64,000 bases of DNA from Candidatus Kaiserbacteria bacterium (GTDB taxonomy: Bacteria > Patescibacteriota > Minisyncoccia > Phycocordibacterales > UBA2100): positions 320,210-384,209 of the forward strand of contig CP070993.1 of assembly GCA_017134395.1 (NCBI GenBank), in the 5' to 3' direction. Both the position numbers and the translations under genes were made by a program. Of this stretch, positions 1 to 64,000 are shown one piece after another. Numbering within the stretch: position 1 is the stretch's first letter; every line of letters begins with the position of its first letter. The notes under the pieces are model-generated. The model saw only the letters and a list, made by a program, of their open reading frames with translations, did not search any database and was not told where the DNA came from.

Positions 1-159
1 AATTCAGCTTCGCCTTCTGATACGCCAATAATCACTGGAACAGAAAGTTCTCGAGCTGCTGCCGCAATACCATTGAGCTGATTTGAGTCAGAAATATTAA
101 AGTGTCCTACCGCTACTTTGCGCTCAAGCGCATCTTGCATTACTTCTTTTAGTGTCATC
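1..159 (-). CDS. fba: class II fructose-bisphosphate aldolase, N-terminal ~53 codons only (5' part of a gene that continues off the left window edge)
   Basis: The reverse complement of 1..159 translates MMTLKEVMQDALERKVAVGHFNISDSNQLNGIAAAARELSVPVIIGVSEGEAE, with the start ATG at 157..159. This matches the conserved class II FBA N-terminus (..YAVGQFN.. / ..ILGVSEGA..). It is absent from the ORF track because the window edge truncates it. Confidence 0.6.
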
Positions 160-254
160 ATACAAAAATAGTATAACGCACCTATCCAGCTTAGAAAGTA
201 CCCTACATTGCTGTGGTACTATGTACCCATACTACGTAAAATAGACACAATACT

Positions 255-1238
255 ATGCGGTACACATTTGTAGGACTTGGAGACATCGTCACTGATGCAT
301 TCATTAAATTAAAAGACGGCGTTCATGTCGAAGAAGAAGTCACAGGAAAAGAACTCTGCATAAATTTCGGTGACAAACTAGAATATGAAGATGTAACTGT
401 TGTTGCTGCTGTTGGTAATGCACCAAATGCGAGTGTATCTGCCCACCGACTAGGTCTTTCAACTGCGCTCGTTACAGACCTTGGTGATGATGATTTTGGA
501 AAAGAGAAACTTAAAGCATTAGAGGCCGAAGGGGTCAGTACCGAATTTGTTGATGTACACGAAGGAATGCAAAGTAACTATCACTACGTGCTACGATTTG
601 GTCCGGAGAGAACTATTCTTATAAAACACCACGAATATCCGTATGCTGTTCCAGAATTTGCAGAGGCACCTGAATGGATTTATTTTTCAAGCGTTGGAGA
701 ACACGGTATCGAATACCACCACGAACTTGCTACCTATTGTAAAGAAAACAATGTAAAACTAGCATTCCAACCTGGAAGTTTTCAAATCTCTCTTGGTGCA
801 GAAAAACTGAAAGATGTATACGAAGCAGCAGAGATTTTCTTCTGCAACAAAGAAGAAGCTCAAAAGATTCTTAATAACACGAGTAATGACATGAAAGAAC
901 TTCTTGATGGAGTTCGAGCATTAGGCCCAACTATTGCTGTGGTAACTGATGGGCCAACAGGAGCCTTCGCCTCAGACGGTACAGGCTACTGGAAGATGCC
1001 CATGTATCCAGACCCAGCACCTCCAGTCGATCGTACCGGTGCGGGAGACTCATTCTCCAGCACTGTTGTTTCTATGCTTGCTGAAGGATTACCACTTCCT
1101 GAAGCGCTCCGCCGTGGTCCAATTAACTCAATGTCAGTTGTGCAACATATTGGTGCACAAAAAGGACTCCTTACCCGCGACCAGCTAGAAAAGTATGTCG
1201 AGGAGGCTCCTGAAAGTTATAAACTGGAAGAATTGTAA
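255..1238 (+). CDS. pfkB-family carbohydrate kinase (ribokinase/6-phosphofructokinase-II-like)
   Basis: 327-aa ORF. It has an N-terminal GLGDIVTD/AAVGNAPNAS Gly-rich region and the C-terminal pfkB signature DRTGAGDSFSSTVV. It lies next to fba, which suggests a sugar-phosphate kinase role (inference). Confidence 0.8.
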   Translation: MRYTFVGLGDIVTDAFIKLKDGVHVEEEVTGKELCINFGDKLEYEDVTVVAAVGNAPNASVSAHRLGLSTALVTDLGDDDFGKEKLKALEAEGVSTEFVDVHEGMQSNYHYVLRFGPERTILIKHHEYPYAVPEFAEAPEWIYFSSVGEHGIEYHHELATYCKENNVKLAFQPGSFQISLGAEKLKDVYEAAEIFFCNKEEAQKILNNTSNDMKELLDGVRALGPTIAVVTDGPTGAFASDGTGYWKMPMYPDPAPPVDRTGAGDSFSSTVVSMLAEGLPLPEALRRGPINSMSVVQHIGAQKGLLTRDQLEKYVEEAPESYKLEEL

Positions 1239-1266
1239 AAAAGGTTTCTATTGCTACTATAACTAT

Positions 1267-1725
1267 ATGAATAGACAAAAAAGTCAGCGTGGTTTTACCC
1301 TTATTGAACTCTTGGTAGTTATTGCCATTATCGGCATGCTTTCATCAGTGGTGCTTGCCTCACTTAATTCAGCACGAGAGAGTGCGCGCGATGCCCGACG
1401 TCTTGCTGATATACGTCAAATACAAACGGCACTTGAGCTTCGATTCGATGGTGTATCACCAGCAGAATATCCCGACAGTCTTTCACTACTAGTATCAGGT
1501 GGCTACATGCCCAGCATTGCAACTGATCCTCGCACTGGTATTGAGTATTATTACGACAACCTCACCAGTGCCGCAGGAGCATGTGCCACTGCAACAGGAG
1601 TATGTACAAGTTATGTGCTTGGCGCAAACTTAGAAAACACGGCTCATAACGTACTGGTGGGTGACGCTGATGGCACAGTTGGCGCTGTGACCTGTACTGA
1701 CCCAGTCTATTGTGTACGTCCTTAA
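1267..1725 (+). CDS. type IV pilin / pseudopilin-like protein with prepilin (class III) signal
   Basis: Starting at the ATG at 1267 gives MNRQKSQRG|FTLIELLVVIAIIGMLSSVVLASL. This is the canonical prepilin peptidase cleavage/N-methylation motif (G/FTLIE) followed by a hydrophobic helix. The C-terminal region is Cys-containing. The track ORF extends upstream to 1195, but 1267 is the conserved pilin start. Confidence 0.75.
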   Translation: MNRQKSQRGFTLIELLVVIAIIGMLSSVVLASLNSARESARDARRLADIRQIQTALELRFDGVSPAEYPDSLSLLVSGGYMPSIATDPRTGIEYYYDNLTSAAGACATATGVCTSYVLGANLENTAHNVLVGDADGTVGAVTCTDPVYCVRP

Positions 1726-1744
1726 AAAGCACTCTGTGAAAACC

Positions 1745-1795
1745 AAAACGAATGCCTCATCCGCCAGCTGGCGGATGAGGCATTCGTTTTGTGGC
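1745..1795. terminator. bidirectional rho-independent terminator between the convergent pilin and transketolase genes
   Basis: A perfect 19-bp stem (aacgaatgcctcatccgcc / ggcggatgaggcattcgtt) with a 4-nt loop. An A-run lies upstream and a T-run downstream (cgttttgtgg), so it can function on both strands. Confidence 0.75.
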
Positions 1796-1816
1796 ACATT
1801 TTATTCCAAGTAACCA

Positions 1817-2815
1817 CTAGGCTACTTTTTTGCGTGCAATAGCCATATGCACGGCATCAATAATAGCACTGGTGTCCAACTGATAATGTTCAATAAGTTC
1901 TTCTGGTGTTCCTGATTGTCCAAATAAATCATCAACTCCTACAAACTCTATCGGCACCGGCTCATTCTTTGCTAATACTTCAGCAACTGCTCCGCCAAGC
2001 CCGCCTGAGGCTTGATGCTCTTCTAGGGTAACCACCGCGCCAACTTCACGCGCGAGCGCAACAATAGTTTCATCATCAAGGGGTTTAATAGTATGGCTAT
2101 TAAGCACTACTGTGCCAATATCTTTTTCTTCTAATTTTTTTGCTGCAAGTAGCGCGCCGTGAAGAAGCGGGCCGCAGCCAATTATTGCAACATCAACGTT
2201 TTTACCTCGCCACATTTCATACGCCTTCCCTATTTCAAATGAAGTTTCTTCGGTCGTCATCACCGGAGTCTTTTCGCGTGCAAGTCGCATGTACGTTGGA
2301 GCCTTACTGCTAGCAATTTCTATAGTTGCCTTTTTAGCCTCGTTTGTATCACAAGGTGAAATAACTTCAATGCGTGGTATCACACGCATAATTGCCATGT
2401 CTTCAATTGCCTGATGCGTCCCTCCGTCAGGGCCAACAGAAACACCTGCATGACTTCCAATTATTTTCACAGGTTGATTATTGTAACAGATGGTTGTTCG
2501 TATTTGTTCCCAATTCCGCCCGGGAGAAAACATGGCGTATGATGTAATGAAAGGAACTTTTCCCAATGCCGCCAACCCACTTGCAACACTTGCAAGATTT
2601 TGTTCGGCGACACCAATTTGTACAAACCGCTCTGGGTACTTCTTAGCGAATGCATCCATGCGAGTTGAGCCGGTCAAATCAGCACACAGTCCAACTACGT
2701 TTTCATCAGTGTCCGCCGCTTCTACAAGACCCTCTCCAAACCCATTGCGCAGTGGTACCTGTTCTACGTCGGTATTAAATACGTTCTCATTTATGTTTTG
2801 TTTTTTATTTAACAT
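1817..2815 (-). CDS. transketolase, C-terminal subunit (pyrimidine-binding + C-terminal domains of a split transketolase)
   Basis: 332 aa. Motifs FGEGLVEAA..VVGLCADLTGSTRMDAFAKKYPERFVQIGVAEQNLASVASGLA are typical of the transketolase central and C-terminal domains. It sits immediately downstream of the N-terminal-subunit gene, separated by a 3-nt gap. Confidence 0.85.
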   Translation of the reverse strand: MLNKKQNINENVFNTDVEQVPLRNGFGEGLVEAADTDENVVGLCADLTGSTRMDAFAKKYPERFVQIGVAEQNLASVASGLAALGKVPFITSYAMFSPGRNWEQIRTTICYNNQPVKIIGSHAGVSVGPDGGTHQAIEDMAIMRVIPRIEVISPCDTNEAKKATIEIASSKAPTYMRLAREKTPVMTTEETSFEIGKAYEMWRGKNVDVAIIGCGPLLHGALLAAKKLEEKDIGTVVLNSHTIKPLDDETIVALAREVGAVVTLEEHQASGGLGGAVAEVLAKNEPVPIEFVGVDDLFGQSGTPEELIEHYQLDTSAIIDAVHMAIARKKVA

Positions 2816-2818
2816 ATA

Positions 2819-3685
2819 TTAATCGCAATCATGACACACTATCCTGTCGCCAAGCGTACGAAGTTCCTTTAGTGCCATATCTCCTTCTTCCTTACTCGGT
2901 GGTTTACCGTGCCACTGGTAATCTCGTTCAAATTCTTTCACTCCTTTTCCAGGAATAGTATGGGCGATTAATACCGAAGGCTTATCGTTTACCGCTTTCG
3001 CTTCTCCAATTGCGTCGTTAAGTGCAGTGAAATTATGTCCATCCACCTCGATAACATGCCAACCAAATGATTCCCATTTGTCTTTTAAAGGTTCAAGAGG
3101 CATGACATCCCATGTGTACCCGTCTATCTGAATACCATTCCTATCAACAATACCTATAAGGTTCTGTAGTTTTTCGCGCCCAGCGAGCATCGCACTCTCC
3201 CAAATAATTCCACAGTCTAATTCGCCGTCACCCATCAACGCATATATGTAGCTCTCTGTACTTCTCCCACTATTCATCCTTTGAGCTAATGCCATTCCCA
3301 CTGCTTGTCCGAGCCCACTCCCAAGAGGGCCAGAGCTGGCCTCTATACCAGGTAGATATTCTCTATGTGGATGCCCCTGTAGACGTGAATGCAATTTTCG
3401 TAAAGTCTTTAACTCTTCAACAGGAAAATAACCAGAACGTGCCATAGCGGCATACTGTACGGGGCAAATGTGACCGTTGGAAAGTACGAGCCTGTCTCTC
3501 TCTTCCCATTCTGGGTTTTTTGGATCATGTTTTAATGTATTGAAATACAGCAGTGTAAATACGTCTGCCATTCCAAGTGGTCCTGCAGTGTGTCCACTTC
3601 CTGCTTCAAGAAGCATTTCTATAATATCTTTACGAATAGTGTTCGCTGTCTGCTCAAGCTCTAAAACTTTTTCATTAGTTAACAT
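2819..3685 (-). CDS. transketolase, N-terminal (TPP-binding) subunit
   Basis: 288 aa. GSGHTAGPLGMADVFTLLYF...DRLVLSNGHICPVQYAAMA...MGDGELDCG is the thiamine-diphosphate-binding motif set of transketolase. Confidence 0.85.
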   Translation of the reverse strand: MLTNEKVLELEQTANTIRKDIIEMLLEAGSGHTAGPLGMADVFTLLYFNTLKHDPKNPEWEERDRLVLSNGHICPVQYAAMARSGYFPVEELKTLRKLHSRLQGHPHREYLPGIEASSGPLGSGLGQAVGMALAQRMNSGRSTESYIYALMGDGELDCGIIWESAMLAGREKLQNLIGIVDRNGIQIDGYTWDVMPLEPLKDKWESFGWHVIEVDGHNFTALNDAIGEAKAVNDKPSVLIAHTIPGKGVKEFERDYQWHGKPPSKEEGDMALKELRTLGDRIVCHDCD

Positions 3686-3731
3686 ATATCTATCCTTAGT
3701 ATAGCATCTCTAAAAACAGTATCGTTATTTA

Positions 3732-4412
3732 TTAACGCTCTATGCTTTCATTAAAAGAAGTAAGCGCTGCCACAGGATTTTCTGATTTCATAATGGCCGA
3801 ACCGACTCCAAGTAACTCAGCCCCTCTCTCAATAAGTTGCGGAACAGTATCAATCTTCACGCCTCCATCAACTGCAATAGTAATATCTGGATATCTTTCT
3901 CGTAATACAGAAATTCGTTCATACGTACGCTCATCAAATTGTTCACCCTGATACCCAATACGTGCGATGCTCATTATTTGTACTATAGAAACAGCACCAG
4001 ATTGTATTAAAGAGTCCACCACCTCTAATGGAGTGTCGAGAAGTAAAGAAACGCCTGTTTCGACTCCCTGTTCTTTCCATTCTAAAAACACCCTTTCTGC
4101 TTCCCCTGCTCTGAAGCCTTCAATTTGAGCAATAATAGTATCGGCTCCTGCCGCAATAAATCTCTCACCTACTTCTTGCGGGTGTTGCACCATTAAATGT
4201 ACATCGTAGTGAATGGAATCTGTATGAGGAAATCGCTGATCACTCAGCATTGTTTTATTGTAAGGAAAACTAAACGACGGTACGAGTTGGCCGTCCATTA
4301 CATCTATTTGTACCCTCTTAGCTACAGGAGTAATGAGCTCGAGCTGCGCTACGAGACTCTCCCACTCATCGGCCATTATTGCTGGCACGATTAAAGGATG
4401 CAGGTCTCTCAT
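3732..4412 (-). CDS. rpe: ribulose-phosphate 3-epimerase
   Basis: 226 aa. IVPAIMADEW...VQIDVMDGQLVPSFSFP...HYDVHLMV...VDGGV is the RPE TIM-barrel motif pattern. Pentose-phosphate context. Confidence 0.75.
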   Translation of the reverse strand: MRDLHPLIVPAIMADEWESLVAQLELITPVAKRVQIDVMDGQLVPSFSFPYNKTMLSDQRFPHTDSIHYDVHLMVQHPQEVGERFIAAGADTIIAQIEGFRAGEAERVFLEWKEQGVETGVSLLLDTPLEVVDSLIQSGAVSIVQIMSIARIGYQGEQFDERTYERISVLRERYPDITIAVDGGVKIDTVPQLIERGAELLGVGSAIMKSENPVAALTSFNESIER

Positions 4413-4413
4413 G

Positions 4414-4668
4414 TTAGCGACTTAAGTATGAAATTCCCAAACCTGGCTGTGGTACCAGTTCGTACTCTGAACCTCGAGGGAAAAAGATAAATGCAACAAT
4501 AACCGCAAGGACAGCAACAGCTATAAGCACCACGGTCGCCTGCTTCGTATCTTTAGCAAGACCTAATTTCATTACAAGCTTAGTAGGCCATGATTGTCGA
4601 GGACCACGCGACCCTTTATTAAATCCTGGCATCGGTTCATCAAATTGTACTCGATTGTTATTTACCAT
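4414..4668 (-). CDS. small hypothetical membrane protein (single predicted TM helix)
   Basis: 84-aa ORF packed between rpiB and rpe, with the hydrophobic stretch VVLIAVAVLAVIVAFIFF. No recognisable family. Confidence 0.3.
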   Translation of the reverse strand: MVNNNRVQFDEPMPGFNKGSRGPRQSWPTKLVMKLGLAKDTKQATVVLIAVAVLAVIVAFIFFPRGSEYELVPQPGLGISYLSR

Positions 4669-4704
4669 ACTGTAATACTATCATTGGTAAAAAGAGCACA
4701 AAAA

Positions 4705-5157
4705 TTATGTGTGGAGAACCTTCTCAATTTTTTCTATCCTTCGAACATGACGTTCGTCGTGAGTAAATTCTGTCTCAAGCCATATTTTGACTGCTTCTTG
4801 TGCGTGAGTAATATCCACGAAACGCGCTCCTATACTTAATACATTCGCATCATTATGTTCTCTTGATGCCGTCAAAACTCCCGTACCTCCCCCGTACCAG
4901 ACAACTGCACGTACCCCCTTAAATCGATTTGCAACGATTGCTTCACCCTGCCCTGAACCTCCAAAAATAATCGCTTTAGAGTCTGGATGCTGAGAAACTC
5001 TCTCTGCCGCACGTGCTATGTACTCTGGATAATCATCACCGCCTACATATTCGTGTGCACCTAAATCTTCTACTTCGTATCCAAGATCACTAACAAACAC
5101 AAGGAGTTGTTCTTTTAACTCAAAGCCTGCATGGTCAGTCGCAAAAAAAACTTTCAT
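4705..5157 (-). CDS. rpiB: ribose-5-phosphate isomerase B (RpiB/LacAB family)
   Basis: 150 aa. MKVFFATDHAGFELKE...IIFGGSGQGEAIVANRFKGVRAV is the RpiB signature. Confidence 0.85.
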   Translation of the reverse strand: MKVFFATDHAGFELKEQLLVFVSDLGYEVEDLGAHEYVGGDDYPEYIARAAERVSQHPDSKAIIFGGSGQGEAIVANRFKGVRAVVWYGGGTGVLTASREHNDANVLSIGARFVDITHAQEAVKIWLETEFTHDERHVRRIEKIEKVLHT

Positions 5158-5159
5158 AT

Positions 5160-6167
5160 CTATATATGTGAACCAGAGGTAATTACATGCTCAACTAGTG
5201 CTTGTGCATATCCTACTTCATTATCGTACCAAGCTAAAACTTTTACCAAATTCCCACCCACCACACGTGTCATACCGAGGTCAGCGATAGATGCATGTGT
5301 ATCGCCAATAATGTCAGTAGAGACCAGTGGTTCGTTTGTTACCGCAAATACCTTACTCCACCGTACATTTCCCGCAGCACTACTCAGCACTTCATTTACC
5401 TCTTCTACACTTGTATCACGTTTTGCAATAAAAGTGATGTCTGCAATAGAGCCTGAAGGAACAGGAACTCGCAATGCAATGCCATCAAATTTATCTTCGA
5501 GTTGCGTATGCGCTTGGGTTGTCGCTTTCGCAGCGCCGGTCGACGTTGGGATAATGTTCACTGCGGCAGCGCGACCTCGACGTGGGTCTTTAGCTGACGG
5601 TCCATCAACAGTTCTCTGCGTTGCAGTATAACCGTGTACTGTGTTAAGCATCGCTTTATCAATACCTATAACTTCATCAAGAATTCCTATCACGGGACTC
5701 CCAGCATTTGTTGTACACGATGCGTTCGAACTTATTTCACATGTCTCGAGGTCATCATCATTTACTCCCATAAGCACCGTTGCGCCAGTCACTCCAGCAT
5801 CTTCCGGATTATCTTTAACCGGAGCCGAAACAACGACTCGTTTAGCACCCGAAGTAAGGTGTACCTTAGCTTTTTCATAACTCGCGAATACACCTGTTGC
5901 TTCAACTACGATATCAATGTCTAAATCTCCCCATGGAAGCTTCTCTGGATCACGTTCTTGTAAAAACTCTACTGAACTAAACTGTTTTAAAATACTTTCA
6001 CCGGTCTTTCCATATACTGAATCATATGTAAGTAAGTATTCTAAATTTGATTTATCACCTAAATCATTAACAGCGACTATTTCTAACTCACTACGCATTG
6101 CTGCTAATTTAAAGAATGCGCGACCGATACGTCCAAAACCATTTATAGCTATTTTTGTCTTTTTCAT
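5160..6167 (-). CDS. gap: glyceraldehyde-3-phosphate dehydrogenase (type I)
   Basis: 335 aa. INGFGRIGRAFFK (NAD-binding), the catalytic ASCTTN motif, and WYDNEVGYA near the C-terminus. Confidence 0.9.
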   Translation of the reverse strand: MKKTKIAINGFGRIGRAFFKLAAMRSELEIVAVNDLGDKSNLEYLLTYDSVYGKTGESILKQFSSVEFLQERDPEKLPWGDLDIDIVVEATGVFASYEKAKVHLTSGAKRVVVSAPVKDNPEDAGVTGATVLMGVNDDDLETCEISSNASCTTNAGSPVIGILDEVIGIDKAMLNTVHGYTATQRTVDGPSAKDPRRGRAAAVNIIPTSTGAAKATTQAHTQLEDKFDGIALRVPVPSGSIADITFIAKRDTSVEEVNEVLSSAAGNVRWSKVFAVTNEPLVSTDIIGDTHASIADLGMTRVVGGNLVKVLAWYDNEVGYAQALVEHVITSGSHI

Positions 6168-6199
6168 AATTCTTTAATAATCAGCATTTAAACATCTTG

Positions 6200-6227
6200 A
6201 TATATGGACATCGGATGTCCATATATA
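6200..6227. repeat. REP-like hairpin palindrome, family A copy 1 (tatatggacat-cgg-atgtccatata)
   Basis: 11-bp perfect arms around a 3-nt centre. It is intergenic, between the divergent gap and RAYT genes. The centre (cgg vs ccg) is the reverse complement of copies 2 and 3, so this copy is inverted relative to them. Confidence 0.6.
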
Positions 6228-6293
6228 GGATTACCTTTCATGTTAGTACCGTTTAGTATTATTACACGTCATCCTCTTTTTCCTTCTCCTCTA

Positions 6294-6334
6294 TCCCCAC
6301 ATATATGGACATCCGATGTCCATATATGTGGGGA
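6294..6334. repeat. REP-like hairpin palindrome, family A copy 2 (41-nt perfect palindrome ccccacatatatggacat-ccg-atgtccatatatgtgggg)
   Basis: 19-bp perfect arms. It sits 18 nt upstream of the RAYT-like gene start. Confidence 0.65.
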
Positions 6335-6351
6335 TACGTTAAGATAGAATT

Positions 6352-7002
6352 ATGTTCTTCCATGTACTGAATCGTGGTGTAGAAAAACGACCTATAGTCC
6401 ACGATGATATTGACCGAATACGTTTTGTTCATGACCTTTTCATATTCAACAACAAGTGCTCTGTAGACCCAAATCATAGGCTTAAAGAAAATCCATTTGG
6501 TGACCAAGGTAGAGACCCTTTAGTGCATATACATGCGTGGTGTCTTATGGATAATCACTATCACCTACTTCTCTCTCCTGTCGATAATGATGTCGCAAAT
6601 ATTTCGCTTTTCATGAAAAAGTTAAATATGGGGTATGCAAAGTACTTTAATGAAAAATATGAGCGCTCGGGCTACCTGTGGCAAGGAAAGTACAAAAAGA
6701 TAGAAATAGAAAGAGATGCACATTTTCTCTATATCCCTTTCTATATCCATCTTAACCCGCTTGACTACACCCATCCAAATTGGCGCAACGGATCTATTAA
6801 GAATCTAAAAAAGATGTTGTCTGATTTATCTTCATATCGCTGGAGTAGTTACCTAGATTATATGGGCACCAAAAATTTTCCTTCTGTTATAGAAGAACAA
6901 ACATTACATGAAGTGCTCGGTTCGTCATCTAGTCAGAAAAAGCAAATTGCTCAAATTGTTACACAAGCAGATGTAGCTACTCTCTCGAACAACTTCGAAT
7001 AA
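6352..7002 (+). CDS. HuH-family Y1 transposase, REP-associated tyrosine transposase (RAYT) / IS200-like TnpA family
   Basis: 216 aa. The N-terminus is FHVLNRG.EKRPIV, the HuH motif is CLMDNHYHLLLSP, and the C-terminal region is GYAKYFNEKYERSGYLWQGKYK (catalytic-Tyr WQ..Y region). It is flanked on both sides by the family-A palindromes. Confidence 0.65.
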   Translation: MFFHVLNRGVEKRPIVHDDIDRIRFVHDLFIFNNKCSVDPNHRLKENPFGDQGRDPLVHIHAWCLMDNHYHLLLSPVDNDVANISLFMKKLNMGYAKYFNEKYERSGYLWQGKYKKIEIERDAHFLYIPFYIHLNPLDYTHPNWRNGSIKNLKKMLSDLSSYRWSSYLDYMGTKNFPSVIEEQTLHEVLGSSSSQKKQIAQIVTQADVATLSNNFE

Positions 7003-7052
7003 GAACCTCGTTTTGATGATTCTTTCATACGTTTATAGTGTATTCACATCGT

Positions 7053-7091
7053 ACACAAATATATGGACATCCGATGTCCATATATTTGTGT
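7053..7091. repeat. REP-like hairpin palindrome, family A copy 3 (acacaaatatatggacat-ccg-atgtccatatatttgtgt)
   Basis: 18-bp perfect arms. The outer arm sequence differs from copy 2 (acacaa vs ccccac) but is compensated on the other arm, which indicates selection for hairpin structure. It lies between the convergent RAYT and giant gene. Confidence 0.65.
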
Positions 7092-7095
7092 TGGG

Positions 7096-7135
7096 TTAAT
7101 TAAATTTAATTTAATTTAATCTTATCTTATCTTAT
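7096..7135. repeat. pentanucleotide tandem repeats (TTAAT/TAAAT)x5 followed by (CTTAT)x3
   Basis: ttaat taaat ttaat ttaat ttaat cttat cttat cttat. The last CTTAT unit overlaps the stop codon (7132..7134) and last codon of the giant gene. Confidence 0.7.
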
Positions 7136-10100
7136 ATTGTTGAGTCGGTAGTGGTTGCTGTTTCTTCTGCAGGTGTGTCTGTTGCCACTGGTTCAATGAC
7201 TTCGTCCACTGTGTCCTCTACCACTTCCTCTTCTACTGTTTCTTCTACTACAGGTTCTGTTGTGTCGTTTACGACTGGTTCAGTACTTGTGGCTGTAGTG
7301 TCTTCTACAACTTCTTCTTCTACGATAACGGGGTCTGTACTGGTTGCTGTGTCGTCTTCAATGACTACGGCAGGAGTTGAAGTGGCTGTGTCTTCTACTA
7401 CTGGTTCTTCAGTTGGTGTTCCTGTTCCCACTATCACGGTGCGTTCGATTGTTGCTGTTTGTTCGTTGGTGTCTGTAGCACTGTAGGTAATGGTGTGGGT
7501 GGCATCTGTGGTGGTGTCTATATCTATAGTGGTGACTGCTTCACCGTTGAGGGTGAGTGTGATGCTTAAGTCGTTACCGTCTGCGTCTTGTGCGGTGATA
7601 CCGAGGTCGCTGTAGTTAGCGTTAAGAGCAATTTCAGCGGGGTTGGTTCCGATGAGGGTGAGGGTTGGTGGGGTTGAAGTAGTTGTTGATGTAGCTTCTG
7701 TTTGAGTGGTTGCTGAAGCGACACCGGCGAGCTGTGCCTCTACCGCTACGAGTCGCTCTTCAAGTGCCGCAATTTGTATGTCCTTAGAACTCTGCCAGTC
7801 AATGAGTTCGGCGATCCTTTTTGTATTCTCCTGCACAATCACCCACAATTCTTTAATTGCCTGTATTAAATACAAAGGTAAGTCAGAAAGGTTAGTATCA
7901 AAATATTCTGTTCCATTAATAGTTGTTGTGCCTACCATTTCAGGGAACGTAACCTTTAATTCTTGTGCAATGAAACCAGAAATACGGCGACTTCGTGTTT
8001 CTTCATCATATCCAGTCAATTCGTTATAGTTATAAGTTACTGGACGTAATTCACTAATTCTTTCGAGGGTAGTAGTATCCTCTGTCGATAACTCGGTAAT
8101 GTTTTCCTTTAGGCGTCGATCGGAATAGTTCGTCCATGCAGTATACCCATTTGCTGCAGGCTGGCCGTTTAATTGAAGTTTATACGTTGGGTTTGTTACA
8201 CCAATACCGACTTCGCCAGCGGGGTCGATAACTATTGCATCATTAGTTATACCACTACCGTAACTATTTGAAGTTCCAAAATGCAATTCCGTTCCAGAAG
8301 GAGTTATCTTTGCTGCTATTCTTGCTAAAGGTACAGCGCTAGATCCAGACGCACCAGCAAAATCAATACTATTGAAATAATTTGCTGTATATGGACTACT
8401 TATTCTTAATACACCATCACTGGTACCAGTAAAAGATGAGATAGATGTTCCTTCTACATGCAATTTCGTGTCGGGAGTATCAATACCAATACCGACGTTG
8501 CCACCTTCAAGAATACGCATGCGTTCGGTTAGTGAACCTGCTGAAGGAGTAGTTGAGAATGTTAAATACCCTTGGTAGTTTGATGAAGCAGTACTTCCTA
8601 CACCCATAGTTATGCTTGAAAGGTCTTGGCGAGCCACTGTACCGGTTGTTGTGATGGTATTTTTAAGAACGGGACTCACACCAGAAACGGCAAAGTTAAC
8701 GGTTGAGTCATTAGAACCAAGGTTAACTGAGAGCTTTGATTCTGGCGTTGTGGTGCCGATACCGACGTTGCCAAGTAGATAGTTGTTTCCTGTACCATCT
8801 ATGGAAAGAGCACCATCTAATTGTAAGTCACCAGCGCGAGATACACTTCCGACAACTGTTGCAGCACCATCTCCAAATTTTATCCCTCCACCAGTAGAGC
8901 CTTCGTCCCAGTTTAAATACACACTTCCCCCTGCGGTAATTGGGTTTATGACGGTATTTACATTGTCTGTCAGTCGAAGTACGTGTGTACCGGCGTCCGC
9001 GATAATGCTTCCGGTAACGTTTATATTTCCTTGTACATCAAGTACTTGCGATGGTGTCGTCGTACCAATACCCACACTACCTTGTACTGCCAAACCATTG
9101 TCGAGCTCGGTTGTGTAGTATGAATCTCCAATTGAAACTCCACCTATTACACCTACGTGACTTCTATCGTATACGCCACTACCTGGGTCGAGCACAATAC
9201 CCGTAGCAAAAGACACTTGTAGTTGTTGATACGTATTTGCTGTCCATGCACCTGCAGTTCTGTAAATTCCGTACCCGGAAGCAGTATGCCAGTAAATACC
9301 TTGACTTCCATCAGTCGTGACATTGTCACCAAAGGTTATTTGCCCTGTCGTTGATAAGTCTAAGTCTCTCGCGGGAGTTGCCGTACCAATACCGACGTTA
9401 TCAGTCCCCGTTGCTAAGTACACATCAGTACCGCCATCAGTCCACCCACCGCCAGATGATGCCGAGAAGTCAGTCCATGCGCCTGCGTTGTTTTTATATT
9501 GAATAGTTCCTGCGTTGTCGCGGAAACCGTAGCCAGTAGTGCCCGTGGTATCGCCCCAGTTGATGTAGCTTGAGGCTGTAAGACCGATGTTGCCTGCAAC
9601 ATCGAGTTTGTGGTCTGGTGTTGAATCTCCAATACCGACGTTGCCACCAACAAGATGCATAATATTTGCCGCGCCTGCACTGAAGAACAGACGGTCAGTA
9701 GCATGATCGTATTGAATACGTCCTATGTCATTATCACTCGGATCACCAAACAAAACCGAACCAACACTTGATGCAGTATTGAAAATGGTCAAGCCAGTAT
9801 TGCCGCTACTTTCAAGAACAAGTTCGTCGCCATTTGAAATTGGACTTCCTACCGCACCAGCGGAACTGTCATAAATCCATACTTTTGCTGAAGGCGTCGT
9901 GGTGCCGATGCCGACGTTGCCTGCATCGTTTACATACAGTTCAGGGTTTCCTGAGATAGTGCCTCCTCCCCATATACCAATACCACCATTTGAACCATCG
10001 CCGTAACCACCAATCGCTCCAGAATATACATCTGATGATCCTTGGAAGGAAATAATCTGCCCGCTCCCTGCCACGGAAACATTCTGTGTATTAGTGTCGA

Positions 10101-13100
10101 GAGTTAGTAGATTTACTATAGAACCATTACTTCCATTTTCTACCAATTGCAATTTCGTAGCTGGGGTGGTGGTTCCGATACCGACGTTGCCGGTGTTGGT
10201 AAAGGTAAGTACATCACCTGCACCATCAATAAAGAGTCGCCCATCATCACCAGTAGGGTTATATAACCAAGCATTACTACCTGAGCTATCACGTGGTCCT
10301 GCAAGGAAGCCTGCACGCGAATCATTACCCGAACGTACAACACCGATAACATCAAGTTTTTCAGTTGGTGTCGTGGTTCCGATGCCGACGTTGCCTGCGG
10401 TGTAGCTGATGTCGGGGCTGTTGTGTGTCCAGAGACCGTTACCGCCGTCAATGCGGGAGCCGGTGAAAGAAGTATATGCACTCCAGCCATTTATATCTTT
10501 ATTGCTTGCACTCGATTGATGGACGTAGACTTCGAAATAATCTGTTGTTCCATTTGCATCTACTACAACACTCACTTGATTCGTTCTAAAAGTACCTGTC
10601 GAAGTCTTATAGTCACTGCTATATAATGCCCCATTCTTGTAAATTGCCATATATGTCTGGTCACTATCTGAGACACTCTCGAATCTTGTTTTTGTTGTTA
10701 ACAAATATTTACCAGCAACCGTTGGGGTAAATCTATCACTCGCAAAATCAGAGTTAGTATCAAAGTGCTCTGTTGTCCAAGCCACCTTTGTCCATGTATT
10801 TCCTGGGATGCTTTGAGCCACATTGTTTCGATGTACCGAGAAGGATGGTGAAATACCGTCCCCTGCGGTGGCAAAGGAGAGGTTGCCACTGGCGTCAGTG
10901 GTGAGGAACTGTCCTGCGGTACCGTCAGCAGTTGGGAGGGTGAAGGTGGTGTTGCTGGTGATGGCGTCTGGTGCCTTCAGAGCAACATAGTTGTCACCGT
11001 TAGCTTCGAGCTCTTCAAAGCGTACTTCACCGGTGTTGCCTGCGGAGGTGCCGAATGGATTAAGTGAAAGTGCTGATGCTGATTCATCAAAGAATAGCGG
11101 TGCGTCACTTGTTGTTCCTCCAATGGCAAGGTCGTCGGTGAGTGAGGTGAGGTAGGTGGTGGTGCCACCGTCGGTGAAGAGTGCGGCACCACTGCCTACT
11201 GCACTACCATTCCAGTACAAACTACCACTAACGTTGTAGAGTGCGTTAACGGTAGTTGCAGGAGTCGTTGAGGCAAGTGAGAGAGCGCCATTAACTGAGA
11301 GTTTGGTGGTGGGGGTGGTGGTGCCGATACCGACGTTGCCTGAGGAGTTGATAGTCAAGTCGCTACCTGAACCAGTTCCAAATTGCACGGCGTATTCTCC
11401 ACGTATAACCATAGCGTTCGTAAGTGCATCGCTAAAGACTTGACCTGGTGTCGCGTAACCAGAATACCCAACCAAAGCGTTTGAATTGTTTTTATATGTT
11501 ATGTACCCAGCAAGATCTGAACCTTGGAAAATAGCGAGGTCAGGGTTGTTTTTATAAAGATGTAATAGCGCTTGAGGGGATGTGGTGCCGATACCGACGT
11601 TGCCTGTACTGTCAATCACCAAATCTGAAGCTGAGTTCGTCCATAAATGTAGGTCACCAGTTGTTTGGTGAACACCTATATTCGCTTCTTGATCTCCGGC
11701 ATTATCGAAGAACGCTAGACCTGGGTAACCACCAGGTGTACCGATTCTTACTGCGTCACCACTACTTATTCCCGTTTTTACACTTAGACCCCAACCAGCC
11801 AACGTAGATGTGCCAATTCCCACATTCCCATTGCTGACATCTGCGAACAACGCTGGTGTACTTGAGGTGCCGACGCGGAAGTCACCCCAGACGTCCAGTT
11901 TAGATGCGGGGGAAGAGGTGCCGATACCAACGTTGCCTGATGAAAGTGTTGATTGAGTACCATCAAGACCTGTACCGTAAATGAGATTTCCAATGACTAA
12001 TTGATTATTGGCTGTTGCGCTCGGTACAGCCACGTTGTAACCAATAGAAATGTTATTTGCACCACTTGTTATTTGGTTTTGTGCTCCAGATAAAGTTGCT
12101 GCACCAATAATAGTGTTATTTGAACCAGTAGTAACTCCATATCCTGATTTGAATCCGAGGAAGGTGTTGTAGTTGCTGCTTGTTGCTGCTGAATACCCAG
12201 ACTGTGTACCAACGTACGTTCCTCCTTCGTTATAATAGTTACTTAAACCTGCTGCTGCTGCTGCACCGACAGCTACTACACTATCTGGTGATGTATTGAA
12301 TCTTAAGGTTCCAATTGCATTACTTAAACCACCAATAGCAACGTTTGAAGAACCGTCAATATTTCCGATACCAGTATAGTATCCAAGAAACACATTTGCG
12401 TTACCAGTAGTGTTGTTAAGCCCTGCATTTGCTCCAAGAAATGAATTGGCAAACCCAGTGGTGTTGTTCATTCCTGATTGTACTCCAATAGCAATACTGC
12501 TCCCACCAATATATGCTGCTCCGCCCGCAGTTGAACTTCGCAGTGCGCGATACCCGATAGCTACGTTGCTTGCCGTTGATGTGGCATTCTCGAGCGCCTG
12601 ATAACCAACCGCAACATTCTTGGTTCCAGTTGTAAGTGAGGAAAGAGCACTCGTTCCTAAAGCGGTGTTTTCATTTCCTGTATGTGTTGTATTGCCAGTG
12701 TTACCAACAAATAGTGAACCCGTAGTTGTGCTTGCTTGCAATATTGTGTTTCCCTCTAACTTGTAACCGTTGCTAGTGTTTATGTAACCAAGTACATCTA
12801 GTTTGGAGCTAGGATTAGTAGTGCCGATGCCGACGTTGCCTGCGCTTGTGACAACCATTTGGTCATTAACACCATTTGTTCTGAATGAGAATCCGTTGCC
12901 AACGTTATCGTAAATTATCCTACCCATAACAGCACTGTCTGTGTCACCAAAATCTAAGAATGATTTTGTAGTAGGTGAGCTAATTATAGAAACTATAGTG
13001 TCACCGCTTCTTTGGAATGAAGCCACCGTTTGTGCAGAAGCAGTTATTGCTGTTCCACTTTGGACGACCTGCAGATTAGTACTTGGTGAGTCTGTTCCGA

Positions 13101-16100
13101 TACCGACGTTGCCTTGATTCATTATTACGTCTCCATCTGACTGAACAAGCAGACTGTCTTGCCCGGCTCCAGCTTGAACAGTAAACGGATAAACGCTTCC
13201 AGCTGTCAAATCTCTAAGGCTAAAATTACCGCCCAGAGAATGAACAAACCATTCCTGATTAGATGCATCACTTTCTTTAAACACTATACCTGGATCATTT
13301 CGCGTAATTCTAAGTTTTTGGTTTGAATCTAATCCATAAGTTGATGCGTCATTTATTGTCAGGGCTGTGCCAACTTCGAGTAATGCACCGCTACCAGATA
13401 TATCTAACTTTGAAGACGGACTCGCTGTACCTATACCCACATTCCCACTACTTACATCAGTAAACAATGCAGGAGTGCTTGAGGTTCCGACACGTAAGTC
13501 GCCCCAGACGTCGAGGGTTGATGCAGGTGAAGTGGTGCCGATACCGACGTTGCCTGTACTTCCGTCTAGCATCAGTAGCCCAGGATAAGACGTTGATGGA
13601 CTGAATGCTATATCACTAGAACCAGAAGCTCCTCTAACAACAAGATTTTTTGTATTTAAATCTGAAAGTCCGGTGTCTCCTACTTCAAAAGAGAAACTTT
13701 GCTGATTACCCGATGTAGTTGAGCCACCAAACAACTGTACTAGACTTGAATCTAAACCTATGCCGTCATAACCAAATTTGCTTACACCAGCAACATGCAG
13801 TAGTGAGTCAGGTGTTGTGGTGCCAATACCGACGTTGCCTGTATTACCCTCCACGAAGAGCATACCGCTACCAACATTTAAGTCAGTGTCGGAATCAAGC
13901 GTAGCGTTAATATCACTCGTGCCTCCAGGCTGGAAAACAATGTTACCTGGCGGCTGTAAGGTAGCAGTACCATCTAATTTCACTTCAGCATTTGCTCCAA
14001 CTATCGTTTGGTTGCCAGAATTGTATCCAATTAGGTTAACCGAGGTTCCAGTCGTCAATCTCGATTTCAAGTATTGATTATTATCTATCTGGATATTACC
14101 TCCCACAACTTCGAGTTTTTGTTCAGGAGTTGTTGTACCGATACCGACGTTGCCTGAAGTATTATTGATATTTAGATTACCAGCATCAAGTGCATTGTTC
14201 CCTCCAATAGATGTATAGCCATCCTCGGCCAAAAGATAGCTTGTTGTATCGTCATCAGAAATAGTGATTACTGCATTGTTATCAGAACTATTAAACAGTG
14301 CCACCGCATTGTAAGTATTAGAGTAGACTCTTAGAGGATTAGCTACTGCCGTTTCGTAAATAGAAAGTGTTGCGTCTGGGGTTGTGGTACCAATACCGAC
14401 GTTGCCGGAGGAATCAATGGTTAGCCTCTCTGTTGCAGTAGTCCAAAGTGATAAATCGTTTGCATTATTATCGTATACGATTCGTCCCATTGTTTGACTT
14501 CCGCTATCACCAAAAAAGATACTAGTGTCTGATGACGTTCCACCCACAATAGATATTCCGGCTGGTCCAATGCCTTCAACAACCAACTCATCCGCACTAC
14601 TAGATACAGCCGGAGCTCCTGATACTGCGCTTGATATGTGCAACTTCCCCAGTGGCGTCGTAGTACCAATACCGACGTTACCCGTACTGGTAATTCGCAG
14701 GCGTTCTGCACGATTAGAACTCGTAATAGTACCTGTGGTGAACGCGAGGCCGTATGCTGCTCCTGTTGCACTGTCTGAGATTGCGCTGATTTCAGCTCCG
14801 ATACCATCTGCATAGGTACCTGTGTAGCTCGCATCATTTGTGATGAAGTTAAGAGAACCTATTCCATCTCCTGTGGTGCGCGCTCCTTGTGTAGAAATGG
14901 AGAGTGCTGTTCCTGTGAGAATTGAGTCTGGATTGGTGGTGCCGATACCAATATTTCCACTCTCATTAACCGTTAAGCGGTCTTGTAGTGTTCCACCTGA
15001 ATCTGAAACCTGTAGCTTGAAATCGCCACCACTACGTTGGAATGCTGCCTTATTTGTAGAGTTATAGGTTATTTGAAATTGTGGCTGGTCTGTCGATAAT
15101 ATCTCTAGGGCAGTGTCTGGACTTGCTGTCCCAATACCAACATTACCTGAGCTTCCTTCGACGAATAATGCATTGACTTCACCAACTCCTTCTACTCTAA
15201 AATCAATGTCTGCTCCGAGTTCGTTGAAAGTGTATGAAGTGGCTAATGCTCTTGAGACCTCTACACCGCCAGCATAGGTTCGTATACCATTAAGGCTATC
15301 CTGGATATAAAAACCTTCTCCGGTAGCTAATGCGTTATTACCTATCCATCCACCATTTACGTCACCTGCAATTATTATACCTTCATGTACTGAATCTGAA
15401 TCTTTAAATCGAGCGAGAACACCGCCGTTTTCGTTATGAACATCAAGTTTGTATGAAGCAGAAGTTGTACCAATACTTACGTTGCCATTTGGGAAAAATA
15501 CAGTACCAACATTATTCGCAGCTCCCATTACTTGAGTAAGATTGGTTCCTGAGTAAATACCAAATCCATTATTTGTATCCCAATTGTGAGATATCACGGA
15601 ACGATAGCTGCTAGGACTGCTAGCATTTGTGAGCTTTACACTAGGATCACTATTGTAAATATGCAATGTCTCTTCTGGCGTCGTGGTACCTATACCAATG
15701 TTGCCAGAGAAGAAACCGTCAATGGTGTACAAATCTTGCCATTGCTTAGATGCAGTACCCAGATCATTTGCATCATTAAAATATGGAGAGAAATCGCTTG
15801 TTAAAAATTGATACTCCCAATTATCATTTTGTCTAACAAATATCTGCCCGTCTCGTATATCAAAGAGATCGCCGCTATCTTTACCGAAGTTACCACCATT
15901 AACACCATCGTATGCATAGATAGTACCCGTAGCTGCACCAAGATCTCCTCCGACATTTAATCCCGTTGCTATAATTACGTCGCCTTCTACATCCAACTTC
16001 GCTCCTGGACCTGTCGTTCCGATACCTACATTACCTTCTATAATCGCACCGTTAGATGGAGCGACAACATTGTTATAGCCAGAACCTACTCGTAATGCTC

Positions 16101-19100
16101 CCTGCACATCAAGTTTGTTAGAAGGAGTTGGATCACCAATACCAATCATATTCGCACTTGAGTCAATGTAGAGCGTATTGTTGTCGAAATCCAAATCAGC
16201 ACTGTTGGTGTCGAGATCGAAGGTGGTGGTGGCGTCTACGGTGAGTGCATCCTTGAACTCAGTGAAGTCGAGTGTGTCTGCGTCGATGAGACTTGCATCA
16301 ATAGTGGTGGTTGAGACGACACCTGAGCTGTTGGTGGTGAGGATGCCTCCGGTGAGTGCAGCAAACTGTACAGAGCCGGTGGTGGTGAGTTGGTTGGCAG
16401 GGGTGGTGGTGCCGATGCCGATGTTGCCTGTGTTTGTTATTCTGAATCTCTCTGCACCACCAGTTTGAACGTTGAAGTCTCCTCCAGTTGCTACTAAATT
16501 AACGAGTCCAGTTCCTGTTTTTAACTGCAATGCAGTAAATCCTCCGTCAGTTTCTATTACAGCAGGTGTACCGGCTGATGCTTGGTACACGATAAGTTTT
16601 TGACTTGGGCTCGCCGTCCCAATACCTACATTCCCACTACTTACATCGGTAAACAACGCTGGTGTGCTTGAAGTACCTACACGTAGGTCACCCCAGACGT
16701 CGAGTTTTGATGCTGGCGTCGTTGTGCCGATTCCGACATTTCCTGCACCTGTTACATATAAATCATCGCTGTTAACGGCAAATACGCCATCTGTGGCGTC
16801 ATGAATAAATACCGTTCCTCCGTCAGTATTCAAATACAAAGAACTGGCAACGCCGGACCCAATTGCTTGAATTTCATTATTATCTATAGCGATAAAATCA
16901 GTATTTGAAGCACCAACCCTTAATGCTCCACCTCCCGAGGAACTGACATCGGTTGAATCCCATACTACAAGTTTTGCCTCTGGTGTTGAAGTACCGATAC
17001 CGACGTTGCCTGAAGTATCTATAGATAGTCTTTCAGTATTCCCAACCATCAAATCTAGTTGATGAGATGATTGTGTACCAAATTTTGCTGCTTGAGGTGT
17101 TCCTGAATCAAACCATCCAGATAATTTTGTCGCTGCATCGTCACCATAAATGGTAACGGCTCCACCATAAGTACCTCCTGCGATATCGAGATTGGTTCTG
17201 AAGTTCATGTTTCCAGGTGTACTAGTACCTATACCGACGTTGCCGGCGCTCGTTATTCTTAACCTCTCAGATGTATCGGATGCACCGGCTGATCCAGTGT
17301 GTAAAGAAACATAATCTTGTCTGAAAACTGCATTTAGAGCAGAGCTAGTGGCTGTTTGATTATTATTTCCCAATTTAGACGAATAAATTCTTATATCGTC
17401 TCCATAGTTTCCCGTATATGTGGAGCCTATCCAAGCTCTGGATGCATTTGTTCCTACCCCCCCTCGTGGAAAGCGAATCCAGCCGCCTTCCTTCCCGTAA
17501 GCTCCACCAGCTGCAATGTCAAAAATATTTGTGGAGTCATCTGCACCTCCAACCAATATACCAAAGGGAGTTCCTCCTGTTATTGTTGTATTCTCACTGT
17601 AGAATCCTGTGGTTGCTAATACCTCCCCAACTACTGCAAGGTTTGCTACAGGACTAGTAGTGCCGATGCCGACGTTGCCTGAATCTGTTATCCGCACCGC
17701 TTCAGTTGCTCCATCTGGGAAAAATCCTATTTTCTTTGAAGCTGTACCTGCATATATATTTACGTCACCAGTAACACTAGTTCCTGAATGCCCGATAATT
17801 AAGTTTTCCGTTGCATCATATCCGATAAGATTTCTATCAAAACCACTAGCTAAACTCCCCTTTAAGAATTGATTATTATCTAAAAGGATATCGCCTTCAC
17901 TAACATGTAATTTTTCAGCGGGTGTAGTAGTTCCAATACCGACGTTGCCAGAGGCATCAATCCTTAACGCCTCGCTACCACTTGTGGAAAAAGCAAGCGA
18001 ATCATTTGCGTGTTCATAATCTATGAGACCTGGACTTCCACTTGTGTCAGAGAAAGTAAGTACTGAATTCCCCGTATCTCCTGCAACATTGGCTTTAATA
18101 TCAACCTGTGTATATCCAGATCCAGAAGTTCTTTCAAACGTAGAGACTAGTTGATCTGCACTTGTTACATGCAGTTTCCCAGAGGGCGTAGTAGTACCAA
18201 TACCTACGTTGCCAGTGTTATCAAGTGTAAGTCGAGGTGTTGATGTCAAATCAGTACCATCAGTAATACGGAATGTATCGTCTACATTGTAATATCCTAC
18301 TGAGTAATCTGTACCACTTCCGAATCGTAGTGGTGTGTTGTTATTTACACGCAGGAATCCACTACCCCACTGCAAAAGATCTGCGCCATTGCTTTTTATA
18401 TAACCATTGACTAAAGCGTTTACATTCAAATATCCTGTCGCATCAACATAAAATTCGCCATAACGTGTTGAACGGTCATCGTACCCGTATACTCGCAAAC
18501 CGTTGTCATCTGCGTTTTGGGCAATCGTCAGACCGAGTGCTGGAGTGGCAGTGTTGATACCAACATTCCCACTACTCACATCGGTAAACAATGTAGGAGT
18601 GCTTGAAGTACCTACACGTAGATCACCCCAGACGTCGAGTGCTGATGCGGGTGAAGTGGTGCCGATACCTACGTTGCCTGAAGTATCTATTGTTAATCTT
18701 GCACCAGCATTTGTTATTAATTGAAGAGGATGACTAGTCTGTGTTCCAATCTGCCCAGCTGACGCTTGTGCCTGTACTTTTACCTTTGCACCTCCTGAGC
18801 GCTCTGCAAGAATATCTGCATTTCCTGTATCAAACACATGTAAAGTACCGTCTGGAGTAGTCGTTCCAATACCGACGTTACCGCCTGTAAGGCGAATGTA
18901 CTCCGTACCACGGTTACTTATTGTCGTATCAACACCAAACGCATAGACTGATCCGAAGTTAATGGTTGAACCATCGTACCCTACAAATCCATAGTTATTA
19001 GTTGCACTTCCTGTTCCAAATTCAATTCCTGCAGGACGTCCTGTTGAGTTTGAGTGTACTCCAACAAGCACTGTTGTTCCTGGGTTTCGTACATCCAGCT

Positions 19101-22100
19101 TATATTCTGAATCTGGTGTTGCTTGAATACCTACACTCCCATTAGAATCAATAATAAACGGAGTTGTATCGCTTGCTGAATCGTTCACAACAAAACTGTT
19201 GCCCGTACCTGTGTTAGTGATGGAGAGTACTTCAGTACCATCTGCTGCTATGTCAGTTGAAGCATCGAGTGCAAGCGCATCCTTAAATTCAGTGAAATCG
19301 AGCGTGTCGGCAGTAACATCAGCACCGTCAACGGTGGTGGTTGAGACAACACCTGAGCTGTTGGTGGTGAGGATGCCTCCGGTGAGTGCGCTAAGAGTAA
19401 GTGCTGATTCAAGTATGGTGTTGCCGGTGATACGTGCGGTGCCTGAGACATCTAGTTTGTATGATGGCGCAGCGTTTCCAAGACCTAACTGCCCAGTATT
19501 ATCAATATAAACAGTCTGAGTGTTATTGGAACCTCCTCCACGCAACTCTAACTTATGTGAATTAGAGTTCTCACCGATGTATGTATTTTGGTTACTAAAA
19601 TAGATATGAGAATTATCGGGACTCAACCCTATAGAGCCAGCAACATCGAGCGCATACGATGGGGTGCTGTCGCCAATCCCCACATTTCCACTACTCACAT
19701 CAGCAAACAATGCGGGAGTACTTGAGGTACCGACGCGTAGGTCGCCCCAGACGTCGAGTGCTGATGCGGGTGAAGTAGTGCCGATACCGACGTTGCCACC
19801 ATCTGCTATCACAATTCCGTCGCCAGCACCTTCACCCCATACATTGAGGTAACCAAAATTAGAGGCTTCGTTGTATCCGATAACAAGGGCGTCATCTGCA
19901 ATTGCGCTTTGTCCTATTGCTATGAAGTCAACATCGTTATCATCTGCATTAGTATTAAAGAAGCTTGCTATGTTTACCGTTCCACTTGAATCAGCTTCTA
20001 CATGCAATTTGGAGTTTGGCGAGGTGGTGCCAATACCGACGTTGCCTCCGGTTGATGGATTGATGTAAGTTTCTGCTCCTTCCAACCATAAATTTTTGTA
20101 AGAAGATGCGCCACGATCGTATGCCTGAACAAATCCATATCCGTTATATCCTAATTCGACTCCAGCACCGGAGGCTGTCATTGACGGCGCTCCAGTTGCA
20201 CGAAGATTTCCGGATACATCTAGAGTTGCCACAGGCGACGCCACCCCCACCCCAACTCTATTCGTTGAACTATCAATCACGAGAGTGTTTGCATCAAAGT
20301 TGAGATCAGCAGAGTTGGTGTCGAGGTCGAAGGTGGTGGTGGCGTCTACGGTGAGTGCATCTTTGAATTCAGTGAAGTCGAGTGTGTCTGCGTCGATGAC
20401 ACTTGCGTCGATAGTGGTGGTTGAGACGACACCTGAGCTGTTGGTGGTGAGGATGCCTCCGGTGAGTGCGCTGAGAGTAAGTGCTGATTCAAGTATGGTG
20501 TTGCCGGTGATACGTGCGGTGCCTGCTACGGTGAGTTTTTCAGCGGGAGTGGTGGTGCCGATACCGACGTTACCTAAATTATTTATCACAATCCCTTTAC
20601 TTGAACCATCAAAACCGTCTCTAGTAATTTTTAAGTTGTCTTCAGAATAATCAACCCCAATGAAACCGTATCTGGGTGTGCCATCAGCATCAGATGCCAT
20701 TCTGATGAATGAGTTGTCTGTATCATTTGTACTCAACCCAATATCTGCAATTCCGGTTGTTGAAAGTACATCTAATTTCCTACCTGGACTACCTGTACCA
20801 ATCCCAACCCTGTTCGTTGAACTGTCAATGTACAAGGTGTTTGAGTCGAAGTTTAAGTCAGCGGAGTTGGTGTCGAGATCGAAAGTTGTGGTGGTATCTA
20901 CCACTAGTGAGTCTGAGAGCTGTGCGAAGTTGAGTGAGTCGTTAACGATGTCTAAGGTGACGGCTGCTGATTCAGTACCAGAATTAGAAACCGTAAAGAA
21001 AGCGTTGCCTGCGTCTGCAAGCGTTGCGAGATAATTACCTGTTGTGTGTGTACCGAGTGTGATGAGGTTGTTAAGTGTGGTGGTTCCTGTGCCTCCGTTG
21101 GTTACAGGAAGAACTCCAGTGACCTCAGTGGTGAGATCAACCGAGGTACCAAGTGTTGTTTCGAGTGATCCTGAATTGAGAGTAAGTCCAGTACCAGTGA
21201 AGTCGGTGATTGTTTCTGAGTTGGTGCGGAATCCACCAGAGGCTCGTGTGACACCAACAACGTCGAGTGGATATGATGGAGTTACTCCTATACCAAAATT
21301 ACCAGATGAATCGAAACGAGCCACCTCTGTATTTGACGTACTAAACAATATCGCGCCAGCTTCCCTGTTGATAATAGCTAGATTTAGTCCGTTTCCTTGA
21401 ATAAGGCTACCGTCAGCAGCCAAAGTGCCTGTTGTTCCGTTAGTAAGTTTTAATTCGGGAAATGAAGTTGCATTGATGTGTAGCCCTGTTCCTCCACCAG
21501 CAAGAGCAGGTGCCGCGGTACCAATACCCACATTTCCTGCTATTTCTATGTCCCCATCACTTTGTGCTACCAACAATTCTGTACCTGCAGAATTTTCCAA
21601 ACGGATTGAACCACCACTTACTATTGGCCTGATATTTGAAAGCCACGCTATGTCAGCACCGTCATTCAATTGTAAATCTCCATCGATATGCAACTTCGAT
21701 CCAGGTGTTGTGGTACCAATACCGACGTTGCCTGCTCCATTAATGATCATTTGTGTATCGAGAGTTCCGTTCGAAGTGGAAAATCGCAAATCGCCGTACT
21801 CTGCACCAGATTCATTTTCAGAACTTATACGAGCACCTATATAATTTTCAGGACTTGCATCATTATTATCCCAATTCTGAAAATCTAAACGTCCATAATC
21901 TGCTCCCGCACTTTGCTTTGCGCCTCCAATGGTAACGGTGCGTTGTACATCAGCACTTCCCCCTCTATCTGCAACTATGTTCCCACCGTAAATATGTAGT
22001 TTCTCACTTGGTGAAGTAGTACCGATACCGATGTTGCCATCCACACCAACAGTCAGTACGCGACTACCACTGAAATCATCAGCTACAAAAATAGGTGCAG

Positions 22101-25044
22101 TTTGCGTATTAGAGCCTACAAGATGCAGTGTTGGTACAGTTGTAGTGCTTGAATCATTTTGAATAAAGAACGGTTGGTTTATATCAAACCGTTCGGACGT
22201 TGAATCCCATTTAACGACAGCATTTGGTACTACTGTTCCGCGGAAAAAGACAAGGTTCGAATCCTCCGTATCAACGGAGGCATTATCTGTATTAATCGTG
22301 AATGAATTATTACTCGTGCCTCCAATAGTTGTTGAAGCTGCAGAGATACTGTTCACGTTGATGTTATCAGCGTAAATTTCGTCCCAATAATATGATGGCG
22401 AACCGAGATCTCGCACTGCATTTACGTCAGGGATTAAATCTGAATTGATAGATGCATTAACGGTCAATGTATCAGAAGATGTGTCTCCGATAATGTTTGC
22501 ATTTCCGTTTACCGTTAAGCTACCGGTTACTGTTGTTGTTGCGAGATTCGCGCTGTTCGTTGCGACAAGATTAGTTGTTGTTGCGTTTGTTGCTGTGAGA
22601 TTTGTAAAAATGCTTGTAAGCGAAGTGAAGAGTGAGGTGTAAAAATTAGTTGAAGTTGCATTGGTAAATACAGAATTTGTTGCAACCAAATTTGTTGATG
22701 TTGCGTTAGTAAACACACCTGTACTTGGAGTTGCTGCACCAATGGGTGTGTTTTCGATGGTTCCTGCGGTGATGGTGAGGTCGTCTGCAACGTTTGCGTC
22801 TGGAAGAACTCCTGTTACGTCTGCTGTGAGGTCTATGAGTGACGTTGCAACACTACCCGCTGTTGCCTTTAGAAAGCCTGTGAGTGAGCCGAGTGAAAGT
22901 GAGGCAATTGTTGTTGTAGCGAGGGTTGTGGTACCGGTTGCAACGAGATTCGTTGACGTTGCATTTGTTGCAGTTAAATCAGTTACGACGCCGGTCGTAA
23001 TAGTTGCATCCGTAATAGTTGTTGTAGCAAGATTTGAATTTCCTGAAACGATGAGTGTTCCTGATGTTGTGTCGTTTGCAGCAAGATTTGTGATTGTCGT
23101 AGTCGCGAGAGTTGCTGAGTTGGTTGCAACAAAATCAGTTGTTGTTGCGTTGGTAAACGTGGCTTCAGTCGCGGTTAGGTTTGTTGTGAATGTGTTCGTG
23201 CTGGTTGCGTTCACTGCGGTAACATTTGTAAATTCGGCGGTGAGTGCTGAGAGGAATGAGCTAAAGAAATTAGTACTCGTTGCATTTACCAATACAGAAC
23301 TTGTTGCAAAAAGATTCGCTGTCGTGGCATTTGTTGTGAGTAAGTCGGTAATATTTCCTGTTGTAATAGTTGCATCGGTGATGGTTGTGGTTGCAAGGTT
23401 CGCGCTGTTCGTTGCGACAAGGTTTGTTGTTGTTGCGTTGGTGAGTATTGCATCATCTGCGGTGAGATTAGCAAATGCACCAGTGATGGCAGTGATAAGC
23501 GAAGTGTAAAAATTGGTACTCGTTGCGTTGGTGAGTACTGCGTCTGTTGCTACAAAGTTTGTGGCAGTTGCGTTGTTGACAGTGAGTTCTGTGATGGTCG
23601 TGGTTGCGAGAGTAGTAAGACCTGTTGCAGTAAAATCATTTACGGTAAGTGCACCTCCGAGAGATGTAGCTCCAGTCACTGAAAGATTCCCAGCAATACT
23701 TACATTATCACCAAACGTTGCTGCATTATTTACAGAAAGTGTCGTGGCTGCAACTGATGTATTGGTAATTCGTGAATTACTAATATCAACATCGCCAAGA
23801 TTATCGATACGCTGTGTAAGAGCTACTGCATGGAAGTTTCCGGCAACACCGCCGGCGTTTCTTGTCGAAACGCGCACTATTTCCTGACGTAATTCATTTT
23901 CTAACTGTTGCAGATCTACCAGCGATACACCGCTTTGAGTAACGATACGTTGTGTTTCTACAACACGTTCTACTACTGGTTGGTTAATTACATTGGTTAT
24001 ATTTCCTGAACCAGTTTGTTGTATCGGTACATATAGTGCATCGGTGTTTGGCGTTGTGGTAACAGTAATTTGAGGAGTATCTGTATTGTTCTGTGCAATA
24101 GCTTTTACTGAAAGTTCAACACGACCACGGCTATTTCCTGAATGTACGAACATCAAACTCGAACCGATGTCAGCATTAACCCCAGCAAAGAAACCTTGAA
24201 CATTAACATATACTTTTCCGAACAAATCCAATGCGCTCACTTGCGCCACTACGTTTTTTCCCAAAACAGAAGCTGCTGGCTGTGAAGCAAAGTCGTCTAG
24301 AGCGATAACTGAATTACTAAAATCTGTGTTGATCTTTGTAATAAGATTAGGTAACGCATCAAAAACACTTGCAACCTTAATTATTTCTTCTTCGAAAGTA
24401 TCAAGTGCAGTAGTTCGATACTGTGCATGAGAAAGTGCTGAGGTACTAAACACCAATGTGACTGCAGTTATGAGAGCCACGGACTTTTGCACAAAAGTGT
24501 ACACAGGATTCGCGGGCACAATTGGCGTACGAACAATTACCTCTTGCCGAAGACCATCGGCGGCAGCACCAGTTTCAAGCAAACGCTTTCGGAAGTACGT
24601 ACCGGTGATTGGTTGTTCTAGTTTGTGAACACTAACGGCCTTTTGTACACTTTTGGCTTTTGAAACAATTGGGGTAACGAGATTCTTTTCTACCTTATTT
24701 TTGTTTGCTGCGTATACTTCTTCTGCAATTTCTTTTGCCTGCTTTGCGTGTGCAGCAATTTTCTGTGCAAGAATTTTTTGTGCAGGAGCAATTTCTGGTG
24801 TCTTATATTCGTCCTTACGCTCTTTAGAAAGTTCTTCCTTGCGTACTACACGAGCATGTTCGATTCGTACAATGTGCTCCTTTAATGAAGTCTCTTCGAC
24901 AAACCACGCTCGTCCGATTCGGCGACAACTCACAGAACCTTCGCGGCACATTTTTCCAATATAGTCAGGAGTATACCCAGCAGCTTTACCAGCGGCATCC
25001 GATGAAAGGTACTTTTTGTTGTCGAGAGTTAAATGTTTGCTCAC
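7132..25044 (-). CDS. giant (5970 aa) membrane-anchored, fibre-like surface protein. It has an N-terminal excisionase-type HTH-like module, one TM helix, and a very long extracellular region. That region contains about 48 GNVGIGTTxPxxKL repeats, phage tail-fibre-like NxAIGYxAL repeats, a C1q/TNF-like domain, a peptidase-S74-like intramolecular chaperone motif, an Ig-like domain and an acidic T/E/V-rich tail.
   Basis: One uninterrupted 17,913-nt ORF, essentially impossible by chance. The start is GTG at 25044, with no ATG in frame until residue 32 and no SD within 20 nt. Residues ~12-50 read YLSSDAAGKAAGYTPDYIGKMCREGSVSCRRIGRAWFV, which is HTH_17-like. The TM helix is FVQKSVALITAVTLVFSTSAL at 24425..24500. 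The repeated motifs are listed in the findings. Confidence 0.85.
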   Translation of the reverse strand: MSKHLTLDNKKYLSSDAAGKAAGYTPDYIGKMCREGSVSCRRIGRAWFVEETSLKEHIVRIEHARVVRKEELSKERKDEYKTPEIAPAQKILAQKIAAHAKQAKEIAEEVYAANKNKVEKNLVTPIVSKAKSVQKAVSVHKLEQPITGTYFRKRLLETGAAADGLRQEVIVRTPIVPANPVYTFVQKSVALITAVTLVFSTSALSHAQYRTTALDTFEEEIIKVASVFDALPNLITKINTDFSNSVIALDDFASQPAASVLGKNVVAQVSALDLFGKVYVNVQGFFAGVNADIGSSLMFVHSGNSRGRVELSVKAIAQNNTDTPQITVTTTPNTDALYVPIQQTGSGNITNVINQPVVERVVETQRIVTQSGVSLVDLQQLENELRQEIVRVSTRNAGGVAGNFHAVALTQRIDNLGDVDISNSRITNTSVAATTLSVNNAATFGDNVSIAGNLSVTGATSLGGALTVNDFTATGLTTLATTTITELTVNNATATNFVATDAVLTNATSTNFYTSLITAITGAFANLTADDAILTNATTTNLVATNSANLATTTITDATITTGNITDLLTTNATTANLFATSSVLVNATSTNFFSSFLSALTAEFTNVTAVNATSTNTFTTNLTATEATFTNATTTDFVATNSATLATTTITNLAANDTTSGTLIVSGNSNLATTTITDATITTGVVTDLTATNATSTNLVATGTTTLATTTIASLSLGSLTGFLKATAGSVATSLIDLTADVTGVLPDANVADDLTITAGTIENTPIGAATPSTGVFTNATSTNLVATNSVFTNATSTNFYTSLFTSLTSIFTNLTATNATTTNLVATNSANLATTTVTGSLTVNGNANIIGDTSSDTLTVNASINSDLIPDVNAVRDLGSPSYYWDEIYADNINVNSISAASTTIGGTSNNSFTINTDNASVDTEDSNLVFFRGTVVPNAVVKWDSTSERFDINQPFFIQNDSSTTTVPTLHLVGSNTQTAPIFVADDFSGSRVLTVGVDGNIGIGTTSPSEKLHIYGGNIVADRGGSADVQRTVTIGGAKQSAGADYGRLDFQNWDNNDASPENYIGARISSENESGAEYGDLRFSTSNGTLDTQMIINGAGNVGIGTTTPGSKLHIDGDLQLNDGADIAWLSNIRPIVSGGSIRLENSAGTELLVAQSDGDIEIAGNVGIGTAAPALAGGGTGLHINATSFPELKLTNGTTGTLAADGSLIQGNGLNLAIINREAGAILFSTSNTEVARFDSSGNFGIGVTPSYPLDVVGVTRASGGFRTNSETITDFTGTGLTLNSGSLETTLGTSVDLTTEVTGVLPVTNGGTGTTTLNNLITLGTHTTGNYLATLADAGNAFFTVSNSGTESAAVTLDIVNDSLNFAQLSDSLVVDTTTTFDLDTNSADLNFDSNTLYIDSSTNRVGIGTGSPGRKLDVLSTTGIADIGLSTNDTDNSFIRMASDADGTPRYGFIGVDYSEDNLKITRDGFDGSSKGIVINNLGNVGIGTTTPAEKLTVAGTARITGNTILESALTLSALTGGILTTNSSGVVSTTTIDASVIDADTLDFTEFKDALTVDATTTFDLDTNSADLNFDANTLVIDSSTNRVGVGVASPVATLDVSGNLRATGAPSMTASGAGVELGYNGYGFVQAYDRGASSYKNLWLEGAETYINPSTGGNVGIGTTSPNSKLHVEADSSGTVNIASFFNTNADDNDVDFIAIGQSAIADDALVIGYNEASNFGYLNVWGEGAGDGIVIADGGNVGIGTTSPASALDVWGDLRVGTSSTPALFADVSSGNVGIGDSTPSYALDVAGSIGLSPDNSHIYFSNQNTYIGENSNSHKLELRGGGSNNTQTVYIDNTGQLGLGNAAPSYKLDVSGTARITGNTILESALTLSALTGGILTTNSSGVVSTTTVDGADVTADTLDFTEFKDALALDASTDIAADGTEVLSITNTGTGNSFVVNDSASDTTPFIIDSNGSVGIQATPDSEYKLDVRNPGTTVLVGVHSNSTGRPAGIEFGTGSATNNYGFVGYDGSTINFGSVYAFGVDTTISNRGTEYIRLTGGNVGIGTTTPDGTLHVFDTGNADILAERSGGAKVKVQAQASAGQIGTQTSHPLQLITNAGARLTIDTSGNVGIGTTSPASALDVWGDLRVGTSSTPTLFTDVSSGNVGINTATPALGLTIAQNADDNGLRVYGYDDRSTRYGEFYVDATGYLNVNALVNGYIKSNGADLLQWGSGFLRVNNNTPLRFGSGTDYSVGYYNVDDTFRITDGTDLTSTPRLTLDNTGNVGIGTTTPSGKLHVTSADQLVSTFERTSGSGYTQVDIKANVAGDTGNSVLTFSDTSGSPGLIDYEHANDSLAFSTSGSEALRIDASGNVGIGTTTPAEKLHVSEGDILLDNNQFLKGSLASGFDRNLIGYDATENLIIGHSGTSVTGDVNIYAGTASKKIGFFPDGATEAVRITDSGNVGIGTTSPVANLAVVGEVLATTGFYSENTTITGGTPFGILVGGADDSTNIFDIAAGGAYGKEGGWIRFPRGGVGTNASRAWIGSTYTGNYGDDIRIYSSKLGNNNQTATSSALNAVFRQDYVSLHTGSAGASDTSERLRITSAGNVGIGTSTPGNMNFRTNLDIAGGTYGGAVTIYGDDAATKLSGWFDSGTPQAAKFGTQSSHQLDLMVGNTERLSIDTSGNVGIGTSTPEAKLVVWDSTDVSSSGGGALRVGASNTDFIAIDNNEIQAIGSGVASSLYLNTDGGTVFIHDATDGVFAVNSDDLYVTGAGNVGIGTTTPASKLDVWGDLRVGTSSTPALFTDVSSGNVGIGTASPSQKLIVYQASAGTPAVIETDGGFTALQLKTGTGLVNLVATGGDFNVQTGGAERFRITNTGNIGIGTTTPANQLTTTGSVQFAALTGGILTTNSSGVVSTTTIDASLIDADTLDFTEFKDALTVDATTTFDLDTNSADLDFDNNTLYIDSSANMIGIGDPTPSNKLDVQGALRVGSGYNNVVAPSNGAIIEGNVGIGTTGPGAKLDVEGDVIIATGLNVGGDLGAATGTIYAYDGVNGGNFGKDSGDLFDIRDGQIFVRQNDNWEYQFLTSDFSPYFNDANDLGTASKQWQDLYTIDGFFSGNIGIGTTTPEETLHIYNSDPSVKLTNASSPSSYRSVISHNWDTNNGFGIYSGTNLTQVMGAANNVGTVFFPNGNVSIGTTSASYKLDVHNENGGVLARFKDSDSVHEGIIIAGDVNGGWIGNNALATGEGFYIQDSLNGIRTYAGGVEVSRALATSYTFNELGADIDFRVEGVGEVNALFVEGSSGNVGIGTASPDTALEILSTDQPQFQITYNSTNKAAFQRSGGDFKLQVSDSGGTLQDRLTVNESGNIGIGTTNPDSILTGTALSISTQGARTTGDGIGSLNFITNDASYTGTYADGIGAEISAISDSATGAAYGLAFTTGTITSSNRAERLRITSTGNVGIGTTTPLGKLHISSAVSGAPAVSSSADELVVEGIGPAGISIVGGTSSDTSIFFGDSGSQTMGRIVYDNNANDLSLWTTATERLTIDSSGNVGIGTTTPDATLSIYETAVANPLRVYSNTYNAVALFNSSDNNAVITISDDDTTSYLLAEDGYTSIGGNNALDAGNLNINNTSGNVGIGTTTPEQKLEVVGGNIQIDNNQYLKSRLTTGTSVNLIGYNSGNQTIVGANAEVKLDGTATLQPPGNIVFQPGGTSDINATLDSDTDLNVGSGMLFVEGNTGNVGIGTTTPDSLLHVAGVSKFGYDGIGLDSSLVQLFGGSTTSGNQQSFSFEVGDTGLSDLNTKNLVVRGASGSSDIAFSPSTSYPGLLMLDGSTGNVGIGTTSPASTLDVWGDLRVGTSSTPALFTDVSSGNVGIGTASPSSKLDISGSGALLEVGTALTINDASTYGLDSNQKLRITRNDPGIVFKESDASNQEWFVHSLGGNFSLRDLTAGSVYPFTVQAGAGQDSLLVQSDGDVIMNQGNVGIGTDSPSTNLQVVQSGTAITASAQTVASFQRSGDTIVSIISSPTTKSFLDFGDTDSAVMGRIIYDNVGNGFSFRTNGVNDQMVVTSAGNVGIGTTNPSSKLDVLGYINTSNGYKLEGNTILQASTTTGSLFVGNTGNTTHTGNENTALGTSALSSLTTGTKNVAVGYQALENATSTASNVAIGYRALRSSTAGGAAYIGGSSIAIGVQSGMNNTTGFANSFLGANAGLNNTTGNANVFLGYYTGIGNIDGSSNVAIGGLSNAIGTLRFNTSPDSVVAVGAAAAAGLSNYYNEGGTYVGTQSGYSAATSSNYNTFLGFKSGYGVTTGSNNTIIGAATLSGAQNQITSGANNISIGYNVAVPSATANNQLVIGNLIYGTGLDGTQSTLSSGNVGIGTSSPASKLDVWGDFRVGTSSTPALFADVSNGNVGIGTSTLAGWGLSVKTGISSGDAVRIGTPGGYPGLAFFDNAGDQEANIGVHQTTGDLHLWTNSASDLVIDSTGNVGIGTTSPQALLHLYKNNPDLAIFQGSDLAGYITYKNNSNALVGYSGYATPGQVFSDALTNAMVIRGEYAVQFGTGSGSDLTINSSGNVGIGTTTPTTKLSVNGALSLASTTPATTVNALYNVSGSLYWNGSAVGSGAALFTDGGTTTYLTSLTDDLAIGGTTSDAPLFFDESASALSLNPFGTSAGNTGEVRFEELEANGDNYVALKAPDAITSNTTFTLPTADGTAGQFLTTDASGNLSFATAGDGISPSFSVHRNNVAQSIPGNTWTKVAWTTEHFDTNSDFASDRFTPTVAGKYLLTTKTRFESVSDSDQTYMAIYKNGALYSSDYKTSTGTFRTNQVSVVVDANGTTDYFEVYVHQSSASNKDINGWSAYTSFTGSRIDGGNGLWTHNSPDISYTAGNVGIGTTTPTEKLDVIGVVRSGNDSRAGFLAGPRDSSGSNAWLYNPTGDDGRLFIDGAGDVLTFTNTGNVGIGTTTPATKLQLVENGSNGSIVNLLTLDTNTQNVSVAGSGQIISFQGSSDVYSGAIGGYGDGSNGGIGIWGGGTISGNPELYVNDAGNVGIGTTTPSAKVWIYDSSAGAVGSPISNGDELVLESSGNTGLTIFNTASSVGSVLFGDPSDNDIGRIQYDHATDRLFFSAGAANIMHLVGGNVGIGDSTPDHKLDVAGNIGLTASSYINWGDTTGTTGYGFRDNAGTIQYKNNAGAWTDFSASSGGGWTDGGTDVYLATGTDNVGIGTATPARDLDLSTTGQITFGDNVTTDGSQGIYWHTASGYGIYRTAGAWTANTYQQLQVSFATGIVLDPGSGVYDRSHVGVIGGVSIGDSYYTTELDNGLAVQGSVGIGTTTPSQVLDVQGNINVTGSIIADAGTHVLRLTDNVNTVINPITAGGSVYLNWDEGSTGGGIKFGDGAATVVGSVSRAGDLQLDGALSIDGTGNNYLLGNVGIGTTTPESKLSVNLGSNDSTVNFAVSGVSPVLKNTITTTGTVARQDLSSITMGVGSTASSNYQGYLTFSTTPSAGSLTERMRILEGGNVGIGIDTPDTKLHVEGTSISSFTGTSDGVLRISSPYTANYFNSIDFAGASGSSAVPLARIAAKITPSGTELHFGTSNSYGSGITNDAIVIDPAGEVGIGVTNPTYKLQLNGQPAANGYTAWTNYSDRRLKENITELSTEDTTTLERISELRPVTYNYNELTGYDEETRSRRISGFIAQELKVTFPEMVGTTTINGTEYFDTNLSDLPLYLIQAIKELWVIVQENTKRIAELIDWQSSKDIQIAALEERLVAVEAQLAGVASATTQTEATSTTTSTPPTLTLIGTNPAEIALNANYSDLGITAQDADGNDLSITLTLNGEAVTTIDIDTTTDATHTITYSATDTNEQTATIERTVIVGTGTPTEEPVVEDTATSTPAVVIEDDTATSTDPVIVEEEVVEDTTATSTEPVVNDTTEPVVEETVEEEVVEDTVDEVIEPVATDTPAEETATTTDSTI

Positions 25045-25502
25045 AAAGTGTTTGATGACTTGTTCGGAACTCCGTTATATCTATATAATACTAGGTATTT
25101 CGGCACTCTCCCAACTCTCGCTTGGGGATAAAGTCTGCGCCTTTTTTTGACAAAAAGGACTCTGAAAACAGTCAAAAACCTTCTACTAAAAATAATCAAT
25201 ATCTGGCAATCTCAATTTTTATGCATAATCAAAGTTTCCCAGATACTTTTTTATCTTGAAGAACCTTCCTAACTCACTGCAACTATTTTTATTACTCGAT
25301 AAGCACGATAACCACCTCCTAACCCTAACAACCCAGGAAAGTACTCAGTGACTTCACAGTCCCTTGTAAGCAGCCAAAGATTACCATTGTCGAGATCTTT
25401 AAGGGACAACGATGTGTTCTTCTTAGCGTCTAATTGTTCTTAGAAATATAAACAAAGCGGTTTGTGGGCAGCATTTGTATAGAATTATATAAAATGGCTC
25501 TA

Positions 25503-25561
25503 AATCTCGGCTAGTGCAGGTATACAGTGCCAATCTCGGATATTATCTCGCTATATCTCGG
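25503..25561. promoter_or_regulatory. cluster of four direct ATCTCG[G/C] repeats in the 807-bp region upstream of the giant gene
   Basis: atctcgg at 25503, 25533 and 25555, and atctcgc at 25545. Spacing is irregular. The sequence between and around them is AT-rich, with TATAAT-like hexamers nearby. Confidence 0.3.
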
Positions 25562-25680
25562 TTATCCGAGGTTCATATTTGCACATCTTATCTTGCACTT
25601 TGCTGCCCTTTAGGCGTTTAAAACTAAATAATTCATACTACCATGCAGGAAAAGAGAGCTTATAAGTCCAGTAATCTGCG

Positions 25681-25717
25681 AGTACCAATTCAGACATGGG
25701 ATGTCTGAATTGGTACT
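25681..25717. repeat. 37-nt perfect palindrome agtaccaattcagacat-ggg-atgtctgaattggtact (family A-related core GACAT-NNN-ATGTC)
   Basis: 17-bp perfect arms. It lies between the stub-paralog stop and the giant gene start. Confidence 0.6.
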
Positions 25718-25769
25718 ATCCTGTATAACTCACCCCTCCCACACACATAATGCCTACATACCATCAAAA

Positions 25770-25797
25770 ATATATGGACATCGGATGTTCATATATG
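25770..25797. repeat. REP-like hairpin palindrome, family A copy 4 (tatatggacat-cgg-atgttcatata). It doubles as the likely intrinsic terminator of the upstream minus-strand gene.
   Basis: One arm mismatch relative to copies 1-3. On the minus-strand transcript the hairpin is followed by UUUUUGAUGG. It lies 55 nt downstream of the stop of gene 25852..26904. Confidence 0.55.
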
Positions 25798-25851
25798 TGA
25801 ATTTTTTAGGAAACGTAAGAGGAGAAAGCTAAAAAAGCTATTATTGTAGTT

Positions 25852-26904
25852 CTATTCAGAAGAGTAGTTGAATTCTGATCCAGGTAGTATGTCTCCGTAC
25901 TTATCTTGCATCATTTCGATGAAAGTATTGTCTTCAAATAAGTTGCTCACAGCATCAAGACCAGAGAGACCAAACAGGTATAGATATGCTCCAGTAGAGA
26001 TAAGAATGAGCGCTAAAATTAGCATGCCTATAACTCCAACAATTGGAAATGAACGCTTTGCGGGTTTACTCTGAATGAAGTAGCTTTCCTCTCGTTCCCT
26101 TTTTTGTACCCCGCCTTCCCGAGATGGTATATTTCTAGGCGTGGTTTGAGTAGTTATCGGTGGAACTGCTCTAGGAGTGGAGACAGGACGAATATCGGGG
26201 TTCATTTGCTTAATTGGAGGGCGTTCACTTAATATATCACCAGACGCATAGGTTTGGGCTTCATTAAATGCAGTTTCTTTTTTTACAGAAGGAATTTCTG
26301 GATTACTTTCAGCTACGTAGCGTACGTTGAAATTGATGTCTCCAGGATCAATATCAGTTTGGATATTTACAGCAACTCCAGTAGCATCCTTTCCAACTGC
26401 TCCCTTCTCAGTACTATAACCTTCAGTGCGTACACCACTGGACTGTGCCTGAACTTCAGCCAGTAGACCATCGTTGTGTTTTTTGTGAGCGATAAGTGAG
26501 TCCTTACCTACAAACCAACGGCGACCTACTTTTCGTGCTTCTAATTCACCACTTCTGGCAAGCTGACCAATATAATCTTGTGCGTAGCCAGTAACAGCAG
26601 CAGCGCGAGATGTTGCGATGTACTCTGTGCCGTCATACTTGAATGTGTCGTCACGAACATTCCCTACCTTCATACCAAGTGCGCTCTTGCCTTGCTCATT
26701 TTTATTTTTTGTATCAGCTTCAACACCATTTTCTTGGTACCGCTTCAACCCATTTTCATCGACATACCAATGCCCAGACACTCGTCGACACTCAATTTTA
26801 TCTTCCCTGCAAAGCTGGCCAATATAGTCCTTCGAATAACCACTCAGCTCTGAAGCACGAGTAGTTGATATTAAAGTGTCATCACCGATAGTAACGTCTT
26901 CCAT
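25852..26904 (-). CDS. membrane protein with two tandem excisionase-type HTH-like modules, a low-complexity linker and a C-terminal TM anchor. It is a 'stub' paralog of the giant protein N-terminus.
   Basis: 350 aa. The modules are RASELSGYSKDYIGQLCREDKIECRRVSGHWYV and SRAAAVTGYAQDYIGQLARSGELEARKVGRRWFV. Both match the giant protein's N-terminal module and the HTH_17 pattern (A..G.s...I..l.R.G.l...rvGrrW.v). The TM helix is IVGVIGMLILALILISTGAYLYLFGL near the C-terminus. Confidence 0.6.
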   Translation of the reverse strand: MEDVTIGDDTLISTTRASELSGYSKDYIGQLCREDKIECRRVSGHWYVDENGLKRYQENGVEADTKNKNEQGKSALGMKVGNVRDDTFKYDGTEYIATSRAAAVTGYAQDYIGQLARSGELEARKVGRRWFVGKDSLIAHKKHNDGLLAEVQAQSSGVRTEGYSTEKGAVGKDATGVAVNIQTDIDPGDINFNVRYVAESNPEIPSVKKETAFNEAQTYASGDILSERPPIKQMNPDIRPVSTPRAVPPITTQTTPRNIPSREGGVQKREREESYFIQSKPAKRSFPIVGVIGMLILALILISTGAYLYLFGLSGLDAVSNLFEDNTFIEMMQDKYGDILPGSEFNYSSE

Positions 26905-26973
26905 TTAAGCATTGTACAATATCCGCCGAGATATGCGAGATCCCCTCTAAAATGTGTGGATAACGTACCTCGC

Positions 26974-28416
26974 TTAAGCGAGTTTAGCCTTTATAAGCTC
27001 TTTAAGCTTTGCAGGATTCGCAGAACCCTTACTGAGTTTCATACCTTGCCCGACAAGATATTGCAGAGCTTGCTCCTTCCCTTCTTTGTATTCTTTTACC
27101 ACTTCTTCATTTTGAGATACAAGCGCTTCTATGATTTCGTTAAGTGCCTCATCATCATTTTGTTGCAGCAGACCTGCTTCCTCTGCCAATTCTTTAATGG
27201 TCTTACTCTGCTCATGAGGTTTAGCTAAGTGTCCAATTAACTCTACGGCGCCATTAGAAGATATGTCGCCTTGAAGTGCCAGTAGTACAAGCTCACTAAA
27301 TTCATTTGGACCTATATTCTCTGTAACATGCTCATTGTTCTCTCCTCGTAATGCCACGAGGTTGTTTGTTATGTAGTTAGAAGCAAGCTTTGCGTGTTTA
27401 GCTTGATCTTCACTATTAGATTGAGATAATTCGACAACGACTCTCTCGAAAAACTCACAAAGTCTTATATCAGCAACATAGGCTTCTACATCCTCTACCT
27501 GTAGCCCGTACGCCTTCTGTAGGCGCTCACGCTTCGCCTGAGGCAGTTCTGGAAGTGTTTCTTGTAAATTGTCTACGGATAGTTCTGGAAGCTCTGAGAG
27601 TTTCAATTTGGGCAAATCTGGCTCTGGGAAGTATCGGTAGTCGGCTGCCTCTTCTTTTACACGCTGACTGAATGTAACGGCTTTATTTTCGTCCCATCCC
27701 CGTGTTTCTTGAATGATATTCTCGCCTTTTTCTATTATTTCAATCTGCCGCTTTATTTCAAAATCTATGGCACGTTCTACTGCTCTGAATGAGTTCAAAT
27801 TTTTTACCTCTACCTTAGTTCCTAATTGACCCTTTACTTTAGAGACGGAGATATTCGCTTCCACTCGCATCTCTCCCTTTTCCATATTAGCATCAGATGC
27901 TTCTAAGGTGCGTAATAGTAACTGTAACTCACGTGCAAATGCTACGGAATCTTTTGCATTATGTAAGACAGGTTCGGTTACCAGCTCCATAAGCGGTACG
28001 CCTGCACGATTAAAATCAACAAGGCTATGGTCTGACTCGTTTGTGTGTGATGAACGAGCAGTATCTTCTTCAAGATGAATACGAGTTAATTCCACACCGT
28101 GTAAGATACCTCCAGAAACGAGTGGAAATTCGTACTGACTCAACTGAAAAGCCTTTGGTATGTCAGGATAAAAGTAATTCTTTCTATCAAACTCAGAGTA
28201 GTCAGCAAGCTCACCGTTCATTGCCAGACCGACACGCAACACCTGCTTTACTGCTTCCTTGTTGATTGTTGGCAAGACACCAGGGTGTGCCATGCACACC
28301 GGACATATATTTACATTTGGTTTTTTTTCGTTTGGGTCGTTCTTAGAATTACAAAACATCTTCGTGTGAGTACGAAGTTCTGCATGCACTTCTAGACCAA
28401 TTGTAGGCTCAAACAT
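26974..28416 (-). CDS. gatB: Asp-tRNA(Asn)/Glu-tRNA(Gln) amidotransferase subunit B
   Basis: 480 aa. MFEPTIGLEVHAEL...CPVCMAHPGVLP is the GatB N-terminal signature. A GatB/YqeY-like C-terminal domain is present. Confidence 0.9.
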   Translation of the reverse strand: MFEPTIGLEVHAELRTHTKMFCNSKNDPNEKKPNVNICPVCMAHPGVLPTINKEAVKQVLRVGLAMNGELADYSEFDRKNYFYPDIPKAFQLSQYEFPLVSGGILHGVELTRIHLEEDTARSSHTNESDHSLVDFNRAGVPLMELVTEPVLHNAKDSVAFARELQLLLRTLEASDANMEKGEMRVEANISVSKVKGQLGTKVEVKNLNSFRAVERAIDFEIKRQIEIIEKGENIIQETRGWDENKAVTFSQRVKEEAADYRYFPEPDLPKLKLSELPELSVDNLQETLPELPQAKRERLQKAYGLQVEDVEAYVADIRLCEFFERVVVELSQSNSEDQAKHAKLASNYITNNLVALRGENNEHVTENIGPNEFSELVLLALQGDISSNGAVELIGHLAKPHEQSKTIKELAEEAGLLQQNDDEALNEIIEALVSQNEEVVKEYKEGKEQALQYLVGQGMKLSKGSANPAKLKELIKAKLA

Positions 28417-28457
28417 GTAGGCGTCATGGTAAAACGATTTGAACTAAAAAGCCACCT

Positions 28458-29435
28458 TTACTTCGTGAGCGACCTTAGGAAAATGATTATCTCGTCAGCA
28501 AATGTCTTTAGTATCTCATCATCATATATTGAGATTGGGTACACTTTGTCGGTTACTTTCTGTAAATCTTTCACACATTTGGCAACTTCCTCTTCTGAAG
28601 CAAGATCCGTTTTGGTTAGTGCAATCATGAATGGTAATTCTGCCATAGCTGGGTCGTACTTCAGCAACTCGTCAAACAGAGCTCGGTAAGCCGATATGGG
28701 GTCTTCTTGCTCAACCGAGATACAGAATATAAGGGTTTTAGTGCGATTTATGTGCTTCAAGAATTTATGACCCAACCCCTTACCAGTAGATGCCCCTTCA
28801 ATAATACCTGGTATATCAGCTATGATATACCCAAACAGGTTCCCGAGATTTGGATCAAGTGTGGTAAATGCATAATCTCCCACTTTTGCTTTTGCATTTG
28901 TAAGCGCATTTAACAGAGAAGATTTACCTGCATTAGGATACCCAACTAAGCCAATGTCTGCTATAAGTTTAAGCTCAACTTCTAAAATATCTCGTTCCCC
29001 AGATTTTCCTTTAGTAGATTCCTGTGGACTTACATTTGTTGAACTCTTAAAGTGCTCGTTCCCGAGACCGCCATTACCTCCTTTCAATATTACATGTTCT
29101 TCTCCTTCTTCGAGAAGTTCGAAAGTCTTACCTTTTTCTTTCAAGGTAACGACAGAACCGATTGGCAAATGTATTACAACATTTTCACCATCAAGTCCAT
29201 GCAAACTACTTTTTCCTCCACCTCCACCGTGACCAGCTTGGAAAATATTATTTCCTCTGTACTTACTAAGGAGTGAATTATCTCGAAAAGCCCGAATGAG
29301 CACATCGCCGCCTCTTCCACCATTGCCACCGGCTGGTCCACCCTTCGGATTGTTTCGATTTGCATGCCATCGAACAACTCCATCGCCTCCATTTCCGGCA
29401 TGAGCCTGTAAAATTATTTCATCAACAAATTTCAT
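28458..29435 (-). CDS. obg: GTPase Obg/CgtA (short form, no TGS extension)
   Basis: 325 aa. The Obg fold begins MKFVDE..AGNGGDGVV.W and is glycine-rich (GGxGGxGG). The G1 motif is GYPNAGKSSL and G3 is DIPG. Confidence 0.9.
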   Translation of the reverse strand: MKFVDEIILQAHAGNGGDGVVRWHANRNNPKGGPAGGNGGRGGDVLIRAFRDNSLLSKYRGNNIFQAGHGGGGGKSSLHGLDGENVVIHLPIGSVVTLKEKGKTFELLEEGEEHVILKGGNGGLGNEHFKSSTNVSPQESTKGKSGERDILEVELKLIADIGLVGYPNAGKSSLLNALTNAKAKVGDYAFTTLDPNLGNLFGYIIADIPGIIEGASTGKGLGHKFLKHINRTKTLIFCISVEQEDPISAYRALFDELLKYDPAMAELPFMIALTKTDLASEEEVAKCVKDLQKVTDKVYPISIYDDEILKTFADEIIIFLRSLTK

Positions 29436-29558
29436 ATTATTTTTTATCCCTTCTGGGATTAATTACTATAGTCTAGAATCTTCTTAAACCCTAATTTTTT
29501 ACAAAAAAGGCGCTTTAATTAACTAAAGTTTGCCAAAAAGTCACCACCTATTCTTTAG

Positions 29559-29867
29559 CTAACAAGTGCGCTTTGCAGTTTGCTCGAGTTTGCCTATCAT
29601 GAGACCGTAACCACCTGATCCTTCCTCCATTGCTTTGCGAATTCGTGACACTGTGGCAGAACTCATGCCTGTTACACGCTCTATTTTTCGGTAACTGGCA
29701 CCGAAAGTAAGCATCTTTGCAGCCTTCCAACGGTTTGCAGCCTCTTGAATTTCACTTTTAGTAAATATGTCACCAAGAAATGCACGTGCCTCTGCAAGGT
29801 TGTCTAACTCGAGCACAGAAAGCATGAATTCATCAGTGTCGTCGTTTATCCATTTGTGTTCTTTCAT
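29559..29867 (-). CDS. TrpR/YerC/YecD-like small DNA-binding protein
   Basis: 102 aa. The C-terminal HTH LTFGASYRKIERVTGMSSATVSRIRK resembles the Trp-repressor-like YerC family. Confidence 0.45.
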   Translation of the reverse strand: MKEHKWINDDTDEFMLSVLELDNLAEARAFLGDIFTKSEIQEAANRWKAAKMLTFGASYRKIERVTGMSSATVSRIRKAMEEGSGGYGLMIGKLEQTAKRTC

Positions 29868-29935
29868 ATTGCTTTATTATAATAAAGCGTTTCGTGAAGT
29901 AAAGCACTCTGTTTGTGGGTAACTCCCCTTTTAGA

Positions 29936-30262
29936 CTATGAGAAGTGCGTACCGAGAGTTCCGGCAAGAGATACTGCGAGTGAGCCAAGAAGTGCTGGTA
30001 TGAACCCTGCGACTGCAAAGCCTTCTATAAATGTTGATAGGAACCAAAAAATTCCAGCGTTCACTAGAAATGCTGATAATCCAAAGGTAACTAAATGGAT
30101 TGGTAATGTAAGAATTGTAAGTAGTGGTTTGATGGTGATGCTTGCTAAACCAAGAAGTATTGCAACTATGAGGGCGATGTAAAAACTTTCGACCTCGATT
30201 CCTGGTATCCAGCGTTCCGAAGCAAGAAGTGCAAGAACGATAAGTGCGAGTCTAATGAACAT
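29936..30262 (-). CDS. phage-holin-family 4 / YvlD-like small membrane protein (3-4 TM)
   Basis: 108 aa. MFIRLALIVLALLASERWIPGIEVESFYIALIVAILLGLASITIKPLLTILTLPIHLVTFGLSAFLVNAGIFW closely follows the YvlD/Phage_holin_4_2 pattern (MFIR...W.VPGI.V.GF..AL..A.VLGL.N..I.P.L..LTLP...LTLGLF.LV.NA). Confidence 0.55.
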   Translation of the reverse strand: MFIRLALIVLALLASERWIPGIEVESFYIALIVAILLGLASITIKPLLTILTLPIHLVTFGLSAFLVNAGIFWFLSTFIEGFAVAGFIPALLGSLAVSLAGTLGTHFS

Positions 30263-30268
30263 ACGTAT

Positions 30269-30799
30269 TTATTTTAATTTGGTAACTAGTGCTGTGAGGG
30301 CGTCATTGACGAAACCAATGTATCTCTCGTCGGTTGGTATCCCCTCTTCATTGAACAGAGATTCTACATTTGAAGTAGCAATAGTATCCCCTAACGTTTC
30401 AATAGACGCAGCAAGTAGTACTGGCGCGAGCTGCTGTATAACACGAACGCCACCATATTGCCCTGAGGACACACCTACAAGAATAGCTGGTTTTCCTTTA
30501 TATTCTTTAAACGCTGAGTCAAAAAAGAGCTTAAATTCGCCAGGAAAGCTTCTATTGTACTCTGGAACTACAAATACGAATCCGGCAGCCTCATGGGCTA
30601 TTTTGCGCCATTTAGCGGCGTTTTCGTCCTCTACCCAAGCTGGAATAGTGAAGGGAGACACGAGATGATTGCGTACATCCACCAATTCTGACTTAACGTC
30701 CTCAAAACCAGACAATTGCGTGTGTACGAAGCGTGCCACTTTTTCTGATTGACGTTCTAGACGCCCTGTTCCTAATACTACTGGAATAGAAATATTCAT
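30269..30799 (-). CDS. NAD(P)H-dependent FMN reductase (flavodoxin-like fold)
   Basis: Preferred start is the ATG at 30799 (MNISIPVVLGTGRLE...). FVFVVPEYNRSFPGEFK is the FMN_red family motif. Confidence 0.65.
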   Translation of the reverse strand: MNISIPVVLGTGRLERQSEKVARFVHTQLSGFEDVKSELVDVRNHLVSPFTIPAWVEDENAAKWRKIAHEAAGFVFVVPEYNRSFPGEFKLFFDSAFKEYKGKPAILVGVSSGQYGGVRVIQQLAPVLLAASIETLGDTIATSNVESLFNEEGIPTDERYIGFVNDALTALVTKLK

Positions 30800-30900
30800 G
30801 AATCGAAGTGTATCACACACCTTTCGTATCAAAAAATAAAACCGGCAGTGTCACGGGAAATGACACTGCCGGTTTTATGTATTATATATTTAGTAGTGCT

Positions 30901-33516
30901 CTACCCGCCTATTTTAGTTTGAGTTTGGTTTTGACTTTGATTCTGAGTTTGAGTGGTGGCGCCTTGCCCGCCGCTTTGGGTACGTTTTTGATGTTCTTCT
31001 GAGTTCATGATGCCACACTTTTTGTACTTCTGACCTGAGCCACACGGGCATGGTTCGTTACGTCCGACGCTGTTTTCTTGAGTGCGCTTTACTGCGTGAG
31101 CTTTTGAATCGCCATCTTTCTTTCCGAGTATCGCTGCGTTTTCGTGTACTTCTTGCATTTTTTGGTTTTCGCGTTGCGCGAACATTTCACCTGAAAGCTG
31201 CGGGAGAAGACGGGTCACGTGTTCTTCGTATGACAGCTCAAGGTCATTGAACAATCGGAGTCCTTCTTTTTTATATTCCAACAGTGGGTCACGTTGACCG
31301 TACGCACGCAGGTTTACACTGCTTCGGAGGTAGTCCATCGTTTCAAGATGCTCTACCCAAAGCATATCGAGTGTTTGCAAGAAGACCCGCTGTAGTGCGA
31401 CATAGAATGCCTCCTCCCCTATTTCTTTTTTCTTTTCTGCTATGACTTGTATGTTCTTTTCGTCAGTCCCAATGATGGTTTCTAGTTCTGCATCGAGTGC
31501 ATCGTTTCCACCGAGTAGTATGTTGTTTCGTCGTTTGTAGAGACCTGTTCGTTGGAGGCTTAACACATCATCGTATGCGAGAACTTGTTTTCGTGAATCA
31601 AAGTGGAAGCCCTCGATTTTCTTTTGCGCTGTTTCAAGAGAGCGAGTGATGATTTTGTTTTGAATCGGCTCGTCTTCTGGAATACCAAAACGTCCCATCA
31701 TTCCTTTGATTGTGTCGCTCGCAAACACTCGCATGAGTGTGTCTTCAAGAGATACGAAGAATTGCGTTTCTCCAGGATCTCCTTGGCGCCCAGAACGACC
31801 CCGTAGTTGGTTGTCGATACGACGTGCTTCGTGACGTTCTGTACCAAGTACAAACAAACCACCAATGTCTCTTATTTCCTGCTGTTGTTCTGGAGTTGCG
31901 TTTTCTCCACCAAGTTTAATGTCTACTCCGCGACCAGCCATGTTAGTTGAAACAGTTACCGCACCTTTGTGCCCAGCATCAGCAATAATACTTCCCTCTC
32001 GTGCGTGATTCTTAGCATTTAAAATTTCGTGAGGAATGCCCTCTTGCTTTAAATAAGCGCCTAAAAGCTCGTTTTTTTCGACTGAAACAGTACCAATAAG
32101 TACCGGTTGACCCTTTTCGTTTAGTTCTTTTACCTTCCGTGCGATTGCCTTGAACTTTCCACTTTCGGTTTGAAAAATGAAGTCATCGTGGTCGATTCGT
32201 TTTATGTGCTGATTGGTTGGAACTTCAACGGTGTTAAGGCCGTATACTTTAAAGAATTCTTCTGAGCTCGTAACAGCCGTTCCTGTCATTCCGGCTAACT
32301 TTCCATAATTACGGAAATAGTTTTGATACGTAATAGATGCAAAGGTACGTGATTCTTGCTGTACTTCTACATTTTCTTTTGCTTCCATCGCTTGATGTAG
32401 TCCTTCGCTCCACCTGCGACCTGGTTGCATACGTCCGGTGAATTCGTCAACTATAATGACTTCACCATTGTTTACCACGTAATCTTTATCTCGTTCGAAA
32501 AGTGCTCGTGCACGGACCGCAGTCTCGAGGTGGTGAACGTATTTAATGCCTTTGTCGGTATAAATATTGTCTACTCCGAGTATCTTCTCGGCTTTTTCAA
32601 TCCCTTCATTGGTAAGCTGTATGGCCTTTAATTTTTCATCAACTGTATAGTCTGTCTCTCTTTCCATTGTTTGTGCGATTTGTGCAAACTGCCCGTAGAG
32701 TTTTTCGGCGTCGGACGCAGGGGCTGAGATAATTAGCGGGGTACGAGCTTCATCAATAAGAATGGAGTCGATTTCGTCAACGATAGCGAAGTTATATCCC
32801 CCATTGTCAGGAGTACGTTGTCGTAATTCTTCTTTATTATATGAAATATTGTCACGTAGATAGTCGAAGCCAAACTCATTGTTTGTTCCATAGGTGATAT
32901 CAGCGGCGTACGCTTCTTTACGAGTACACACTGTAAGAAAGTCTTCTACTACTTCTGACCCTCCTTTTTCATCTCGTTCTTTATCGGCTTCCAAAAGTTC
33001 TTCTTTAGGTACGTGCATTTCGTCGTACAAATATGATGCCTCGTGATTAATGATTCCAGTACTGAGACCCAAGAACGCATACACTTGTCCCATCCAAACT
33101 GCGTCACGACGTGACAGATAGTCGTTAACCGTGACCACATGTACACCCTTTCCGGTAAGCGCGTTGAGATACGCAGGAAGTGTTGCTACGAGAGTTTTAC
33201 CTTCACCAGTACGCATTTCCGCAATATCGCCGTTATGTAATACAGCACCACCAATAATTTGCACATCGTAGTGTCGTTGTCCCAAAGTGCGTTTTGAGGC
33301 TTCGCGAACGGCGGCGAACGCTTCGGCCATTATATCTTCAAGTGTCTCCCCTTTTTCTAAACGAGCCTTAAATTCAGCTGTTTTTCCGCGAAGGGCTTCG
33401 TCAGATAGTGCGACGTATTCATCTTCTAGTGCATTAACACGCGTCACAATACGAGACGCTTTTTTCAAAGCCCCTGCATTTTCGTCACCAAGTAATTTTT
33501 TTATTCCTTCAAACAT
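30901..33516 (-). CDS. secA: preprotein translocase ATPase SecA
   Basis: 871 aa. The DEAD-motor motifs start with MRTGEGKTLVATLPAYLNAL. The C-terminal zinc-binding motif is CPCGSGQKYKKCG, followed by an extra Q/T-rich ~30-aa tail. Confidence 0.95.
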   Translation of the reverse strand: MFEGIKKLLGDENAGALKKASRIVTRVNALEDEYVALSDEALRGKTAEFKARLEKGETLEDIMAEAFAAVREASKRTLGQRHYDVQIIGGAVLHNGDIAEMRTGEGKTLVATLPAYLNALTGKGVHVVTVNDYLSRRDAVWMGQVYAFLGLSTGIINHEASYLYDEMHVPKEELLEADKERDEKGGSEVVEDFLTVCTRKEAYAADITYGTNNEFGFDYLRDNISYNKEELRQRTPDNGGYNFAIVDEIDSILIDEARTPLIISAPASDAEKLYGQFAQIAQTMERETDYTVDEKLKAIQLTNEGIEKAEKILGVDNIYTDKGIKYVHHLETAVRARALFERDKDYVVNNGEVIIVDEFTGRMQPGRRWSEGLHQAMEAKENVEVQQESRTFASITYQNYFRNYGKLAGMTGTAVTSSEEFFKVYGLNTVEVPTNQHIKRIDHDDFIFQTESGKFKAIARKVKELNEKGQPVLIGTVSVEKNELLGAYLKQEGIPHEILNAKNHAREGSIIADAGHKGAVTVSTNMAGRGVDIKLGGENATPEQQQEIRDIGGLFVLGTERHEARRIDNQLRGRSGRQGDPGETQFFVSLEDTLMRVFASDTIKGMMGRFGIPEDEPIQNKIITRSLETAQKKIEGFHFDSRKQVLAYDDVLSLQRTGLYKRRNNILLGGNDALDAELETIIGTDEKNIQVIAEKKKEIGEEAFYVALQRVFLQTLDMLWVEHLETMDYLRSSVNLRAYGQRDPLLEYKKEGLRLFNDLELSYEEHVTRLLPQLSGEMFAQRENQKMQEVHENAAILGKKDGDSKAHAVKRTQENSVGRNEPCPCGSGQKYKKCGIMNSEEHQKRTQSGGQGATTQTQNQSQNQTQTKIGG

Positions 33517-33657
33517 TTTCTATTTCGGTCGTATCGTGCGCAAATACTGAAGGAGCAGTATACCATTTAGAAGATACGAGAGCACGAAAATGAAGAATCC
33601 TTGCCTGGGCGAGGATTCTTATGATTTTATAAGCTGTACTACGAGATTATTCTTGTT

Positions 33658-35889
33658 TTATTGAGATAGCGTACGTATCTCTTCAAGTGCTTGGTCTGCG
33701 ATTACAGTGAATTTTGGATATTCTTTTTTTATGTGCAAAACTTCACTGCGTGCGTTATTTAAATCACCTATTGCGACATATATTCTCGCAAGTGAGAAAA
33801 GTGCACCAACATCGTCTTTTTCAACACTTTCATTTGCCACGAGTGCTTTGGACCACATGTCACGTGCTTGTACATGCAGACCCTTACTTATGAGTGCTGC
33901 GAGTATGTCGGTGTCCCCTGCGTATATAGGTGTTTCGCTTAGTAAAGCAATAGCGTCACTCGCTAAATTAGCCCTAATTAATACATTCGCGTATAAAATG
34001 CGAGCTGATTGATATTCTTTTTCTGCTTCAAAAGAAGTTTTTGCGTATGTGAGAGCGCTTTCCAGATCACCTGAATTTGCAGTCGAAGCTACGAGGAGTG
34101 CCAAAATACGTTGTCTGTCTGGACTGAGTTCAAGAGCTCTTTTGAAATTCTCAGTTGCTTTTGCAAAATCACCAAAACTATAGTGTGTTGAACCAATAAA
34201 GAAAGGGTAGCGTGCATCATTAGGCACACGCTCTTGTTGGTGTGTAAGTGAATTAATAGATGCGTTGTACCATTCGTTCTTTTGTTCTGTAGAAACCCAC
34301 GTAGCTGCGGCTACCTTTCTTGCGGCTTCGCTCCACTGTTCAGCAACCTCTTGCGAACCGTAGGTATCAAATGCGTACGCTTTCTCAAATAATTCTAAAG
34401 CTCTATCTACATTAGATACTGCAGACTCTATACCATTTTCTTGATCTTGATTTGCTTGCAGTTGTGCCACATGTATAGCCGACAAAGCATCAAGTAGTGT
34501 TGTTGATGTACGCCACGGTTGTATGTTTATAAACCATATAGAAATACCGATAGCGAGAACGAGGAGAGGTGCCCCTACTAATACACCAATCTTTTCTGAA
34601 AGAATCAATGTCGTCTGTTCTTTATTTTTCCTAAAGGTCCATACATCATGTGCAGATCCATATATCCATGCGAGTACTGTGAAGAACAGGAGGTAGCTTA
34701 TAACATTATCAAACACTGTTAGGTTATGTATTCCGTACGCAGCGAGTAGCCCTAACAGCAACCACTTTTGGATAATTGTGAAAGCCTCTGTTCTATAGAG
34801 TGTCCATACTGTCGTAAGGAAAATAGAAATATATGTGAGCAACCCAAGAATTCCTGCCGCGATTAACCAGTCAAAAACAACGTTGTGTGTTCTATCGAAC
34901 CACGGTTCTTGACCATACATTCGAGGGTCGTAATACTTATTGAATACGAAGTTGAAGTTCTCTTGACCCCACCCTAGCAATGGCCGCTCCTTAACACCCT
35001 CCCACGCAACTCCCCATATAAGTGTACGAGCGTATACCGTCCCTTCGGAAAGTGAAAGAGTTGCGAACCTTTTAAGAACAGGGCTGTCCTGCACAAATGC
35101 TGTGTCTTTAGCAATCCAAAATGATCCAACACCTAAGACCATGACCACAGTAAGTAAAGCGGCACCAAGCCTAACTTTTCTGTTACCTTTGAGAGATAGC
35201 GAGATTCCAATAACAGCTAGCAACAGTCCCCCAATCACACCAAGTGTTGCACCTCTTGTCGCGGTAAAAAATAGTACGGTAAAGAGAAGCGGTAATGTAA
35301 TGGCAGTAAGAATTTGCTCAGTGCGTTCACTATTGCGCCGTGCTAGTAAAACTAGGGCAATGAAAATATGGAACAAAACGTACACTGCTAAATAAATAGG
35401 ATTTCCCAATGTTGAATCTAAACGACCCTTTTCTGTCAAAAGGAGTTGCCCGATAGCATGCATCGAAACAAATGTGCTGACGACAAGAGATGCGCGCCAA
35501 AGCCATAACCATAGGTTTTGTGTATTCATAACAGCTCCAGCTGCGATTACATACATGAGTGCGTGTATCAACGTCACTAGTCCGTCCATTCTCTCGAAAT
35601 TGCTCCAGATACTTTTAAACGGGTTCTCTCCAAACAAATCAGCCACTGCAACAACCGCCACGAAAGCAAGAATCGATAGTAATAGTGCCGTCCATCGTGG
35701 ACGATACGCAGCGTTGAGTAATGCGAGCAGAATCCAAGCACCAAACATTATTTCAATGATAGAGCGGAAGGCTATATTTTTTCCAACGATGTACGGAAAA
35801 AACGTACTGCCAGAGACAATGAAAACAATCAGTGGCAATGAGAATACACCTGCCAATACAATTCCTCGTAATACCTTCTCTAAATTCAC
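33658..35889 (-). CDS. polytopic membrane protein with an O-antigen-ligase/Wzy_C-like domain and C-terminal TPR repeats (PglL/O-oligosaccharyltransferase-like or O-antigen ligase-like)
   Basis: 743 aa. The N-terminal half has at least 10 hydrophobic helices with FFTATRGATLGVIGGLLLAV (Wzy_C-like). The C-terminal ~300 aa are TPR-like (ALELSPDRQRILALL..., AIGDLNNARSE...). Confidence 0.6.
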   Translation of the reverse strand: MNLEKVLRGIVLAGVFSLPLIVFIVSGSTFFPYIVGKNIAFRSIIEIMFGAWILLALLNAAYRPRWTALLLSILAFVAVVAVADLFGENPFKSIWSNFERMDGLVTLIHALMYVIAAGAVMNTQNLWLWLWRASLVVSTFVSMHAIGQLLLTEKGRLDSTLGNPIYLAVYVLFHIFIALVLLARRNSERTEQILTAITLPLLFTVLFFTATRGATLGVIGGLLLAVIGISLSLKGNRKVRLGAALLTVVMVLGVGSFWIAKDTAFVQDSPVLKRFATLSLSEGTVYARTLIWGVAWEGVKERPLLGWGQENFNFVFNKYYDPRMYGQEPWFDRTHNVVFDWLIAAGILGLLTYISIFLTTVWTLYRTEAFTIIQKWLLLGLLAAYGIHNLTVFDNVISYLLFFTVLAWIYGSAHDVWTFRKNKEQTTLILSEKIGVLVGAPLLVLAIGISIWFINIQPWRTSTTLLDALSAIHVAQLQANQDQENGIESAVSNVDRALELFEKAYAFDTYGSQEVAEQWSEAARKVAAATWVSTEQKNEWYNASINSLTHQQERVPNDARYPFFIGSTHYSFGDFAKATENFKRALELSPDRQRILALLVASTANSGDLESALTYAKTSFEAEKEYQSARILYANVLIRANLASDAIALLSETPIYAGDTDILAALISKGLHVQARDMWSKALVANESVEKDDVGALFSLARIYVAIGDLNNARSEVLHIKKEYPKFTVIADQALEEIRTLSQ

Positions 35890-35971
35890 TCAGTGATTAT
35901 AGCAACGTCATATCCTCTCGCAATCTTAGATAATAATAGTATTATAGAAGTTCATTCAACACGTCTCATTT

Positions 35972-37054
35972 ATGAAAAAAGCACTCATTACAGGAATAAC
36001 CGGACAAGACGGATCGTATCTTGCAGAACTGCTTTTGGAAAAAGGATATGAAGTTCACGGTATTATTCGTCGCTCAAGCTCGTTCAATACAGAACGTATA
36101 GATCATTTATACCAAGGACCTGAAGAAAAAAATCGACATCTTGTTCTTCATTATGGTGACTTAAGTGGAACAACTAGCCTCATTCGCATCATTCAAGAGA
36201 TACAACCTGATGAGATCTATAATCTGGGCGCAATGAGTCATGTAAAAGTTTCGTTTGAAACTCCCGAATATACTGGCGACATTGACGGACTCGGTGCACT
36301 GCGTCTTCTTGAAGCACTACGTATTCTTGGACTCGAAAGGAAAACTCGTTTTTATCAAGCCTCTACTTCAGAAATGTTTGGTGCTAGTAAAGCACCTCAA
36401 TCTCTAGAAACTCCGTTTTACCCAAGAAGTCCTTATGGTGTTGCGAAACTCTATGCTCATTGGACTACTATTAATTATCGCGAGGCCTATGGGTTACATG
36501 CGAGTACAGGTATTCTTTTTAATCACGAATCACCACGTCGAGGTGAGACTTTTGTAACACGCAAGATCACTCGTGCTGCTGCTCGTATAAAACTTGGTGT
36601 TCAGGAAACCTTATATCTCGGGAACTTGGATGCGCTACGCGATTGGGGACACGCCCGTGACTATGTGGAGGGTATGTGGCTCATGCTTCAACAGAATACT
36701 CCTGACGATTATATTCTAGCTTCTGGCGAACAACATAGTGTTCGGGAATTTTGCGAAATTGCATTCAATAGGATTGGTATCGAATTGAAATTTAAAGGAA
36801 CTGGCGAGAATGAAAAAGGTATTGACGTTAAGACTGGTAATACAATTGTGGCAGTTGACCCACGCTACTATCGCCCTACCGAGGTTGAAACATTACTTGG
36901 TGACCCTAGTTACGCTGAACAGAAACTGAGTTGGAAACGCGAAGTTTCTTTTACTCAACTCATTGCAGAAATGGTAGATCACGATATGCATGAAACAAAA
37001 CGTGAACTACACTTAAAAAATGGTGGTTTTGAAGTACGAGCTGATTCGGAATAA
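35972..37054 (+). CDS. gmd: GDP-mannose 4,6-dehydratase
   Basis: 360 aa. [47 protein letters not shown] matches Gmd almost residue for residue, and the catalytic triad region is present. Confidence 0.9.
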
Positions 37055-37075
37055 TTGCGATAATATATAAAGATT

Positions 37076-38014
37076 ATGGAAAAGAACTCAAAAATCTTTA
37101 TAGCAGGACATCAGGGGTTGGTTGGCTCTGCCATTGTTCGCAAACTAGAAACTGAAGGCTATACTAATAGTATTACTCGTACTCGTAACGAATTAGACTT
37201 ACTTGACCAACAAGCTGTGGCTGATTTCTTTGCCAATGAGAAACCAGAGTACGTATTCCAAGCCGCCGCGAAAGTTGGCGGTATTATGGCAAATAAAACT
37301 TATCCTGCTCATTTTATTTATGAGAATCTACAAATCCAGAATAACATCATACATTCTGCGTATGTGAATAATGTGAATAAGCTCATATTCCTTGGTTCCT
37401 CTTGCATTTATCCAAAGATGGCAGAACAACCAATAAAAGAAGATTCCCTTCTCACTGGACCTCTCGAATCGACTAATGACGCTTATGCCATTGCTAAGAT
37501 AGCAGGTATCAAGTTATGTCAATCCTATAATCAACAATACGGCACCAACTTTATAAGTCTCATGCCAACTAATCTTTATGGACCAGGTGATAATTTCGAT
37601 CCGCAGACATCGCATGTACTCCCCGCTTTTATCAGAAAGTTCCATGAGGCTAAAAAGTCAAATATCCCAAGTGTGACGTTATGGGGTAGTGGTAATGCAA
37701 TGCGCGAATTTTTGCATGTTGACGATCTTGCTGATGCTTGTATCCACTTGATGAAATATTATGATGGCACTGAAATAGTTAATGTCGGCACAGGCAAAGA
37801 CATGACCATAAAGGATCTAGCAGCCACTGTACAAGAGATTGTCGGGTATAAAGGAGATATTATCTGGGATACTTCAAAACCAGATGGTACCCCAAGAAAA
37901 CTTCTTGATGTTTCTAAACTTTCTGCACTTGGATGGGAACCTAAGATAAAATTTATGGATGGTATCGTTGAAACGTATGAATGGTTCCAAGTAAATCATG
38001 GACGACATGATTAG
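37076..38014 (+). CDS. fcl: GDP-L-fucose synthase family (Fcl, or the homologous GDP-L-colitose synthase ColC)
   Basis: 312 aa. [34 protein letters not shown] (YxxxK), and [10 protein letters not shown]. It sits immediately downstream of gmd. Confidence 0.85.
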
Positions 38015-39170
38015 ATTGATGGAAAAAAGCTTTTTCAAGAACGAGGAAACTAAAGAGGCATTGATAGAATTCATTAGAAACACTGACCGTTTCAGTATGG
38101 GTCAACAATGCGCAGAATTTGAAACTGCTTTCGCAAAATGGCAGGGACGTAAGTATGCTGCTTTTGTATCAAGCGGTAGCATGGCTAACTTAGTCCTTAT
38201 TCAATCGCTCCTCAATAGTGGAAAATTACAAAAAGGTGACAAAGTTGGGTTTTCAGCTGTTACTTGGCCAACCAATGTGATGCCGCTTTTACAGCTTGGC
38301 TTAGAACCTGTGCCACTTGATTGTGAATTAGACACACTTAATACTTCAAGTGCTCAGTTAGTTGAATTGTTATCGCACACCGACCTGAAAGCTTTTTTTA
38401 TAACTAACGTACTTGGTTTTGCTGACGATATTGATACGATTACGAATATATGTAGAGAACGAGGTATCCTTCTCATTGAAGACAATTGTGAATCTATCGG
38501 AACTAAACTCAACGATACAAAACTAGGAAATTTTGGTCTAGCATCAACATTCTCTACTTTTATCGGACACCACCTCTCTACGATTGAAGGTGGTGTCGTC
38601 TGCACTGATGATGAAGATTTATACCATCACTTACTTATGTGCCGTGCTCACGGCTGGGATAGAAATTTACCTGAGCAATACAAAAATGACCTGCGCTCAA
38701 AAAATGACGTGGATGACTTTTATTCACTGTATACCTTTTATGAACTTGCTTACAATGCTCGCCCAACGGAAATCCAGGGGTTCTTGGGAAATCATCAGAT
38801 TCAATACTTAGACCAGATGATTGAGCAGAGACATCTAAACTTTGAAGAGCTGAATGCGGCAGTAATTAATGCTGGAGCAATAGGGATTAATTCTAGTCAC
38901 CTTTCTCTCGTTTCAAACTTTTCAATTCCAGTCGTCTTTAAGGAAATTGAACCATTTGAAATACTCAGAGATCTTTTTATTAAGAATGGAGTAGAGATTA
39001 GGCCGATTATTGCCGGCAATATATTAAATCAGCCATTTTATAAAAAGCAGGGCTTGCATTCTTCACGATTGCCAAATGCTGAAATCATCCACAACAATGG
39101 CTTCTATTTTACAAACCGGCCTGATCTTACAAATCAAGATAAAGATCTGCTTATAAAAATTCTTTCTTGA
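37998..39170 (+). CDS. DegT/DnrJ/EryC1-family PLP enzyme with His-His in place of the Schiff-base lysine. This makes it ColD-like (GDP-4-keto-6-deoxy-D-mannose 3-dehydratase), not an aminotransferase.
   Basis: 390 aa. It has the DegT fold motifs ([24 protein letters not shown]). At the position of the PLP lysine (FSF..xK....GEGG) the sequence is [15 protein letters not shown], with H191/H192 at nt 38568..38573. The ColD active site uses a histidine here (established knowledge). The gene follows gmd and fcl and overlaps the fcl stop. Confidence 0.55.
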
Positions 39171-39182
39171 ATATAAATTTAT

Positions 39183-40190
39183 ATGCCTTCTTACACCTTT
39201 AACTACATTGTTACAATCCACAATAAACAAGACCTAATTGAGTCAGTGATGATGGGTTTGATCAGCAGCTGTGGAGAGAATAGTACAATCTACCCTGTCC
39301 TTGATGGCTGCACTGATGACACTGAAAAAATTATAGATGGTTTGATAGAAAAAAACAAAAATATTTCTATAAAGAAAATATACGCCCCCGATGTTCATGA
39401 GATAAAATCAATAAACTTAGCACTCAAACAAATACCTCAAAAAGGCAAAGCGTTAAATATAACGCTGCAGGATGATGTTATTTTGTCTGACAAAAATCTG
39501 GAAGAGAATTTGGCAAAAATCTATGATGAGCTTGGGTTTGAAAATGTTGGGACACTTAGTTTCCGACATGGCACAAGCTTAATCCTCGATCATCGTAAGA
39601 AAGAAGTTCGAGAAAAAGGTTTAATTGAGAGTTGTTTTGGTGTAGGTATGTCAAATACGATACTCCTCCCTTATCACCTTGTAGAACGGATGGTGAGTGT
39701 CCGTAGCCCTGAGTGTATTTCAAGCTACGTACTAGAAAATGTTGGATATCTAGATGAAGCACTTGCCCCCTACACTTGGGATAATCACGACCTCTCGATA
39801 CGATGTCTTAAAAAGGGCTTGCGTAACTTTGTTTTTGCTCTCCCTTTTGTTTCTGATGTTCAATGGGGCGGTATGCGCACGAACCCTCATCCAGAATTTG
39901 ACCGCATTCAAATTCGTAATAAACAGTATCTTTATAATAAACATCATGATTTTTTGATGCAGTTTAAAAAAACAAACAGATACCTTGAAGTACGTCTGGC
40001 ACAACCATTCTTACTGACCACTCTTATCACTGACCAGTCACCCGTGATTATTGATGTAATTAAAAATTACCAATTGAAGCGTTCACAATTACTAAACTCA
40101 AAATGGAAGGAATTCTATATTGATGTAATCAGAAAAAATTTGCGTGATTTATTTTACACTTTATTGAGGGTTAAAAGAATCTTCGGGTAA
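39183..40190 (+). CDS. putative GT2-like (GT-A fold) glycosyltransferase
   Basis: 335 aa. The N-terminal region reads YIVTIHNKQDLIESVMMGLISS...IYPVLDGCTDDTEKII, which is GT2-like (nucleotide-binding D..DD pattern), and there is a QDDVIL motif. The assignment is weak. Confidence 0.4.
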   Translation: MPSYTFNYIVTIHNKQDLIESVMMGLISSCGENSTIYPVLDGCTDDTEKIIDGLIEKNKNISIKKIYAPDVHEIKSINLALKQIPQKGKALNITLQDDVILSDKNLEENLAKIYDELGFENVGTLSFRHGTSLILDHRKKEVREKGLIESCFGVGMSNTILLPYHLVERMVSVRSPECISSYVLENVGYLDEALAPYTWDNHDLSIRCLKKGLRNFVFALPFVSDVQWGGMRTNPHPEFDRIQIRNKQYLYNKHHDFLMQFKKTNRYLEVRLAQPFLLTTLITDQSPVIIDVIKNYQLKRSQLLNSKWKEFYIDVIRKNLRDLFYTLLRVKRIFG

Positions 40191-40277
40191 ACTTCTCACA
40201 TGAGTATTTTGTGGGTCAAAAACAAAAATATAGAAGGTTATCTGTATGTTTACGTCGTATTCTAAAAAACGCCTAAA

Positions 40278-41549
40278 ATGAAAAACTTACTAAAAACGAA
40301 AATGCCATTCTCTTTTTATGGCTTGAGACGTTACGCTGGCAGTGCTGGCTGGTCACTTTTCGGCAAATTAATAACCATGAGCATTGGTTTATTTGCCACA
40401 CTTTATATTGCCCGAGCACTTGGACCCACCAATTTTGGAGAGTTGAGTTACGCGCTTAGTTTCATTGCCTTATTCTCCTTTATTGCTTCGCTAGGCATCG
40501 ACAACGTTCTCTACCGAGAACTTGTAAAAAACCCAGGGCAGAAAAACTTTTTGCTAGGATCTGCTCTCGTCATCAAGCTCACTACCGGTAGCGGTGCGGC
40601 TGTATTAGCAATTCTCACTGCCTGGATATTATCGTCTCCTGATGTTTCTTTACTGCTCATCGCCCTCTTGTCTATTACCTTCATAAGTCAATCTGTATTT
40701 TTTATAAGTTATGAATTTGGCGCAGCAGTCAAAGCACGTGCAGTCGCTTTGCTTTCAATTTTTGTTGTTATCGTTATCAACTTTTTAAAAATTGGTGCTA
40801 TTTACTTAGGTGGCGGAGTTATTTACTTAGCGATCATCTTAGTGTTTGAATCCTTGCTCTATGCAATAGGATACATATTCATCCGTCAAAGAACTTTCGG
40901 TACTCTTAGAGAATGGAAATTTGACCTTTCGACCACCAAAGGTTTATTGATAGATTCATGGCCATATATGTTTATCACTGCCTTCGCTCTGATATACTCT
41001 CGCGTCGATCAAGTTCTACTTAAAAACTTGATTGATTCAACTGAAGTCGGTTTATACGATGCTGCTGTCCGATTGAGTGAATTGTGGTATTTTATCCCGA
41101 CACTGCTGGCAGGATCCTTGCTCCCTGCGCTTATTAATGCAAAACAGCATTCATTAGAAGATTATATTCACCGTTTTATTTTACTCATTCTTCTTTCTTT
41201 TGGATTAGCCGTTTCTATCGCTATTGGTGTTTATTTACTTGCGCCAACTATTGTCCACGTAATTTATGGTCCTGATTTTGTAGGAACCGCCGGCATTTTA
41301 CGCATCTACATCTGGGCACTTATACCAATGTCGCTAATAATTGTTATTAATCAATTTTTCCTTGCTGAAAATGAGCGTTTTATGATATTTGTTTCGGCTT
41401 TTTCCGGCATGTTTATTAATATTGTGGCAAATATTTGGCTCATCCCACTTTATCAAGGGATTGGTGCTGCTATAGCTACTCTTATATCAAGCTGTGTAAT
41501 GGTTGCTGTTTCCACGTTGTTGTACGTAGTATACAAAAGGTTATCATGA
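40278..41549 (+). CDS. Wzx-type oligosaccharide flippase (polysaccharide biosynthesis protein, MOP superfamily)
   Basis: 423 aa with about 12 predicted TM helices. The N-terminus SLFGKLITMSIGLFATLYIARALGPTNFGELSYALSF is typical of Polysacc_synt/Wzx. Confidence 0.7.
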   Translation: MKNLLKTKMPFSFYGLRRYAGSAGWSLFGKLITMSIGLFATLYIARALGPTNFGELSYALSFIALFSFIASLGIDNVLYRELVKNPGQKNFLLGSALVIKLTTGSGAAVLAILTAWILSSPDVSLLLIALLSITFISQSVFFISYEFGAAVKARAVALLSIFVVIVINFLKIGAIYLGGGVIYLAIILVFESLLYAIGYIFIRQRTFGTLREWKFDLSTTKGLLIDSWPYMFITAFALIYSRVDQVLLKNLIDSTEVGLYDAAVRLSELWYFIPTLLAGSLLPALINAKQHSLEDYIHRFILLILLSFGLAVSIAIGVYLLAPTIVHVIYGPDFVGTAGILRIYIWALIPMSLIIVINQFFLAENERFMIFVSAFSGMFINIVANIWLIPLYQGIGAAIATLISSCVMVAVSTLLYVVYKRLS

Positions 41550-41598
41550 GCTTATATTGTTTTAAGGAAACAAAAAGTATTATAATCCACCCCTAAAT

Positions 41599-42471
41599 AT
41601 GAAAACCTCCGACACACGATCGATTGTCACATCTGCCTCTAACAAATTTTTTCCATCTGTTTTAAATTTAATTGGTTCGATAAAAGAAAATTACGAAGAA
41701 CATCCACATATCTACGTTTGGGATCTTGGCTTATTTCCAACATTTCGTTACGAACTTGCCACTATTGACGGGGTCACTGTCGTACCAATGCCCCACTTCA
41801 ATTCTTTTTGGAGGAAATGCTACACATGGAAAACATATATTTTTACTAAACCATTCACTGACATAACTTTATATTTGGACGCCGGTACGCAAGTCTTACA
41901 GCCACTCGATGAAGTGTTTGCGCAAATTAAAAAAGATGGATATATAGCGGTCGGACAAGACATCTCGTGCGAATTGCTAGTGCCACGTGAGTACATAACT
42001 ACCCTTTCAATGCGTGTACCAGAACTCCAAAAAGAAGTTGTCACCGCTGGAATATTCGGTTTCTCTAAGCATTACGCTGACATACAGAAAGTGATCGAGG
42101 CCACGCATGACGCATCTTTATGTGGACTCTGTCTTGGATTTTCCCCCAGTGAACAATGGAAAAATAAACGTCCGAACAAGACTTTTTTTGTAAGAGATTG
42201 TAAGTTATTTCGACACGACACTACCTTACTGAGCGTTTTTCTCCACAAAATAATGCCTGACGCTAAAATAACCGACCTATCTTTATTTTCTGCTGAAAGA
42301 CATGGTGGAGAACAATTTGTCTGGAACCTGCGTTTACTGTACTCAAAACTTGATTACATCTCTCCTAGTTATACCAAATCAAAGAAACATGTTATCACTT
42401 TGATAAATAGAGCGTATGTGCAAGTATTCTTTATCCTAAAGAGAATTAGTAAAATAGTTAAAAGAAACTAG
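41599..42471 (+). CDS. hypothetical protein of the glycan island (possibly a GT-A-fold glycosyltransferase)
   Basis: 290 aa with no confident motif. It lies in the operonic context between wzx and GT2 genes. Confidence 0.3.
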   Translation: MKTSDTRSIVTSASNKFFPSVLNLIGSIKENYEEHPHIYVWDLGLFPTFRYELATIDGVTVVPMPHFNSFWRKCYTWKTYIFTKPFTDITLYLDAGTQVLQPLDEVFAQIKKDGYIAVGQDISCELLVPREYITTLSMRVPELQKEVVTAGIFGFSKHYADIQKVIEATHDASLCGLCLGFSPSEQWKNKRPNKTFFVRDCKLFRHDTTLLSVFLHKIMPDAKITDLSLFSAERHGGEQFVWNLRLLYSKLDYISPSYTKSKKHVITLINRAYVQVFFILKRISKIVKRN

Positions 42472-42474
42472 GTT

Positions 42475-43173
42475 ATGTCTATTTCAATCATTATTTCAAT
42501 GTATCGTACTGATCAGCATCTTGATAGATTTTTGTATGATGCCACGAAATTGAGTCATGCCTTGAAACTGGCGAAAGTCGATCACAACTTCATTTTAATT
42601 GTTAATGACGGGACTAAAAAAGAAAGGTCTGCATTGGCTAGTCTCGCAAGTCAGTTCAAAGTTTTGTTTGTTGAACGCGAACCAATCTACGCTAGTTGGA
42701 ACAGAGGGGTAAAGGAAGCTGAAGGGAAATTTGTTACCTTCTGGGGAGTGGACGACACTCGTTTTGGCGAGGCAATTATTGATGGTCTCAACGCCCTACA
42801 AAATAGTAGAGCAGATATTGGTTACTTCCCCTTCCGTTATCATCGATTCGTACAAGTATTCGGTTTGAAAATCTTAGCAAAAGTAAAAACATTTACCCCA
42901 CCAAAATTTGAAAAAGAACGTTTTCTTAAAGAAATGCACCTTGGCCCACACTTTATAGCACGGCGCTCGCTTTTTGAGCGCGTCGGTTACTTCGATGAAT
43001 CATTTAAAATCGCCGGTGATTATGAATTCCAAACAAGAGCAGTTAAAGCGGGCGCTTACCTTATACGCATCTTATCTATCAGTGGAATATTCCGGAACGA
43101 CGGGACTACCCTTTCGGGTTCCCGTAATAAATTGCAAGCAGAAGAAAATGAACGAGCAACTGTATACATATGA
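42475..43173 (+). CDS. GT2-family glycosyltransferase
   Basis: 232 aa. ISIIISMYRTDQHL...FILIVNDGT is a GT2 N-terminal nucleotide-sugar binding pattern. Confidence 0.5.
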   Translation: MSISIIISMYRTDQHLDRFLYDATKLSHALKLAKVDHNFILIVNDGTKKERSALASLASQFKVLFVEREPIYASWNRGVKEAEGKFVTFWGVDDTRFGEAIIDGLNALQNSRADIGYFPFRYHRFVQVFGLKILAKVKTFTPPKFEKERFLKEMHLGPHFIARRSLFERVGYFDESFKIAGDYEFQTRAVKAGAYLIRILSISGIFRNDGTTLSGSRNKLQAEENERATVYI

Positions 43174-44096
43174 AAACTATTACACTCCTCCCTGTAAAAA
43201 ATGAAGCTTGGATACTTCCCTACACATTAGAAAATTTTTCCCAATTCTCTGATCATATTATTATTGCAGACCAGCATTCTAGCGACGGATCTCGAGAGAT
43301 ATACAAACGATTTCCTAAAGTATCAGTTATCGATAACAACTCAACCGGTGCTTCAAATAAGATACGCTGGCGATTACTGAGAGAGGCACGTAAAATCCCT
43401 GGGAATAACCTCATTATCTGCCTCGACGCTGATGAGCTCCTTTCTCCAAAAGTAGTTAGAACAATGAAAAAATTAAGTAACGGAAAAGCCATTTCTTTCC
43501 AAGCTAATTGGATACAATTAATAGAAGATGGGACGAAATACAGGATTGACGGTGTATGGAAAGATAGTGTAAAAGAGTTTGCCTTTATTGATGATAGACT
43601 AAGTGTACAATACGACGAAAAAGAATTGTTGATTGACCATACGGCTCGCATACCAAGTATCAAAACTCAATTCAAAGTGGAGTATCCGATATTGCACCTC
43701 CATTATATGGCAAAAGCGCGTTCTGAAATAAAGCAGGTATGGTATATGTGTATAGAATTGCTTAATGATGTCAAACCATTCCGCATTAATCACCGTTACG
43801 CTGCTGCAAAATTCAAAAACATTATATCAGCACCCATTGAATCAAAATGGGTAGAAAATATCACCATGCCTCCTTTAGATGTTTTCGCTGATACTTACGC
43901 AAAAAGACGCGACGAAGTCTCTGATATGTTCGTAGAGAAAGGTATACTGTATTTTGAACCGCTCGATATTTGGCACATCCCCGAATTACGGGACTTATTT
44001 ATAAAAGAGGTTGGGCGTGAGCCCAAACCATCTTTGGCACCAAGATGGTTATTAAGGCTCAATGATATAAGAAATGCGCTTAAAATAAAGAAATAA
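43170..44096 (+). CDS. putative glycosyltransferase (GT-A-like, DxD motif)
   Basis: 308 aa. ITLLPVKNEAWILPYTLENF...HIIIADQHSSDGS...ICLDADELL. Its start overlaps the upstream stop by 4 nt. Confidence 0.4.
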   Translation: MKTITLLPVKNEAWILPYTLENFSQFSDHIIIADQHSSDGSREIYKRFPKVSVIDNNSTGASNKIRWRLLREARKIPGNNLIICLDADELLSPKVVRTMKKLSNGKAISFQANWIQLIEDGTKYRIDGVWKDSVKEFAFIDDRLSVQYDEKELLIDHTARIPSIKTQFKVEYPILHLHYMAKARSEIKQVWYMCIELLNDVKPFRINHRYAAAKFKNIISAPIESKWVENITMPPLDVFADTYAKRRDEVSDMFVEKGILYFEPLDIWHIPELRDLFIKEVGREPKPSLAPRWLLRLNDIRNALKIKK

Positions 44097-44138
44097 AAGT
44101 TAGCCTACTAAACTTCAAATCGTTCATAGACATTTACA

Positions 44139-45392
44139 ATGAGAAATCTTACTAAGAAAATACTGCTCGTACTACCCCATTCTGCACGAATATTGGCACT
44201 TAGGATACGCGAATGGTATTGGCGAACACGGATGCTACGGTGGGAGAAAAAGCAGTACCCTAACCTACCGGATCAAACCCATCCTAACCAACATGTCAAA
44301 AATATTCTTGTTTATCATATTACTGGCCTAGCATTTGCTGGCACAGAAAAATGCCTCCAATTGATAGCTAGTTCTCTCGCGAAAGAATACAAAGTATTTT
44401 TTGTGTATGGTGAAAAAACTAGTGCCGAAGAGCGAAAGCAAACGATGCATCCTGATATTACCTTCATACCATTTTCATACAAAACTTCTGAACTTGCAGT
44501 CCCTCATCGTATCACCGAAATGCAACCACATATTAAAAATATTTTGTCTGAGCATGCTATTGATTTGATTGTTACCGCCAGCCCTGGCTACTCTCACTAC
44601 CCCTGGAATGTAATTACTAACGTCCCAATAATCCTCATAAACATTTTTGGAGCTCCTACGTTACAGAAAAATGTACGCAAATTCATTAGCATATCAGATA
44701 CCGTTCGTTTGCATGCCGAAAAATGGACGGGTAAATTATCTGACCGTGATATCACTATGTATGCACCCTTGGCAAAGTTACCACCTGAAAATATTACTGA
44801 AATGGGTCGTGACCTAAGAGCGAAATTAAATATTCCGGAAACTGATTTTGTGTTTGGACGTATTGGACGCAATGATGACAGTATCTTTGATCCAATTGGC
44901 ATACGAGCTTGGCAAAGAATTGCACCGGAGTATCCAAACGTTCATTATTTAATAATGTCACCACCTCCAGTACTAGTTGATTTAGTTAAACGCGAAAATA
45001 TACCACGTGTGCACTTCGTACCTCAAAGTGCATCCGAAGACGCTGTATGGGCTTTTCATGGGGCTATTAATTCTATGGCACATTTCCGGCGAGATGGCGA
45101 GACAAGTGGCGTAGCTATTGCTGAGTCACTTATAGCGGGTAATCCCATAATTACCCACCGTTCACATATTTGGAACGCACACCTAGAGTATCTTGATGAT
45201 TCTTGCGCCTTGATTGCAGGGCTTGATAACGTAGATGAATACAGCCTACACATGAAGGCATTTTTTGAAATATTTAACAAACAACCTTCAAAATGGTCAA
45301 ATATGTGTGCCGCTGCTCGAACAGTCGGAATGGATAAATTTTCTCCTCACACATATTCTGTTAGAATGAGGGAGATAGTGGCTACTATCTAA
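44139..45392 (+). CDS. GT4-like (GT-B fold) glycosyltransferase
   Basis: 417 aa. The C-terminal GETSGVAIAESLIAGNPIITHRS resembles the GT1/GT4 E..(G)...E.a.G.P.I. motif. Confidence 0.45.
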   Translation: MRNLTKKILLVLPHSARILALRIREWYWRTRMLRWEKKQYPNLPDQTHPNQHVKNILVYHITGLAFAGTEKCLQLIASSLAKEYKVFFVYGEKTSAEERKQTMHPDITFIPFSYKTSELAVPHRITEMQPHIKNILSEHAIDLIVTASPGYSHYPWNVITNVPIILINIFGAPTLQKNVRKFISISDTVRLHAEKWTGKLSDRDITMYAPLAKLPPENITEMGRDLRAKLNIPETDFVFGRIGRNDDSIFDPIGIRAWQRIAPEYPNVHYLIMSPPPVLVDLVKRENIPRVHFVPQSASEDAVWAFHGAINSMAHFRRDGETSGVAIAESLIAGNPIITHRSHIWNAHLEYLDDSCALIAGLDNVDEYSLHMKAFFEIFNKQPSKWSNMCAAARTVGMDKFSPHTYSVRMREIVATI

Positions 45393-45398
45393 TCATCT

Positions 45399-46508
45399 AT
45401 GAAAAATAAAAACTTCTGGTTTGGAAAGAGAGTATTAGTTACTGGGGCTGATGGGTTTGTAGCAGCTCACCTTATCAAGAAACTAATTGACAACGATGCT
45501 GTGGTAATTGCCACTGTAAGACATAAGCGTTCGCTGAAAACCCTTGATTTATTACGGGAAGGAAAAGTAGCCAACCAACCAGATATGGAGTACTGTGACC
45601 TCCTTGATTATGAAGAAATCAGACGCGTATGTGATCGTCATCAAATCGATACTATTTTCCACTTAGCCGCTACAGCTATCGTAAGTGATGCTGCTAATGC
45701 ACCGATGTCCACGATTGAGAATAATGTTATGGGAACGCTTAACGTACTTGAAGTTGCCCGTATCAACAACATACCCCGTGTGTTGATTGCTTCTTCTGAT
45801 AAATCTTATGGTGATCACACTACTGATAAATATGAAAAACTCCCCTACAAAGAAAACTATGCTCTGCGTGGTCTAGATGTGTATAGTTCGTCAAAAGTGT
45901 GTTCTGACATGATCGCTCAAACCTACGCTTTTCAATTTAAGCTGCCAGTCATGATTTGCCGTTCAAGTAATATTTATGGACCGGGAGATATGAATTTCAC
46001 TAGACTTATTCCTCGTACAATAATGCGCTTGATGTCTGATAAGCCTCCAGTTATTAACACTGGGAATGAGAATGTTTTGCGTGAATACATTTATGTAGAG
46101 GATGTTGTGGATGCCTATATGTTGATGGCAGAACAAGCAGAAACCTACTATGGCGCTGATCATAAAAATATACCGCGGGACGGAGTTGATACATATGGTT
46201 GGCCAGCATTTAATGTTGGTTCTTACACCAAAAAGGATTTGATTGACATTAATAAGTGTTCAAGCATCAAGAGCGTTAATTCTCTTATAAAAATACTGCG
46301 TGAAAAAGTACGAGATATAGAACCAAATATTATTCCCAAGCCATCAAATTTTATTGAAATACCTGATCAGTATATTGATGCATCAAAGTTGTTTGATTTG
46401 GGATTTAAGCCAAAAGTATCTTTCGAGGAGGGTATAGAAAAAACAACGGCCTGGTACAAGAAAAACTTCTCAAAACTTGAGCCGTTAGCTGCCAAGTACT
46501 TAGAGTAA
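45399..46508 (+). CDS. NAD-dependent sugar epimerase/dehydratase (extended SDR; CDP/NDP-hexose 4,6-dehydratase-like)
   Basis: 369 aa. The Rossmann motif is VLVTGADGFVAAHLIKKL and the catalytic motif is YSSSKVCSDMIAQTY (YxxxK). Confidence 0.75.
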   Translation: MKNKNFWFGKRVLVTGADGFVAAHLIKKLIDNDAVVIATVRHKRSLKTLDLLREGKVANQPDMEYCDLLDYEEIRRVCDRHQIDTIFHLAATAIVSDAANAPMSTIENNVMGTLNVLEVARINNIPRVLIASSDKSYGDHTTDKYEKLPYKENYALRGLDVYSSSKVCSDMIAQTYAFQFKLPVMICRSSNIYGPGDMNFTRLIPRTIMRLMSDKPPVINTGNENVLREYIYVEDVVDAYMLMAEQAETYYGADHKNIPRDGVDTYGWPAFNVGSYTKKDLIDINKCSSIKSVNSLIKILREKVRDIEPNIIPKPSNFIEIPDQYIDASKLFDLGFKPKVSFEEGIEKTTAWYKKNFSKLEPLAAKYLE

Positions 46509-46516
46509 AGTCTGGT

Positions 46517-47341
46517 ATGCGAGAAATATTTTTTAAACTAATCTCACTGCTCAATAAAGTTACGGGCAAAAAGTTTTTATACATTACCCCAAATCAGTAT
46601 AATGATCTCGGGAAAACTGCCGTCTGGTGTGACCTTGGTTTCTGGTATGTTGGCAATGTTTACAATAATTCTGACATAGCTTACGGTATTGCTCAGAATG
46701 GTGTAGTAGAAAAAGAAGATACCAGCTTAGTGACAAGTATACTTAACACGCTTGACTCCCCAACCGTATACGATGTAGGTGCTAACACTGGTTACTATGG
46801 CATTCTTGCTGCGACAAAATTTAATGCGTCAGTCTATGCTTTCGAGCCTATACCAGATTATATCTCTTGTATAAAGGAATCTTCACGAATCAACAGAGTA
46901 GAGGATAGGGTCACTACACACGCCCTCGCTCTTGGTGATCATGAGTCAGAGCTTGACCTGAATTTATCTGGTTCCGGCTCCACTCTCGCTAAAGATTTCC
47001 TTGGTGATATCACTACTCCACACATGTCCGTAGCTGTTAAAACGCTGGATTCGCTTGATCTTCCTCCGCCAGATTTTATTAAAATTGATGTTGAAGGATA
47101 TGAGTGGGAGGTGCTACAAGGTGCATATAAAACCATTTCTCGTTACAAGCCTATCTGTTTTATTGAGATAGCTAGAACATTGTCTGAACGGAATTTTATA
47201 CACCCTCATTTCGAGGACATTGTAGAATTTTTTGAAAAAATCGGATACAAAATAGAAAGAAATACTAAGAACGGCTTAGTTCCCATTGATAATGTGTCAG
47301 ATGGTGTGTCAATGTACCTTTGTAAGCCTTCAAAACAATGA
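46517..47341 (+). CDS. FkbM-family SAM-dependent methyltransferase
   Basis: 274 aa. VYDVGANTGYYGILAA...VYAFEPIP...FIKIDVEGYEWEVLQG is the FkbM-domain pattern. Confidence 0.7.
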   Translation: MREIFFKLISLLNKVTGKKFLYITPNQYNDLGKTAVWCDLGFWYVGNVYNNSDIAYGIAQNGVVEKEDTSLVTSILNTLDSPTVYDVGANTGYYGILAATKFNASVYAFEPIPDYISCIKESSRINRVEDRVTTHALALGDHESELDLNLSGSGSTLAKDFLGDITTPHMSVAVKTLDSLDLPPPDFIKIDVEGYEWEVLQGAYKTISRYKPICFIEIARTLSERNFIHPHFEDIVEFFEKIGYKIERNTKNGLVPIDNVSDGVSMYLCKPSKQ

Positions 47342-48228
47342 TCCTCACTATTTATACTCATAGCAGTTCGCCTTTTTCAAGAGAATTTTGGAAATCTTTG
47401 GTGCAGAAAATTAGTGGTAAATACTCAGGGCCAAATGCTGTACGAGATAGTTTACTTCGTGGCCTTGAGGAAAACGGGATCGATTATGAACTAAATCCAG
47501 CTAAACCTAGTGGGGATACCGTTTTAGTACTTTCGGGTGTTGAGGCGCTTAAAAATGCAATTCGTGCTAAAGAACGTGGAGAAATAAAAAGACTTATTGC
47601 AGGCCCAAATATAGTTGTCACTCCACATGACTCGAATTGTTTAATACACGCCAATGCTATTGATACAATCTTAGTCCCATCGCAATGGGTTGCTGACTTT
47701 TGGAAACGCGAAGCAGCAGAACTTTCGGAAAAAATATTTGTATGGACAGCAGGTGTTGCTATAAAAAATCCAAGCTCACGAGCTGGCGCCCCTGTTATAT
47801 ACGATAAAATGAGGAGCAAGGAGTTACTTACTATAGTTGATGAAGTTGTTAAAAGTACTGGCAAAATCCCTAACGTCTTCACCTACGGAACATATAGACA
47901 TTCTACATATCTTGAAGCTCTTTCTAATGCGCCGTATCTTATTTACCTTGCACAGTCAGAAAGCCAAGGCCTCTCTCTACAAGAGGCCTGGTCATATAAT
48001 GTTCCAACTTTTGTTAACAAAAGTACAAAGTGGGAAAATAAAAACTACTCTTTTGAATCAACACAAATAAATGCGCCGTATCTTACTAACCAGCTAGGTG
48101 GTATATTTGGCAACAAGAACGAACTTTCTTCGCTTATAGCTGATGCAAAAACCTTCAATCCTAAGCACTATTGCGACGAGCGCTTGTCTGATGGTATCAG
48201 CACAAAAACCTTACTTACTGTACTATGA
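47338..48228 (+). CDS. hypothetical protein, possible GT-B-like glycosyltransferase
   Basis: 296 aa. The only hint is weak: the C-terminal PYLIYLAQSESQGLSLQEAWSYNVPTF resembles a GT1 E..G....EA...G.P motif. Confidence 0.3.
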   Translation: MILTIYTHSSSPFSREFWKSLVQKISGKYSGPNAVRDSLLRGLEENGIDYELNPAKPSGDTVLVLSGVEALKNAIRAKERGEIKRLIAGPNIVVTPHDSNCLIHANAIDTILVPSQWVADFWKREAAELSEKIFVWTAGVAIKNPSSRAGAPVIYDKMRSKELLTIVDEVVKSTGKIPNVFTYGTYRHSTYLEALSNAPYLIYLAQSESQGLSLQEAWSYNVPTFVNKSTKWENKNYSFESTQINAPYLTNQLGGIFGNKNELSSLIADAKTFNPKHYCDERLSDGISTKTLLTVL

Positions 48229-48965
48229 AAAAAGCTGTAAAAAAGATACTTCGAATAGTGCAAATACCTTTTATATTTCTGGATTTTTTGCGTTTCCGTA
48301 AAAATAATACCGACAAACGGTTCGTATCAAAAATCTCTAATGCTTACCCGTGTATTAAAGATAGGACTGTGAAAACTGGGTTTGATAGGCACTATGTGTA
48401 CCATACCTCTTGGGCAGCGCGCGTATTGAGAGAAATTAACCCAAAAGAACATACAGATATAGCATCGAGTCTCTTTTTTTCTTCTATAGTCTCTGCCTTT
48501 ATACCTATAAAATTTTTTGATTATAGACCTGCGGATCTAGAATTAGATAACTTGGAAACAGGATCGGTTGACCTTACACGTTTAGATTTCGCTGATGACT
48601 CTATTCCTTCTCTTTCTTGCATGCATACTCTTGAACATATAGGGCTCGGCCGTTATGGTGACCCAATCGACCCAGAAGGCGATAAAAAAGCAGCAAAAGA
48701 ATTAGCCCGAGTAGTCTCTGAAGGAGGTTCACTTCTTTTTGTAGTCCCTATTGGAGAAAAGGCGTTAATCGAATTTAATGCTCATCGCATCTACACGTAT
48801 ACTCAAGTTCTTGAATTATTTCCAGGCTTAGAGTTAGAGGAATTTTCTCTCATTCCTGAATATTCAGAAAGAGGCGGCTTAATAAGAAATGCTGATCCGG
48901 CTCTACTGGAAGGAGAACATTATGCCTGCGGTTGTTTTTGGTTTAAGAAGCCAAGAAAAAATTAA
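48225..48965 (+). CDS. putative class I SAM-dependent methyltransferase (DUF268-like)
   Basis: 246 aa. LSCMHTLEHIG and GGSLLFVVP are consistent with a methyltransferase fold, but the match is weak. Confidence 0.35.
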   Translation: MKKAVKKILRIVQIPFIFLDFLRFRKNNTDKRFVSKISNAYPCIKDRTVKTGFDRHYVYHTSWAARVLREINPKEHTDIASSLFFSSIVSAFIPIKFFDYRPADLELDNLETGSVDLTRLDFADDSIPSLSCMHTLEHIGLGRYGDPIDPEGDKKAAKELARVVSEGGSLLFVVPIGEKALIEFNAHRIYTYTQVLELFPGLELEEFSLIPEYSERGGLIRNADPALLEGEHYACGCFWFKKPRKN

Positions 48966-48966
48966 G

Positions 48967-49839
48967 ATGATTATCGTTAATGTTAAAGGAGGGTTGGGAA
49001 ATCAAATGTTTCAGTATGCGCTGGGTCGTAAGCTTTCTTTGAAAACCAAGCAACAGCTTAAACTAGACATTACTACATTAAAAAGGGTTGATAGCGGTAA
49101 AGATACGCATCGTTCGTTTACTCTTGATGCGTACACTATAGAAAAAAATATAGCTGCTGCAGAAGAAATACAACGTCTCAAGTATCCATACGGACTATTT
49201 TCGAAAGCACTACGTTGGTTTACATGTAAGATACTACGAAACACGAACACAGGGTTCGAACCCGCTGCTCTCTTAAAGAAAGGTGATGTGTACTTAGATG
49301 GATACTGGCAATCACCAAAATATTTTGAAGATATTCGCGACGTGTTACTCGAGGATTTCCAGCTCACAACACCATTATCAAAAACGGTTGTATCATATTG
49401 TGCAAAGATAGATCATGGAGCATCTGTTTCTGTTCATATTCGTCGTGGCGACTACGTAAAAAATCCGCGCGTTTTGAAAGAATTTGGGATCTGTTCAAAG
49501 ACTTATTACCAAAAAGCTGTTTCGTATATACAAGAACATGTTACCGAGCCTTCTTTCTTTATATTTTCAGATGATATTGCTTGGGTAAAAGAAAACATAC
49601 CTTTGCCCAATAGTACAACATACGTTTCTGACCCCGCCCTTTCGGCTGAAGAAGAACTCATACTTATGAGCAGATGTTCCCACAATATCATAGCCAACAG
49701 TACGTTTAGCTGGTGGGGCGCATGGCTTAACCAAAATCGAGAAAAGATTGTGATCGCCCCCACTCCTTGGTTTAATGAAAACAATCATCTTTTTAAAGAT
49801 TTGATTCCTGATTCATGGATACAATTACCGAGAAATTAA
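48967..49839 (+). CDS. GT11-family alpha-1,2-fucosyltransferase-like glycosyltransferase (may transfer fucose or colitose)
   Basis: Starts at the ATG at 48967 (MIIVNVKGGLGNQMFQYALGRKL). Both GT11 hallmarks are present: GGLGNQMFQYA near the N-terminus and ANSTFSWWGAWLN near the C-terminus. Confidence 0.8.
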   Translation: MIIVNVKGGLGNQMFQYALGRKLSLKTKQQLKLDITTLKRVDSGKDTHRSFTLDAYTIEKNIAAAEEIQRLKYPYGLFSKALRWFTCKILRNTNTGFEPAALLKKGDVYLDGYWQSPKYFEDIRDVLLEDFQLTTPLSKTVVSYCAKIDHGASVSVHIRRGDYVKNPRVLKEFGICSKTYYQKAVSYIQEHVTEPSFFIFSDDIAWVKENIPLPNSTTYVSDPALSAEEELILMSRCSHNIIANSTFSWWGAWLNQNREKIVIAPTPWFNENNHLFKDLIPDSWIQLPRN

Positions 49840-50603
49840 ATAAACGCCCATTGGTAAGCATCTTGATGCTTACGTATAATCGAGCGCATTATATACCTGA
49901 CGCTATTGAAAGCGTGTTGGCACAAACATATCAAAACTGGGAATTAGTAATTATTGATGATGGCTCAACAGATCACACTGAAAGTGTTGTACTGTCTTAC
50001 AATGACAGTCGTATACAATATAAAAAGCATGCAAAAAACGAAGGTTTGTTTGTGCGCAGGCAGGAATCACTTACGTACGCAAACGGCCACTATGTCGCCG
50101 TTCTTGATAGTGATGATATATGGAGCTCTCCTCTAAAACTCGAACAGCAAGTACTGCTCCTAGAGAATAACTTAGACCACGTTCTGGTTGGTACTTTTAT
50201 TACAGTAATCGACGCAAAAGGAAATGCTGTAGGTAAGGATTCTTATCACATAACTGATCAAGATATAAGAAATAAGGTGCTCATTCGTAACCAATTTACT
50301 CATTCTAGTGTTCTCATTCGTAAAACAGCCCTTGATCAAACAAAGGGATACCAACCAACACTTGCAGAAGATTTAGAACTCTTTTTACAACTTGGGAAAT
50401 TTGGGGAGTTGGCAAATATTCCAGAATTCCTTACAGAACACAGAGTTCATAAAGAAGGTACGAATGATTACGGTATTGAAATGGCACACGCATTACGCGC
50501 AATTATAAAAGCTCACGATAATTATCCTCACTCGCATATAGCATCACTTAAAAACTTTTTCCGCATTCTTATTGGGTACGTAAAATTATACTTGCCGCAC
50601 TAG
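49815..50603 (+). CDS. GT2-family glycosyltransferase
   Basis: 262 aa. VSILMLTYNRAHYIPDAIESVLAQTYQNWELVIIDDGSTDHT is the classic GT2 N-terminus, and there is a DSDD motif. Confidence 0.8.
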   Translation: MDTITEKLNKRPLVSILMLTYNRAHYIPDAIESVLAQTYQNWELVIIDDGSTDHTESVVLSYNDSRIQYKKHAKNEGLFVRRQESLTYANGHYVAVLDSDDIWSSPLKLEQQVLLLENNLDHVLVGTFITVIDAKGNAVGKDSYHITDQDIRNKVLIRNQFTHSSVLIRKTALDQTKGYQPTLAEDLELFLQLGKFGELANIPEFLTEHRVHKEGTNDYGIEMAHALRAIIKAHDNYPHSHIASLKNFFRILIGYVKLYLPH

Positions 50604-51754
50604 TCTTTAAAATATAATTCTTTTGTTTTTTGGAACATTGCTGTTTTGGTGAATGTGCTTGCGACATACTGTTTGAGATTACTGCCAAGCTCTTTACGTT
50701 TCTCACTATCAGTAACGAGTATCTCTAGCTCATTTACGAATAGTTCTTCATTATTCACTGGAGTTAGTACCCCCCTATCTTCACCGAGTATTTCTGGAAT
50801 ACCCCCAACTTCCGACGCAACTACCGCTAATCCTACTGAGCCTGCTTCAAGTAGTGTGTAGGGCAATCCTTCTTTGAGAGAAGGTAGCGTGAAGATATCA
50901 AGTGCTTTGAGGTACTTGCTTGCATTCTCGTCAAACCCTAGCCAATACACGGCATCTTGAAGGTTATGCCTCCGCGTTTCCTTTTCTAATGCATCTTTTA
51001 ATTCCCCATCACCAAAATGAATATATATGAAGTTTGGATTGTTTTCTTTTAATTGAGAAAGGATCGGTAAGAACTCGATGAGCCCTTTATTTTTTGTGAG
51101 TTCTGCAATACTTCCAATTACACATGTATTTTCAAGTGGAATTCCAATTCGAGAAGAAATGATTTTGCGTGCCTCTTCTTGTGAAAAGTACTCGACAGCG
51201 TCTACCCCATTATAAATCCTTACTACCTTATTCTTAACACCGAACCACTTGCTCACTTCGTGTAGCTCTTTATCTGATACGACAATAACTTTGTGAGAAA
51301 GTAAGAACGTAAACCATGTAATAAACTTAATAGTAATTCTCTGCCATCGGGGGCGAGGTTCCATGTGTGGCAGACCGTGTGTCGTATAGATAATTCGTGG
51401 ACACCCTGCAATACGGGCTGCTAAAGCCCCTAAGGCACCTATTTTAGAGCTATTGAGATGCACTATATCTGGTGACCACTTGCGAAATAAACGTATTAAT
51501 TCAAAAAAGACTTTAGTATCGGAAAAAAAGTGGACATCGCGATTAAGGCTTTTGATATGTATTATGCGTGCTCCTGCCTCCTGCAGAATACGGTCAAACA
51601 TGCTGCTATCCACGAAATTATTTTTTCCGTGTGCGACTATAATTTCGCAGCCCTCTTTTGCACTCATAGATGCGAGGTCGGCTACATATTTTTGGGCGCC
51701 GCCAAAATCCGATTTTGTGATGACATAGAGTATTTTCTTTTTTACAGTATTCAT
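50600..51754 (-). CDS. GT4-family glycosyltransferase (Glycos_transf_1)
   Basis: 384 aa. The N-terminus ILYVITKSDFGGAQKYVADLA and the C-terminal region FTLPSLKEGLPYTLLEAGSVGLAVVASEVGGIPEIL match the GT4 E..G..LLEA.A.G.PVV pattern. It is convergent with the upstream GT2 and their stops overlap. Confidence 0.8.
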   Translation of the reverse strand: MNTVKKKILYVITKSDFGGAQKYVADLASMSAKEGCEIIVAHGKNNFVDSSMFDRILQEAGARIIHIKSLNRDVHFFSDTKVFFELIRLFRKWSPDIVHLNSSKIGALGALAARIAGCPRIIYTTHGLPHMEPRPRWQRITIKFITWFTFLLSHKVIVVSDKELHEVSKWFGVKNKVVRIYNGVDAVEYFSQEEARKIISSRIGIPLENTCVIGSIAELTKNKGLIEFLPILSQLKENNPNFIYIHFGDGELKDALEKETRRHNLQDAVYWLGFDENASKYLKALDIFTLPSLKEGLPYTLLEAGSVGLAVVASEVGGIPEILGEDRGVLTPVNNEELFVNELEILVTDSEKRKELGSNLKQYVASTFTKTAMFQKTKELYFKD

Positions 51755-51756
51755 AC

Positions 51757-53097
51757 TTATTCTTTTACTTCAATCACCTCGTATCCTTCTACTACAAGCT
51801 TTCGCGGTCGGATAAGTAGTACACCGACTATAGCAAATAAGAGCATCGCTCCCAATGCGATATACCAATACAGAGCACTTCCTCCGGTTTGTACAGGCTC
51901 GCTAAGAATAATAGCTGCTGCTTGGCTTGAACTGGCGTTTTGAGTTATTTCCTTTTCTGGTTCAACGCTCTCTTGTACATCCTGTTTTGGAGTATACGTT
52001 TCAATGCTAACAAGCGGATATCCAATAACGGTAGCACCAGATGATCCGCCTGTTTGAGAAGCTACACCTACTGATGCATCAGTAGGTGTAGCTTCTTGCA
52101 TAGTTTCAGTGAGTGCAGTAGTTGTAGCTAGAGACACCGCGACATCTTCATTTTGTGTCGCACTGTCGAGTGCCACTTCGTCATTAGGATATTTTAAGAA
52201 CGCGCGCTGTGTTCCTGATAATCGTGAGAGTTTTGTTATCTGGGTTGGAAAACGAACCTCTGCCCCACTTTGGATGTAGGTGCCTTCTGGGATAATAAAA
52301 TATTGACTATCAGTAGTGAGCCGCCAGTTTGATACATTTAAAGGCGTGGTGCTGTGATTCGCAATAGCTACCCATTCTCCTTTCTCAGAAATGACAAGCG
52401 ACGCATCAAGTGGTAGTACTGTCACCGTAATAGTCTTGGTGTCACTCAGCGCACCTAGTTCAAGCAAAATATGCACGATGTATGTCCCTTCGTACATGAA
52501 ACTATGCCCAACGTCTCTTCCATTTGCTGTGGCGCCATCGCCAAATGCCCACGAAACGTTGCCGTCCTCAACAACTGCACCGGTTGCATCGTAACTCTCA
52601 AACTCAAAAGGAGTAAACGAACCGGCAACTGTGGTGAGGGTTTCTGGTACACGAATATATACGTCCTCGGGTGGCTGGATAGTGACACTTTCGTACTGGA
52701 ATTGTGTCACATTGGTAATTGTTGTTCCGCTTGCCTGACTTTGTGTTGTTGTAGTAGTGCTAGATGTGTCAGCTGATTCATCGACCGTAATATGGTCTTT
52801 TATTTTTTCGTACGAAGACGAACCCGGCTCACCAATACCTGAAACATTACTAATGTCTTCAATAGTAGCAAAGAGGCCGTTGTTCGTTCGATAGTCGATA
52901 ATATCTTGAGCCCGTGACGGACCAATTCCATCGAGTGTATCGAGAAGCTCACTGTCCGCAGTATTAATATTTATAAGTTCACCGTCACCGTGAGCGGCAA
53001 AAAGAAGTACAGGCGAAAAAGTATAAAGCGAGACACAGAATAATAATGCTGATGTGAGTAGTGCCCGGAGCACTACGTTAGTCGAAGTAATAGCCAT
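51757..53097 (-). CDS. ComEA-like helix-hairpin-helix DNA-binding protein fused to PKD-like and lamin-tail-like (LTD) domains, with a C-terminal TM anchor
   Basis: 446 aa. There is an N-terminal signal/TM. INTADSELLDTLDGIGPSRAQDIIDYRTNNGLFATIEDISNVSGIG is the ComEA HhH motif. NVSWAFGDGATANGRDVGHSFMYEGTYIV is PKD-like. GEWVAIANHSTTPLNVSNWRL is LTD-like. The C-terminal helix is LYWYIALGAMLLFAIVGVLLI. Confidence 0.6.
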   Translation of the reverse strand: MAITSTNVVLRALLTSALLFCVSLYTFSPVLLFAAHGDGELININTADSELLDTLDGIGPSRAQDIIDYRTNNGLFATIEDISNVSGIGEPGSSSYEKIKDHITVDESADTSSTTTTTQSQASGTTITNVTQFQYESVTIQPPEDVYIRVPETLTTVAGSFTPFEFESYDATGAVVEDGNVSWAFGDGATANGRDVGHSFMYEGTYIVHILLELGALSDTKTITVTVLPLDASLVISEKGEWVAIANHSTTPLNVSNWRLTTDSQYFIIPEGTYIQSGAEVRFPTQITKLSRLSGTQRAFLKYPNDEVALDSATQNEDVAVSLATTTALTETMQEATPTDASVGVASQTGGSSGATVIGYPLVSIETYTPKQDVQESVEPEKEITQNASSSQAAAIILSEPVQTGGSALYWYIALGAMLLFAIVGVLLIRPRKLVVEGYEVIEVKE

Positions 53098-53770
53098 AAA
53101 ATTCTTTTTTAACTTTTTCTATCTCGCTTTTGTCAACCTCGCTTCTTTCGCGTGCGATTGCTTTTGTTGTTTCTTTCGCAAAACGAAGGTATGTTTCTAG
53201 TGAATTAAATTGTTCTAGTATTATATCCTTGCTGCACAAAGCACTTTTATTCTTTTTACCAGTATATTCAAGCCAACTTGACCTAACCAACTTAGTATTC
53301 GAAGCACTAAGTTGGTGTACACGGTTGTTGAGATTTACATATGCGCTCATACGCAACAAATCTGCATCGTTTGATATATGCCGTGCTTTAAACTTCCCTT
53401 GAAATAATACTCCTGTTCTTTCGTACTTCTCGTTGAAATACCGAGTGTACCCTGTTCCAAACTTCTGCATAAATTTTGATATTCCGCCATCGCTTATTTG
53501 CTTAAGAAGAAAATGAAAATGATTCGTGTTAAAGCAATAGCATACAATATCAACCAATGGATCGTCGATTTTAGTAACCGGACTACTTAAATTTATTTTA
53601 TTCTTGTAATAGTGACTATATATACTCCCTATTGATGATGCGGTGTTAAATGCAATAAGGCTTTGAACGAGCCTGTTGGCGTCTTCTGCGTCTAGAACAA
53701 TCTTGCGTTTATCAGTACCGCGATTATATACATGATAATACTCATCGTTTGCTAGTTGTGTTTTTCGCAT
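53078..53770 (-). CDS. HuH-family Y1 transposase, RAYT/IS200-like (second paralog)
   Basis: 230 aa. YYHVYNRGTDKRKIV, the HuH motif CYCFNTNHFHFLL, and GYTRYFNEKYERTGVLFQGKFK. These are clearly paralogous to the ORF at 6352..7002, with identical YFNEKYER.G..QGK.K spacing. Confidence 0.65.
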   Translation of the reverse strand: MRKTQLANDEYYHVYNRGTDKRKIVLDAEDANRLVQSLIAFNTASSIGSIYSHYYKNKINLSSPVTKIDDPLVDIVCYCFNTNHFHFLLKQISDGGISKFMQKFGTGYTRYFNEKYERTGVLFQGKFKARHISNDADLLRMSAYVNLNNRVHQLSASNTKLVRSSWLEYTGKKNKSALCSKDIILEQFNSLETYLRFAKETTKAIARERSEVDKSEIEKVKKEFYGYYFD

Positions 53771-53833
53771 ACTTTTGGAATTCAGCGTGCCCGGAGTACT
53801 GCTTTTTAAGTAACCGGACTACTTAATTTATGG

Positions 53834-55570
53834 TTACTCTTCTACATTAAGTAGTTTTTCGAGGGACTCTTTAGAAACCTCGCTGTTGGATTCTTCTTTT
53901 GCCGATTCTTTCTTTATAGGTGTCGGTGAAGGTTTCGTGTCTTGCTGCTCTTTTTGGGGAGCCACTGTACCCTTATTTCCCTTTTCTGGCTCCTTATTTT
54001 TAACAGATTTGGTAATTTCTGCCAGTGCGTCACGAAGTGCTGAATTCCCATTCTTGGGTGTTACCTCTTTAGATTTAGTGATCTTCTTCGCTTTTTTTCC
54101 ACCAGCTGGTTGATTATTGTCTTTAACCACTGCATCCTTTTTTTCTACGGATTGTTGTGTTGGAGTATTTCCGTTGTTCGCATCGTTGCCATTGCCATTG
54201 CCGTCCCCGTTTTTCTTTTTTTTCTTTGGCCACTGACTGGCTGGTTTTTCAAACCCTCCTGGAGCAATCTTAGAATCAACCTCGCCTATCATTTTTTCAA
54301 CCTCTGCGCGTGGCTTGCTGTAGACAGTTCGTGAATTCTCAATAATTTGCCCAACAAAATTAGAAGGTGCATTCTCCACCGGTGGAAGTGTTTTTGCAGA
54401 GAATGGTTTAGACCCAACACCATCTATCATGAGTGTGAGATAAATTTGAGCAAATCCAAGATTTACCAAGTCTTCCGCATAAAACGTGGGCTCAAATACT
54501 GTTTTCAGCACTTCTGCATCAAATGGACCGACGCGGAATGTAATAATACTTCCTACGTTTCCAAAAATTGCCGCTCGGATATCTTCATCTACCTGCTCTA
54601 TATACTGATGAGCAATGGTAAGCGACAGTTTGTATTTACGAGCTTCAGAGAGTATGTTCGCAAACGATGCGTTAACCACTGACTGAAATTCATCAACGTA
54701 TAAGTAAAACGGGGGTAACTGAGCAAGTGTTTCTGCTGAGTCTTCGGCACGGCTCATAGCAGCAAGGTAGATTTTTGTGGTAAGCATGCTTCCTAAAAGA
54801 TCTGCATTTTGTTCGCCCATGCGCCCTTTCGATAAGTTCACAATAAAAATCTTTTGGGTATCCATCATTTCTCGTATATCAAAGGTAGATTTCGGTTGCG
54901 CAATAATGTTTCGCACCAATGGATTTGACGCAAATTGCCCTATTTTGTTTTGAATTGCCGGCGTTGCTTCTTGAGTATACCGATCGGTGTAGGCAGCAAA
55001 TTCTTCTGTCCAAAAACGTTTTACGATTGGGTCGGTAACATACTCAACAACTTTTTTGCGAAATTCCTTGTTGATGAGCATGCGGTTTACATCAATAAGC
55101 GTCGTGCCTGGATACTCAAGCAAGGCTAAAAGTACATTTTGCAAAATATACTCCATACGAGCAGACCACGCATCTACCCAAATACGTTGAAACGAACTCA
55201 TAAGCCCTGCAACGACAAGGTGTCGTTTGTCGTACCCAACGTCTTCCATGACGTTGAATCCTATAGGGTATTCAATATCAAACGGTGCAAAATACACAAC
55301 GTCCTTAATACGTGACTCTGGTACGTACTCTAAGAGTTTTTCTGCTGTGCTTCCGTGCGGATCGATAAAACAAACTCCTTCGCCATTTTGTATGTCTTGA
55401 ATCGCCATGTTTTCTAACAAGGTCGATTTACCCATACCAGTCTTCCCAATCACATACGTGTGGCGCATTCGGTCAAGCGCTCGAATACCAAATGGAATCT
55501 GCTTGTTTCGTGAATCAGTCGCACCAAAATAGACTACGCGTTGCGGATCGTATTCGTAGTTATCATCCAT
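53834..55570 (-). CDS. VirD4/TraG/TraD-like (T4SS coupling-protein-type, TrwB_AAD_bind-like) P-loop ATPase with a long K/E/N-rich disordered C-terminal tail
   Basis: Preferred start is the ATG at 55570 (MDDNYEYDPQRVVYFG...). Walker A is VIGKTGMGKSTLL, Walker B is FYLYVDEFQSV, and TIAHQ is also present. The C-terminal ~170 aa are low complexity (KKKKKNGDGNGNGND..., K/E-rich). No N-terminal TM segments were seen. The longer track ORF (start 55735) runs through a GC hairpin and is rejected. Confidence 0.55.
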   Translation of the reverse strand: MDDNYEYDPQRVVYFGATDSRNKQIPFGIRALDRMRHTYVIGKTGMGKSTLLENMAIQDIQNGEGVCFIDPHGSTAEKLLEYVPESRIKDVVYFAPFDIEYPIGFNVMEDVGYDKRHLVVAGLMSSFQRIWVDAWSARMEYILQNVLLALLEYPGTTLIDVNRMLINKEFRKKVVEYVTDPIVKRFWTEEFAAYTDRYTQEATPAIQNKIGQFASNPLVRNIIAQPKSTFDIREMMDTQKIFIVNLSKGRMGEQNADLLGSMLTTKIYLAAMSRAEDSAETLAQLPPFYLYVDEFQSVVNASFANILSEARKYKLSLTIAHQYIEQVDEDIRAAIFGNVGSIITFRVGPFDAEVLKTVFEPTFYAEDLVNLGFAQIYLTLMIDGVGSKPFSAKTLPPVENAPSNFVGQIIENSRTVYSKPRAEVEKMIGEVDSKIAPGGFEKPASQWPKKKKKNGDGNGNGNDANNGNTPTQQSVEKKDAVVKDNNQPAGGKKAKKITKSKEVTPKNGNSALRDALAEITKSVKNKEPEKGNKGTVAPQKEQQDTKPSPTPIKKESAKEESNSEVSKESLEKLLNVEE

Positions 55571-55627
55571 AACGATAAGTATATCGTACTTCCTTTGTGC
55601 ATATATAGTATTAATCCCCGCCGTGCT

Positions 55628-55665
55628 ACGCACGGCGGGGACTTTTGTGGTAGTTTTCACGTATC
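55628..55665. terminator. GC-rich hairpin (ccccgccgtgc-tac-gcacggcgggg) followed by a T-rich tract. It is a candidate intrinsic terminator or attenuator between two minus-strand genes.
   Basis: 11-bp perfect GC stem with a 3-nt loop. On the plus strand it is followed by acttttgtggtagttttc. Both neighbouring genes are on the minus strand, where the U-tract is weak, so the strand assignment is uncertain. Confidence 0.35.
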
Positions 55666-55895
55666 GAGATGATGCAATACTGCACCAAGAAGCACCGCTG
55701 CGGCAAACAGCACAATTACCAGAAGCAGCGCCCATTTCTCCAAAAAACCATTTAGTCTTGAGAAATCATGGCTCGCTTCCCTTATGCTTTCTCTGATTTG
55801 ATACTCTTCGTCTAACCTCATCACTGGGCACCTCCGTGCTTAAATTAGATATCTATCTGAAAACTCTACCTTAGTTCAAGCTAACACAGCACTTA

Positions 55896-57155
55896 TTATT
55901 TTGCTAACTCAAGTCCTCCTCGTGTGTAGTAGTTGCTCGGTGCCCACAGCATCCAGCTGTGTAGCCCAGCATCGTATGCTGCTTGAATTTGTGCTCGCAC
56001 TTCTACCGGTCCGTAATCCCCTCCGTAGTCAAAATCTTGCAACCAGGGCCGTAGCACATTCGGATCGCGTGCCGGCTTACTGTAGATAGCAGGAGTGCTT
56101 GTACCCATACGCTCATACGCAAATGAGCCAATTTTTGTCGTCGTTGCCGTTACCCGCTCCACTGCCCTATCCATAGAATATTTTACTACTCCGTATACTT
56201 CATCGTTCGGGTTCGCGTATCCATTAAACCCTCGTGGGTAATGAGATGGGTATACCATTGGTGCAATGTAATCGAAATATGGTGTTGCGCGTTCAAGTAC
56301 CTGCCCAATAGTGAGGTCATCTGAGTTTGTGGTCGTCATTCCAAACAAGTCGGCTGAGAGCACTGGTATATTTCCAAAAGCATCTGGTTTTCGTACTTTT
56401 TGAGAGATATATCTGAAAAACTTCTCGAGCTCTACCTGTCGTTGCGAATAGTCGGAGTGATTAAACTGCACATCACTCATTGGACCATCTGAAGGATACC
56501 GAACGTAATCGAAGTTCAATTCATCAAATCCAATTGCATACGATTCGTTTGCAATGTCTACAATGTAATCCCAGAAAGGTTTTGCTCCAACATCTACAAA
56601 TGCTAACCCTTTGTGGTCTTGCCAAGGAATTCCTTTACTTTTGCTTTGAACTGCGAGCTCGGGATAGACACTCGTGTAGAGTGGGTCTTGGAAAACAGTG
56701 ATGCGTCCAATCAAGTAAATGTCGTCTTCATGAAGTTCCTCAAGGAATTCCTTCATGTCGGATACCTTACAGCCAGTTCCACCAAGGTCTTCAACACCTT
56801 CACCTCGAGGGAAACTTACCGTGCCGGTGAAGTCTTTAATATCAATAATAATAGAGTTCACTTCTGTTTCTGCAACAAGTGATGTAATCTCCTCGCGAAA
56901 AGTATTACTCGAAGCAGCGCACTGGCTCATATATACTGAACGTACAAATGGCGGAACAGGCACGTGCTTTACAGGTGGTGGTCCTTGCGAAACATGTTGT
57001 GGTTGAGTGGTATTTTTTGCCTGTGCGTTTGGAATATAGGTAGTAACACCCTTACCAAGTACCGGTGCACCGAAGATGATGACTACTCCGATAGCTAAAA
57101 CGACTACAAGAGTAGCTACCCACAATATGGTGATGCGGGCAATTCCTTTATTCAT
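55896..57155 (-). CDS. putative glycoside hydrolase-like TIM-barrel protein (DUF4015/GHL-type), N-terminally membrane anchored
   Basis: About 420 aa. The N-terminal TM is ITILWVATLVVVLAIGVVIIF. The region VRSVYMSQCAASSNTFREEITSLVAETEVNSIIIDIKDFTG resembles the 'putative glycosyl hydrolase domain' proteins common in small genomes. The start is ambiguous among the GTG at 57188 and the ATGs at 57176 and 57155. Confidence 0.4.
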   Translation of the reverse strand: MNKGIARITILWVATLVVVLAIGVVIIFGAPVLGKGVTTYIPNAQAKNTTQPQHVSQGPPPVKHVPVPPFVRSVYMSQCAASSNTFREEITSLVAETEVNSIIIDIKDFTGTVSFPRGEGVEDLGGTGCKVSDMKEFLEELHEDDIYLIGRITVFQDPLYTSVYPELAVQSKSKGIPWQDHKGLAFVDVGAKPFWDYIVDIANESYAIGFDELNFDYVRYPSDGPMSDVQFNHSDYSQRQVELEKFFRYISQKVRKPDAFGNIPVLSADLFGMTTTNSDDLTIGQVLERATPYFDYIAPMVYPSHYPRGFNGYANPNDEVYGVVKYSMDRAVERVTATTTKIGSFAYERMGTSTPAIYSKPARDPNVLRPWLQDFDYGGDYGPVEVRAQIQAAYDAGLHSWMLWAPSNYYTRGGLELAK

Positions 57156-57387
57156 GTGCCACTGAGATATCTGCATCAGGCATAGCACTCTGTTTGTAAG
57201 ATGAAAATTCTTCTCCGTCTGCAGCGCGGGTTTTAGTACGAGTTTCAGTGTACATACGGAATGCGAGTGCAGCGATACCAGCTCCCAGTATGAGGAACAT
57301 TATATTTTTCCATGAGCTCGGGAAACCTAAAAATGGCAACAATGCCACAATGATTCCAAGTGTAACAATAGTCTTTGTATGCTTCAT
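57148..57387 (-). CDS. small hypothetical membrane protein (two predicted TM helices)
   Basis: 79 aa with TIVTLGIIVALLPFLGF and IMFLILGAGIAALAF. It overlaps the downstream gene start. Confidence 0.3.
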   Translation of the reverse strand: MKHTKTIVTLGIIVALLPFLGFPSSWKNIMFLILGAGIAALAFRMYTETRTKTRAADGEEFSSYKQSAMPDADISVAHE

Positions 57388-57408
57388 ATCGCGCCATTAT
57401 AGCATGTC

Positions 57409-58128
57409 CTAGAAAGACGCAACTATGACGACAAATTCCCCTTTTTGTTTCTCTGGAGTCTCTGTAATGAGTGTCTTTAGTTCTTCTCCAGTACCACAAA
57501 GTACTTCTTCATATATTTTTGTGAGTTCACGGGCGATACAAATTTTTCTGTCTCCTACATGTTCGGTAAGTTCATCAAGTAGTTTTACAATTCGGTGAGT
57601 TGACTCGTATAACACGACAGTGCGGTTTGTTTCTGCGATTTCTTTCAGTTGCGTTTGCCTACCTTTTTTGTGTGGTAAAAACCCTAAAAACGTAAACTCG
57701 CTTGCTGATACTCCAGTTATTGAAAGTGCTGCGGTAACAGCTGAGGCCCCTGGAATAACTTCAATAGTAAAGTTGTGTTCACGAACTCGTGCAACGAGTT
57801 GTGAACCAGGGTCAGAGACTGTTGGGGTGCCTGCGTCTGAAACATACGCCACACGCTCTCCATTTTCGAGATGAGAAAGTACTTCGTCTATTTTTATAGA
57901 CTCAGTGCGGGCGTTTAGGCTCTTAAGATGAGTATTAATTTCATACTTCTCGAACAAGCGTCGAGTGACCCGTGTGTCTTCACAAAAAACGACATCTGCT
58001 TCACCAAGAATGCGAATGGCGCGAAGGGTGATGTCTTCAAGGTTGCCTATGGGTGTCGCTACTATATAGAGTGTTCCGTTTTCCATTGGAGAAACAATAC
58101 CGTGATAGCGAGACTTTGCATAGCCCAT
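57409..58128 (-). CDS. rsmI: 16S rRNA (cytidine1402-2'-O)-methyltransferase RsmI
   Basis: GTLYIVATPIGNLEDITLRAIRILGEADVVFCEDTRVTRRL is the RsmI N-terminal signature. The start is ambiguous, with ATGs at 58128 and 58086. The track start at 58239 adds a non-conserved extension. Confidence 0.75.
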   Translation of the reverse strand: MGYAKSRYHGIVSPMENGTLYIVATPIGNLEDITLRAIRILGEADVVFCEDTRVTRRLFEKYEINTHLKSLNARTESIKIDEVLSHLENGERVAYVSDAGTPTVSDPGSQLVARVREHNFTIEVIPGASAVTAALSITGVSASEFTFLGFLPHKKGRQTQLKEIAETNRTVVLYESTHRIVKLLDELTEHVGDRKICIARELTKIYEEVLCGTGEELKTLITETPEKQKGEFVVIVASF

Positions 58129-58178
58129 ACGTACAAAACATCCAATTAATTGGATGTTTTGTATTTGATGATGAGCGA

Positions 58179-58208
58179 TAACCGGACTACTACTTAGTAG
58201 TCCGGTTA
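58179..58208. repeat. hairpin palindrome taaccggactact-actt-agtagtccggtta (family B motif, shared with two sites near the second RAYT)
   Basis: 13-bp perfect arms with a 4-nt loop. It is nested with a second inverted pair, tacttagta/tactaagta (58191..58215). A further 12-nt palindrome, ccaattaattgg, lies at 58143..58154. Confidence 0.55.
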
Positions 58209-58220
58209 CTAAGTAGTAAT

Positions 58221-58250
58221 GGTTTAAAAAAGGTCGCACTTGCGTGCGAC
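58221..58250 (-). terminator. rho-independent terminator for the minus-strand gene ending at 58314
   Basis: On the minus strand the sequence is gggtcgcacgcaagtgcgacc followed by tttttt. The stem is 8 bp with a 4-nt loop. Confidence 0.65.
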
Positions 58251-58313
58251 CCTTAATGTACTCTTAACTCCCTGAGAGGCTTCTGCCGTTACGCATGACT
58301 TTCTGTCATCTAC

Positions 58314-58598
58314 TTACCCACGACGTGGGTTTGGAAGTGGAATGCGATAGTGAGCACCAGAAGGTGCAGCTACTGCTGTCACCCCAGTCGATTCAACGAT
58401 TGAACCGTACGTGGTGGCAGTTCTTGGGAAATGCAGCTTTCCTGTTTGGGTGGTGTAGTACGCATCCACAACCAACGGGGAAATGAGCGTATACAACACG
58501 AACCCAAGAGCGCATACCAACGCTCCTCCTGCGATAGCACTGAAAAACAATGACCCGCCGGAGATAACATCTAAACCATCTCTGAAACTTTGTCGCAT
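58314..58598 (-). CDS. hypothetical small membrane protein
   Basis: 94 aa. One hydrophobic helix (LFFSAIAGGALVCALGFVLYTLI). It is followed by a good terminator, which supports expression. Confidence 0.35.
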   Translation of the reverse strand: MRQSFRDGLDVISGGSLFFSAIAGGALVCALGFVLYTLISPLVVDAYYTTQTGKLHFPRTATTYGSIVESTGVTAVAAPSGAHYRIPLPNPRRG

Positions 58599-58683
58599 CT
58601 TATAACCTCTCTCAAAAGTTGAACAGGCTATATTAAAACATAGTGTACACCCTGCGTCAATAGTATATTTAAAGCTTTCAAAA

Positions 58684-58713
58684 TGTTGATTCCCCTACCT
58701 CGCGTGTTATATT
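58684..58713 (+). promoter_or_regulatory. sigma70-like promoter of the MurC/Mpl-family ligase gene. The transcript is possibly leaderless or has a very short leader.
   Basis: TTGATT, then 16 nt, then TATATT. The -10 hexamer ends about 6 nt before the ATG at 58720, and no SD is visible. Confidence 0.35.
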
Positions 58714-58719
58714 CAGCCA

Positions 58720-60123
58720 ATGAAGAAAGCTCATATTATTGGTGTTGCTGGAGTTGCTATGAGCGCAACGGCTAAATTACTCATGGATGCTGGCTGGGAC
58801 GTCAGTGGTTCTGATGACAACTTCTACCCTCCTGCTTCTGACTATGTCGAAAAACTTGGCTTTACCTTCCACCATGGATATCGAGCGTCAAACATTCCAG
58901 AAGATGTTGATCTTGTCATTATTGGCCGCAATGCAAAGCTGACACCAGAAACAAATGCAGAAGTAGAACATGCTCACGAAATAGGTGTCGACATAAAATC
59001 CTTCCCTGAGGTAATCGCAGAACTAACCGCCGACGCGCATCGCATTATCGTAGCTGGTAGTTACGGCAAATCTACCGTTACAAGCATCGTGTCGTGGGCA
59101 TTGGTACAAGCCGAAAAAGATCCGAGCTATTTTATCGGTGCCTACCCGCTGGATATGGAATTTACTTCGCACAAGGGAGCGGGTGAAGTGGCAATAATTG
59201 AAGGAGACGAGTACCCTACCGCACACTGGGATGACAGTTCTAAGTTTCTGCATTTTAACGCCGATGATGTACTTCTCACTGCAGTTGAACACGACCATGT
59301 GAATGTGTTTCCAACCTACAAAGAATACGTACAACCTTTTATTGAGCTGCTGCGAAACATGCCAGAACACGGTCTTCTTGTTGCCTGTATTGATAACAAA
59401 GGCGTAGCGGAGGTTTTAGAACACGCACCGCAATACATTACCTACGGACTTAGTGACGAAGCACTGTGGCACGCTACAAATATTTCCTACGGCGAAACCA
59501 CTACCTTTGACCTTACGCATGACGGTGAAGTAGTCGCCAAACTACAAACGCAACTATTAGGTAGCCACAATGTACAAAATATAGTTGGCGCTGCCGCTCT
59601 TCTTCTTACACGTGAATTAGTAACAGTCGACGAACTACAATCGGCAATTGCATCGTTTAGTGGGGTGCGGAGGCGTTTAAACAAAATCTCTACGACCTCT
59701 CGCATACCAACATACGAAGGGTTTGGCTCTTCGTATGAAAAAGCTCGCGCTGCGATTGATGCGATAGCGTTACACTATCCAGACAAAAAAATAGTTACTC
59801 TCTTTGAACCACATACGTTCAGCTGGCGAAACCGCGATGCATTAGAATGGTATGACACTGTTTTTAAAGACATGAAAGAGGTGCTGGTATTCCACCCAGC
59901 TGAACAAGGATCTGATACACATAAGCAGCTCACACAAAACGAAATAGTTGGTCGTATTAAAGCGTCTGGTATATCGGCTATCCCAGTACAAGATGCAAAC
60001 AGTGTGTACGAAAAACTAACTGGAACTCTTACTGAAGATACCGTTCTACTAGTACTTACTTCGGGCAACCTAGATGGTGTACTCGATACTCTTCCTGAAT
60101 GGCTCGATAACACGTTTACTTAA
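58720..60123 (+). CDS. MurC/Mpl-family UDP-N-acetylmuramate ligase. It shows features of Mpl (UDP-N-acetylmuramate:L-Ala-gamma-D-Glu-meso-DAP ligase).
   Basis: 467 aa. HIIGVAGVAMSATAKLLMDAGWDVSGSDDNFYPPASDYVEKLGFTFHHGYRASNIPEDVDLVIIGRNA parallels the Mpl N-terminus (GSD.N.YPPMS..LE..GI....GY.AS.L....DLVIIGNA). The ATP-binding P-loop is GSYGKSTVTS. Confidence 0.7.
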   Translation: MKKAHIIGVAGVAMSATAKLLMDAGWDVSGSDDNFYPPASDYVEKLGFTFHHGYRASNIPEDVDLVIIGRNAKLTPETNAEVEHAHEIGVDIKSFPEVIAELTADAHRIIVAGSYGKSTVTSIVSWALVQAEKDPSYFIGAYPLDMEFTSHKGAGEVAIIEGDEYPTAHWDDSSKFLHFNADDVLLTAVEHDHVNVFPTYKEYVQPFIELLRNMPEHGLLVACIDNKGVAEVLEHAPQYITYGLSDEALWHATNISYGETTTFDLTHDGEVVAKLQTQLLGSHNVQNIVGAAALLLTRELVTVDELQSAIASFSGVRRRLNKISTTSRIPTYEGFGSSYEKARAAIDAIALHYPDKKIVTLFEPHTFSWRNRDALEWYDTVFKDMKEVLVFHPAEQGSDTHKQLTQNEIVGRIKASGISAIPVQDANSVYEKLTGTLTEDTVLLVLTSGNLDGVLDTLPEWLDNTFT

Positions 60124-60138
60124 TATGCATTCAGATAC

Positions 60139-60170
60139 CTATTACAGTATTACATGTAATGCTGTAATAG
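60139..60170. promoter_or_regulatory. 32-nt near-perfect palindrome ctattacagtattacatgtaatgctgtaatag between the Mpl-like gene and the next gene
   Basis: There is a single mismatched mirror pair (t/g, which is a G-U wobble in RNA). The centre is ACATGT. It may be an operator or an RNA hairpin. Confidence 0.4.
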
Positions 60171-60226
60171 ACATCGCTCTTATAACTCTTTCCATTTCAG
60201 ACTTCTACATTTAATCACGCATCATT

Positions 60227-60988
60227 ATGAAAACATTCTCCAGCGAATTTGCACACAACTACGGAACCTATTCATTTGGGTACTGTAACTATTGCGAGTA
60301 CGAGGCCGGTGACTCTTTGAGCGAGATTTACGAAAAGGGATACCTTCCCTACTCGGGCTCAGAAGATATTTGGAGTACTTTTTATATGGCTCGCAGTTCT
60401 CGTATTGAAGTTCCTCGGTGGGAACCAAATAGTGAAAACCGCCGAGTACTTCGTGCACACGAATATGCATTTACTCGCACCGTATACGCTAAGAAAGATT
60501 TTGAGACGAATCAAGACTTTAAAGATTTCTGCCTTACGTATTTTGAAACACACCATGGTGCGCACGCTATGCCAGCAGGACGCTTGGATCACATACTAGA
60601 AGAAGACGCACTAACGCATATTGTGTCTTACGAAAATGGTGACACGTTGGCAGGCTATGTATTTCTTGCAGCTGACAAAGACATGACGCATGTATGGTTT
60701 TATTTTTATGCACCTGAATTTGCTAAAAGTTCGTTTGGTATGTGGTTCTTACTTAACGAAGCATCTGTGGCAAAAAGTGAAGGTAAAAAACATTTTTATA
60801 TTGGCACTGCCTACGGCGACAAATCGCGCTACAAAACAAATTTCTCTAACTTAGAATTCTGGGATGGCAAAGAATGGCTCCAAGACAAAAATAATCGTGA
60901 GGTGAAAGGGCGTATACATAATGACCACCTCGATTTGGTTGACACAACTGATGATTTTAAATCGGGAAAGAAGAACTATTTTGCGTAA
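60227..60988 (+). CDS. hypothetical protein, possibly arginyl/leucyl-tRNA-protein transferase-like (ATE_N/ATE_C, bacterial Bpt-like)
   Basis: 253 aa. A Cys pair GYCNYCEY sits near the N-terminus (ATE_N-like C.YC). The C-terminal HFYIGTAYGDKSRYKTNFSNLEFW resembles the ATE_C 'YLGYWI...KM.YK..F.P.E' region. This is tentative. Confidence 0.3.
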   Translation: MKTFSSEFAHNYGTYSFGYCNYCEYEAGDSLSEIYEKGYLPYSGSEDIWSTFYMARSSRIEVPRWEPNSENRRVLRAHEYAFTRTVYAKKDFETNQDFKDFCLTYFETHHGAHAMPAGRLDHILEEDALTHIVSYENGDTLAGYVFLAADKDMTHVWFYFYAPEFAKSSFGMWFLLNEASVAKSEGKKHFYIGTAYGDKSRYKTNFSNLEFWDGKEWLQDKNNREVKGRIHNDHLDLVDTTDDFKSGKKNYFA

Positions 60989-60995
60989 GTATTGA

Positions 60996-61077
60996 CACAC
61001 TTGTATTTCGAGGTACTATTGTCGATAGATTAGTATGCATGTTGTAACTCGTACGTTTTAACAGAAAGGAGGCGGCA
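60996..61077 (+). promoter_or_regulatory. promoter plus strong RBS for the gene at 61078
   Basis: A consensus TTGACA at 60996 is followed about 16-17 nt later by TACTAT. AAAGGAGG lies 5 nt upstream of the ATG at 61078. Confidence 0.45.
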
Positions 61078-61917
61078 ATGCTCGAAGCATCAGCCGTTAA
61101 CAGAAGTCGCGTAGAAACCCGTACTACGGGTTTCGGGCCAGCAGAAATTCAACTCTTCAGCGGTGCTGGGGATATTGATTGGTCAGTTGACCGCAGTAAA
61201 CTGGATACTTTCGATGAAATCCTCGGGGTAACCCCTCCTAACATTCAAAAACTCTGGATGCCGCGACCGACGGAAGCAAATGGAGAACTTGCGCCTCAAG
61301 GAGACTTTAGCCCCCTGTTTGATGGACACGAACACCCGATTATCATGGGTAACTGTGATGCGGATGGTTGTATTGTTCGGCATGGAGATGCCTTCGGTCT
61401 GCTCTCGGCAGATTGTGCCACGCTCGTTGCCTACGCAGACGACATGGTAATTGCGGCTCATGCTGGGCGTGACAGCGTCATGGACAGAACTGTCATTGCA
61501 GGCGGTGATCCAAGCCGAGACTATTCCGGTATTCTCGAGTCGATTGTCGTAGAATTCCTTGATGCAGGATATCGACCGCAAGATGTTCATCTGGGTATCT
61601 TCGGCGGTATCCAGAGCAATTTCTTGCACGACCCCACTCATCCAGAGTACGGTGAGTATAATCGTGGGCTGATACACTATGCAAAACAATTTGAGGGTGC
61701 TCTCATCAATGAAGAAATTGGTGACATCAATATGAACGCTCTCATAAGAGCGAAAGCAACTCAAATATACGGCATCAACCCTGACAAAATCATTGATGAC
61801 GGTGTTGATTCTGGCTCTGACCGTGATGCGCATGGCAACCTCTTGTGGGCTAGCCATCGCCATGCAAAGAATGGACATCGCGAGAGAAACTTTATTCTCG
61901 TGCGTCACACGCAGTAA
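61078..61917 (+). CDS. YfiH/PgeF (DUF152, purine-nucleoside-phosphorylase/peptidoglycan-editing-factor) family protein
   Basis: 279 aa. LLSADCATLVAYADDMVIAAHAGRDSV matches the YfiH '.tADC.Pvl......v.a.HAGWRG' core, and the C-terminal WASHRHAKNGHRERNFIL resembles the 'SyRR...tGR....i' end. Confidence 0.45.
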   Translation: MLEASAVNRSRVETRTTGFGPAEIQLFSGAGDIDWSVDRSKLDTFDEILGVTPPNIQKLWMPRPTEANGELAPQGDFSPLFDGHEHPIIMGNCDADGCIVRHGDAFGLLSADCATLVAYADDMVIAAHAGRDSVMDRTVIAGGDPSRDYSGILESIVVEFLDAGYRPQDVHLGIFGGIQSNFLHDPTHPEYGEYNRGLIHYAKQFEGALINEEIGDINMNALIRAKATQIYGINPDKIIDDGVDSGSDRDAHGNLLWASHRHAKNGHRERNFILVRHTQ

Positions 61918-61934
61918 ATTATACAAACGTTACA

Positions 61935-61970
61935 GACGCCGGCAGCTTTAGCTGTCGGCGTTTTCTTTTT
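61935..61970 (+). terminator. rho-independent terminator of the YfiH-like gene
   Basis: acgccggcagc-ttta-gctgtcggcgt is an 11-bp stem (one G-U pair) followed by ttttcttttt. Confidence 0.75.
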
Positions 61971-61987
61971 ATACTGCATTTAATTCC

Positions 61988-62983
61988 CTACTGATCGCTA
62001 TGTGACTGCTTTGCAAATGCACGCATGTCGGGGTGGAGATCGCGCTCGTCTACAATTTCGGTGCGAATAATTTCTTCGAGCACGTCTTCGAGTGTAAGCA
62101 CGCCTGCCATACCACCAAATTCATCTCGTACGATACTCAAATGCTTTCGTGTTTTTAAGAACATTTGGAGTGCGTCATCAAGACTCGCATCTTCAAGAAT
62201 AAACCGCACTTCTCCTGAGGCAATGTCTCCTACACGCGCACCGAGATTATCTTTTCCTATCAACTGTGAGGTATACAGCATGCCAACAATAGAATCCATA
62301 TCTTCTTCGAACACTGGAAAGCGAGAAAGGCCTGATTCTCGTACTTCTTGCAATAGCTCTTCGTTTATCACGTCGTCTGCAGAAAATGCATGTACCACCG
62401 TACGTGGGGTCATAATGTCTTCCACTTTTTTGTCTGAAAATGTTAGTGCGCCTTTAATGATTCTCTCTTCATCTTCGTCTACTTCACTTTCGTGTGCGTC
62501 TTCGTGCTCTTCAATTATTTTCATCAATTCTTGCTTTGAATAGACGTTGGGTAGTTCGGCGCCAAGAACTTTGTTTAATGCCATTGCTATTGGTTTTGCC
62601 ACTGGGTACAGCACAAACATGAAAATCCGTACCAGCCACGCAAAGCGAGCACCTAAGTAGATGCCGTCTCGGTTGAATGCAGCTTGAGGTAATATCTCTC
62701 CAAACGCGACAATAAGTACTGTTGCCAGCACTACGGCGATAACACCAGTCGTAATAGACCCAAGGAAAATCGAAAGTACGGCGTTTACCAAAACGTTACC
62801 GATAAGGAGTGTAGTGAGTAGTAAGTTACCATCGTGACGTATCGGATAGAGCTCTGCTGCGTCGGTATCGCCACCGTCAGCTTTACGTTTGAGCTCTTGT
62901 GGGTCCCAACTCATGAGACCCAGAGTGAGACCTGAGAATAATGCTGAAAATGCGAGGAGGGCTATGATTATAAAATATTCCAT
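61988..62983 (-). CDS. CNNM/CorC/HlyC-family transporter-associated protein (DUF21 transmembrane domain + CBS pair)
   Basis: 331 aa. The N-terminal DUF21 helices begin MEYFIIIALLAFSALFSGLTLGLMSW. The CBS-pair region runs from VEDIMTPRTVV to LSIVRDEFGGMAGVLTLEDVLEEII. Confidence 0.8.
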   Translation of the reverse strand: MEYFIIIALLAFSALFSGLTLGLMSWDPQELKRKADGGDTDAAELYPIRHDGNLLLTTLLIGNVLVNAVLSIFLGSITTGVIAVVLATVLIVAFGEILPQAAFNRDGIYLGARFAWLVRIFMFVLYPVAKPIAMALNKVLGAELPNVYSKQELMKIIEEHEDAHESEVDEDEERIIKGALTFSDKKVEDIMTPRTVVHAFSADDVINEELLQEVRESGLSRFPVFEEDMDSIVGMLYTSQLIGKDNLGARVGDIASGEVRFILEDASLDDALQMFLKTRKHLSIVRDEFGGMAGVLTLEDVLEEIIRTEIVDERDLHPDMRAFAKQSHSDQ

Positions 62984-63018
62984 ATTTATTTAATTGTATC
63001 TATTCTTTCACTCTGTAG

Positions 63019-63582
63019 TTACTTTAATGCCCTATTAGGAATACTGCTGCATACCGTTTTACCTGAAGTGACCACCTCACCATCTTGTATGACATCTGTA
63101 TGAACGAAAGTTTGTCGCTTGTCTAATATAAGACCTTTATCTTCTTCTTCTTTTAGCTCTACATCGGTTGCCTTGCGTGAGACTACTCGTACTGGCACGC
63201 CTGTACGTACAAACCCTGGAAATTTAATATTTAGATGTTCATTGGTAATTGCTACCTGATTAGGCTTCCCTACACTCATTGCAAAGGCACCAGCACTTGA
63301 ATCAATCATAAAAGTTGAGATGCCACCATGTGATATGCCATGATGCCCTTCTTGGTCTCGAGCAGGTGTAAAAGTTATTTCAACTTTGCTTGGCTCGGTA
63401 TCTGTTGCAGGGAAATAGCGAAAATTGTCGACAGTAACACCTTCGTTTTTATACCGTTCTTTAGTGTGATTTATGTAATCTATAAGAGGAACTCTCTGGT
63501 CTTTTTCAGCAAGCTCCATCATCGTCATAGATTGACGAGGTCTTTCGGCGTCTTCTGTTGGTGTATTAGGTGTTTCTTTCAT
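63019..63582 (-). CDS. PaaI/YbgC-like hotdog-fold thioesterase
   Basis: The start was moved to the ATG at 63582 (MKETPNTP...), because the longer track ORF overlaps the tRNA. HGGISTFMIDSSAGAFAM matches the PaaI-family HGG...a.aD.a.g.a motif. Confidence 0.5.
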   Translation of the reverse strand: MKETPNTPTEDAERPRQSMTMMELAEKDQRVPLIDYINHTKERYKNEGVTVDNFRYFPATDTEPSKVEITFTPARDQEGHHGISHGGISTFMIDSSAGAFAMSVGKPNQVAITNEHLNIKFPGFVRTGVPVRVVSRKATDVELKEEEDKGLILDKRQTFVHTDVIQDGEVVTSGKTVCSSIPNRALK

Positions 63583-63660
63583 TGTTATATATAGAATAGG
63601 CGCTGATAAGCGCTCTGTAAGTAATAGTAGCCTAGTGTAGGGTTGAATGGAAGGGATTTG

Positions 63661-63734
63661 TGCGACTGCCAGGACTCGAACCTGGGACCTCGTCATTATC
63701 AGTGACGCGCTCTAACCACCTGAGCTACAGTCGC
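63661..63734 (-). tRNA. tRNA-Ile (anticodon GAU)
   Basis: The minus-strand sequence GCGACTGTAGCTCAGGTGGTTAGAGCGCGTCACTGATAATGACGAGGTCCCAGGTTCGAGTCCTGGCAGTCGCA folds as a canonical cloverleaf. It has a 7-bp acceptor stem, a D-loop AGCTCAGGTGGTTAGAGC, an anticodon stem CGTCA/TGACG with loop CTGATAA (anticodon GAT), and a T-arm GGTTCGAGTCC. CCA is not encoded. Confidence 0.85.
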
Positions 63735-63756
63735 ATATTACTTCACAACCTATCAG

Positions 63757-63808
63757 GACTCGTCACTAACCTGCCTGATACAGTCGCATATTGCTTCACA
63801 ACCTGCCT
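63757..63808 (-). repeat. degenerate, internally deleted tandem copy of the tRNA-Ile 5' half plus its 5' flank
   Basis: caggactcg...acagtcgcatattgcttcacaacct duplicates caggactcg...acagtcgcatattacttcacaacct from 63671..63757, with a ~35-nt internal deletion. Confidence 0.5.
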
Positions 63809-63955
63809 TACATGGTTGCAATGGGAGCTACTATACCGAAAATATGGCTTGGTGTAAATGAAAATTGAACAGACAAAAGTGTGTAAATACAGTTGACATG
63901 CCCTATTACCCAAGGTACTTTTGCTATAGAAACTTGGATTGGAAAGGAATCTCAC

Positions 63956-64000
63956 ATGAGTGAACAACCACCATTTGATATGTTGGCCAATGACTTTTGG
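63956..64000 (+). CDS. 5' end of an unidentified gene running off the window edge
   Basis: An ATG at 63956 is preceded by aaaggaa about 9 nt upstream. It is open to the window end (MSEQPPFDMLANDFW...). Confidence 0.25.
   Translation, partial: MSEQPPFDMLANDFW

What the first reader, a model, noticed from the sequence alone, without database searches (positions are those of the whole stretch)
10440..10880. C1q/TNF-like jelly-roll domain inside the giant protein
The segment SFSVHRNNVAQSIPGNTWTKVAWTTEHFDTNSDFASDRFTPTVAGKYLLTTKTRFES...QTYMAIYKNGALYSS...NQVSVVVDANGTTDYFEVYVHQ follows the C1q-domain topology pattern (FSA/V..., ..F..v..N.G..fd...g.FtaPv.G.Y.f......., ..l..ng..........s..l.L..gD.v.v.l). 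It is preceded by a phage-fibre-like 'FTLPTADGTAGQFLTTDASGNLSF' motif. C1q-like heads are receptor-binding tips in BclA-type and phage fibres. An internal copy suggests a side-branch or knob.
Basis: partly seen in the sequence, partly recalled or inferred. Interest (0 to 1): 0.5.

Follow-up and report, generated by a model that had tools for sequence, protein, structure and literature searches.

The report
C1q-like knob inside giant surface fibre
A 137-residue stretch inside a 5,970-residue surface-fibre protein of a tiny Kaiserbacteria (CPR) bacterium has the C1q/TNF jelly-roll fold, and it belongs to a very large, mostly unannotated family that usually forms the tip of phage tail fibres, so it is real but a new member of a known kind.

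Summary
The quoted peptide is encoded on the minus strand, inside one uninterrupted ORF (7132-25044, 5,970 aa). The domain spans aa 4731-4867 (window 10444-10854).

It has no direct Pfam C1q hit. Other evidence places it in the C1q superfamily:
- A profile of its homologues finds C1QL1/2/3 and collagen X NC1 among PDB sequences (E = 1e-4).
- It is 40% identical to a sister domain that does pass Pfam C1q.

The family has about 42,000 clusters at 50% identity. In short, mostly phage, proteins the domain is the C-terminal tip. In large fibre proteins one to ten internal copies are common. The closest relatives, including a 2,549-aa orthologue, keep a single internal copy.

The host gene is chromosomal, in Candidatus Kaiserbacteria. 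The protein has an HTH-like N-terminus, one transmembrane helix, a long repeat shaft, the C1q-like domain, a further 770-aa fibre, and a Peptidase_S74 chaperone with an intact SDxxxK motif.

Best reading: a trimeric, phage-fibre-like cell adhesin with a C1q-like knob near its variable distal end. Novelty: a new member of a known kind. Interest is moderate to low.

The parts
7132..25044 (-). Giant ORF, 5,970 aa plus stop: a membrane-anchored, phage-tail-fibre-like surface protein
   Evidence: Single uninterrupted ORF. PHROG tail-fibre families hit repeatedly, e.g. phrog_9942 at 7e-89 with 12 stretches. There are 32 GNVGIGT motifs. The flanking genes are housekeeping genes, not phage genes.
24874..25032 (-). 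N-terminal HTH_17-like domain (aa ~5-57), presumed cytoplasmic
   Evidence: 38% identical (E=1e-11) to each of the two HTH_17 repeats of the neighbouring ORF 25852-26904. The same N-terminus occurs in P0157, which hits HTH_17 at 3.5e-4, and in orthologue L086. There is no direct Pfam hit on this copy.
24424..24480 (-). Only hydrophobic, TM-like segment of the protein (aa 189-207)
   Evidence: Kyte-Doolittle scan: these are the only 19-residue windows above 1.6 in 5,970 aa. It is preceded by a K/R-rich stretch. The N-in orientation is inferred.
10945..24423 (-). Extracellular shaft (aa 208-4700): a T/N/A-rich repeat region followed by dozens of GNVGIGTTTPxxKL modules
   Evidence: Sequence, motif positions and PHROG tail-fibre hits. 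The shaft is much shorter in orthologue L086, whose whole protein is 2,549 aa.
10873..10944 (-). FTLPTADGTAGQFLTTDASGNLSF beta-hairpin motif (aa 4701-4724) leading into the head
   Evidence: Occurs once in the protein. It forms two strands in the model. It is co-conserved with the domain in about 30% of the short homologues and in orthologue L086. It was the only part matched in the genome-contig scan.
10444..10854 (-). C1q/TNF-like jelly-roll domain (aa 4731-4867): the finding
8125..10443 (-). Distal fibre (aa 4868-5640). It restarts with the conserved junction GGNGLWTHNSPDISYTAGNVGIGTTTP
   Evidence: The junction is conserved in orthologue L086 and in P0126, P0152 and P0157. The N-termini of stand-alone proteins P0031 and P0060 align to aa 4856-4905. 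This is the most divergent part between orthologues, at 33% identity.
7933..8124 (-). Peptidase_S74 intramolecular chaperone / autoprotease domain (aa 5641-5704). The catalytic motif is S5641-D-R-R-L-K5646
   Evidence: Pfam PF13884 at 1.1e-14, 54.9 bits against a cut-off of 22. The SDxxxK motif is present. The motif and its function are described in PMC10769870.
7135..7932 (-). C-terminal region: helical segment, Bact_surface_Ig-like domain (aa 5795-5872) and acidic T/E/D/V-rich tail (aa 5873-5970)
   Evidence: Pfam PF16403 at 2.4e-8. The tail has 30 D/E and 0 K/R in 98 aa. A similar tail occurs in L086, P0126, P0152 and P0157. Its release after S74 cleavage is predicted, not shown.

Best explanation
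The segment is a divergent but genuine C1q/TNF-superfamily jelly-roll domain. It is built into a 5,970-aa cell-surface fibre of a Candidatus Kaiserbacteria (CPR/Patescibacteria) cell.

Proposed mechanism:
1. The protein is anchored in the membrane by one N-terminal TM helix, with a small HTH-like domain inside the cell.
2. Three chains run in parallel as a phage-tail-fibre-like shaft.
3. At aa 4731-4867 the three chains each contribute one jelly-roll to a compact C1q-like trimeric knob.
4. The chain enters and leaves this fold at the same (base) face. The knob must therefore sit as a lateral or apical bulge, or a hinge, and not as an in-line bead.
5. The fibre restarts from a conserved junction, runs about 770 aa further, and ends in a Peptidase_S74 chaperone. 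That domain helps trimer folding and then cuts itself off at Ser5641.
6. The knob acts as a trimer-registration node and, most likely, as a lectin-like or receptor-binding head. It would help the episymbiont attach to its host cell, as the same domain does at the tip of phage tail fibres.

Shown here: the fold, homology, domain boundaries, family distribution, gene context, the S74 motif, and conservation of the architecture in relatives.

Inferred only: trimerisation, knob geometry, S74 cleavage and the adhesive role.
For: Fold and homology:
- The family profile hits PDB gC1q sequences: C1QL1 at E=1.2e-4, also C1QL2/3 and collagen X.
- The AF2 model has pLDDT 89.9.
- Foldseek: phi812 spike knob 1.7e-8, C1QL2 and Caprin-2 with TMt about 0.8.
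- The domain is 40% identical (E=5e-23) to P0126 copy 4, which scores 46 bits on Pfam C1q against a cut-off of 23.7.
- The relative P0130 is named 'C1q-like domain-containing protein' by NCBI.

Use as a fibre head:
- 119 of the 120 best short homologues end with the domain.
- At least 535 relatives occur in viral contigs. One phage locus reads portal / 1,066-aa tail fibre ending in this domain / scaffold / major head.

Trimer context:
- Peptidase_S74 scores 54.9 bits with SDxxxK intact. S74 is described as a trimer-specific chaperone/protease (PMC10769870).
- A natural protein with three tandem copies is modelled in an arrangement matching single-chain C1q, adiponectin and TNF trimers over about 455-480 columns, TMt 0.66-0.69.
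- Inter-copy linkers of only 6-10 aa fit with both termini lying on one face.

Cellular, not phage:
- The flanking genes are GAPDH, RpiB, Rpe, transketolase, GatB, Obg and SecA.
- GatB is 100% identical to a Candidatus Kaiserbacteria protein on a 688-kb contig.

Conserved architecture:
- Orthologue L086 (2,549 aa) has the same HTH N-terminus, TLP motif, single internal domain, S74 and acidic tail. L087, L088, L148, L149 and P0157 also carry internal copies in giant ORFs.
- Identity between orthologues falls from 80% (stalk) to 50% (domain) to 33% (distal part). This is the pattern expected for a variable, host-facing end.
Against: - The copy itself has no Pfam C1q or BclA_C hit, even at E<=1.
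- The strict PROSITE-type C1q pattern, recalled from memory, is not met.
- All structure evidence comes from single-chain predictions. No trimer was modelled and no coordinates could be inspected.
- The three-copy model has a low pTM of 0.40.
- In S74-type fibres the known ligand site lies just before the cleavage site. That would be about 770 aa away from this domain, so the knob may not be the main binding site.
- Family members carry 4, 5, 7, 8 or 10 tandem copies. These numbers do not map simply onto trimers.
- The orthologue identity gradient rests on one pair of sequences.
Confidence: 0.7

Rival explanations
1. The domain is a purely structural trimerisation or registration node, or a hinge, in the fibre. 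It has no ligand-binding role. Host or ligand recognition resides only in the distal tip, which is exposed when the S74 chaperone is released.
For: S74 fibres characterised so far bind ligand in a cleft next to the cleavage site (PMC10769870). The domain lies about 770 aa upstream of Ser5641. Its core motifs (E.FDTN, F.PTVAGKY, YKNG, DANGTTDYFE) are very strongly conserved across the family, which is what a folding nucleus would show. gC1q/NC1 domains are known trimer-nucleating modules (established knowledge).
Against: In phages the same domain is the terminal head of the tail fibre, and the terminal head is where receptor binding is expected. Loops and several strands differ strongly between orthologues (50% identity against 80% for the stalk). 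TNF-like tips of Bdellovibrio fibres bind GlcNAc.
Confidence: 0.2
2. The domain is a monomeric beta-sandwich 'bead' or spacer, used like an Ig-like domain, in a protein that is not trimeric at this point.
For: Family members carry 2-10 consecutive copies with short linkers, including numbers not divisible by three. The single-chain model of the three-copy protein has a low pTM of 0.40. No multimer prediction could be run.
Against: All close structural relatives are obligate trimers: gC1q, TNF, BclA and phage knobs. The three-copy model nevertheless superposes on single-chain trimers at TMt 0.66-0.69. The same polypeptide carries a trimer-dependent S74 chaperone. The flanking sequence is phage-tail-fibre-like.
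Confidence: 0.1
3. The gene is a prophage tail-fibre gene, or an assembly chimera that joined a complete fibre gene ending in a C1q-like head to a second fibre gene through shared GNVGIGTTTP repeats.
For: The stand-alone homologues end exactly where the domain ends. The segment after the domain resembles the N-termini of some stand-alone proteins. An IS200-like transposase gene lies next to the 3' end. The gene is highly repetitive.
Against: No phage genes flank the gene; housekeeping genes lie on both sides. The same domain-to-junction arrangement (GSRIDGGNGLWT.NSPDI.YTAGNVGIGTTT) is found in independent assemblies and samples: L086, L087, L148, L149, P0126, P0152 and P0157. The reading frame is continuous over 17.9 kb. 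An ancient evolutionary fusion of modules remains likely, but that is not an artefact.
Confidence: 0.03

Closest known systems
Globular C1q domains of animal C1q-family proteins (C1QL1-3, Caprin-2, cerebellin, C1q A/B/C, collagen VIII/X NC1; Pfam PF00386)
   Different: Only 14-21% identity. This copy has no direct Pfam hit. There is no collagen Gly-X-Y stalk. It is internal, not C-terminal. It has family-specific motifs (E.FDTN, DANGTTDYFE). The host is bacterial.
Phage receptor-binding and knob domains with the TNF/C1q-like fold (S. aureus phage phi812 central spike knob 9eul; cyanophage A4 and A-1(L) tail fibres 9k09/8ke9; PRD1 P5; mycobacteriophage TM4 gp23 RBD), and the 'C1q-like' putative RBPs of metagenomic phages (PMC7468147)
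   Different: Here the gene is chromosomal in a CPR bacterium. The domain is about 1,100 aa from the C-terminus, not at the tip.
Bdellovibrio bacteriovorus MAT (mosaic adhesive trimeric) fibres (Caulton et al. 2024, PMC10769870)
   Different: In MATs the S74 domain and the TNF-like tip are alternative C-terminal endings of proteins about 1,000 aa long, which have a signal peptide and a conserved beta-rich N-domain. Here both modules are in one 5,970-aa chain, the C1q-like domain is internal, and the anchor is an HTH-like domain plus a TM helix.
BclA and F-BclA C-terminal domains of Bacillus exosporium and endospore appendages (PF18573)
   Different: No collagen-like region and no Pfam BclA_C hit on this copy. 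It is structurally closer to animal gC1q than to BclA. It is internal.
RefSeq 'C1q-like domain-containing protein' of Hyphomicrobium sp. DY-1 (WP_414463365.1 = P0130, 1,922 aa) and similar multi-copy fibre proteins
   Same: Same domain family: five copies detected by the family HMM. All copies are internal. A C-terminal Peptidase_S74 is present, and Pfam C1q scores 143 bits.
   Different: It has several copies, each preceded by a different Cys-containing module. It lacks the HTH/TM anchor, comes from a different phylum, and has few GNVGIGTTTP repeats.

Membership tests
C1q domain (Pfam PF00386; C1q/TNF superfamily) | Scores above the Pfam PF00386 gathering threshold | tested here: not met
   No C1q hit at E<=1 for the 260-aa segment or the 1,370-aa C-terminal piece. 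Only 8 of 121 close homologues give weak hits, best 1.2e-3. Sister copies do pass: P0126 copy 4 scores 46.1 bits and P0130 scores 143.5 bits against a cut-off of 23.7. This copy is 40% identical (E=5e-23) to P0126 copy 4.
C1q domain (Pfam PF00386; C1q/TNF superfamily) | Profile-level sequence homology to solved gC1q domains | tested here: met
   The family profile against PDB sequences gives C1QL1 at 1.2e-4, C1QL3 at 1.7e-4, C1QL2 at 1.6e-3, zebrafish C1qA at 4.7e-4 and collagen X at 0.085. The alignment covers about 100 residues.
C1q domain (Pfam PF00386; C1q/TNF superfamily) | Compact jelly-roll beta-sandwich superposable on gC1q | tested here: met
C1q domain (Pfam PF00386; C1q/TNF superfamily) | C1q signature pattern F-x5-[ND]-x4-[FYWL]-x6-F-x5-G-x-Y-x-F-x4-[CVA] (PROSITE-type pattern, recalled from memory) | tested here: not met
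   The strict pattern is absent. Only the core F-x5-G-x-Y-x-L (FTPTVAGKYLL, aa 4772) and KNG are present. 117 of the 120 short homologues share that relaxed core.
C1q domain (Pfam PF00386; C1q/TNF superfamily) | Assembles as a trimer around a three-fold axis | tested here: inconclusive
   No multimer prediction was available. Indirect support: the natural three-copy relative P0151 is modelled in an arrangement matching single-chain C1q, adiponectin and TNF trimers (TMt 0.66-0.69 over about 455-480 columns), but its pTM is only 0.40. An S74 trimer chaperone lies in the same chain.
C1q domain (Pfam PF00386; C1q/TNF superfamily) | Classical architecture: C-terminal head after a collagen-like Gly-X-Y stalk | tested here: not met
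   There is no run of five or more G-X-Y repeats anywhere in the protein. The domain is followed by 1,102 further residues.
BclA C-terminal domain (PF18573) | Pfam BclA_C hit and a collagen-like region upstream | tested here: not met
Phage tail-fibre C-terminal C1q-like head family (unnamed; represented in phrog_13989 and phrog_11660) | Significant sequence match to the family | tested here: met
   phrog_13989 at 2e-11 and phrog_11660 at 1.1e-8. 4,603 homologues, best 2.5e-32. At least 535 relatives in IMG/VR.
Phage tail-fibre C-terminal C1q-like head family (unnamed; represented in phrog_13989 and phrog_11660) | The domain forms the extreme C-terminus of the protein, in a phage genome | tested here: not met
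   It is internal here. The gene is flanked by chromosomal housekeeping genes. 119 of the 120 short homologues are C-terminal, but large members commonly have internal copies.
Peptidase_S74 fibres (intramolecular chaperone auto-processing; includes Bdellovibrio S74-type MAT fibres) | S74 domain above the Pfam threshold, with the catalytic SDxxxK motif | tested here: met
   PF13884 scores 54.9 bits against a cut-off of 22. S5641-D-R-R-L-K5646 is present. The motif definition is in PMC10769870. Cleavage itself cannot be tested here.
Bdellovibrio MAT fibre family | Signal peptide followed by the conserved ~130-aa beta-rich N-terminal domain; about 1,000 aa long | tested here: not met
   The N-terminus is an HTH_17-like domain followed by a single TM segment at aa 189-207. 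The length is 5,970 aa. No sequence comparison with the MAT N-domain was run, because no MAT sequences were at hand.

The most novel reading that the evidence does not exclude
The C1q-like head is internal in sequence but terminal in space. Both chain ends leave the jelly-roll at its base, so the 4,500-aa shaft and the 770-aa distal fibre would emerge from the same face. That would make the knob the apex or branch point of a bent or forked fibre. This design is conserved in giant adhesins of CPR episymbionts. More broadly, the domain belongs to a prokaryote/phage C1q-like family of more than 40,000 clusters that is barely captured by Pfam. The family includes natural single-chain pseudo-trimers made of three tandem copies, and it could be the reservoir from which animal C1q/TNF heads derive.
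Probability: 0.25. Interest if true: 0.6.

Novelty: new member of a known kind. Interest (0 to 1): 0.35.

Why it matters
- It assigns a structure and a plausible role to one module of a giant, otherwise unannotated surface protein. The organism is an ultra-small CPR bacterium whose way of attaching to its host is unknown.
- It shows that this protein is built like a phage tail fibre or a Bdellovibrio MAT adhesin.
- It shows that a very large C1q-like family in phages and bacteria goes mostly unannotated by Pfam and NCBIfam.
- Internal and tandem copies of the domain are common in that family. This bears on how C1q/TNF-type trimers are built and how they evolved.
- The domain fold itself, and its use on fibres, are already known.

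Tried and rejected
- Direct Pfam, NCBIfam and single-sequence PDB searches of the segment gave nothing meaningful. Profile and fold methods were needed.
- The exact-sequence look-up of the window's GatB found no contig. Identity came instead from the homologue search.
- The genome-contig scan found only the TLPxxDGxxGQ motif in unrelated MAGs. It did not find the source genome or the domain.
- The afdb50 fold library was unavailable.
- Searches for other copies of the domain in the giant protein and in all six frames of the window found none.
- I considered that the conserved DANGTTDYFE loop corresponds to the C1QL Ca2+-binding Asp loop. I rejected this because in the profile alignment it aligns to the C1q 'L-x-x-G-D-x-V' strand region. 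A metal site of its own remains untested.
- The prophage hypothesis is rejected on gene context.
- The assembly-chimera hypothesis is rejected because the junction recurs in independent assemblies.
- Literature searches for C1q-like domains in CPR or giant genes returned nothing specific.
- I considered modelling our domain as an artificial 3x concatemer. The natural three-copy relative was used instead.
Full report
**1. The observation**

The window's largest ORF runs on the minus strand from 25044 to 7132 (5,970 aa, GTG start).
- SFSVHRNN...YFEVYVHQ is aa 4734-4843 (window 10516-10845).
- FTLPTADGTAGQFLTTDASGNLSF is aa 4701-4724 (window 10873-10944). This is just upstream in the protein, and just outside the stated coordinate range.

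The plus-strand translation of the stated range is full of stops. The finding is therefore a minus-strand feature.

**2. Is it a C1q/TNF-like domain?**

Direct searches fail:
- Pfam at E<=1 gives no C1q or BclA_C hit.
- NCBIfam gives nothing.
- A single-sequence search of PDB sequences gives only noise.

The segment nevertheless has thousands of homologues: 4,603 with E<=1e-3, the best at 2.5e-32.
- A profile of the 120 best (alignment A1) finds solved gC1q domains: C1QL1 at 1.2e-4, C1QL3, C1QL2, zebrafish C1qA and collagen X NC1. The alignment runs from the F-x5-G-x-Y core through the KNG turn to the last strand.
- AlphaFold2 with this alignment gives a confident all-beta model. Mean pLDDT is 89.9, and 94-98 across the domain.
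- Foldseek against the PDB gives the phage phi812 central-spike knob (1.7e-8), then C1QL2, Caprin-2 C1q and C1QL1/3 with TM about 0.8.

There is also a transitive sequence link. The domain is 40% identical (E=5e-23) to copy 4 of protein P0126. That copy scores 46 bits on Pfam C1q, against a cut-off of 23.7. Another relative, P0130 from Hyphomicrobium, scores 143 bits and is named 'C1q-like domain-containing protein' in RefSeq.

The strict PROSITE-type C1q pattern, recalled from memory, is not matched. Only the core FTPTVAGKYLL and KNG are present.

Conclusion: this is a divergent but genuine member of the C1q/TNF superfamily.

**3. Boundaries and copy number**

Stand-alone homologues align to aa 4731/4733-4865/4868 and stop there. 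An HMM built from them matches aa 4729-4868 (envelope coordinates; 2e-56), and nothing else in the protein or in any frame of the window. About 30% of the short homologues also carry the TLPxxDGxxGQ hairpin directly upstream. That motif occurs only once in the giant protein.

**4. The family**

A full HMMER scan of 1.84 billion cluster representatives finds 42,167 proteins at E<=1e-3 and 19,216 at E<=1e-10.

*Short proteins.*
- Median length is 212 aa. The domain is C-terminal in 119 of 120.
- The family is abundant in viral contigs: at least 535 confirmed in the first 600 candidates.
- In one phage locus (L021) the gene order is portal, a 1,066-aa PHROG tail-fibre protein ending in this domain, scaffold, then major head.
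- C1q-like putative receptor-binding proteins have been noted in phage metagenomic islands (PMC7468147).

*Large proteins.*
- The top-scoring representatives are 1,000-3,500 aa long and carry 2-10 internal copies. Many have a C-terminal Peptidase_S74.
- An internal position is therefore not unusual for this family.

**5. The host protein and its relatives**

The gene sits among chromosomal housekeeping genes: PfkB kinase, split transketolase, Rpe, RpiB, GAPDH, GatB, Obg, SecA and a polysaccharide-synthesis cluster. GatB is 100% identical to a Candidatus Kaiserbacteria protein on a 688-kb contig. This is a CPR/Patescibacteria chromosome, not a prophage.

The protein, from N- to C-terminus:
1. 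An HTH_17-like domain. It is 38% identical to each of two HTH_17 repeats in the neighbouring ORF.
2. A single hydrophobic segment at aa 189-207.
3. A shaft of T/N/A-rich repeats and 32 GNVGIGT modules, with strong PHROG tail-fibre hits.
4. The hairpin motif and the C1q-like domain.
5. A conserved restart junction (GGNGLWTHNSPDISYTAGNVGIGTTTP) and about 770 aa more fibre.
6. Peptidase_S74 (54.9 bits) with the catalytic motif S5641-DRRL-K5646.
7. A helical stretch, a Bact_surface_Ig-like domain and an acidic tail.

The closest relatives in metagenomes are all giant ORFs with a single internal copy: L086, L087, L088, L148 and L149. L086 is a clear but much shorter orthologue of 2,549 aa. It has the same N-terminus (VSKHLILDNKKYLS...), the TLP motif, a domain at aa 1593-1733, S74 (SDRRLK) and an acidic tail. 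P0157 (3,099 aa), P0126 and P0152 show the same domain-to-junction arrangement.

Between the window protein and L086, identity falls along the chain: 80% in the stalk before the hairpin, 57% in the hairpin, 50% in the domain and 33% downstream. The distal end, starting at the C1q-like domain, is the variable part, as in phage fibres. This rests on one pair of sequences.

**6. How it most likely works**

*Shown:* the fold, homology, boundaries, context and the conserved architecture.

*Inferred:* the points below.

(a) Trimer.
- All close structural relatives are obligate trimers.
- The chain carries an S74 chaperone/protease, which is described as ensuring productive trimerisation (PMC10769870).
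- As an indirect test, I modelled a natural relative with three tandem copies (P0151, 548 aa). The domains are confident (pLDDT 86) but pTM is low (0.40).
- The best PDB matches of that model are the engineered single-chain trimers of cerebellin, C1q, adiponectin and APRIL/BAFF. They align over about 455-480 columns with TMt 0.66-0.69. The three copies are thus placed in a C1q-like pseudo-trimer.
- This supports, moderately, that the family keeps the trimer geometry.

(b) Topology.
- In the C1q/TNF fold the first and last strands are antiparallel neighbours, so both termini lie at the base of the trimer (established knowledge).
- The near-complete superposition on Caprin-2 and the 6-10-aa linkers between tandem copies agree with this.
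- An internal copy must therefore form a knob from whose base the fibre both arrives and departs. That means a lateral or apical bulge, hinge or fork, not an in-line bead.

(c) Function.
- By analogy with the phage proteins that end in this domain, and with Bdellovibrio MAT fibres whose TNF-like tips bind GlcNAc, the knob is most likely a lectin-like or receptor-binding head and a trimer-registration node.
- The whole protein would be an adhesin of an episymbiotic CPR cell.

(d) Maturation.
- S74 would cleave at Ser5641, releasing the last 330 residues.

Overall confidence in this picture is about 0.7. Confidence in the fold and homology alone is above 0.95.

**7. Rivals**

- *A purely structural node without ligand binding (about 0.2).* Known S74 fibres bind ligand next to the cleavage site, which favours this. 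The terminal position of the domain in phage fibres and its loop variability argue against it.
- *A monomeric spacer bead (about 0.1).* Tandem copy numbers not divisible by three and the low pTM favour this. All structural relatives are trimers, and argues against it.
- *A prophage gene or an assembly chimera (about 0.03).* Gene context excludes the first. Recurrence of the junction in independent assemblies excludes the second. An ancient fusion of a head-terminated fibre with a second fibre module is likely, but that is evolution, not artefact.

**8. Comparison with what is known, and novelty**

The domain works like a gC1q, BclA or phage-RBP head and is homologous to them. It fails the classical membership features of the animal C1q family (Pfam threshold for this copy, collagen stalk, C-terminal position) and of BclA.

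The whole protein resembles Bdellovibrio MAT fibres. It differs in combining S74 and a TNF/C1q-like module in one very long chain, and in using an HTH/TM anchor.

C1q-like heads on bacterial and phage fibres are documented, and RefSeq already names relatives 'C1q-like domain-containing protein'. This is therefore a new member of a known kind.

Modestly new points are the size of the largely unannotated family, how common internal and tandem copies are, and the conserved single internal knob in giant CPR adhesins. Interest: 0.35.

Noticed in passing
Related proteins P0151, P0156, P0158, P0169, P0384, P0386, P0388, P0390 (about 526-548 aa): Natural proteins with exactly three tandem C1q-like domains joined by 6-10-aa linkers. 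The AF2 model of P0151 superposes on engineered single-chain C1q, adiponectin and TNF trimers (TMt 0.66-0.69), although its pTM is only 0.40. These are possible natural single-chain pseudo-trimers.
   Followed up: partly
window 25852-26904 (-): The ORF next to the giant gene (350 aa) has two tandem HTH_17-like domains and a C-terminal TM helix. Each repeat is 38% identical to aa 5-57 of the giant protein. The same HTH-like N-terminus heads other giant CPR fibre proteins (P0157, L086, L149). It is unclear what a 'DNA-binding' fold does at the cytoplasmic end of membrane-anchored surface proteins.
   Followed up: partly
L086 (CESG01074096.1), ORF containing 10001-10513: The orthologue of the giant protein is only about 2,549 aa, against 5,970 aa here. 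Both ends and the C1q-like/S74 module are conserved, so shaft length varies more than two-fold between relatives.
   Followed up: partly
window 6352-7002 (+): An IS200-like (Y1_Tnp) transposase ORF lies immediately beside the 3' end of the giant gene.
   Followed up: no
window ~22645-23757 (-), aa ~430-800 of the giant protein: A T/N/A-rich low-complexity repeat region (NATSTNF / ATTTIT-type units). It coincides with a local GC-skew excursion of +0.19 in the 22001-24000 bin. Its structure is unknown.
   Followed up: no
window 53834-55735 (-): A 633-aa protein with weak TrwB/TraG-type coupling-protein and HerA/DUF87 ATPase hits. It may be a type-IV-secretion-like or DNA-translocation ATPase in this small genome.
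   Followed up: no
window 33658-50603: An O-antigen-ligase-like/TPR protein, followed by a cell-surface polysaccharide cluster: GDP-mannose dehydratase, epimerase, DegT aminotransferase and a flippase. This is surface-glycan biosynthesis close to the giant adhesin gene.
   Followed up: no
Related proteins P0121, P0127, P0129 (2,000-2,600 aa): Proteins with 4-8 consecutive C1q-like domains, followed by about 1,400 aa of a different repeated module of roughly 190 aa (recurring 'LVKEI.L....S.V.F.GLD...DG.Y' units). This architecture is unrelated to the GNVGIGTTTP fibres.
   Followed up: no
window 1817-3685 (-): Transketolase is encoded as two separate ORFs, an N-terminal half (2819-3685) and a C-terminal half (1817-2815).
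   Followed up: no

What the first reader, a model, noticed from the sequence alone, without database searches (positions are those of the whole stretch)
11800..20550. Multiple near-identical intragenic DNA repeats (substrates for recombinational length or domain variation)
At least five copies of a ~125-nt segment encoding ..NVGIGTTSPAS.LDVWGDLRVGTSSTPALF.DVSSGNVGIGT.. lie at about 11810, 13435, 16625, 18565 and 19680, roughly 85-90% identical at the DNA level. At least three copies of a ~200-nt segment lie at about 16215..16420, 19265..19470 and 20295..20530, more than 90% identical (encoding ..GGILTTNSSGVVSTTTIDAS.IDADTLDFTEFKDAL..). The artefactual plus-strand ORFs at 16178 and 20285 translate to almost identical peptides, which confirms the repeats. 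Direct repeats 1-4 kb apart inside one gene can mediate RecA-dependent deletions and duplications, giving fibre-length or antigenic variation.
Basis: seen in the sequence. Interest (0 to 1): 0.55.

Follow-up and report, generated by a model that had tools for sequence, protein, structure and literature searches.

The report
Shuffled repeat modules in giant fibre gene
The repeats are real in-frame copies of two protein modules inside a 5,970-residue, phage-tail-fibre-like surface fibre gene of an ultrasmall marine bacterium (Candidatus Kaiserbacteria); one set is old and kept alike by selection, while the other was copied recently between positions, and relatives show this gene changing length and module content by recombination.

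Summary
Both repeat families exist at the stated coordinates, but identities were overstated. Family A has five 126-nt copies, 76-88% identical. Family B has three copies: 95%, 89% and 84% over 119-175 nt, and all three share only a 56-59-nt core.

They lie in frame in one ORF (7132..25044, minus strand). This is a chromosomal gene of a Candidatus Kaiserbacteria genome. It encodes an N-terminally membrane-anchored fibre with about 45 'GNVGIGTTTPxxKL' capping-loop modules and a C-terminal Peptidase_S74 chaperone. The closest solved relatives are the Bdellovibrio MAT fibres.

- **Family A is old.** dS is about 1.0 and dN/dS about 0.05, and it is 79-100% conserved in homologues. The longest exact run is 32 nt, so these copies are poor recombination substrates.
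- **Family B is young and mosaic.** dS is 0.13-0.25. B1 matches B2 at its 5' end and B3 at its 3' end, which implies recent gene conversion or recombination.

In a sister species (about 82% nt identity) I found:
- an allele-specific conversion tract of at least 43 nt between dispersed repeats;
- a clean 156-nt in-frame indel;
- one hybrid module (B1 head, B2 tail), so the window carries exactly the 1080-nt B1-B2 interval that the sister lacks.

I saw no within-species length variation at A or B, and RecA dependence is untested. This is an ordinary kind of feature, documented here in some detail.

The parts
7132..25044 (-). Giant ORF, 5,970 aa, GTG start: a membrane-anchored, tail-fibre-like surface fibre protein
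   Evidence: Uninterrupted 17.9-kb ORF. PHROG tail-fibre families score E 1e-55 to 1e-72. Pfam finds S74 and an Ig-like domain at the C-terminus. dN/dS against the sister ortholog is 0.12 over codons 2-400. Synteny is conserved in two other genomes.
19672..19797 (-). Family A copy A1 (aa 1750-1791): GNVGIGTTSPASALDVWGDLRVGTSSTPALFADVSSGNVGIG
18553..18678 (-). Family A copy A2 (aa 2123-2164)
   Evidence: Shares the longest family-A exact run with A1 (32 nt).
16618..16743 (-). Family A copy A3 (aa 2768-2809)
   Evidence: Its peptide is 42/42 identical to a module in the TARA protein P0005.
13429..13554 (-). Family A copy A4 (aa 3831-3872)
11812..11937 (-). Family A copy A5 (aa 4370-4411), the most diverged copy
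20290..20526 (-). Family B copy B1 (aa 1507-1585), a mosaic. The 5' 112 nt match B2 with 2 mismatches. The 3' 178 nt match B3 with 6 mismatches.
19270..19446 (-). Family B copy B2 (aa 1867-1925), followed by its own 'B2 body' down to about 18852
   Evidence: The body is 85% nt identical to the sister species.
16180..16359 (-). Family B copy B3 (aa 2896-2955)
20798..20940 (-). Older B0 module sharing the tail '...TTTFDLDTNSADLNFD.NTLYIDSS' with B1 and B3
   Evidence: An orthologous B0 is present in the sister species and in L001.
20411..20469 (-). Longest exact direct repeat, 59 nt; the partner copy is at 16301-16359
19450..20529 (-). 1080-nt interval (one B1-to-B2 period, containing A1) present here but absent from the sister species, which has one hybrid B module
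   Evidence: Blastn shows L010 17344-17565 matching 20575-20354 and L010 17390-17987 matching 19449-18852. Identity in 30-nt windows switches from B1-like to B2-like within the codons for TLDFTEFKDAL.
8176..22038 (-). Array of about 45 capping-loop motifs ([VI]G[IV]G-T-x-x-P-x-x-x-L), median spacing 90 aa. Families A and B are sub-modules within it.
   Evidence: PDB sequence matches to Bdellovibrio fibre Bd2133 (8OND, E 1e-12) and to 8OJN, 8OML, 8ON4. The motif is described in PMC10769870.
22435..23757 (-). T/A/N-rich short-repeat region (aa about 430-870). Indels relative to the sister species, and between sister alleles, map here.
7933..8124 (-). Peptidase_S74 intramolecular chaperone domain, with the catalytic motif SDRRLK starting at Ser5641 (8122-8124)
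   Evidence: Pfam PF13884, 53.2 bits against a cut-off of 22. Motif located. MyRF ICA match 7DC3.
7429..7662 (-). Bact_surface_Ig-like domain downstream of S74, followed by a 98-aa acidic T/E/V tail
24424..24504 (-). Single predicted transmembrane helix (aa about 181-207), the only strongly hydrophobic stretch in the protein
   Evidence: Kyte-Doolittle scan
24874..25038 (-). N-terminal HTH_17-like module (aa 3-57)
   Evidence: BLASTP E 1e-13 and 5e-12 to the two HTH_17-like repeats of the neighbouring ORF 25855-26904

Best explanation
The repeats are coding modules of one giant surface-fibre gene in a Candidatus Kaiserbacteria (CPR/Patescibacteria) chromosome.

How the protein is built:
- An N-terminal HTH-like domain and one membrane helix anchor it.
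- About 5,400 extracellular residues follow. Most are beta-helix-type modules, each marked by a 'GNVGIGTTTPxxKL' capping-loop motif.
- A C-terminal Peptidase_S74 chaperone is expected, by analogy, to drive trimerisation and then cut itself off at Ser5641.
- By analogy with Bdellovibrio MAT fibres and phage tail fibres, I infer a long trimeric adhesin, roughly 0.2 um, that contacts other cells.

What the two repeat families are:
- Family A is a 42-residue double capping-loop unit that recurs five times. The copies are old, about as old as the split from the sister species. Strong purifying selection on the peptide keeps them alike, and recent copying does not.
- Family B is a different module that has recently been homogenised in patches between three positions by intragenic gene conversion or recombination. 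This produced a mosaic: B1 is the B2 head plus the B3 tail.

The same processes operate in this gene in relatives: short conversion tracts, in-frame indels between short direct repeats, and loss or gain of the whole B1-B2 interval. Module number, order and fibre length therefore differ between lineages.

Shown: the repeats, their ages, the mosaicism, the family assignment, and the conversion tract, the indel and the 1080-nt difference in the sister species.
Inferred: trimer formation, autocleavage, the adhesive role, and the enzymology of the recombination.
For: Gene and organism:
- ORF and translation.
- Housekeeping context.
- Exact matches of neighbouring proteins to a 687,746-bp Candidatus Kaiserbacteria contig.
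- Conserved synteny in L001 and L004-L019.

Family assignment:
- Pfam S74 and Ig-like domains and PHROG tail-fibre families.
- PDB matches to Bdellovibrio MAT fibres and MyRF.
- Capping-loop motif and S74 SDxxxK motif as described in PMC10769870.
- SDRRLK at aa 5641.
- 401 representative proteins at E<=1e-30, mostly 1.5-7.8 kaa with 10-64 motif copies.

Family A is old and constrained:
- aa identity is 35-40 of 42, but only 59% of same-residue codons are identical.
- 177 of 225 mismatches are at codon position 3.
- Mean dN is 0.054 and mean dS 1.0, against an orthologous dS of 1.04.
- The module is 79-100% identical in L001 (3 copies), P0005 (2), P0040 and P0008.

Family B is young and mosaic:
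- 37 of 41 and 16 of 16 same-residue codons are identical.
- dS is 0.13-0.25.
- Identity borders are sharp.
- nt identity is 91-95%, against 69-73% expected from the peptide alone.

Recombination in relatives:
- Conversion tract.
- 156-nt indel with a 17-nt flanking repeat, and N-gaps at the same site in two further assemblies.
- An allelic 385-nt cassette with 11% divergence that starts at the module-B hinge.
- Hybrid B module and the 1080-nt difference.
- Very different module content after aa 1000.
Against: - No length variant at the A or B repeats was seen within one species. All related contigs end inside the gene, and the window's own species has no second genome in the collections searched.
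- The polarity of the 1080-nt difference is unresolved. It could be a deletion in the sister or a gain here. The outgroup L001 has window-like spacing but no B1-type module.
- The 156-nt indel could in principle be an assembly artefact: one contig carries it and five lack it.
- The window gene itself comes from a metagenome assembly, so a chimeric B1 cannot be formally excluded. However, the exact repeats (59 nt or less) are shorter than typical reads, and the sister species independently carries the B1-type head.
- Family A identity (82%) still exceeds the 70% expected from peptide and codon usage, so some old homogenisation is possible.
- Structure prediction of the A/B region as a monomer was uninformative (pLDDT 55.8). 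The beta-helix fold therefore rests on sequence matches to solved fibres.
Confidence: 0.72

Rival explanations
1. Pure selection, with no recombination role. All the repeats are simply conserved structural modules of a repetitive fibre, and their DNA similarity is a by-product of peptide conservation and common descent.
For: This fits family A well. dN/dS is about 0.05 and dS about 1.0, and the module is conserved in distant homologues. About 70% nt identity is expected from the peptide alone.
Against: It fails for family B. Synonymous sites are nearly identical (dS 0.13-0.25 against 1.04 for the species split). The borders between about 97% and about 50% identity are sharp, and the three copies differ in which partner they match. 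It also does not explain the allele-specific conversion tract or the hybrid B module in the sister species.
Confidence: 0.15
2. An active contingency system: frequent RecA-mediated deletions and duplications between the A and B repeats produce fibre-length or antigenic variants within a population.
For: The repeats are in frame and direct. The sister population shows an indel and conversion polymorphisms in the same gene. There are large module-content differences between sister species.
Against: The exact homology is short: 59 nt at most for B and 32 nt at most for A. The A copies have diverged to dS of about 1, which argues against frequent exchange. Among six sister-species contigs, five are identical to within 0-2 nt over up to 5.6 kb. 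The observed indel used only 17 nt of homology. No variant at A or B was seen.
Confidence: 0.1
3. Diversity-generating retroelement, prophage tail-fibre cassette, or assembly artefact. On this view the similar segments are template and variable repeats, or phage DNA, or collapsed or chimeric assembly.
For: CPR genomes are known to carry DGRs (my own background knowledge). The protein hits phage tail-fibre PHROGs. The genome is metagenome-derived.
Against: No reverse transcriptase was found among the 45 ORFs of the window. Mismatches show no adenine bias and sit at third codon positions. The copies are in-frame coding modules, with no non-coding template. There is no phage DNA match. The flanks are housekeeping genes, syntenic in three species. 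Independent assemblies of the sister species reproduce the B-type modules.
Confidence: 0.03

Closest known systems
Bdellovibrio bacteriovorus MAT (mosaic adhesive trimer) fibre proteins, S74 subgroup (Caulton et al. 2024, PMC10769870; PDB 8OND, 8OJN, 8OML, 8ON4)
   Same: Both have the repeated capping-loop motif on beta-helix modules, with direct sequence matches (E 1e-12). Both have a C-terminal Peptidase_S74 domain with the SDxxxK motif and a mosaic, module-shuffled architecture. Both are chromosomal genes of a bacterium that lives by contacting other cells.
   Different: This protein is about six times longer (5,970 aa, about 45 motifs). Its N-terminus is an HTH_17-like domain plus a membrane helix, where MAT proteins have a signal peptide plus a conserved ~130-aa beta-rich domain. 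About 330 residues (Ig-like domain and acidic tail) follow the S74 cleavage site. The host is a CPR bacterium, not a predatory proteobacterium. Trimer formation and surface display are not shown here.
Phage tail fibres and tailspikes with an intramolecular chaperone (K1F endosialidase, T5 L-shaped tail fibre pb1) and eukaryotic MyRF
   Same: S74 chaperone/protease domain preceded by a 'VGI(G/N)T..P...L' motif (7DC3). PHROG tail-fibre families match.
   Different: The gene is not in a phage or prophage. It is membrane-anchored and far longer.
Size-variable repeat-containing surface proteins of bacteria, such as streptococcal alpha C and M proteins and Bap/Esp/Aap-type adhesins (from my own knowledge, not tested here)
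   Same: In-frame intragenic DNA repeats whose recombination changes repeat number while keeping the protein functional.
   Different: Those have long, tandem, nearly identical repeats that change at high frequency. Here the repeats are short (59 nt exact at most), dispersed 1-4 kb apart and mostly diverged. Change is seen between alleles and species, not as rapid switching.

Membership tests
Peptidase_S74 (intramolecular chaperone) fibre proteins | Match to Pfam PF13884 above the gathering score | tested here: met
   53.2 bits against a cut-off of 22, E 3.7e-14, aa 5641-5704
Peptidase_S74 (intramolecular chaperone) fibre proteins | Catalytic Ser-Lys motif S-D-x-x-x-K at the start of the domain | tested here: met
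   SDRRLK at aa 5641-5646. Motif definition from PMC10769870.
Peptidase_S74 (intramolecular chaperone) fibre proteins | Autoproteolytic release of the chaperone after trimer assembly | not testable with these tools
   Needs expression of the C-terminal fragment with and without an S5641A substitution
Bdellovibrio-type MAT fibres | Repeated capping-loop motif V-G-(I)-G/N-x-x-x-P-x-x-x-L on beta-helix modules | tested here: met
   44 strict and 45 relaxed motif copies. phmmer matches to Bd2133 8OND (E 1e-12) and to 8OJN, 8OML, 8ON4 align over this motif.
Bdellovibrio-type MAT fibres | Signal peptide followed by a conserved ~130-aa beta-rich N-terminal domain | tested here: not met
   The N-terminus is an HTH_17-like module followed by one internal TM helix at aa about 181-207. 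None of the PDB matches found is to that domain, though the N-terminal 1,000 aa were not themselves searched against PDB. I therefore describe the protein as working like a MAT fibre and do not file it as a member.
Bdellovibrio-type MAT fibres | Homotrimeric beta-helical fold | tested here: inconclusive
   The monomer AlphaFold2 model of aa 1484-1800 had pLDDT 55.8 and pTM 0.23. No multimer tool was available.
Diversity-generating retroelement target | Nearby reverse transcriptase, and a template/variable repeat pair differing at adenines | tested here: not met
   No RT domain in any ORF of at least 150 aa. Substitutions are of all types and 79% are at codon position 3.
Recombination-driven size-variable surface protein | In-frame direct DNA repeats within the gene | tested here: met
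   All copy spacings are multiples of 3. Exact repeats reach 59 nt.
Recombination-driven size-variable surface protein | Alleles that differ by repeat-bounded indels or conversion tracts | tested here: met
   Seen in the sister-species orthologue, not in the window's own species: a 156-nt indel between 17-nt repeats, a conversion tract of at least 43 nt, and between species a 1080-nt difference bounded by B1 and B2.
Recombination-driven size-variable surface protein | Length polymorphism at the flagged A and B repeats within one population | tested here: inconclusive
   Every related contig ends inside the gene, at aa 787-2110. No second genome of the window's species was found.

The most novel reading that the evidence does not exclude
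CPR episymbionts such as this Kaiserbacterium may carry a single, cell-length (about 0.2 um), membrane-anchored fibre homologous to phage tail fibres. On this reading its modules are continually exchanged by intragenic and inter-allelic recombination. The gene would then act as a host-range diversification locus, comparable to tail-fibre mosaicism in phages and the MAT repertoire of Bdellovibrio, but packed into one giant gene. The cytoplasmic HTH-like N-terminus might couple fibre state to DNA binding or regulation.
Probability: 0.25. Interest if true: 0.6.

Novelty: new member of a known kind. Interest (0 to 1): 0.35.

Why it matters
How ultrasmall CPR bacteria recognise and hold on to partner cells is largely unknown. 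So far type IV pili are the main characterised factor (papers listed).

This locus shows that a Kaiserbacterium devotes 2.6% of its 688-kb genome to one tail-fibre-like, S74-capped fibre related to the prey-recognition fibres of Bdellovibrio. The gene is reshaped between close relatives by conversion tracts, in-frame indels and loss or gain of a whole module interval.

That gives concrete hypotheses that long-read metagenomics can test. It also gives a practical warning: short-read assemblies break in this gene, as every one of the nine sister-species contigs examined did.

As a sequence phenomenon, intragenic repeats in a giant adhesin gene are expected and not surprising.

Tried and rejected
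- **Phage origin:** megablast of the gene against 50,697 phage records found nothing. The flanks are housekeeping genes.
- **DGR:** no reverse transcriptase and no adenine-biased mismatches.
- **RNA elements:** Rfam found only tRNA-Ile at 63661-63734.
- **NCBIfam:** no hit on three 1-kaa pieces.
- **Orthologues by peptide patterns in GTDB genomes:** none found. In JGI metagenomes, one 7.9-kb contig that ends after 495 aa.
- **The search for homologous proteins:** returned only proteins of about 900 aa or less, so no full-length alleles.
- **L001 orthologue:** too diverged (27-30% in the repeat region) for collinear comparison, though useful for module A and B0/B2 conservation.
- **AlphaFold2 of aa 1484-1800 with a 19-sequence alignment:** pLDDT 55.8, uninformative, so I ran no fold search on it.
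- **PDB sequence searches of aa 4085-4365 and 4600-4880:** nothing significant.
- **Upstream 808-nt intergenic region and the 3' end:** no notable ORF, promoter or terminator.
- **Concerted evolution of family A:** rejected. P0005 copies pair with specific window copies (42/42 and 40/42), so they do not cluster by genome.

Full report
**1. Observation**

The region lies inside one uninterrupted minus-strand ORF, 7132..25044 (5,970 aa, GTG start).

Family A has five copies, at 11812-11937, 13429-13554, 16618-16743, 18553-18678 and 19672-19797.
- Each encodes GNVGIGT(T/S)SPASxLDVWGD(L/F)RVGTSSTP(A/T)LFxDVSxGNVGI(G/N).
- Pairwise nt identity over the 42 codons is 76-88%, mean 82%. This is lower than the 85-90% reported.

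Family B has three copies.
- 16195-16359 vs 20305-20469 are 95.2% identical over 165 nt.
- 19274-19445 vs 20354-20525 are 88.6% identical over 175 nt.
- 16244-16359 vs 19274-19389 are 84% identical over 119 nt.
- The three share only a near-identical core of 56-59 nt.
- An older fourth relative, B0, lies at 20798-20940.

The plus-strand ORFs at 16178 and 20285 do translate to near-identical peptides. All spacings are multiples of three. The longest exact direct repeats are 59, 52, 44, 41 and 35 nt, all in family B. Family A reaches 32 nt at most.

Both families sit within a much larger array of about 45 copies of a 'GNVGIGTTTPxxKL' motif, spaced about 90 aa apart over 8176-22038.

**2. What the gene is**

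The flanking genes are housekeeping genes: split transketolase, GAPDH, GatB, Obg, SecA, MurC-like ligase, and O-antigen and glycosyltransferase genes. Their proteins match exactly a 687,746-bp contig annotated as Candidatus Kaiserbacteria bacterium. There is no phage DNA match. The gene order SecA, Obg, GatB, HTH_17 protein, giant gene is conserved in two other genomes. It is therefore a chromosomal core gene of a CPR bacterium.

Domain evidence:
- Pfam recognises only the C-terminus: Peptidase_S74 (aa 5641-5704, 53 bits against a cut-off of 22) and a bacterial surface Ig-like domain (aa 5795-5872).
- PHROGs match two tail-fibre families at E 1e-55 to 1e-72.
- The S74 catalytic motif is present as SDRRLK at aa 5641.
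- The N-terminal 57 residues are homologous to the HTH_17-like repeats of the upstream neighbour.
- The only strongly hydrophobic stretch is at aa about 181-207. This suggests an N-in, C-out membrane anchor.

PDB sequence searches hit the Bdellovibrio fibre proteins Bd2133 (8OND, E 1e-12) and 8OJN, 8OML and 8ON4. For the S74 region they hit MyRF (7DC3). The alignments run over the GNVGIGT...P...L motif.

Caulton et al. (PMC10769870) describe that motif as the 'capping loop' on the edges of trimeric beta-helix modules in their MAT (mosaic adhesive trimer) family, and in S74 proteins generally.

Scaling from their 370-aa, roughly 150-Å tip gives a fibre of the order of 0.2 um. This is my inference.

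phmmer of the 43-aa module A against 1.84 billion representatives found 31,227 proteins at E<=1e-3 and 401 at E<=1e-30. Most of the best 150 are 1,500-7,800 aa with 10-64 motif copies. Giant capping-loop fibres are therefore a very large, mostly unnamed family.

**3. Family A is old and held by selection**

- Copies share 35-40 of 42 residues, but only 59% of same-residue codons are identical. Codon usage alone predicts 34%. The generic GNVGIGT motif across unrelated modules gives 55%.
- 177 of 225 mismatches are at third codon positions, with no base bias.
- Nei-Gojobori estimates give mean dN 0.054 and mean dS 1.0 (range 0.54-1.9). That equals the orthologous dS between this gene and its sister-species orthologue, 1.04.
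- Peptide conservation plus codon usage alone predicts about 70% nt identity, and 82% is observed. Most of the DNA similarity is therefore a consequence of the conserved peptide. The rest reflects old common descent.
- The similarity stops sharply at the module borders.
- The same 42-residue unit occurs at 79-83% identity three times in the L001 orthologue, which is otherwise 27-30% identical. It occurs at 90-100% identity in TARA fragments P0005 (two copies) and P0040, and at 71% in P0008.
- Individual copies pair across organisms (A3 = P0005_148, 42/42), so they do not cluster by genome. This argues against concerted evolution.

Family A is thus a conserved double capping-loop unit: two motifs 36 aa apart, where the usual spacing is about 90 aa. 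It is a poor recombination substrate.

**4. Family B is young and mosaic**

- B1/B3 share 37 of 41 same-residue codons. B1/B2 share 16 of 16 in the leader.
- dS is 0.25 for B1-B3 and 0.13 for B1-B2 and B2-B3.
- nt identity is 91-95%, against 69-73% expected from the peptide.
- B1 matches B2 for 112 nt (2 mismatches), then drops to about 60%. It matches B3 for 178 nt (6 mismatches) starting 56 nt further in, and is unrelated before that.
- Sharp borders and different partners on the two sides are the signature of gene conversion or recombination. Gradual divergence would not produce them. These events post-date the species split.

**5. Population and sister-species evidence**

Through the SecA and HTH_17 neighbours I retrieved nine contigs of a sister species from TARA and other marine metagenomes. 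Its flanks are about 82% nt identical, SecA is 95% aa identical, and the giant N-terminal 1,000 aa are 68% identical. All nine contigs end inside the giant gene, at aa 787-2110.

Among them, five alleles are identical to within 0-2 nt. L011 differs in three clustered ways:

- (i) A clean in-frame 156-nt insertion in the T/A/N-rich region, bounded by a 17-nt exact direct repeat. Two other assemblies have N-gaps at exactly this site.
- (ii) Ten mismatches within nt 4575-4617. At each of them L011's copy 2 is identical to copy 1, which lies 1.1 kb upstream, whereas the other alleles keep a distinct copy 2. This is a gene-conversion tract of at least 43 nt.
- (iii) A 385-nt tract with 47 mostly third-position differences (11%). 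It starts immediately after the module-B hinge TLDFTEFKDAL, which is the point where contig L012 ends.

Between species, the sister has a single B module. Its first 60 nt are 93% identical to the window's B1 (50-66% to B2). Its last 90 nt are 86-90% identical to B2 (73% falling to 30% to B1). The switch falls in the TLDFTEFKDAL codons.

Correspondingly, a contiguous 644-nt sister segment maps to window 20575-20354 and then to 19449-18852. The window therefore has an extra 1080 nt, exactly the B1-B2 period, and this interval contains A1. That is the structure expected from unequal recombination between B1 and B2.

The direction of the event is not resolved. The outgroup L001 has window-like spacing between its B0 and B2-type modules but no B1-type module.

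Beyond aa 1000 the two species differ greatly in module content. The sister has 2 strict motifs in aa 1-2110, and the window has 11.

**6. Verdict on the interpretation**

The general idea is supported: intragenic repeats act as substrates for recombination that changes length and domain content. The support comes from family B and from the gene as a whole, through past conversion in the window, a live conversion polymorphism and an indel in the sister population, and a repeat-bounded 1080-nt difference between species.

It is not supported for family A. Frequent, RecA-dependent, within-population switching and 'antigenic variation' remain untested. The only clean indel used 17 nt of homology, which is more typical of slippage or short-homology events (my own background knowledge of minimal homology requirements).

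**7. Rejected alternatives and dead ends**

- DGR: no reverse transcriptase and no adenine bias.
- Prophage.
- Assembly artefact: unlikely, but it needs read mapping to exclude.
- Monomer AlphaFold2 model of aa 1484-1800: uninformative (pLDDT 55.8).

**8. Novelty and interest**

Repeats and mosaicism in giant adhesin and fibre genes are expected. The protein is a new, very large relative of known S74 and MAT-type fibres. It works like a MAT fibre but fails one family criterion: the N-terminal domain differs, so I do not file it as a member.

The interest is moderate to low for the repeats themselves. It is somewhat higher for what the locus suggests about partner recognition in CPR bacteria.

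Noticed in passing
window 24424-25038 (aa 3-207 of the giant protein) and the neighbouring ORF 25855-26904 (-): The giant fibre begins with an HTH_17-like module that is homologous to two copies in the upstream 350-aa neighbour (E 1e-13 and 5e-12). About 120 charged residues and a single membrane helix follow. A cytoplasmic DNA-binding-like domain fused to a 5,700-aa extracellular fibre is odd. The sister species shows the same N-terminal sequence, and L001 keeps the HTH_17 neighbour and a homologous N-terminal ORF.
   Followed up: partly
window 7135-8124 (aa 5641-5970): 330 residues follow the S74 cleavage serine: the chaperone domain, a coiled-coil-like stretch, a Bact_surface_Ig-like domain (7429-7662) and a 98-aa T/E/V/D-rich acidic tail. 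From my own knowledge of phage S74 proteins, the chaperone is usually the extreme C-terminus. Here autocleavage would release an Ig-like domain as well.
   Followed up: partly
window about 10450-10750 (aa about 4765-4865): An internal globular domain within the fibre. A single-sequence AlphaFold2 model gives a beta-sandwich with pLDDT 71-86 over residues 108-206 of the model. Foldseek hits are weak: C1q/TNF-like heads (E about 2e-3, target TM about 0.45) and the lambda gpJ tip (E 4e-6, low TM). No PDB sequence match.
   Followed up: partly
window about 11965-12775 (aa about 4090-4360): A stretch of short 'N-x-x-A-(I/V/L)-G' type repeats, reminiscent of YadA-like adhesin heads. It interrupts the capping-loop array (301-aa gap between motifs). 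No Pfam or PDB hit. It is 46% identical to part of P0193. A similar region follows the B2 body directly in the sister species.
   Followed up: partly
window 22435-23757; sister loci L011 (gene nt 1740-1896), L015 11759-12061, L017 10519-10618: The T/A/N-rich N-terminal repeat region differs from the sister species by several repeat-sized indels. Within the sister population it carries a 156-nt in-frame indel flanked by the 17-nt repeat ACCAACGCAACCACCAC. Two other assemblies have scaffold gaps at exactly that site.
   Followed up: yes
L010-L019 (sister-species contigs): All nine contigs end inside the giant gene, at aa 787, 986, 1359 (four contigs), 1863, 2091 and 2110. In several cases the end lies at sequence repeated elsewhere in the gene, or where alleles diverge. 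Short-read assemblies systematically fragment this locus.
   Followed up: partly
L001 10001-21284: In the more distant 644-kb relative the orthologue is called as two ORFs, 427 aa and 4,245 aa, in different frames and separated by 89 nt. This could be a frameshift, a pseudogene or a sequencing error.
   Followed up: no
window 6352-7002 (+) and 53078-53770 (-): Two diverged IS200-like Y1 transposase-family ORFs, 33% identical to each other. One lies 130 nt beyond the stop codon of the giant gene. At 216-230 aa they are longer than the roughly 140-150 aa I recall for IS200 TnpA (own knowledge), so they may be domesticated or REP-associated.
   Followed up: partly
window 25045-25851: An 808-nt gap without a convincing ORF lies between the giant gene and its HTH_17 neighbour. 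Only the proximal roughly 230 nt align with the sister species at the DNA level. Rfam finds nothing there.
   Followed up: partly
window 51757-55735 and 1195-1725: Other cell-surface or DNA-uptake genes are nearby: a ComEA-like HHH protein with PKD and lamin-tail domains, a TraG/VirD4-like coupling ATPase, and a type IV pilin-like protein with an N_methyl motif.
   Followed up: no

What the first reader, a model, noticed from the sequence alone, without database searches (positions are those of the whole stretch)
24414..26904. Shared excisionase-type HTH-like module on the cytoplasmic side of a giant fibre and of an adjacent 'stub' paralog
Three copies of a ~38-aa module are present. One is in the giant protein: S.DAAGKAAGYTPDYIGKMCREGSVSCRRIGRAWFV. 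Two are in tandem in the 350-aa upstream gene: RASELSGYSKDYIGQLCREDKIECRRVSGHWYV and SRAAAVTGYAQDYIGQLARSGELEARKVGRRWFV. The pattern +A...G.s..yI..l.R.G.l...rvGr.W.v matches HTH_17/excisionase-type DNA-binding domains. Both proteins are predicted N-in single-pass membrane proteins. The giant one carries a ~5750-aa ectodomain and the paralog only ~35 aa. A membrane-tethered DNA-binding head on an adhesin-like fibre, plus a co-oriented ectodomain-less partner, suggests a ToxR/RodZ-like transmembrane coupling of surface contact to DNA or transcription. Alternatively, the module may serve a non-DNA role as a cytoplasmic anchoring domain. Either way this pairing does not appear to be a described arrangement.
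Basis: inference. Interest (0 to 1): 0.75.

Follow-up and report, generated by a model that had tools for sequence, protein, structure and literature searches.

The report
DNA-binding-type heads on giant surface fibre
In a large group of ultra-small (CPR/Patescibacteria) bacteria, a giant cell-surface fibre and a small neighbouring membrane protein both carry, on the inside of the cell, the same DNA-binding-type domain, a conserved but undescribed arrangement that could link what happens at the cell surface to the DNA.

Summary
The 350-aa gene (25852..26904, -) has two copies, and the 5970-aa gene (7132..25044, -) one N-terminal copy, of a ~55-aa module. There are no other copies in the window. 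The module is a winged helix of the HTH_17 / excisionase / MerR class. The evidence is Pfam, high-confidence AF2 models and 1.4-1.7 Å fits to Pukovnik Xis and BldC, with TraN and RacA also matching. Both proteins have no signal peptide, a 100-160-aa linker, one TM helix and an N-in topology. The giant is a tail-fibre-like, probably trimeric fibre with a Peptidase_S74 chaperone and an Ig-like domain.

This is not a one-off. It is a core-genome cassette of Kaiserbacteria/Paceibacteria. Stub relatives occur in 490 species-level genomes. In 77 of 83 dereplicated loci a module-headed large ORF follows directly. About 7,500 protein clusters share the fibre head.

Function is untested. My best reading is membrane-tethered DNA binding, giving feedback on the fibre promoter and/or tethering DNA to the envelope. 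A RodZ-like protein-binding role is a serious rival. It belongs to neither the ToxR nor the RodZ family. I found no description in the literature. I rate it a new variant of a known kind, moderately to highly interesting.

The parts
25852..26904 (-). 'Stub' gene: 350-aa bitopic membrane protein with two cytoplasmic wHTH modules, a disordered linker, one TM helix and a 39-aa external tail
   Evidence: ORF, translation. Pfam HTH_17 E=2.1e-9. 711 homologues, nearly all 300-380 aa and carrying PF12728. AF2 model.
26728..26895 (-). Stub wHTH module 1 (aa 4-59), topology beta-beta-alpha-alpha-beta-beta-alpha
   Evidence: AF2 pLDDT 90-95. Module HMM 91.5 bits. Invariant Y23 D26 Y27 G29 Q30 L31 R33 W46 across 42 homologues.
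26440..26646 (-). Stub wHTH module 2 (aa 87-141) plus a conserved following helix (to aa 155; motif HKKxxDxLLAxVQAQ)
   Evidence: AF2 pLDDT 93-97. Module HMM 89.5 bits. TIGR01764 'excise' E=2.7e-5, below cut-off. Invariant Y107 D110 Y111 Q114 R117 G127 W130 H140.
25972..26043 (-). Stub transmembrane helix (aa 288-311). Basic residues lie on the N side and acidic residues on the C side.
   Evidence: Hydropathy 2.57, flanks +3/-1 against 0/-3. AF2 helix 288-311. Family-wide positive-inside bias.
7132..25044 (-). Giant fibre gene: 5970 aa with a GTG start. Layout: wHTH head, helical/disordered linker, one TM helix, ~5,760-aa Thr/Gly/Ser/Asn-rich Cys-free ectodomain.
   Evidence: ORF. The N-terminus, including the start, is conserved in L001 and L003. 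Composition. Pfam.
24808..25035 (-). Fibre wHTH head (aa 4-60) plus a long alpha-3 helix (to aa 79)
   Evidence: Stub-module HMM E~1e-18. AF2 pLDDT 81-89 with the same topology. Foldseek: Pukovnik Xis rmsd 1.4 Å, then TraN, BldC, RdfS and RacA.
24424..24480 (-). Fibre signal-anchor / TM helix (aa ~189-207)
   Evidence: It is the only hydrophobic segment in 5970 aa. A TM follows the module within 250 aa in 136 of 151 representatives.
7933..8124 (-). Peptidase_S74 intramolecular chaperone domain (aa 5641-5704), with the motif NYS|DRRLKENI
   Evidence: Pfam E=3.6e-14, 53.2 bits against a cut-off of 22. The same domain is present in relatives L007, P0128 and P0135.
7429..7662 (-). Bact_surface_Ig-like domain (aa 5795-5872), followed by an acidic Thr/Glu/Val-rich tail
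   Evidence: Pfam E=1.9e-8, 34.7 bits against a cut-off of 27. Sequence.
25072..25104 (-). Fibre-promoter dyad element GCCGAAATACCTAGTATTATATAGATATAACGG. It surrounds a -10-like TATTAT and lies 28-60 nt upstream of the GTG. It is a candidate operator.
   Evidence: The family consensus is CCGAAATAnCTAGTAAAATAnTAGnTAAnTCGG. Of 30 CTAGTAAAAT sites in 1.15 Mb of loci, 28 lie upstream of fibre genes. A promoter-like site is found at 25114..25085. RNAalifold covariation is negligible.
25123..25131 (-). TTATCCCCA box, about 80 nt upstream of the fibre start
   Evidence: It sits at a fixed position and orientation upstream of fibre genes in most loci. It is not specific to module genes, because it also occurs upstream of secA.
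26955..26963 (-). TTATCCACA box, about 50 nt upstream of the stub ATG. This is the only exact copy in the window.
25490..25575 (-). Array of CGAGAT repeats at roughly 11-nt spacing within the 807-nt stub-to-fibre spacer. It forms a highly conserved block shared with L001.
   Evidence: The motif is widespread in the loci (606 sites), so it is not specific to this cassette.

Best explanation
**What it is.** This is a conserved two-gene cassette of Kaiserbacteria/Paceibacteria (CPR). It encodes two N-in, single-pass membrane proteins whose cytoplasmic N-termini are winged-helix domains of the MerR / excisionase / BldC class.

- The 350-aa 'stub' carries two such domains in tandem, like the single-chain tandem-wHTH repressor TraN.
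- The 5970-aa fibre carries one. The fibre has an S74 chaperone domain, which in characterised proteins folds trimeric fibres, so it is probably a trimer with three heads.

**How it most likely works (inferred).**

1. The heads bind double-stranded DNA at the inner face of the membrane, reaching it through 100-160-aa flexible linkers.
2. The stub acts as a dedicated membrane-tethered regulator or tether.
3. The fibre's own heads report how much fibre is anchored in the membrane. This feeds back on the cassette's promoters. The candidate site is the fibre-specific dyad around the -10 at 25072..25104.
4. As a consequence, the locus or nucleoid is tied to the fibre base.

**Shown versus inferred.** Shown here: the fold class, the architecture, the stub topology, the conservation of the pairing, and the conserved cis-elements. 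Inferred: DNA binding, the target site, and the direction of regulation.
For: **Fold**
- Both stub modules and the fibre head are confident beta-beta-alpha-alpha-beta-beta-alpha domains (pLDDT 81-97).
- The best structural matches are all dsDNA binders: Pukovnik Xis (1.4-1.5 Å), BldC-DNA (1.6-1.8 Å, TM 0.72-0.78), TraN, RdfS, RacA-DNA, GlnR-DNA and pSK1 Par-DNA.
- Pfam HTH_17 scores above cut-off for the stub, and 27 of 30 sampled modules match it.

**Precedent**
- TraN has two wHTH domains in one chain. It represses the promoter of a cell-envelope machine and also its own promoter (PMC6158623).

**Sequence features**
- Modules 2 and F have basic wings (RK/RQ-V-G-R/N-R-W) and net charges of about +2.5.
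- Soluble 85-91-aa versions of the same module subtype, with very basic tails, exist elsewhere.
- The recognition-helix signature (Y-x-Q-D-Y-I/V-G-Q-L-x-R) is invariant in the stub over ~30% overall identity. This implies one conserved ligand.

**Architecture and distribution**
- The order is always head, then a 36-167-aa linker, then a TM helix.
- In 77 of 83 loci the stub is followed directly by a module-headed large ORF.
- Stub relatives occur in 490 species-level genomes, and ~7,578 protein clusters share the fibre head.

**Cis-element**
- The dyad-symmetric element is specific to fibre promoters (28 of 30 occurrences), is conserved as sequence, and overlaps a -10-like hexamer.
Against: - There is no experimental or direct computational evidence of DNA binding.
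- The recognition helix carries an invariant Asp and Gly where canonical HTH_17 has Thr/Ser, Tyr and Arg.
- Module 1 is nearly neutral (mean +1.0, range -4 to +5).
- The fibre's own recognition helix is less conserved than the stub's. One shared operator for all three modules is therefore not guaranteed.
- AF2 does not pack the two stub modules into a TraN-like internal dimer (rmsd 10-11 Å over both domains, pTM 0.35).
- The TTATCCACA and CCGAGAT motifs are not specific to the cassette.
- The dyad could simply be part of the promoter, or a 5'-end mRNA element.
- The fibre's TM flanks show no positive-inside bias.
- The stub has no sensor domain, so ToxR-style signal input is not evident.
Confidence: 0.4

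Rival explanations
1. **Protein-binding scaffold (RodZ-like logic).** The wHTH heads have lost DNA binding. They instead bind a conserved cytoplasmic protein (cytoskeletal, divisome or secretion component) or each other. This would position or mechanically anchor the fibre base, with the stub acting as adaptor.
For: - The conserved face includes an invariant acidic residue and hydrophobics (D-Y-I/V-G-Q-L).
- Module 1 is close to neutral and sometimes acidic.
- All three modules share the DY signature, as expected for one common partner.
- The cassette sits among housekeeping genes (secA, obg, gatB, gap) and looks like a core gene.
- From my own knowledge, RodZ uses its HTH to bind MreB.
- The stub has conserved short motifs in its disordered linker (NVRY, Y196) and in its external tail (GDxLPGxExxY). 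These look like protein-contact motifs.
Against: - Every characterised structural neighbour binds DNA.
- Basic wings are retained in module 2 and in the fibre head.
- Small soluble basic versions of the module exist.
- No candidate partner gene is consistently adjacent.
Confidence: 0.25
2. **Chromosome-envelope tether (RacA-like logic).** The heads bind DNA with low or distributed specificity and fasten the nucleoid to the membrane at the fibre base. The purpose would be segregation, polarity or mechanical anchorage of a very long fibre, not gene regulation.
For: - RacA and the pSK1 Par DNA-binding domain are among the structural matches.
- The layout of wHTH, long helix, long linker and membrane anchor parallels RacA's wHTH, coiled coil and DivIVA anchor. 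RacA as a DNA-membrane tether is described in PMC6593407.
- There would be multiple heads per assembly: three per trimeric fibre and two per stub.
- The family is lineage-wide and core-like.
Against: - The strict conservation of a specific recognition helix argues for a specific site.
- The window shows no origin-like features: there is no GC-skew turn and no gene-strand switch at the locus.
- Binding sites elsewhere in the genome could not be examined.
Confidence: 0.2
3. **Export or quality-control head.** The folded N-terminal domain serves biogenesis of the giant protein. It would act as a cytoplasmic stopper and targeting element that fixes type-II orientation and recruits SecA or chaperones. 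The stub would be a co-factor.
For: - The head is always strictly N-terminal and followed by a signal-anchor.
- secA is syntenic, 4-5 kb upstream, in all loci examined.
- secA, stub and fibre promoters share the TTATCCACA box.
Against: - A simple stopper would not need an invariant recognition-helix surface or a tandem-module partner.
- The secA synteny is part of a long conserved housekeeping block, so it carries little weight.
- I know of no precedent for an HTH_17 domain acting in export.
Confidence: 0.08

Closest known systems
TraN of pIP501 (and AM32 of pAMbeta1): single-chain tandem winged-helix repressor of a Gram-positive type IV secretion operon
   Same: - It has two excisionase/MerR-like wHTH domains in one polypeptide and is the top Foldseek hit for the stub.
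- The module profile gives a weak hit to AM32, PDB 6g1t. That AM32 is a TraN-type protein from pAMbeta1 is from my own knowledge.
- It regulates genes of a cell-envelope machine and its own promoter (PMC6158623).
   Different: - TraN is cytosolic and 120 aa long. Its two domains pack into an internal dimer.
- The stub's domains are separated by a ~30-aa low-confidence linker and are not packed in the model.
- The stub is membrane-anchored and has no T4SS context.
ToxR-like bitopic transcription factors (ToxR, CadC, TcpP, VtrA)
   Same: Cytoplasmic N-terminal DNA-binding domain, flexible linker, one TM helix, external C-terminus. They act as one-component links from the envelope to DNA.
   Different: - Their DNA-binding domain is OmpR/PhoB-type (Trans_reg_C), not HTH_17. 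No such Pfam match is found here.
- They have a folded periplasmic sensor. The stub has only 22-90 external residues, and the fibre has a ~5,760-aa structural ectodomain.
RodZ
   Same: A roughly 300-350-aa bitopic protein with an N-terminal cytoplasmic HTH, a linker and one TM helix, encoded among housekeeping genes. It is the precedent for an HTH that binds a protein (MreB) rather than DNA.
   Different: RodZ has an Xre-type HTH and a C-terminal DUF4115 domain. Neither is detected here. RodZ has no tandem HTH and no fibre partner.
RacA (B. subtilis chromosome anchor) and MerR-family wHTH plus coiled-coil proteins
   Same: wHTH of the same fold class followed by a long helix. It tethers DNA to the membrane or pole (PMC6593407).
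   Different: RacA is soluble and reaches the membrane through DivIVA. There is no sequence-level relationship, and no effector domain as in MerR.
BldC / Xis / RdfS small excisionase-type DNA-binding proteins (Pfam HTH_17, TIGR01764)
   Same: Same domain family and fold (1.4-1.8 Å). From my own knowledge, they bind repeats cooperatively as multimers.
   Different: Those are 50-70-aa soluble proteins, and the excisionases sit next to integrases. Here the domain is fused to membrane proteins, there is no integrase, and the recognition-helix signature is distinct (DYIGQL).
Phage tail fibres / endosialidase-type fibres with a C-terminal Peptidase_S74 intramolecular chaperone
   Same: The giant's C-terminal S74 domain carries the S|D-x-R-x-K-x-N-I motif, and its shaft is repetitive and Thr/Gly/Asn-rich.
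   Different: This fibre is a cellular core gene, membrane-anchored by an N-terminal TM helix with a cytoplasmic head. It is 6-10 times longer, and ~270 aa (Ig-like domain and acidic tail) follow the S74 domain.

Membership tests
Pfam HTH_17 (PF12728) winged helix-turn-helix | Sequence match above the gathering threshold | tested here: met
   - Stub: 37.9 bits against a cut-off of 27, in two stretches.
- 27 of 30 sampled modules match at E<=0.01.
- The window's fibre head alone scores only 16 bits. It is joined to the family by the stub-module HMM at E~1e-18.
Pfam HTH_17 (PF12728) winged helix-turn-helix | Excisionase/MerR-type fold (alpha1-turn-alpha2, beta-hairpin wing, alpha3) | tested here: met
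   AF2 pLDDT 81-97. Foldseek: Xis 1.4-1.5 Å; BldC 1.6-1.8 Å with TM 0.72-0.78.
Pfam HTH_17 (PF12728) winged helix-turn-helix | Binds double-stranded DNA | not testable with these tools
   The evidence is only indirect: basic wings, soluble basic homologues and conserved promoter elements.
Excisionase / recombination directionality factor (TIGR01764 'excise') | Model match above the NCBIfam cut-off | tested here: not met
   Stub module 2 scores 24.4 bits against a cut-off of 28.8. The fibre head gives no hit.
Excisionase / recombination directionality factor (TIGR01764 'excise') | Small soluble protein encoded next to an integrase on a mobile element | tested here: not met
   These are membrane proteins in a syntenic housekeeping block (transketolase...gap | fibre | stub | gatB | obg ... 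secA), with no integrase.
ToxR-like transmembrane transcription activators | OmpR/PhoB-type wHTH (Trans_reg_C) at the cytoplasmic N-terminus | tested here: not met
   Pfam finds HTH_17 only.
ToxR-like transmembrane transcription activators | Bitopic N-in topology with an external sensor domain | tested here: inconclusive
   N-in single-pass topology is supported. However, the stub's external part is 22-90 aa, and the fibre's is a structural shaft rather than a recognisable sensor.
RodZ | Xre-type HTH (HTH_25) plus C-terminal DUF4115 | tested here: not met
   Neither family is reported for the stub, even at E<=1.
MerR family regulators | MerR-type HTH model match with a dimerisation coiled coil and a C-terminal effector domain | tested here: not met
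   There is no MerR/MerR_1 Pfam hit. Similarity is only at fold level. A long helix does follow each head, but there is no effector domain.
TraN-like tandem wHTH | Two wHTH domains in one chain, packed as an internal dimer through their wings | tested here: inconclusive
   The tandem domains are present. The model leaves them unpacked (rmsd 10-11 Å to TraN over both domains, pTM 0.35).
Peptidase_S74 (intramolecular chaperone) fibre proteins | S74 domain above threshold, with the Ser-Asp cleavage motif, near the C-terminus of a repetitive fibre | tested here: met
   53.2 bits against a cut-off of 22 at aa 5641-5704. The motif NYSDRRLKENI is present. Relatives have the same domain. Autocleavage and trimerisation were not tested.

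The most novel reading that the evidence does not exclude
The giant fibre would be a mechanical or occupancy sensor wired directly to DNA. Its cytoplasmic wHTH heads, together with the stub, would bind the fibre promoter dyad.

Two variants are possible:

- **Cis-feedback.** The head is made minutes before the rest of the 18-kb message is translated, so it acts on its own promoter.
- **Release on contact.** Host contact, or breakage or pulling of the fibre, changes head clustering or releases the head. An intramembrane (S2P-type) protease could do this, in a Notch-like way, and reprogramme transcription on attachment.

Either variant would be a direct surface-filament-to-gene signalling device in epibiotic CPR bacteria.
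Probability: 0.12. Interest if true: 0.9.

Novelty: new variant of a known kind. Interest (0 to 1): 0.62.

Why it matters
- CPR/Patescibacteria are thought to live attached to hosts, but how they sense and respond to contact is largely unknown, and they have very few regulators.
- A core, lineage-wide cassette that fuses a DNA-binding-type domain to the cytoplasmic end of the main giant surface fibre, with a tandem-domain membrane partner, is a concrete and testable candidate for such a link.
- Failing that, it is a candidate for how a 6,000-residue fibre is anchored and its 18-kb gene controlled.
- It also extends the HTH_17/excisionase fold to a large class (thousands of clusters) of membrane-tethered proteins.
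- It supplies defined reagents: heads of 60-160 aa and a conserved 33-bp dyad.

Tried and rejected
1. **Sequence searches of PDB.** Searches with the stub, the family profile and the module profile gave nothing significant. Fold comparison was needed.
2. **Word-indexed homologue searches.** Searches with the fibre N-terminus and with the module profile returned only 7 and 24 mostly fragmentary hits. The exhaustive profile search and the genome scan were informative instead.
3. **TTATCCACA (DnaA-box consensus) as a specific operator or as oriC.** Rejected.
   - It also lies upstream of secA. Part of the 'gatB' cases are a coding coincidence in the SecA C-terminus (V-I-H-K-A).
   - The window has no skew turn or strand switch at the locus.
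   - Its spacing to the -10 varies, so it is not a -35 element.
4. **CCGAGAT repeats as a specific operator.** Rejected. They occur at 606 sites across the loci, in many intergenic places.
5. **The promoter dyad as a structured RNA.** RNAalifold gives 6 pairs and a covariation term of -0.13. Rfam finds nothing in the window or in six loci.
Rejected.
7. **afdb50 fold library.** It was unavailable.
8. **Mobile-element origin of the cassette.** Rejected on synteny.

Full report
**1. What is in the window.**

The window comes from a Candidatus Kaiserbacteria (Patescibacteria/CPR) genome. The 350-aa product is 100% identical to a protein of a Kaiserbacteria MAG on a 688-kb contig.

On the minus strand lie obg (28458..29435), gatB (26974..28416), a 350-aa ORF (25852..26904), an 807-nt spacer and a 5970-aa ORF (7132..25044, GTG start). 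The wider neighbourhood is housekeeping:
- on one side: transketolase, rpe, rpiB and gap;
- on the other: a TrpR-like gene, a holin-IV-like gene, FMN reductase, secA and a Wzy_C/TPR protein.

**2.

The three ~55-aa copies are exactly as described.
- BLASTP of the stub against the giant's first 420 aa aligns only the modules (E=3e-13 and 1e-11).
- An HMM made solely from the two stub modules of 42 homologues finds the giant's N-terminus at E~1e-18. It finds nothing else in the six-frame translation of the 64-kb window.

**3. What the module is.**

*Sequence.*
- Pfam HTH_17 matches the stub above threshold.
- TIGR01764 'excise' is just below its cut-off.
- The giant's head alone is sub-threshold. 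It is unambiguously linked through the family profile.

*Structure.*
- AlphaFold2 models give the same beta-beta-alpha-alpha-beta-beta-alpha domain for stub aa 4-59 and 87-141 (pLDDT 90-97). The giant's aa 4-79 gives the same (pLDDT 81-89). Each domain is followed by a long helix.
- Foldseek against the PDB returns TraN of pIP501, Pukovnik Xis (1.4-1.5 Å), BldC-DNA complexes (1.6-1.8 Å, TM 0.72-0.78), RdfS, RacA-DNA, GlnR-DNA and pSK1 Par-DNA.

*Conservation.*
- The recognition helix has a distinctive, nearly invariant signature: G-Y-x-Q-D-Y-I/V-G-Q-L-x-R.
- The wing reads R-x-G-x-x-W-Y/F-V.
- Asp-Tyr and the wing Trp are invariant in all three module classes.

**4. Architecture and topology.**

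Neither protein has a signal peptide.

*Stub.* Two heads are followed by a conserved helix (HKKxxDxLLAxVQAQ), about 130 disordered residues, one TM helix (aa 288-311) and 39 external residues. Across 83 family members the N-side TM flank has 3.55 K+R against 1.30 on the C-side. The N-side is higher in 72 of 83, so N-in is robust.

*Giant.* It has one weakly hydrophobic TM (aa ~189-207) and neutral flanks, so the positive-inside rule does not decide its orientation. Several features make N-in the only sensible orientation:
- a folded basic N-terminal region (net +13);
- its only two Cys lie in the head;
- the remaining 5,760 residues are Cys-free;
- its domains are extracellular types.

The ectodomain is Thr/Ala/Asn-rich, then Gly/Thr/Ser-rich. 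It ends with a Peptidase_S74 intramolecular chaperone domain (aa 5641-5704, motif NYS|DRRLKENI), an Ig-like domain and an acidic tail. From established knowledge of S74 domains, which mediate folding and self-cleavage of trimeric fibres, the protein is probably a trimer. That would put three heads at its cytoplasmic base.

**5. It is a lineage-wide cassette.**

*Synteny.* Homologues of the stub (711 at E<=1e-3, almost all 300-380 aa) come from Kaiserbacteria/Paceibacteria. In eight loci spanning 82% down to ~31% identity the order Wzy_C/TPR - secA - ... - gatB - stub - large ORF - (gap) is kept. The large ORF always starts with the module followed by a TM.

*Genome scan.* A scan of one genome per GTDB species found 490 stretches encoding stub relatives, all in Patescibacteria-type MAGs. 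Of 83 dereplicated loci with a complete stub:
- 77 have a module-headed ORF on the same strand within 1.2 kb;
- 3 lack downstream sequence;
- 3 are exceptions.

Most of these ORFs run off contig ends, as giant genes do. Complete ones reach 1,353-2,506 aa, and 5,970 aa here.

*Variants.*
- The fibre is split into an anchor and a shaft in L006/L015.
- L005 has an extra 166-aa single-module stub, followed by a 5,118-aa RCC1/WD40/LamG giant.
- Some giants have two modules on the head (L032, L063, L065, L067).
- Some loci have additional divergent module-headed giants.

*Exhaustive profile search.* A search with the fibre N-terminus finds 7,578 cluster representatives (4,819 at E<=1e-10). Among the best 150, the module starts within the first 30 residues in 148 of 151. 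A TM follows within 250 aa in 136 of 151. Large members again carry S74 and Ig-like domains, with or without Laminin_G_3.

*Soluble versions.* Free 85-91-aa versions with basic tails also exist. One lies 2.6 kb upstream of an S74 plus Ig-like protein. Another lies directly downstream of a Peptidase_M50 gene.

**6. Cis-elements.**

I compared 77 stub-to-fibre spacers and 82 gatB-to-stub spacers. Three over-represented motifs emerged.

- **(A) TTATCCACA.** It sits at a fixed position and orientation upstream of both genes. In the window it is at 26955..26963, and as TTATCCCCA at 25123..25131. It also lies upstream of secA. Some instances are a coding coincidence in SecA. It is therefore a lineage promoter-proximal element, not a cassette-specific operator.
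- **(B) CCGAGAT.** It forms an ~11-nt-spaced array at 25490..25575, but it is widespread in the loci.
- **(C) CTAGTAAAAT.** It is specific: 28 of 30 occurrences in 1.15 Mb are upstream of fibre genes. It is the centre of a ~33-bp imperfect dyad, CCGAAATAnCTAGTAAAATAnTAGnTAAnTCGG. The dyad surrounds a -10-like hexamer 20-45 nt before the start codon (window 25072..25104).
  - The element is conserved as sequence, with little covariation.
  - That fits a protein-binding site or promoter better than an RNA stem.
  - It is the best candidate operator, but nothing ties it to the heads beyond co-conservation.

**7. Mechanism.**

*Shown:* fold class, N-terminal cytoplasmic position, long flexible tethers, conserved pairing and a conserved fibre-promoter element.

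*Inferred:* the heads bind DNA at the membrane. I consider membrane-tethered DNA binding the most likely reading (confidence 0.4). In this reading the stub acts as a TraN-like tandem-wHTH regulator or tether. TraN is a single-chain tandem wHTH that represses an envelope-machine operon and its own promoter (PMC6158623). The fibre heads would provide feedback and tether DNA to the envelope.

*Evidence against DNA binding:*
- an invariant Asp and Gly in the recognition helix;
- a near-neutral module 1;
- no packed tandem dimer in the model;
- no sensor domain on the stub.

*Rivals:*
- a RodZ-like protein-binding scaffold (0.25);
- a RacA-like nucleoid tether without regulation (0.2);
- an export or biogenesis head (0.08).

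**8. Comparison with known systems.**

The domain is a member of HTH_17. The proteins are not members of:
- the excisionase/RDF class (below cut-off, no integrase, not mobile);
- ToxR-like receptors (no Trans_reg_C domain);
- RodZ (no Xre HTH, no DUF4115);
- MerR regulators (no model match, no effector domain).

The fibre is a member of the S74-chaperone fibre class, but it is unusual in being a cellular, N-terminally membrane-anchored giant.

Full-text searches found no paper combining HTH_17 with Patescibacteria/CPR, and none describing HTH-headed giant surface proteins. The library is incomplete, so this is absence of evidence only.

**9. Verdict.**

- The feature is real, widespread and apparently undescribed.
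- It is a new variant of the known kind 'membrane-tethered HTH proteins', joined to a tail-fibre-like giant adhesin.
- Its function remains to be tested.

Noticed in passing
window 26955..26963 (-), 25123..25131 (-); loci L040:5270, L047:5323, L050:5058, L060:5190: - TTATCCACA is identical to the DnaA-box consensus.
- It is a strongly over-represented, orientation-fixed, promoter-proximal element in this lineage: 116 exact sites in 1.15 Mb against ~9 expected.
- It lies ~40-55 nt upstream of -10-like hexamers of the secA, stub and fibre genes.
- The factor that binds it is unknown.
   Followed up: partly
L040:5270-5606, L047:5323-5600, L050:5058-5350, L060:5190-5500: secA in many relatives is preceded by a ~250-330-nt leader with conserved blocks (…GTGCAATAATGAAA…GCATC…GTGCGGGTCGAnnTTAGCAC…). 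This may be an undescribed cis-regulatory RNA. Rfam finds nothing. The window's own secA has only a 141-nt upstream spacer.
   Followed up: no
window 25490..25575 (-) and many loci: - CCGAGAT / ATCTCGG motifs occur about four times more often than expected (606 sites).
- They often form 7-bp hairpins (ATCTCGG-N4-CCGAGAT) after stop codons, or ~11-nt-spaced direct repeats.
- The sequence is conserved across distantly related genomes, which is unusual for REP-like elements.
   Followed up: partly
window 26905..26925 (-) and stub promoters in most loci: In many relatives a -10-like GGTATA(T)ACT lies only 6-8 nt before the stub ATG, which suggests a leaderless or near-leaderless mRNA. In the window, TACAAT lies 8 nt before the ATG.
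   Followed up: no
window 6352..7002 (+): A 216-aa IS200-like Y1 transposase ORF (Pfam Y1_Tnp E=2.6e-7) sits between the fibre gene and gap. In L007 the same position holds a 23S_rRNA_IVP/bAvd-like gene, of the kind associated with diversity-generating retroelements.
   Followed up: no
L006:11273-21116 (= L015, complete chromosome OZ253947.1): The fibre is split into a 427-aa head-TM-base protein and a separate 4,245-aa shaft ORF 90 nt downstream. This is either a genuine split or a frameshift or assembly error.
   Followed up: no
L005:11181-21092: This relative has three module genes in a row: a two-module stub, a 166-aa single-module stub with a TM, and a 5,118-aa giant. The giant's ectodomain is RCC1/WD40/Laminin_G_3 rather than S74-type. 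The head is therefore used on different kinds of giant surface proteins.
   Followed up: partly
L090:4365-5268, L091:3401-4304; L089:3472-3729: - Soluble 85-91-aa versions of the module exist.
- One is encoded 14 nt downstream of a Peptidase_M50 (site-2 protease) gene, near comEC and rpsL.
- Another lies 2.6 kb upstream of a 585-aa S74 plus Ig-like protein.
- The M50 adjacency is suggestive for a proteolytic-release idea, but it may be coincidence.
   Followed up: partly
window 24925..24948 (-) and 26788..26811 (-): - The giant's only two cysteines form a C-x6-C pair in the head (MCREGSVSC).
- Stub module 1 has the same pair (LCREDKIEC).
- In most other clades both positions are Ala.
- This may be a clade-specific redox or metal feature, or it may be neutral.
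   Followed up: no
window 25681..25717 and 25770..25796: There are two strong palindromes downstream of the stub stop: perfect 17-nt arms, and 13-nt arms. Both are conserved in the nearest relative. One change in the relative creates a G-U-compatible pair, which hints at a transcribed hairpin (terminator or small RNA) rather than a protein site.
   Followed up: partly
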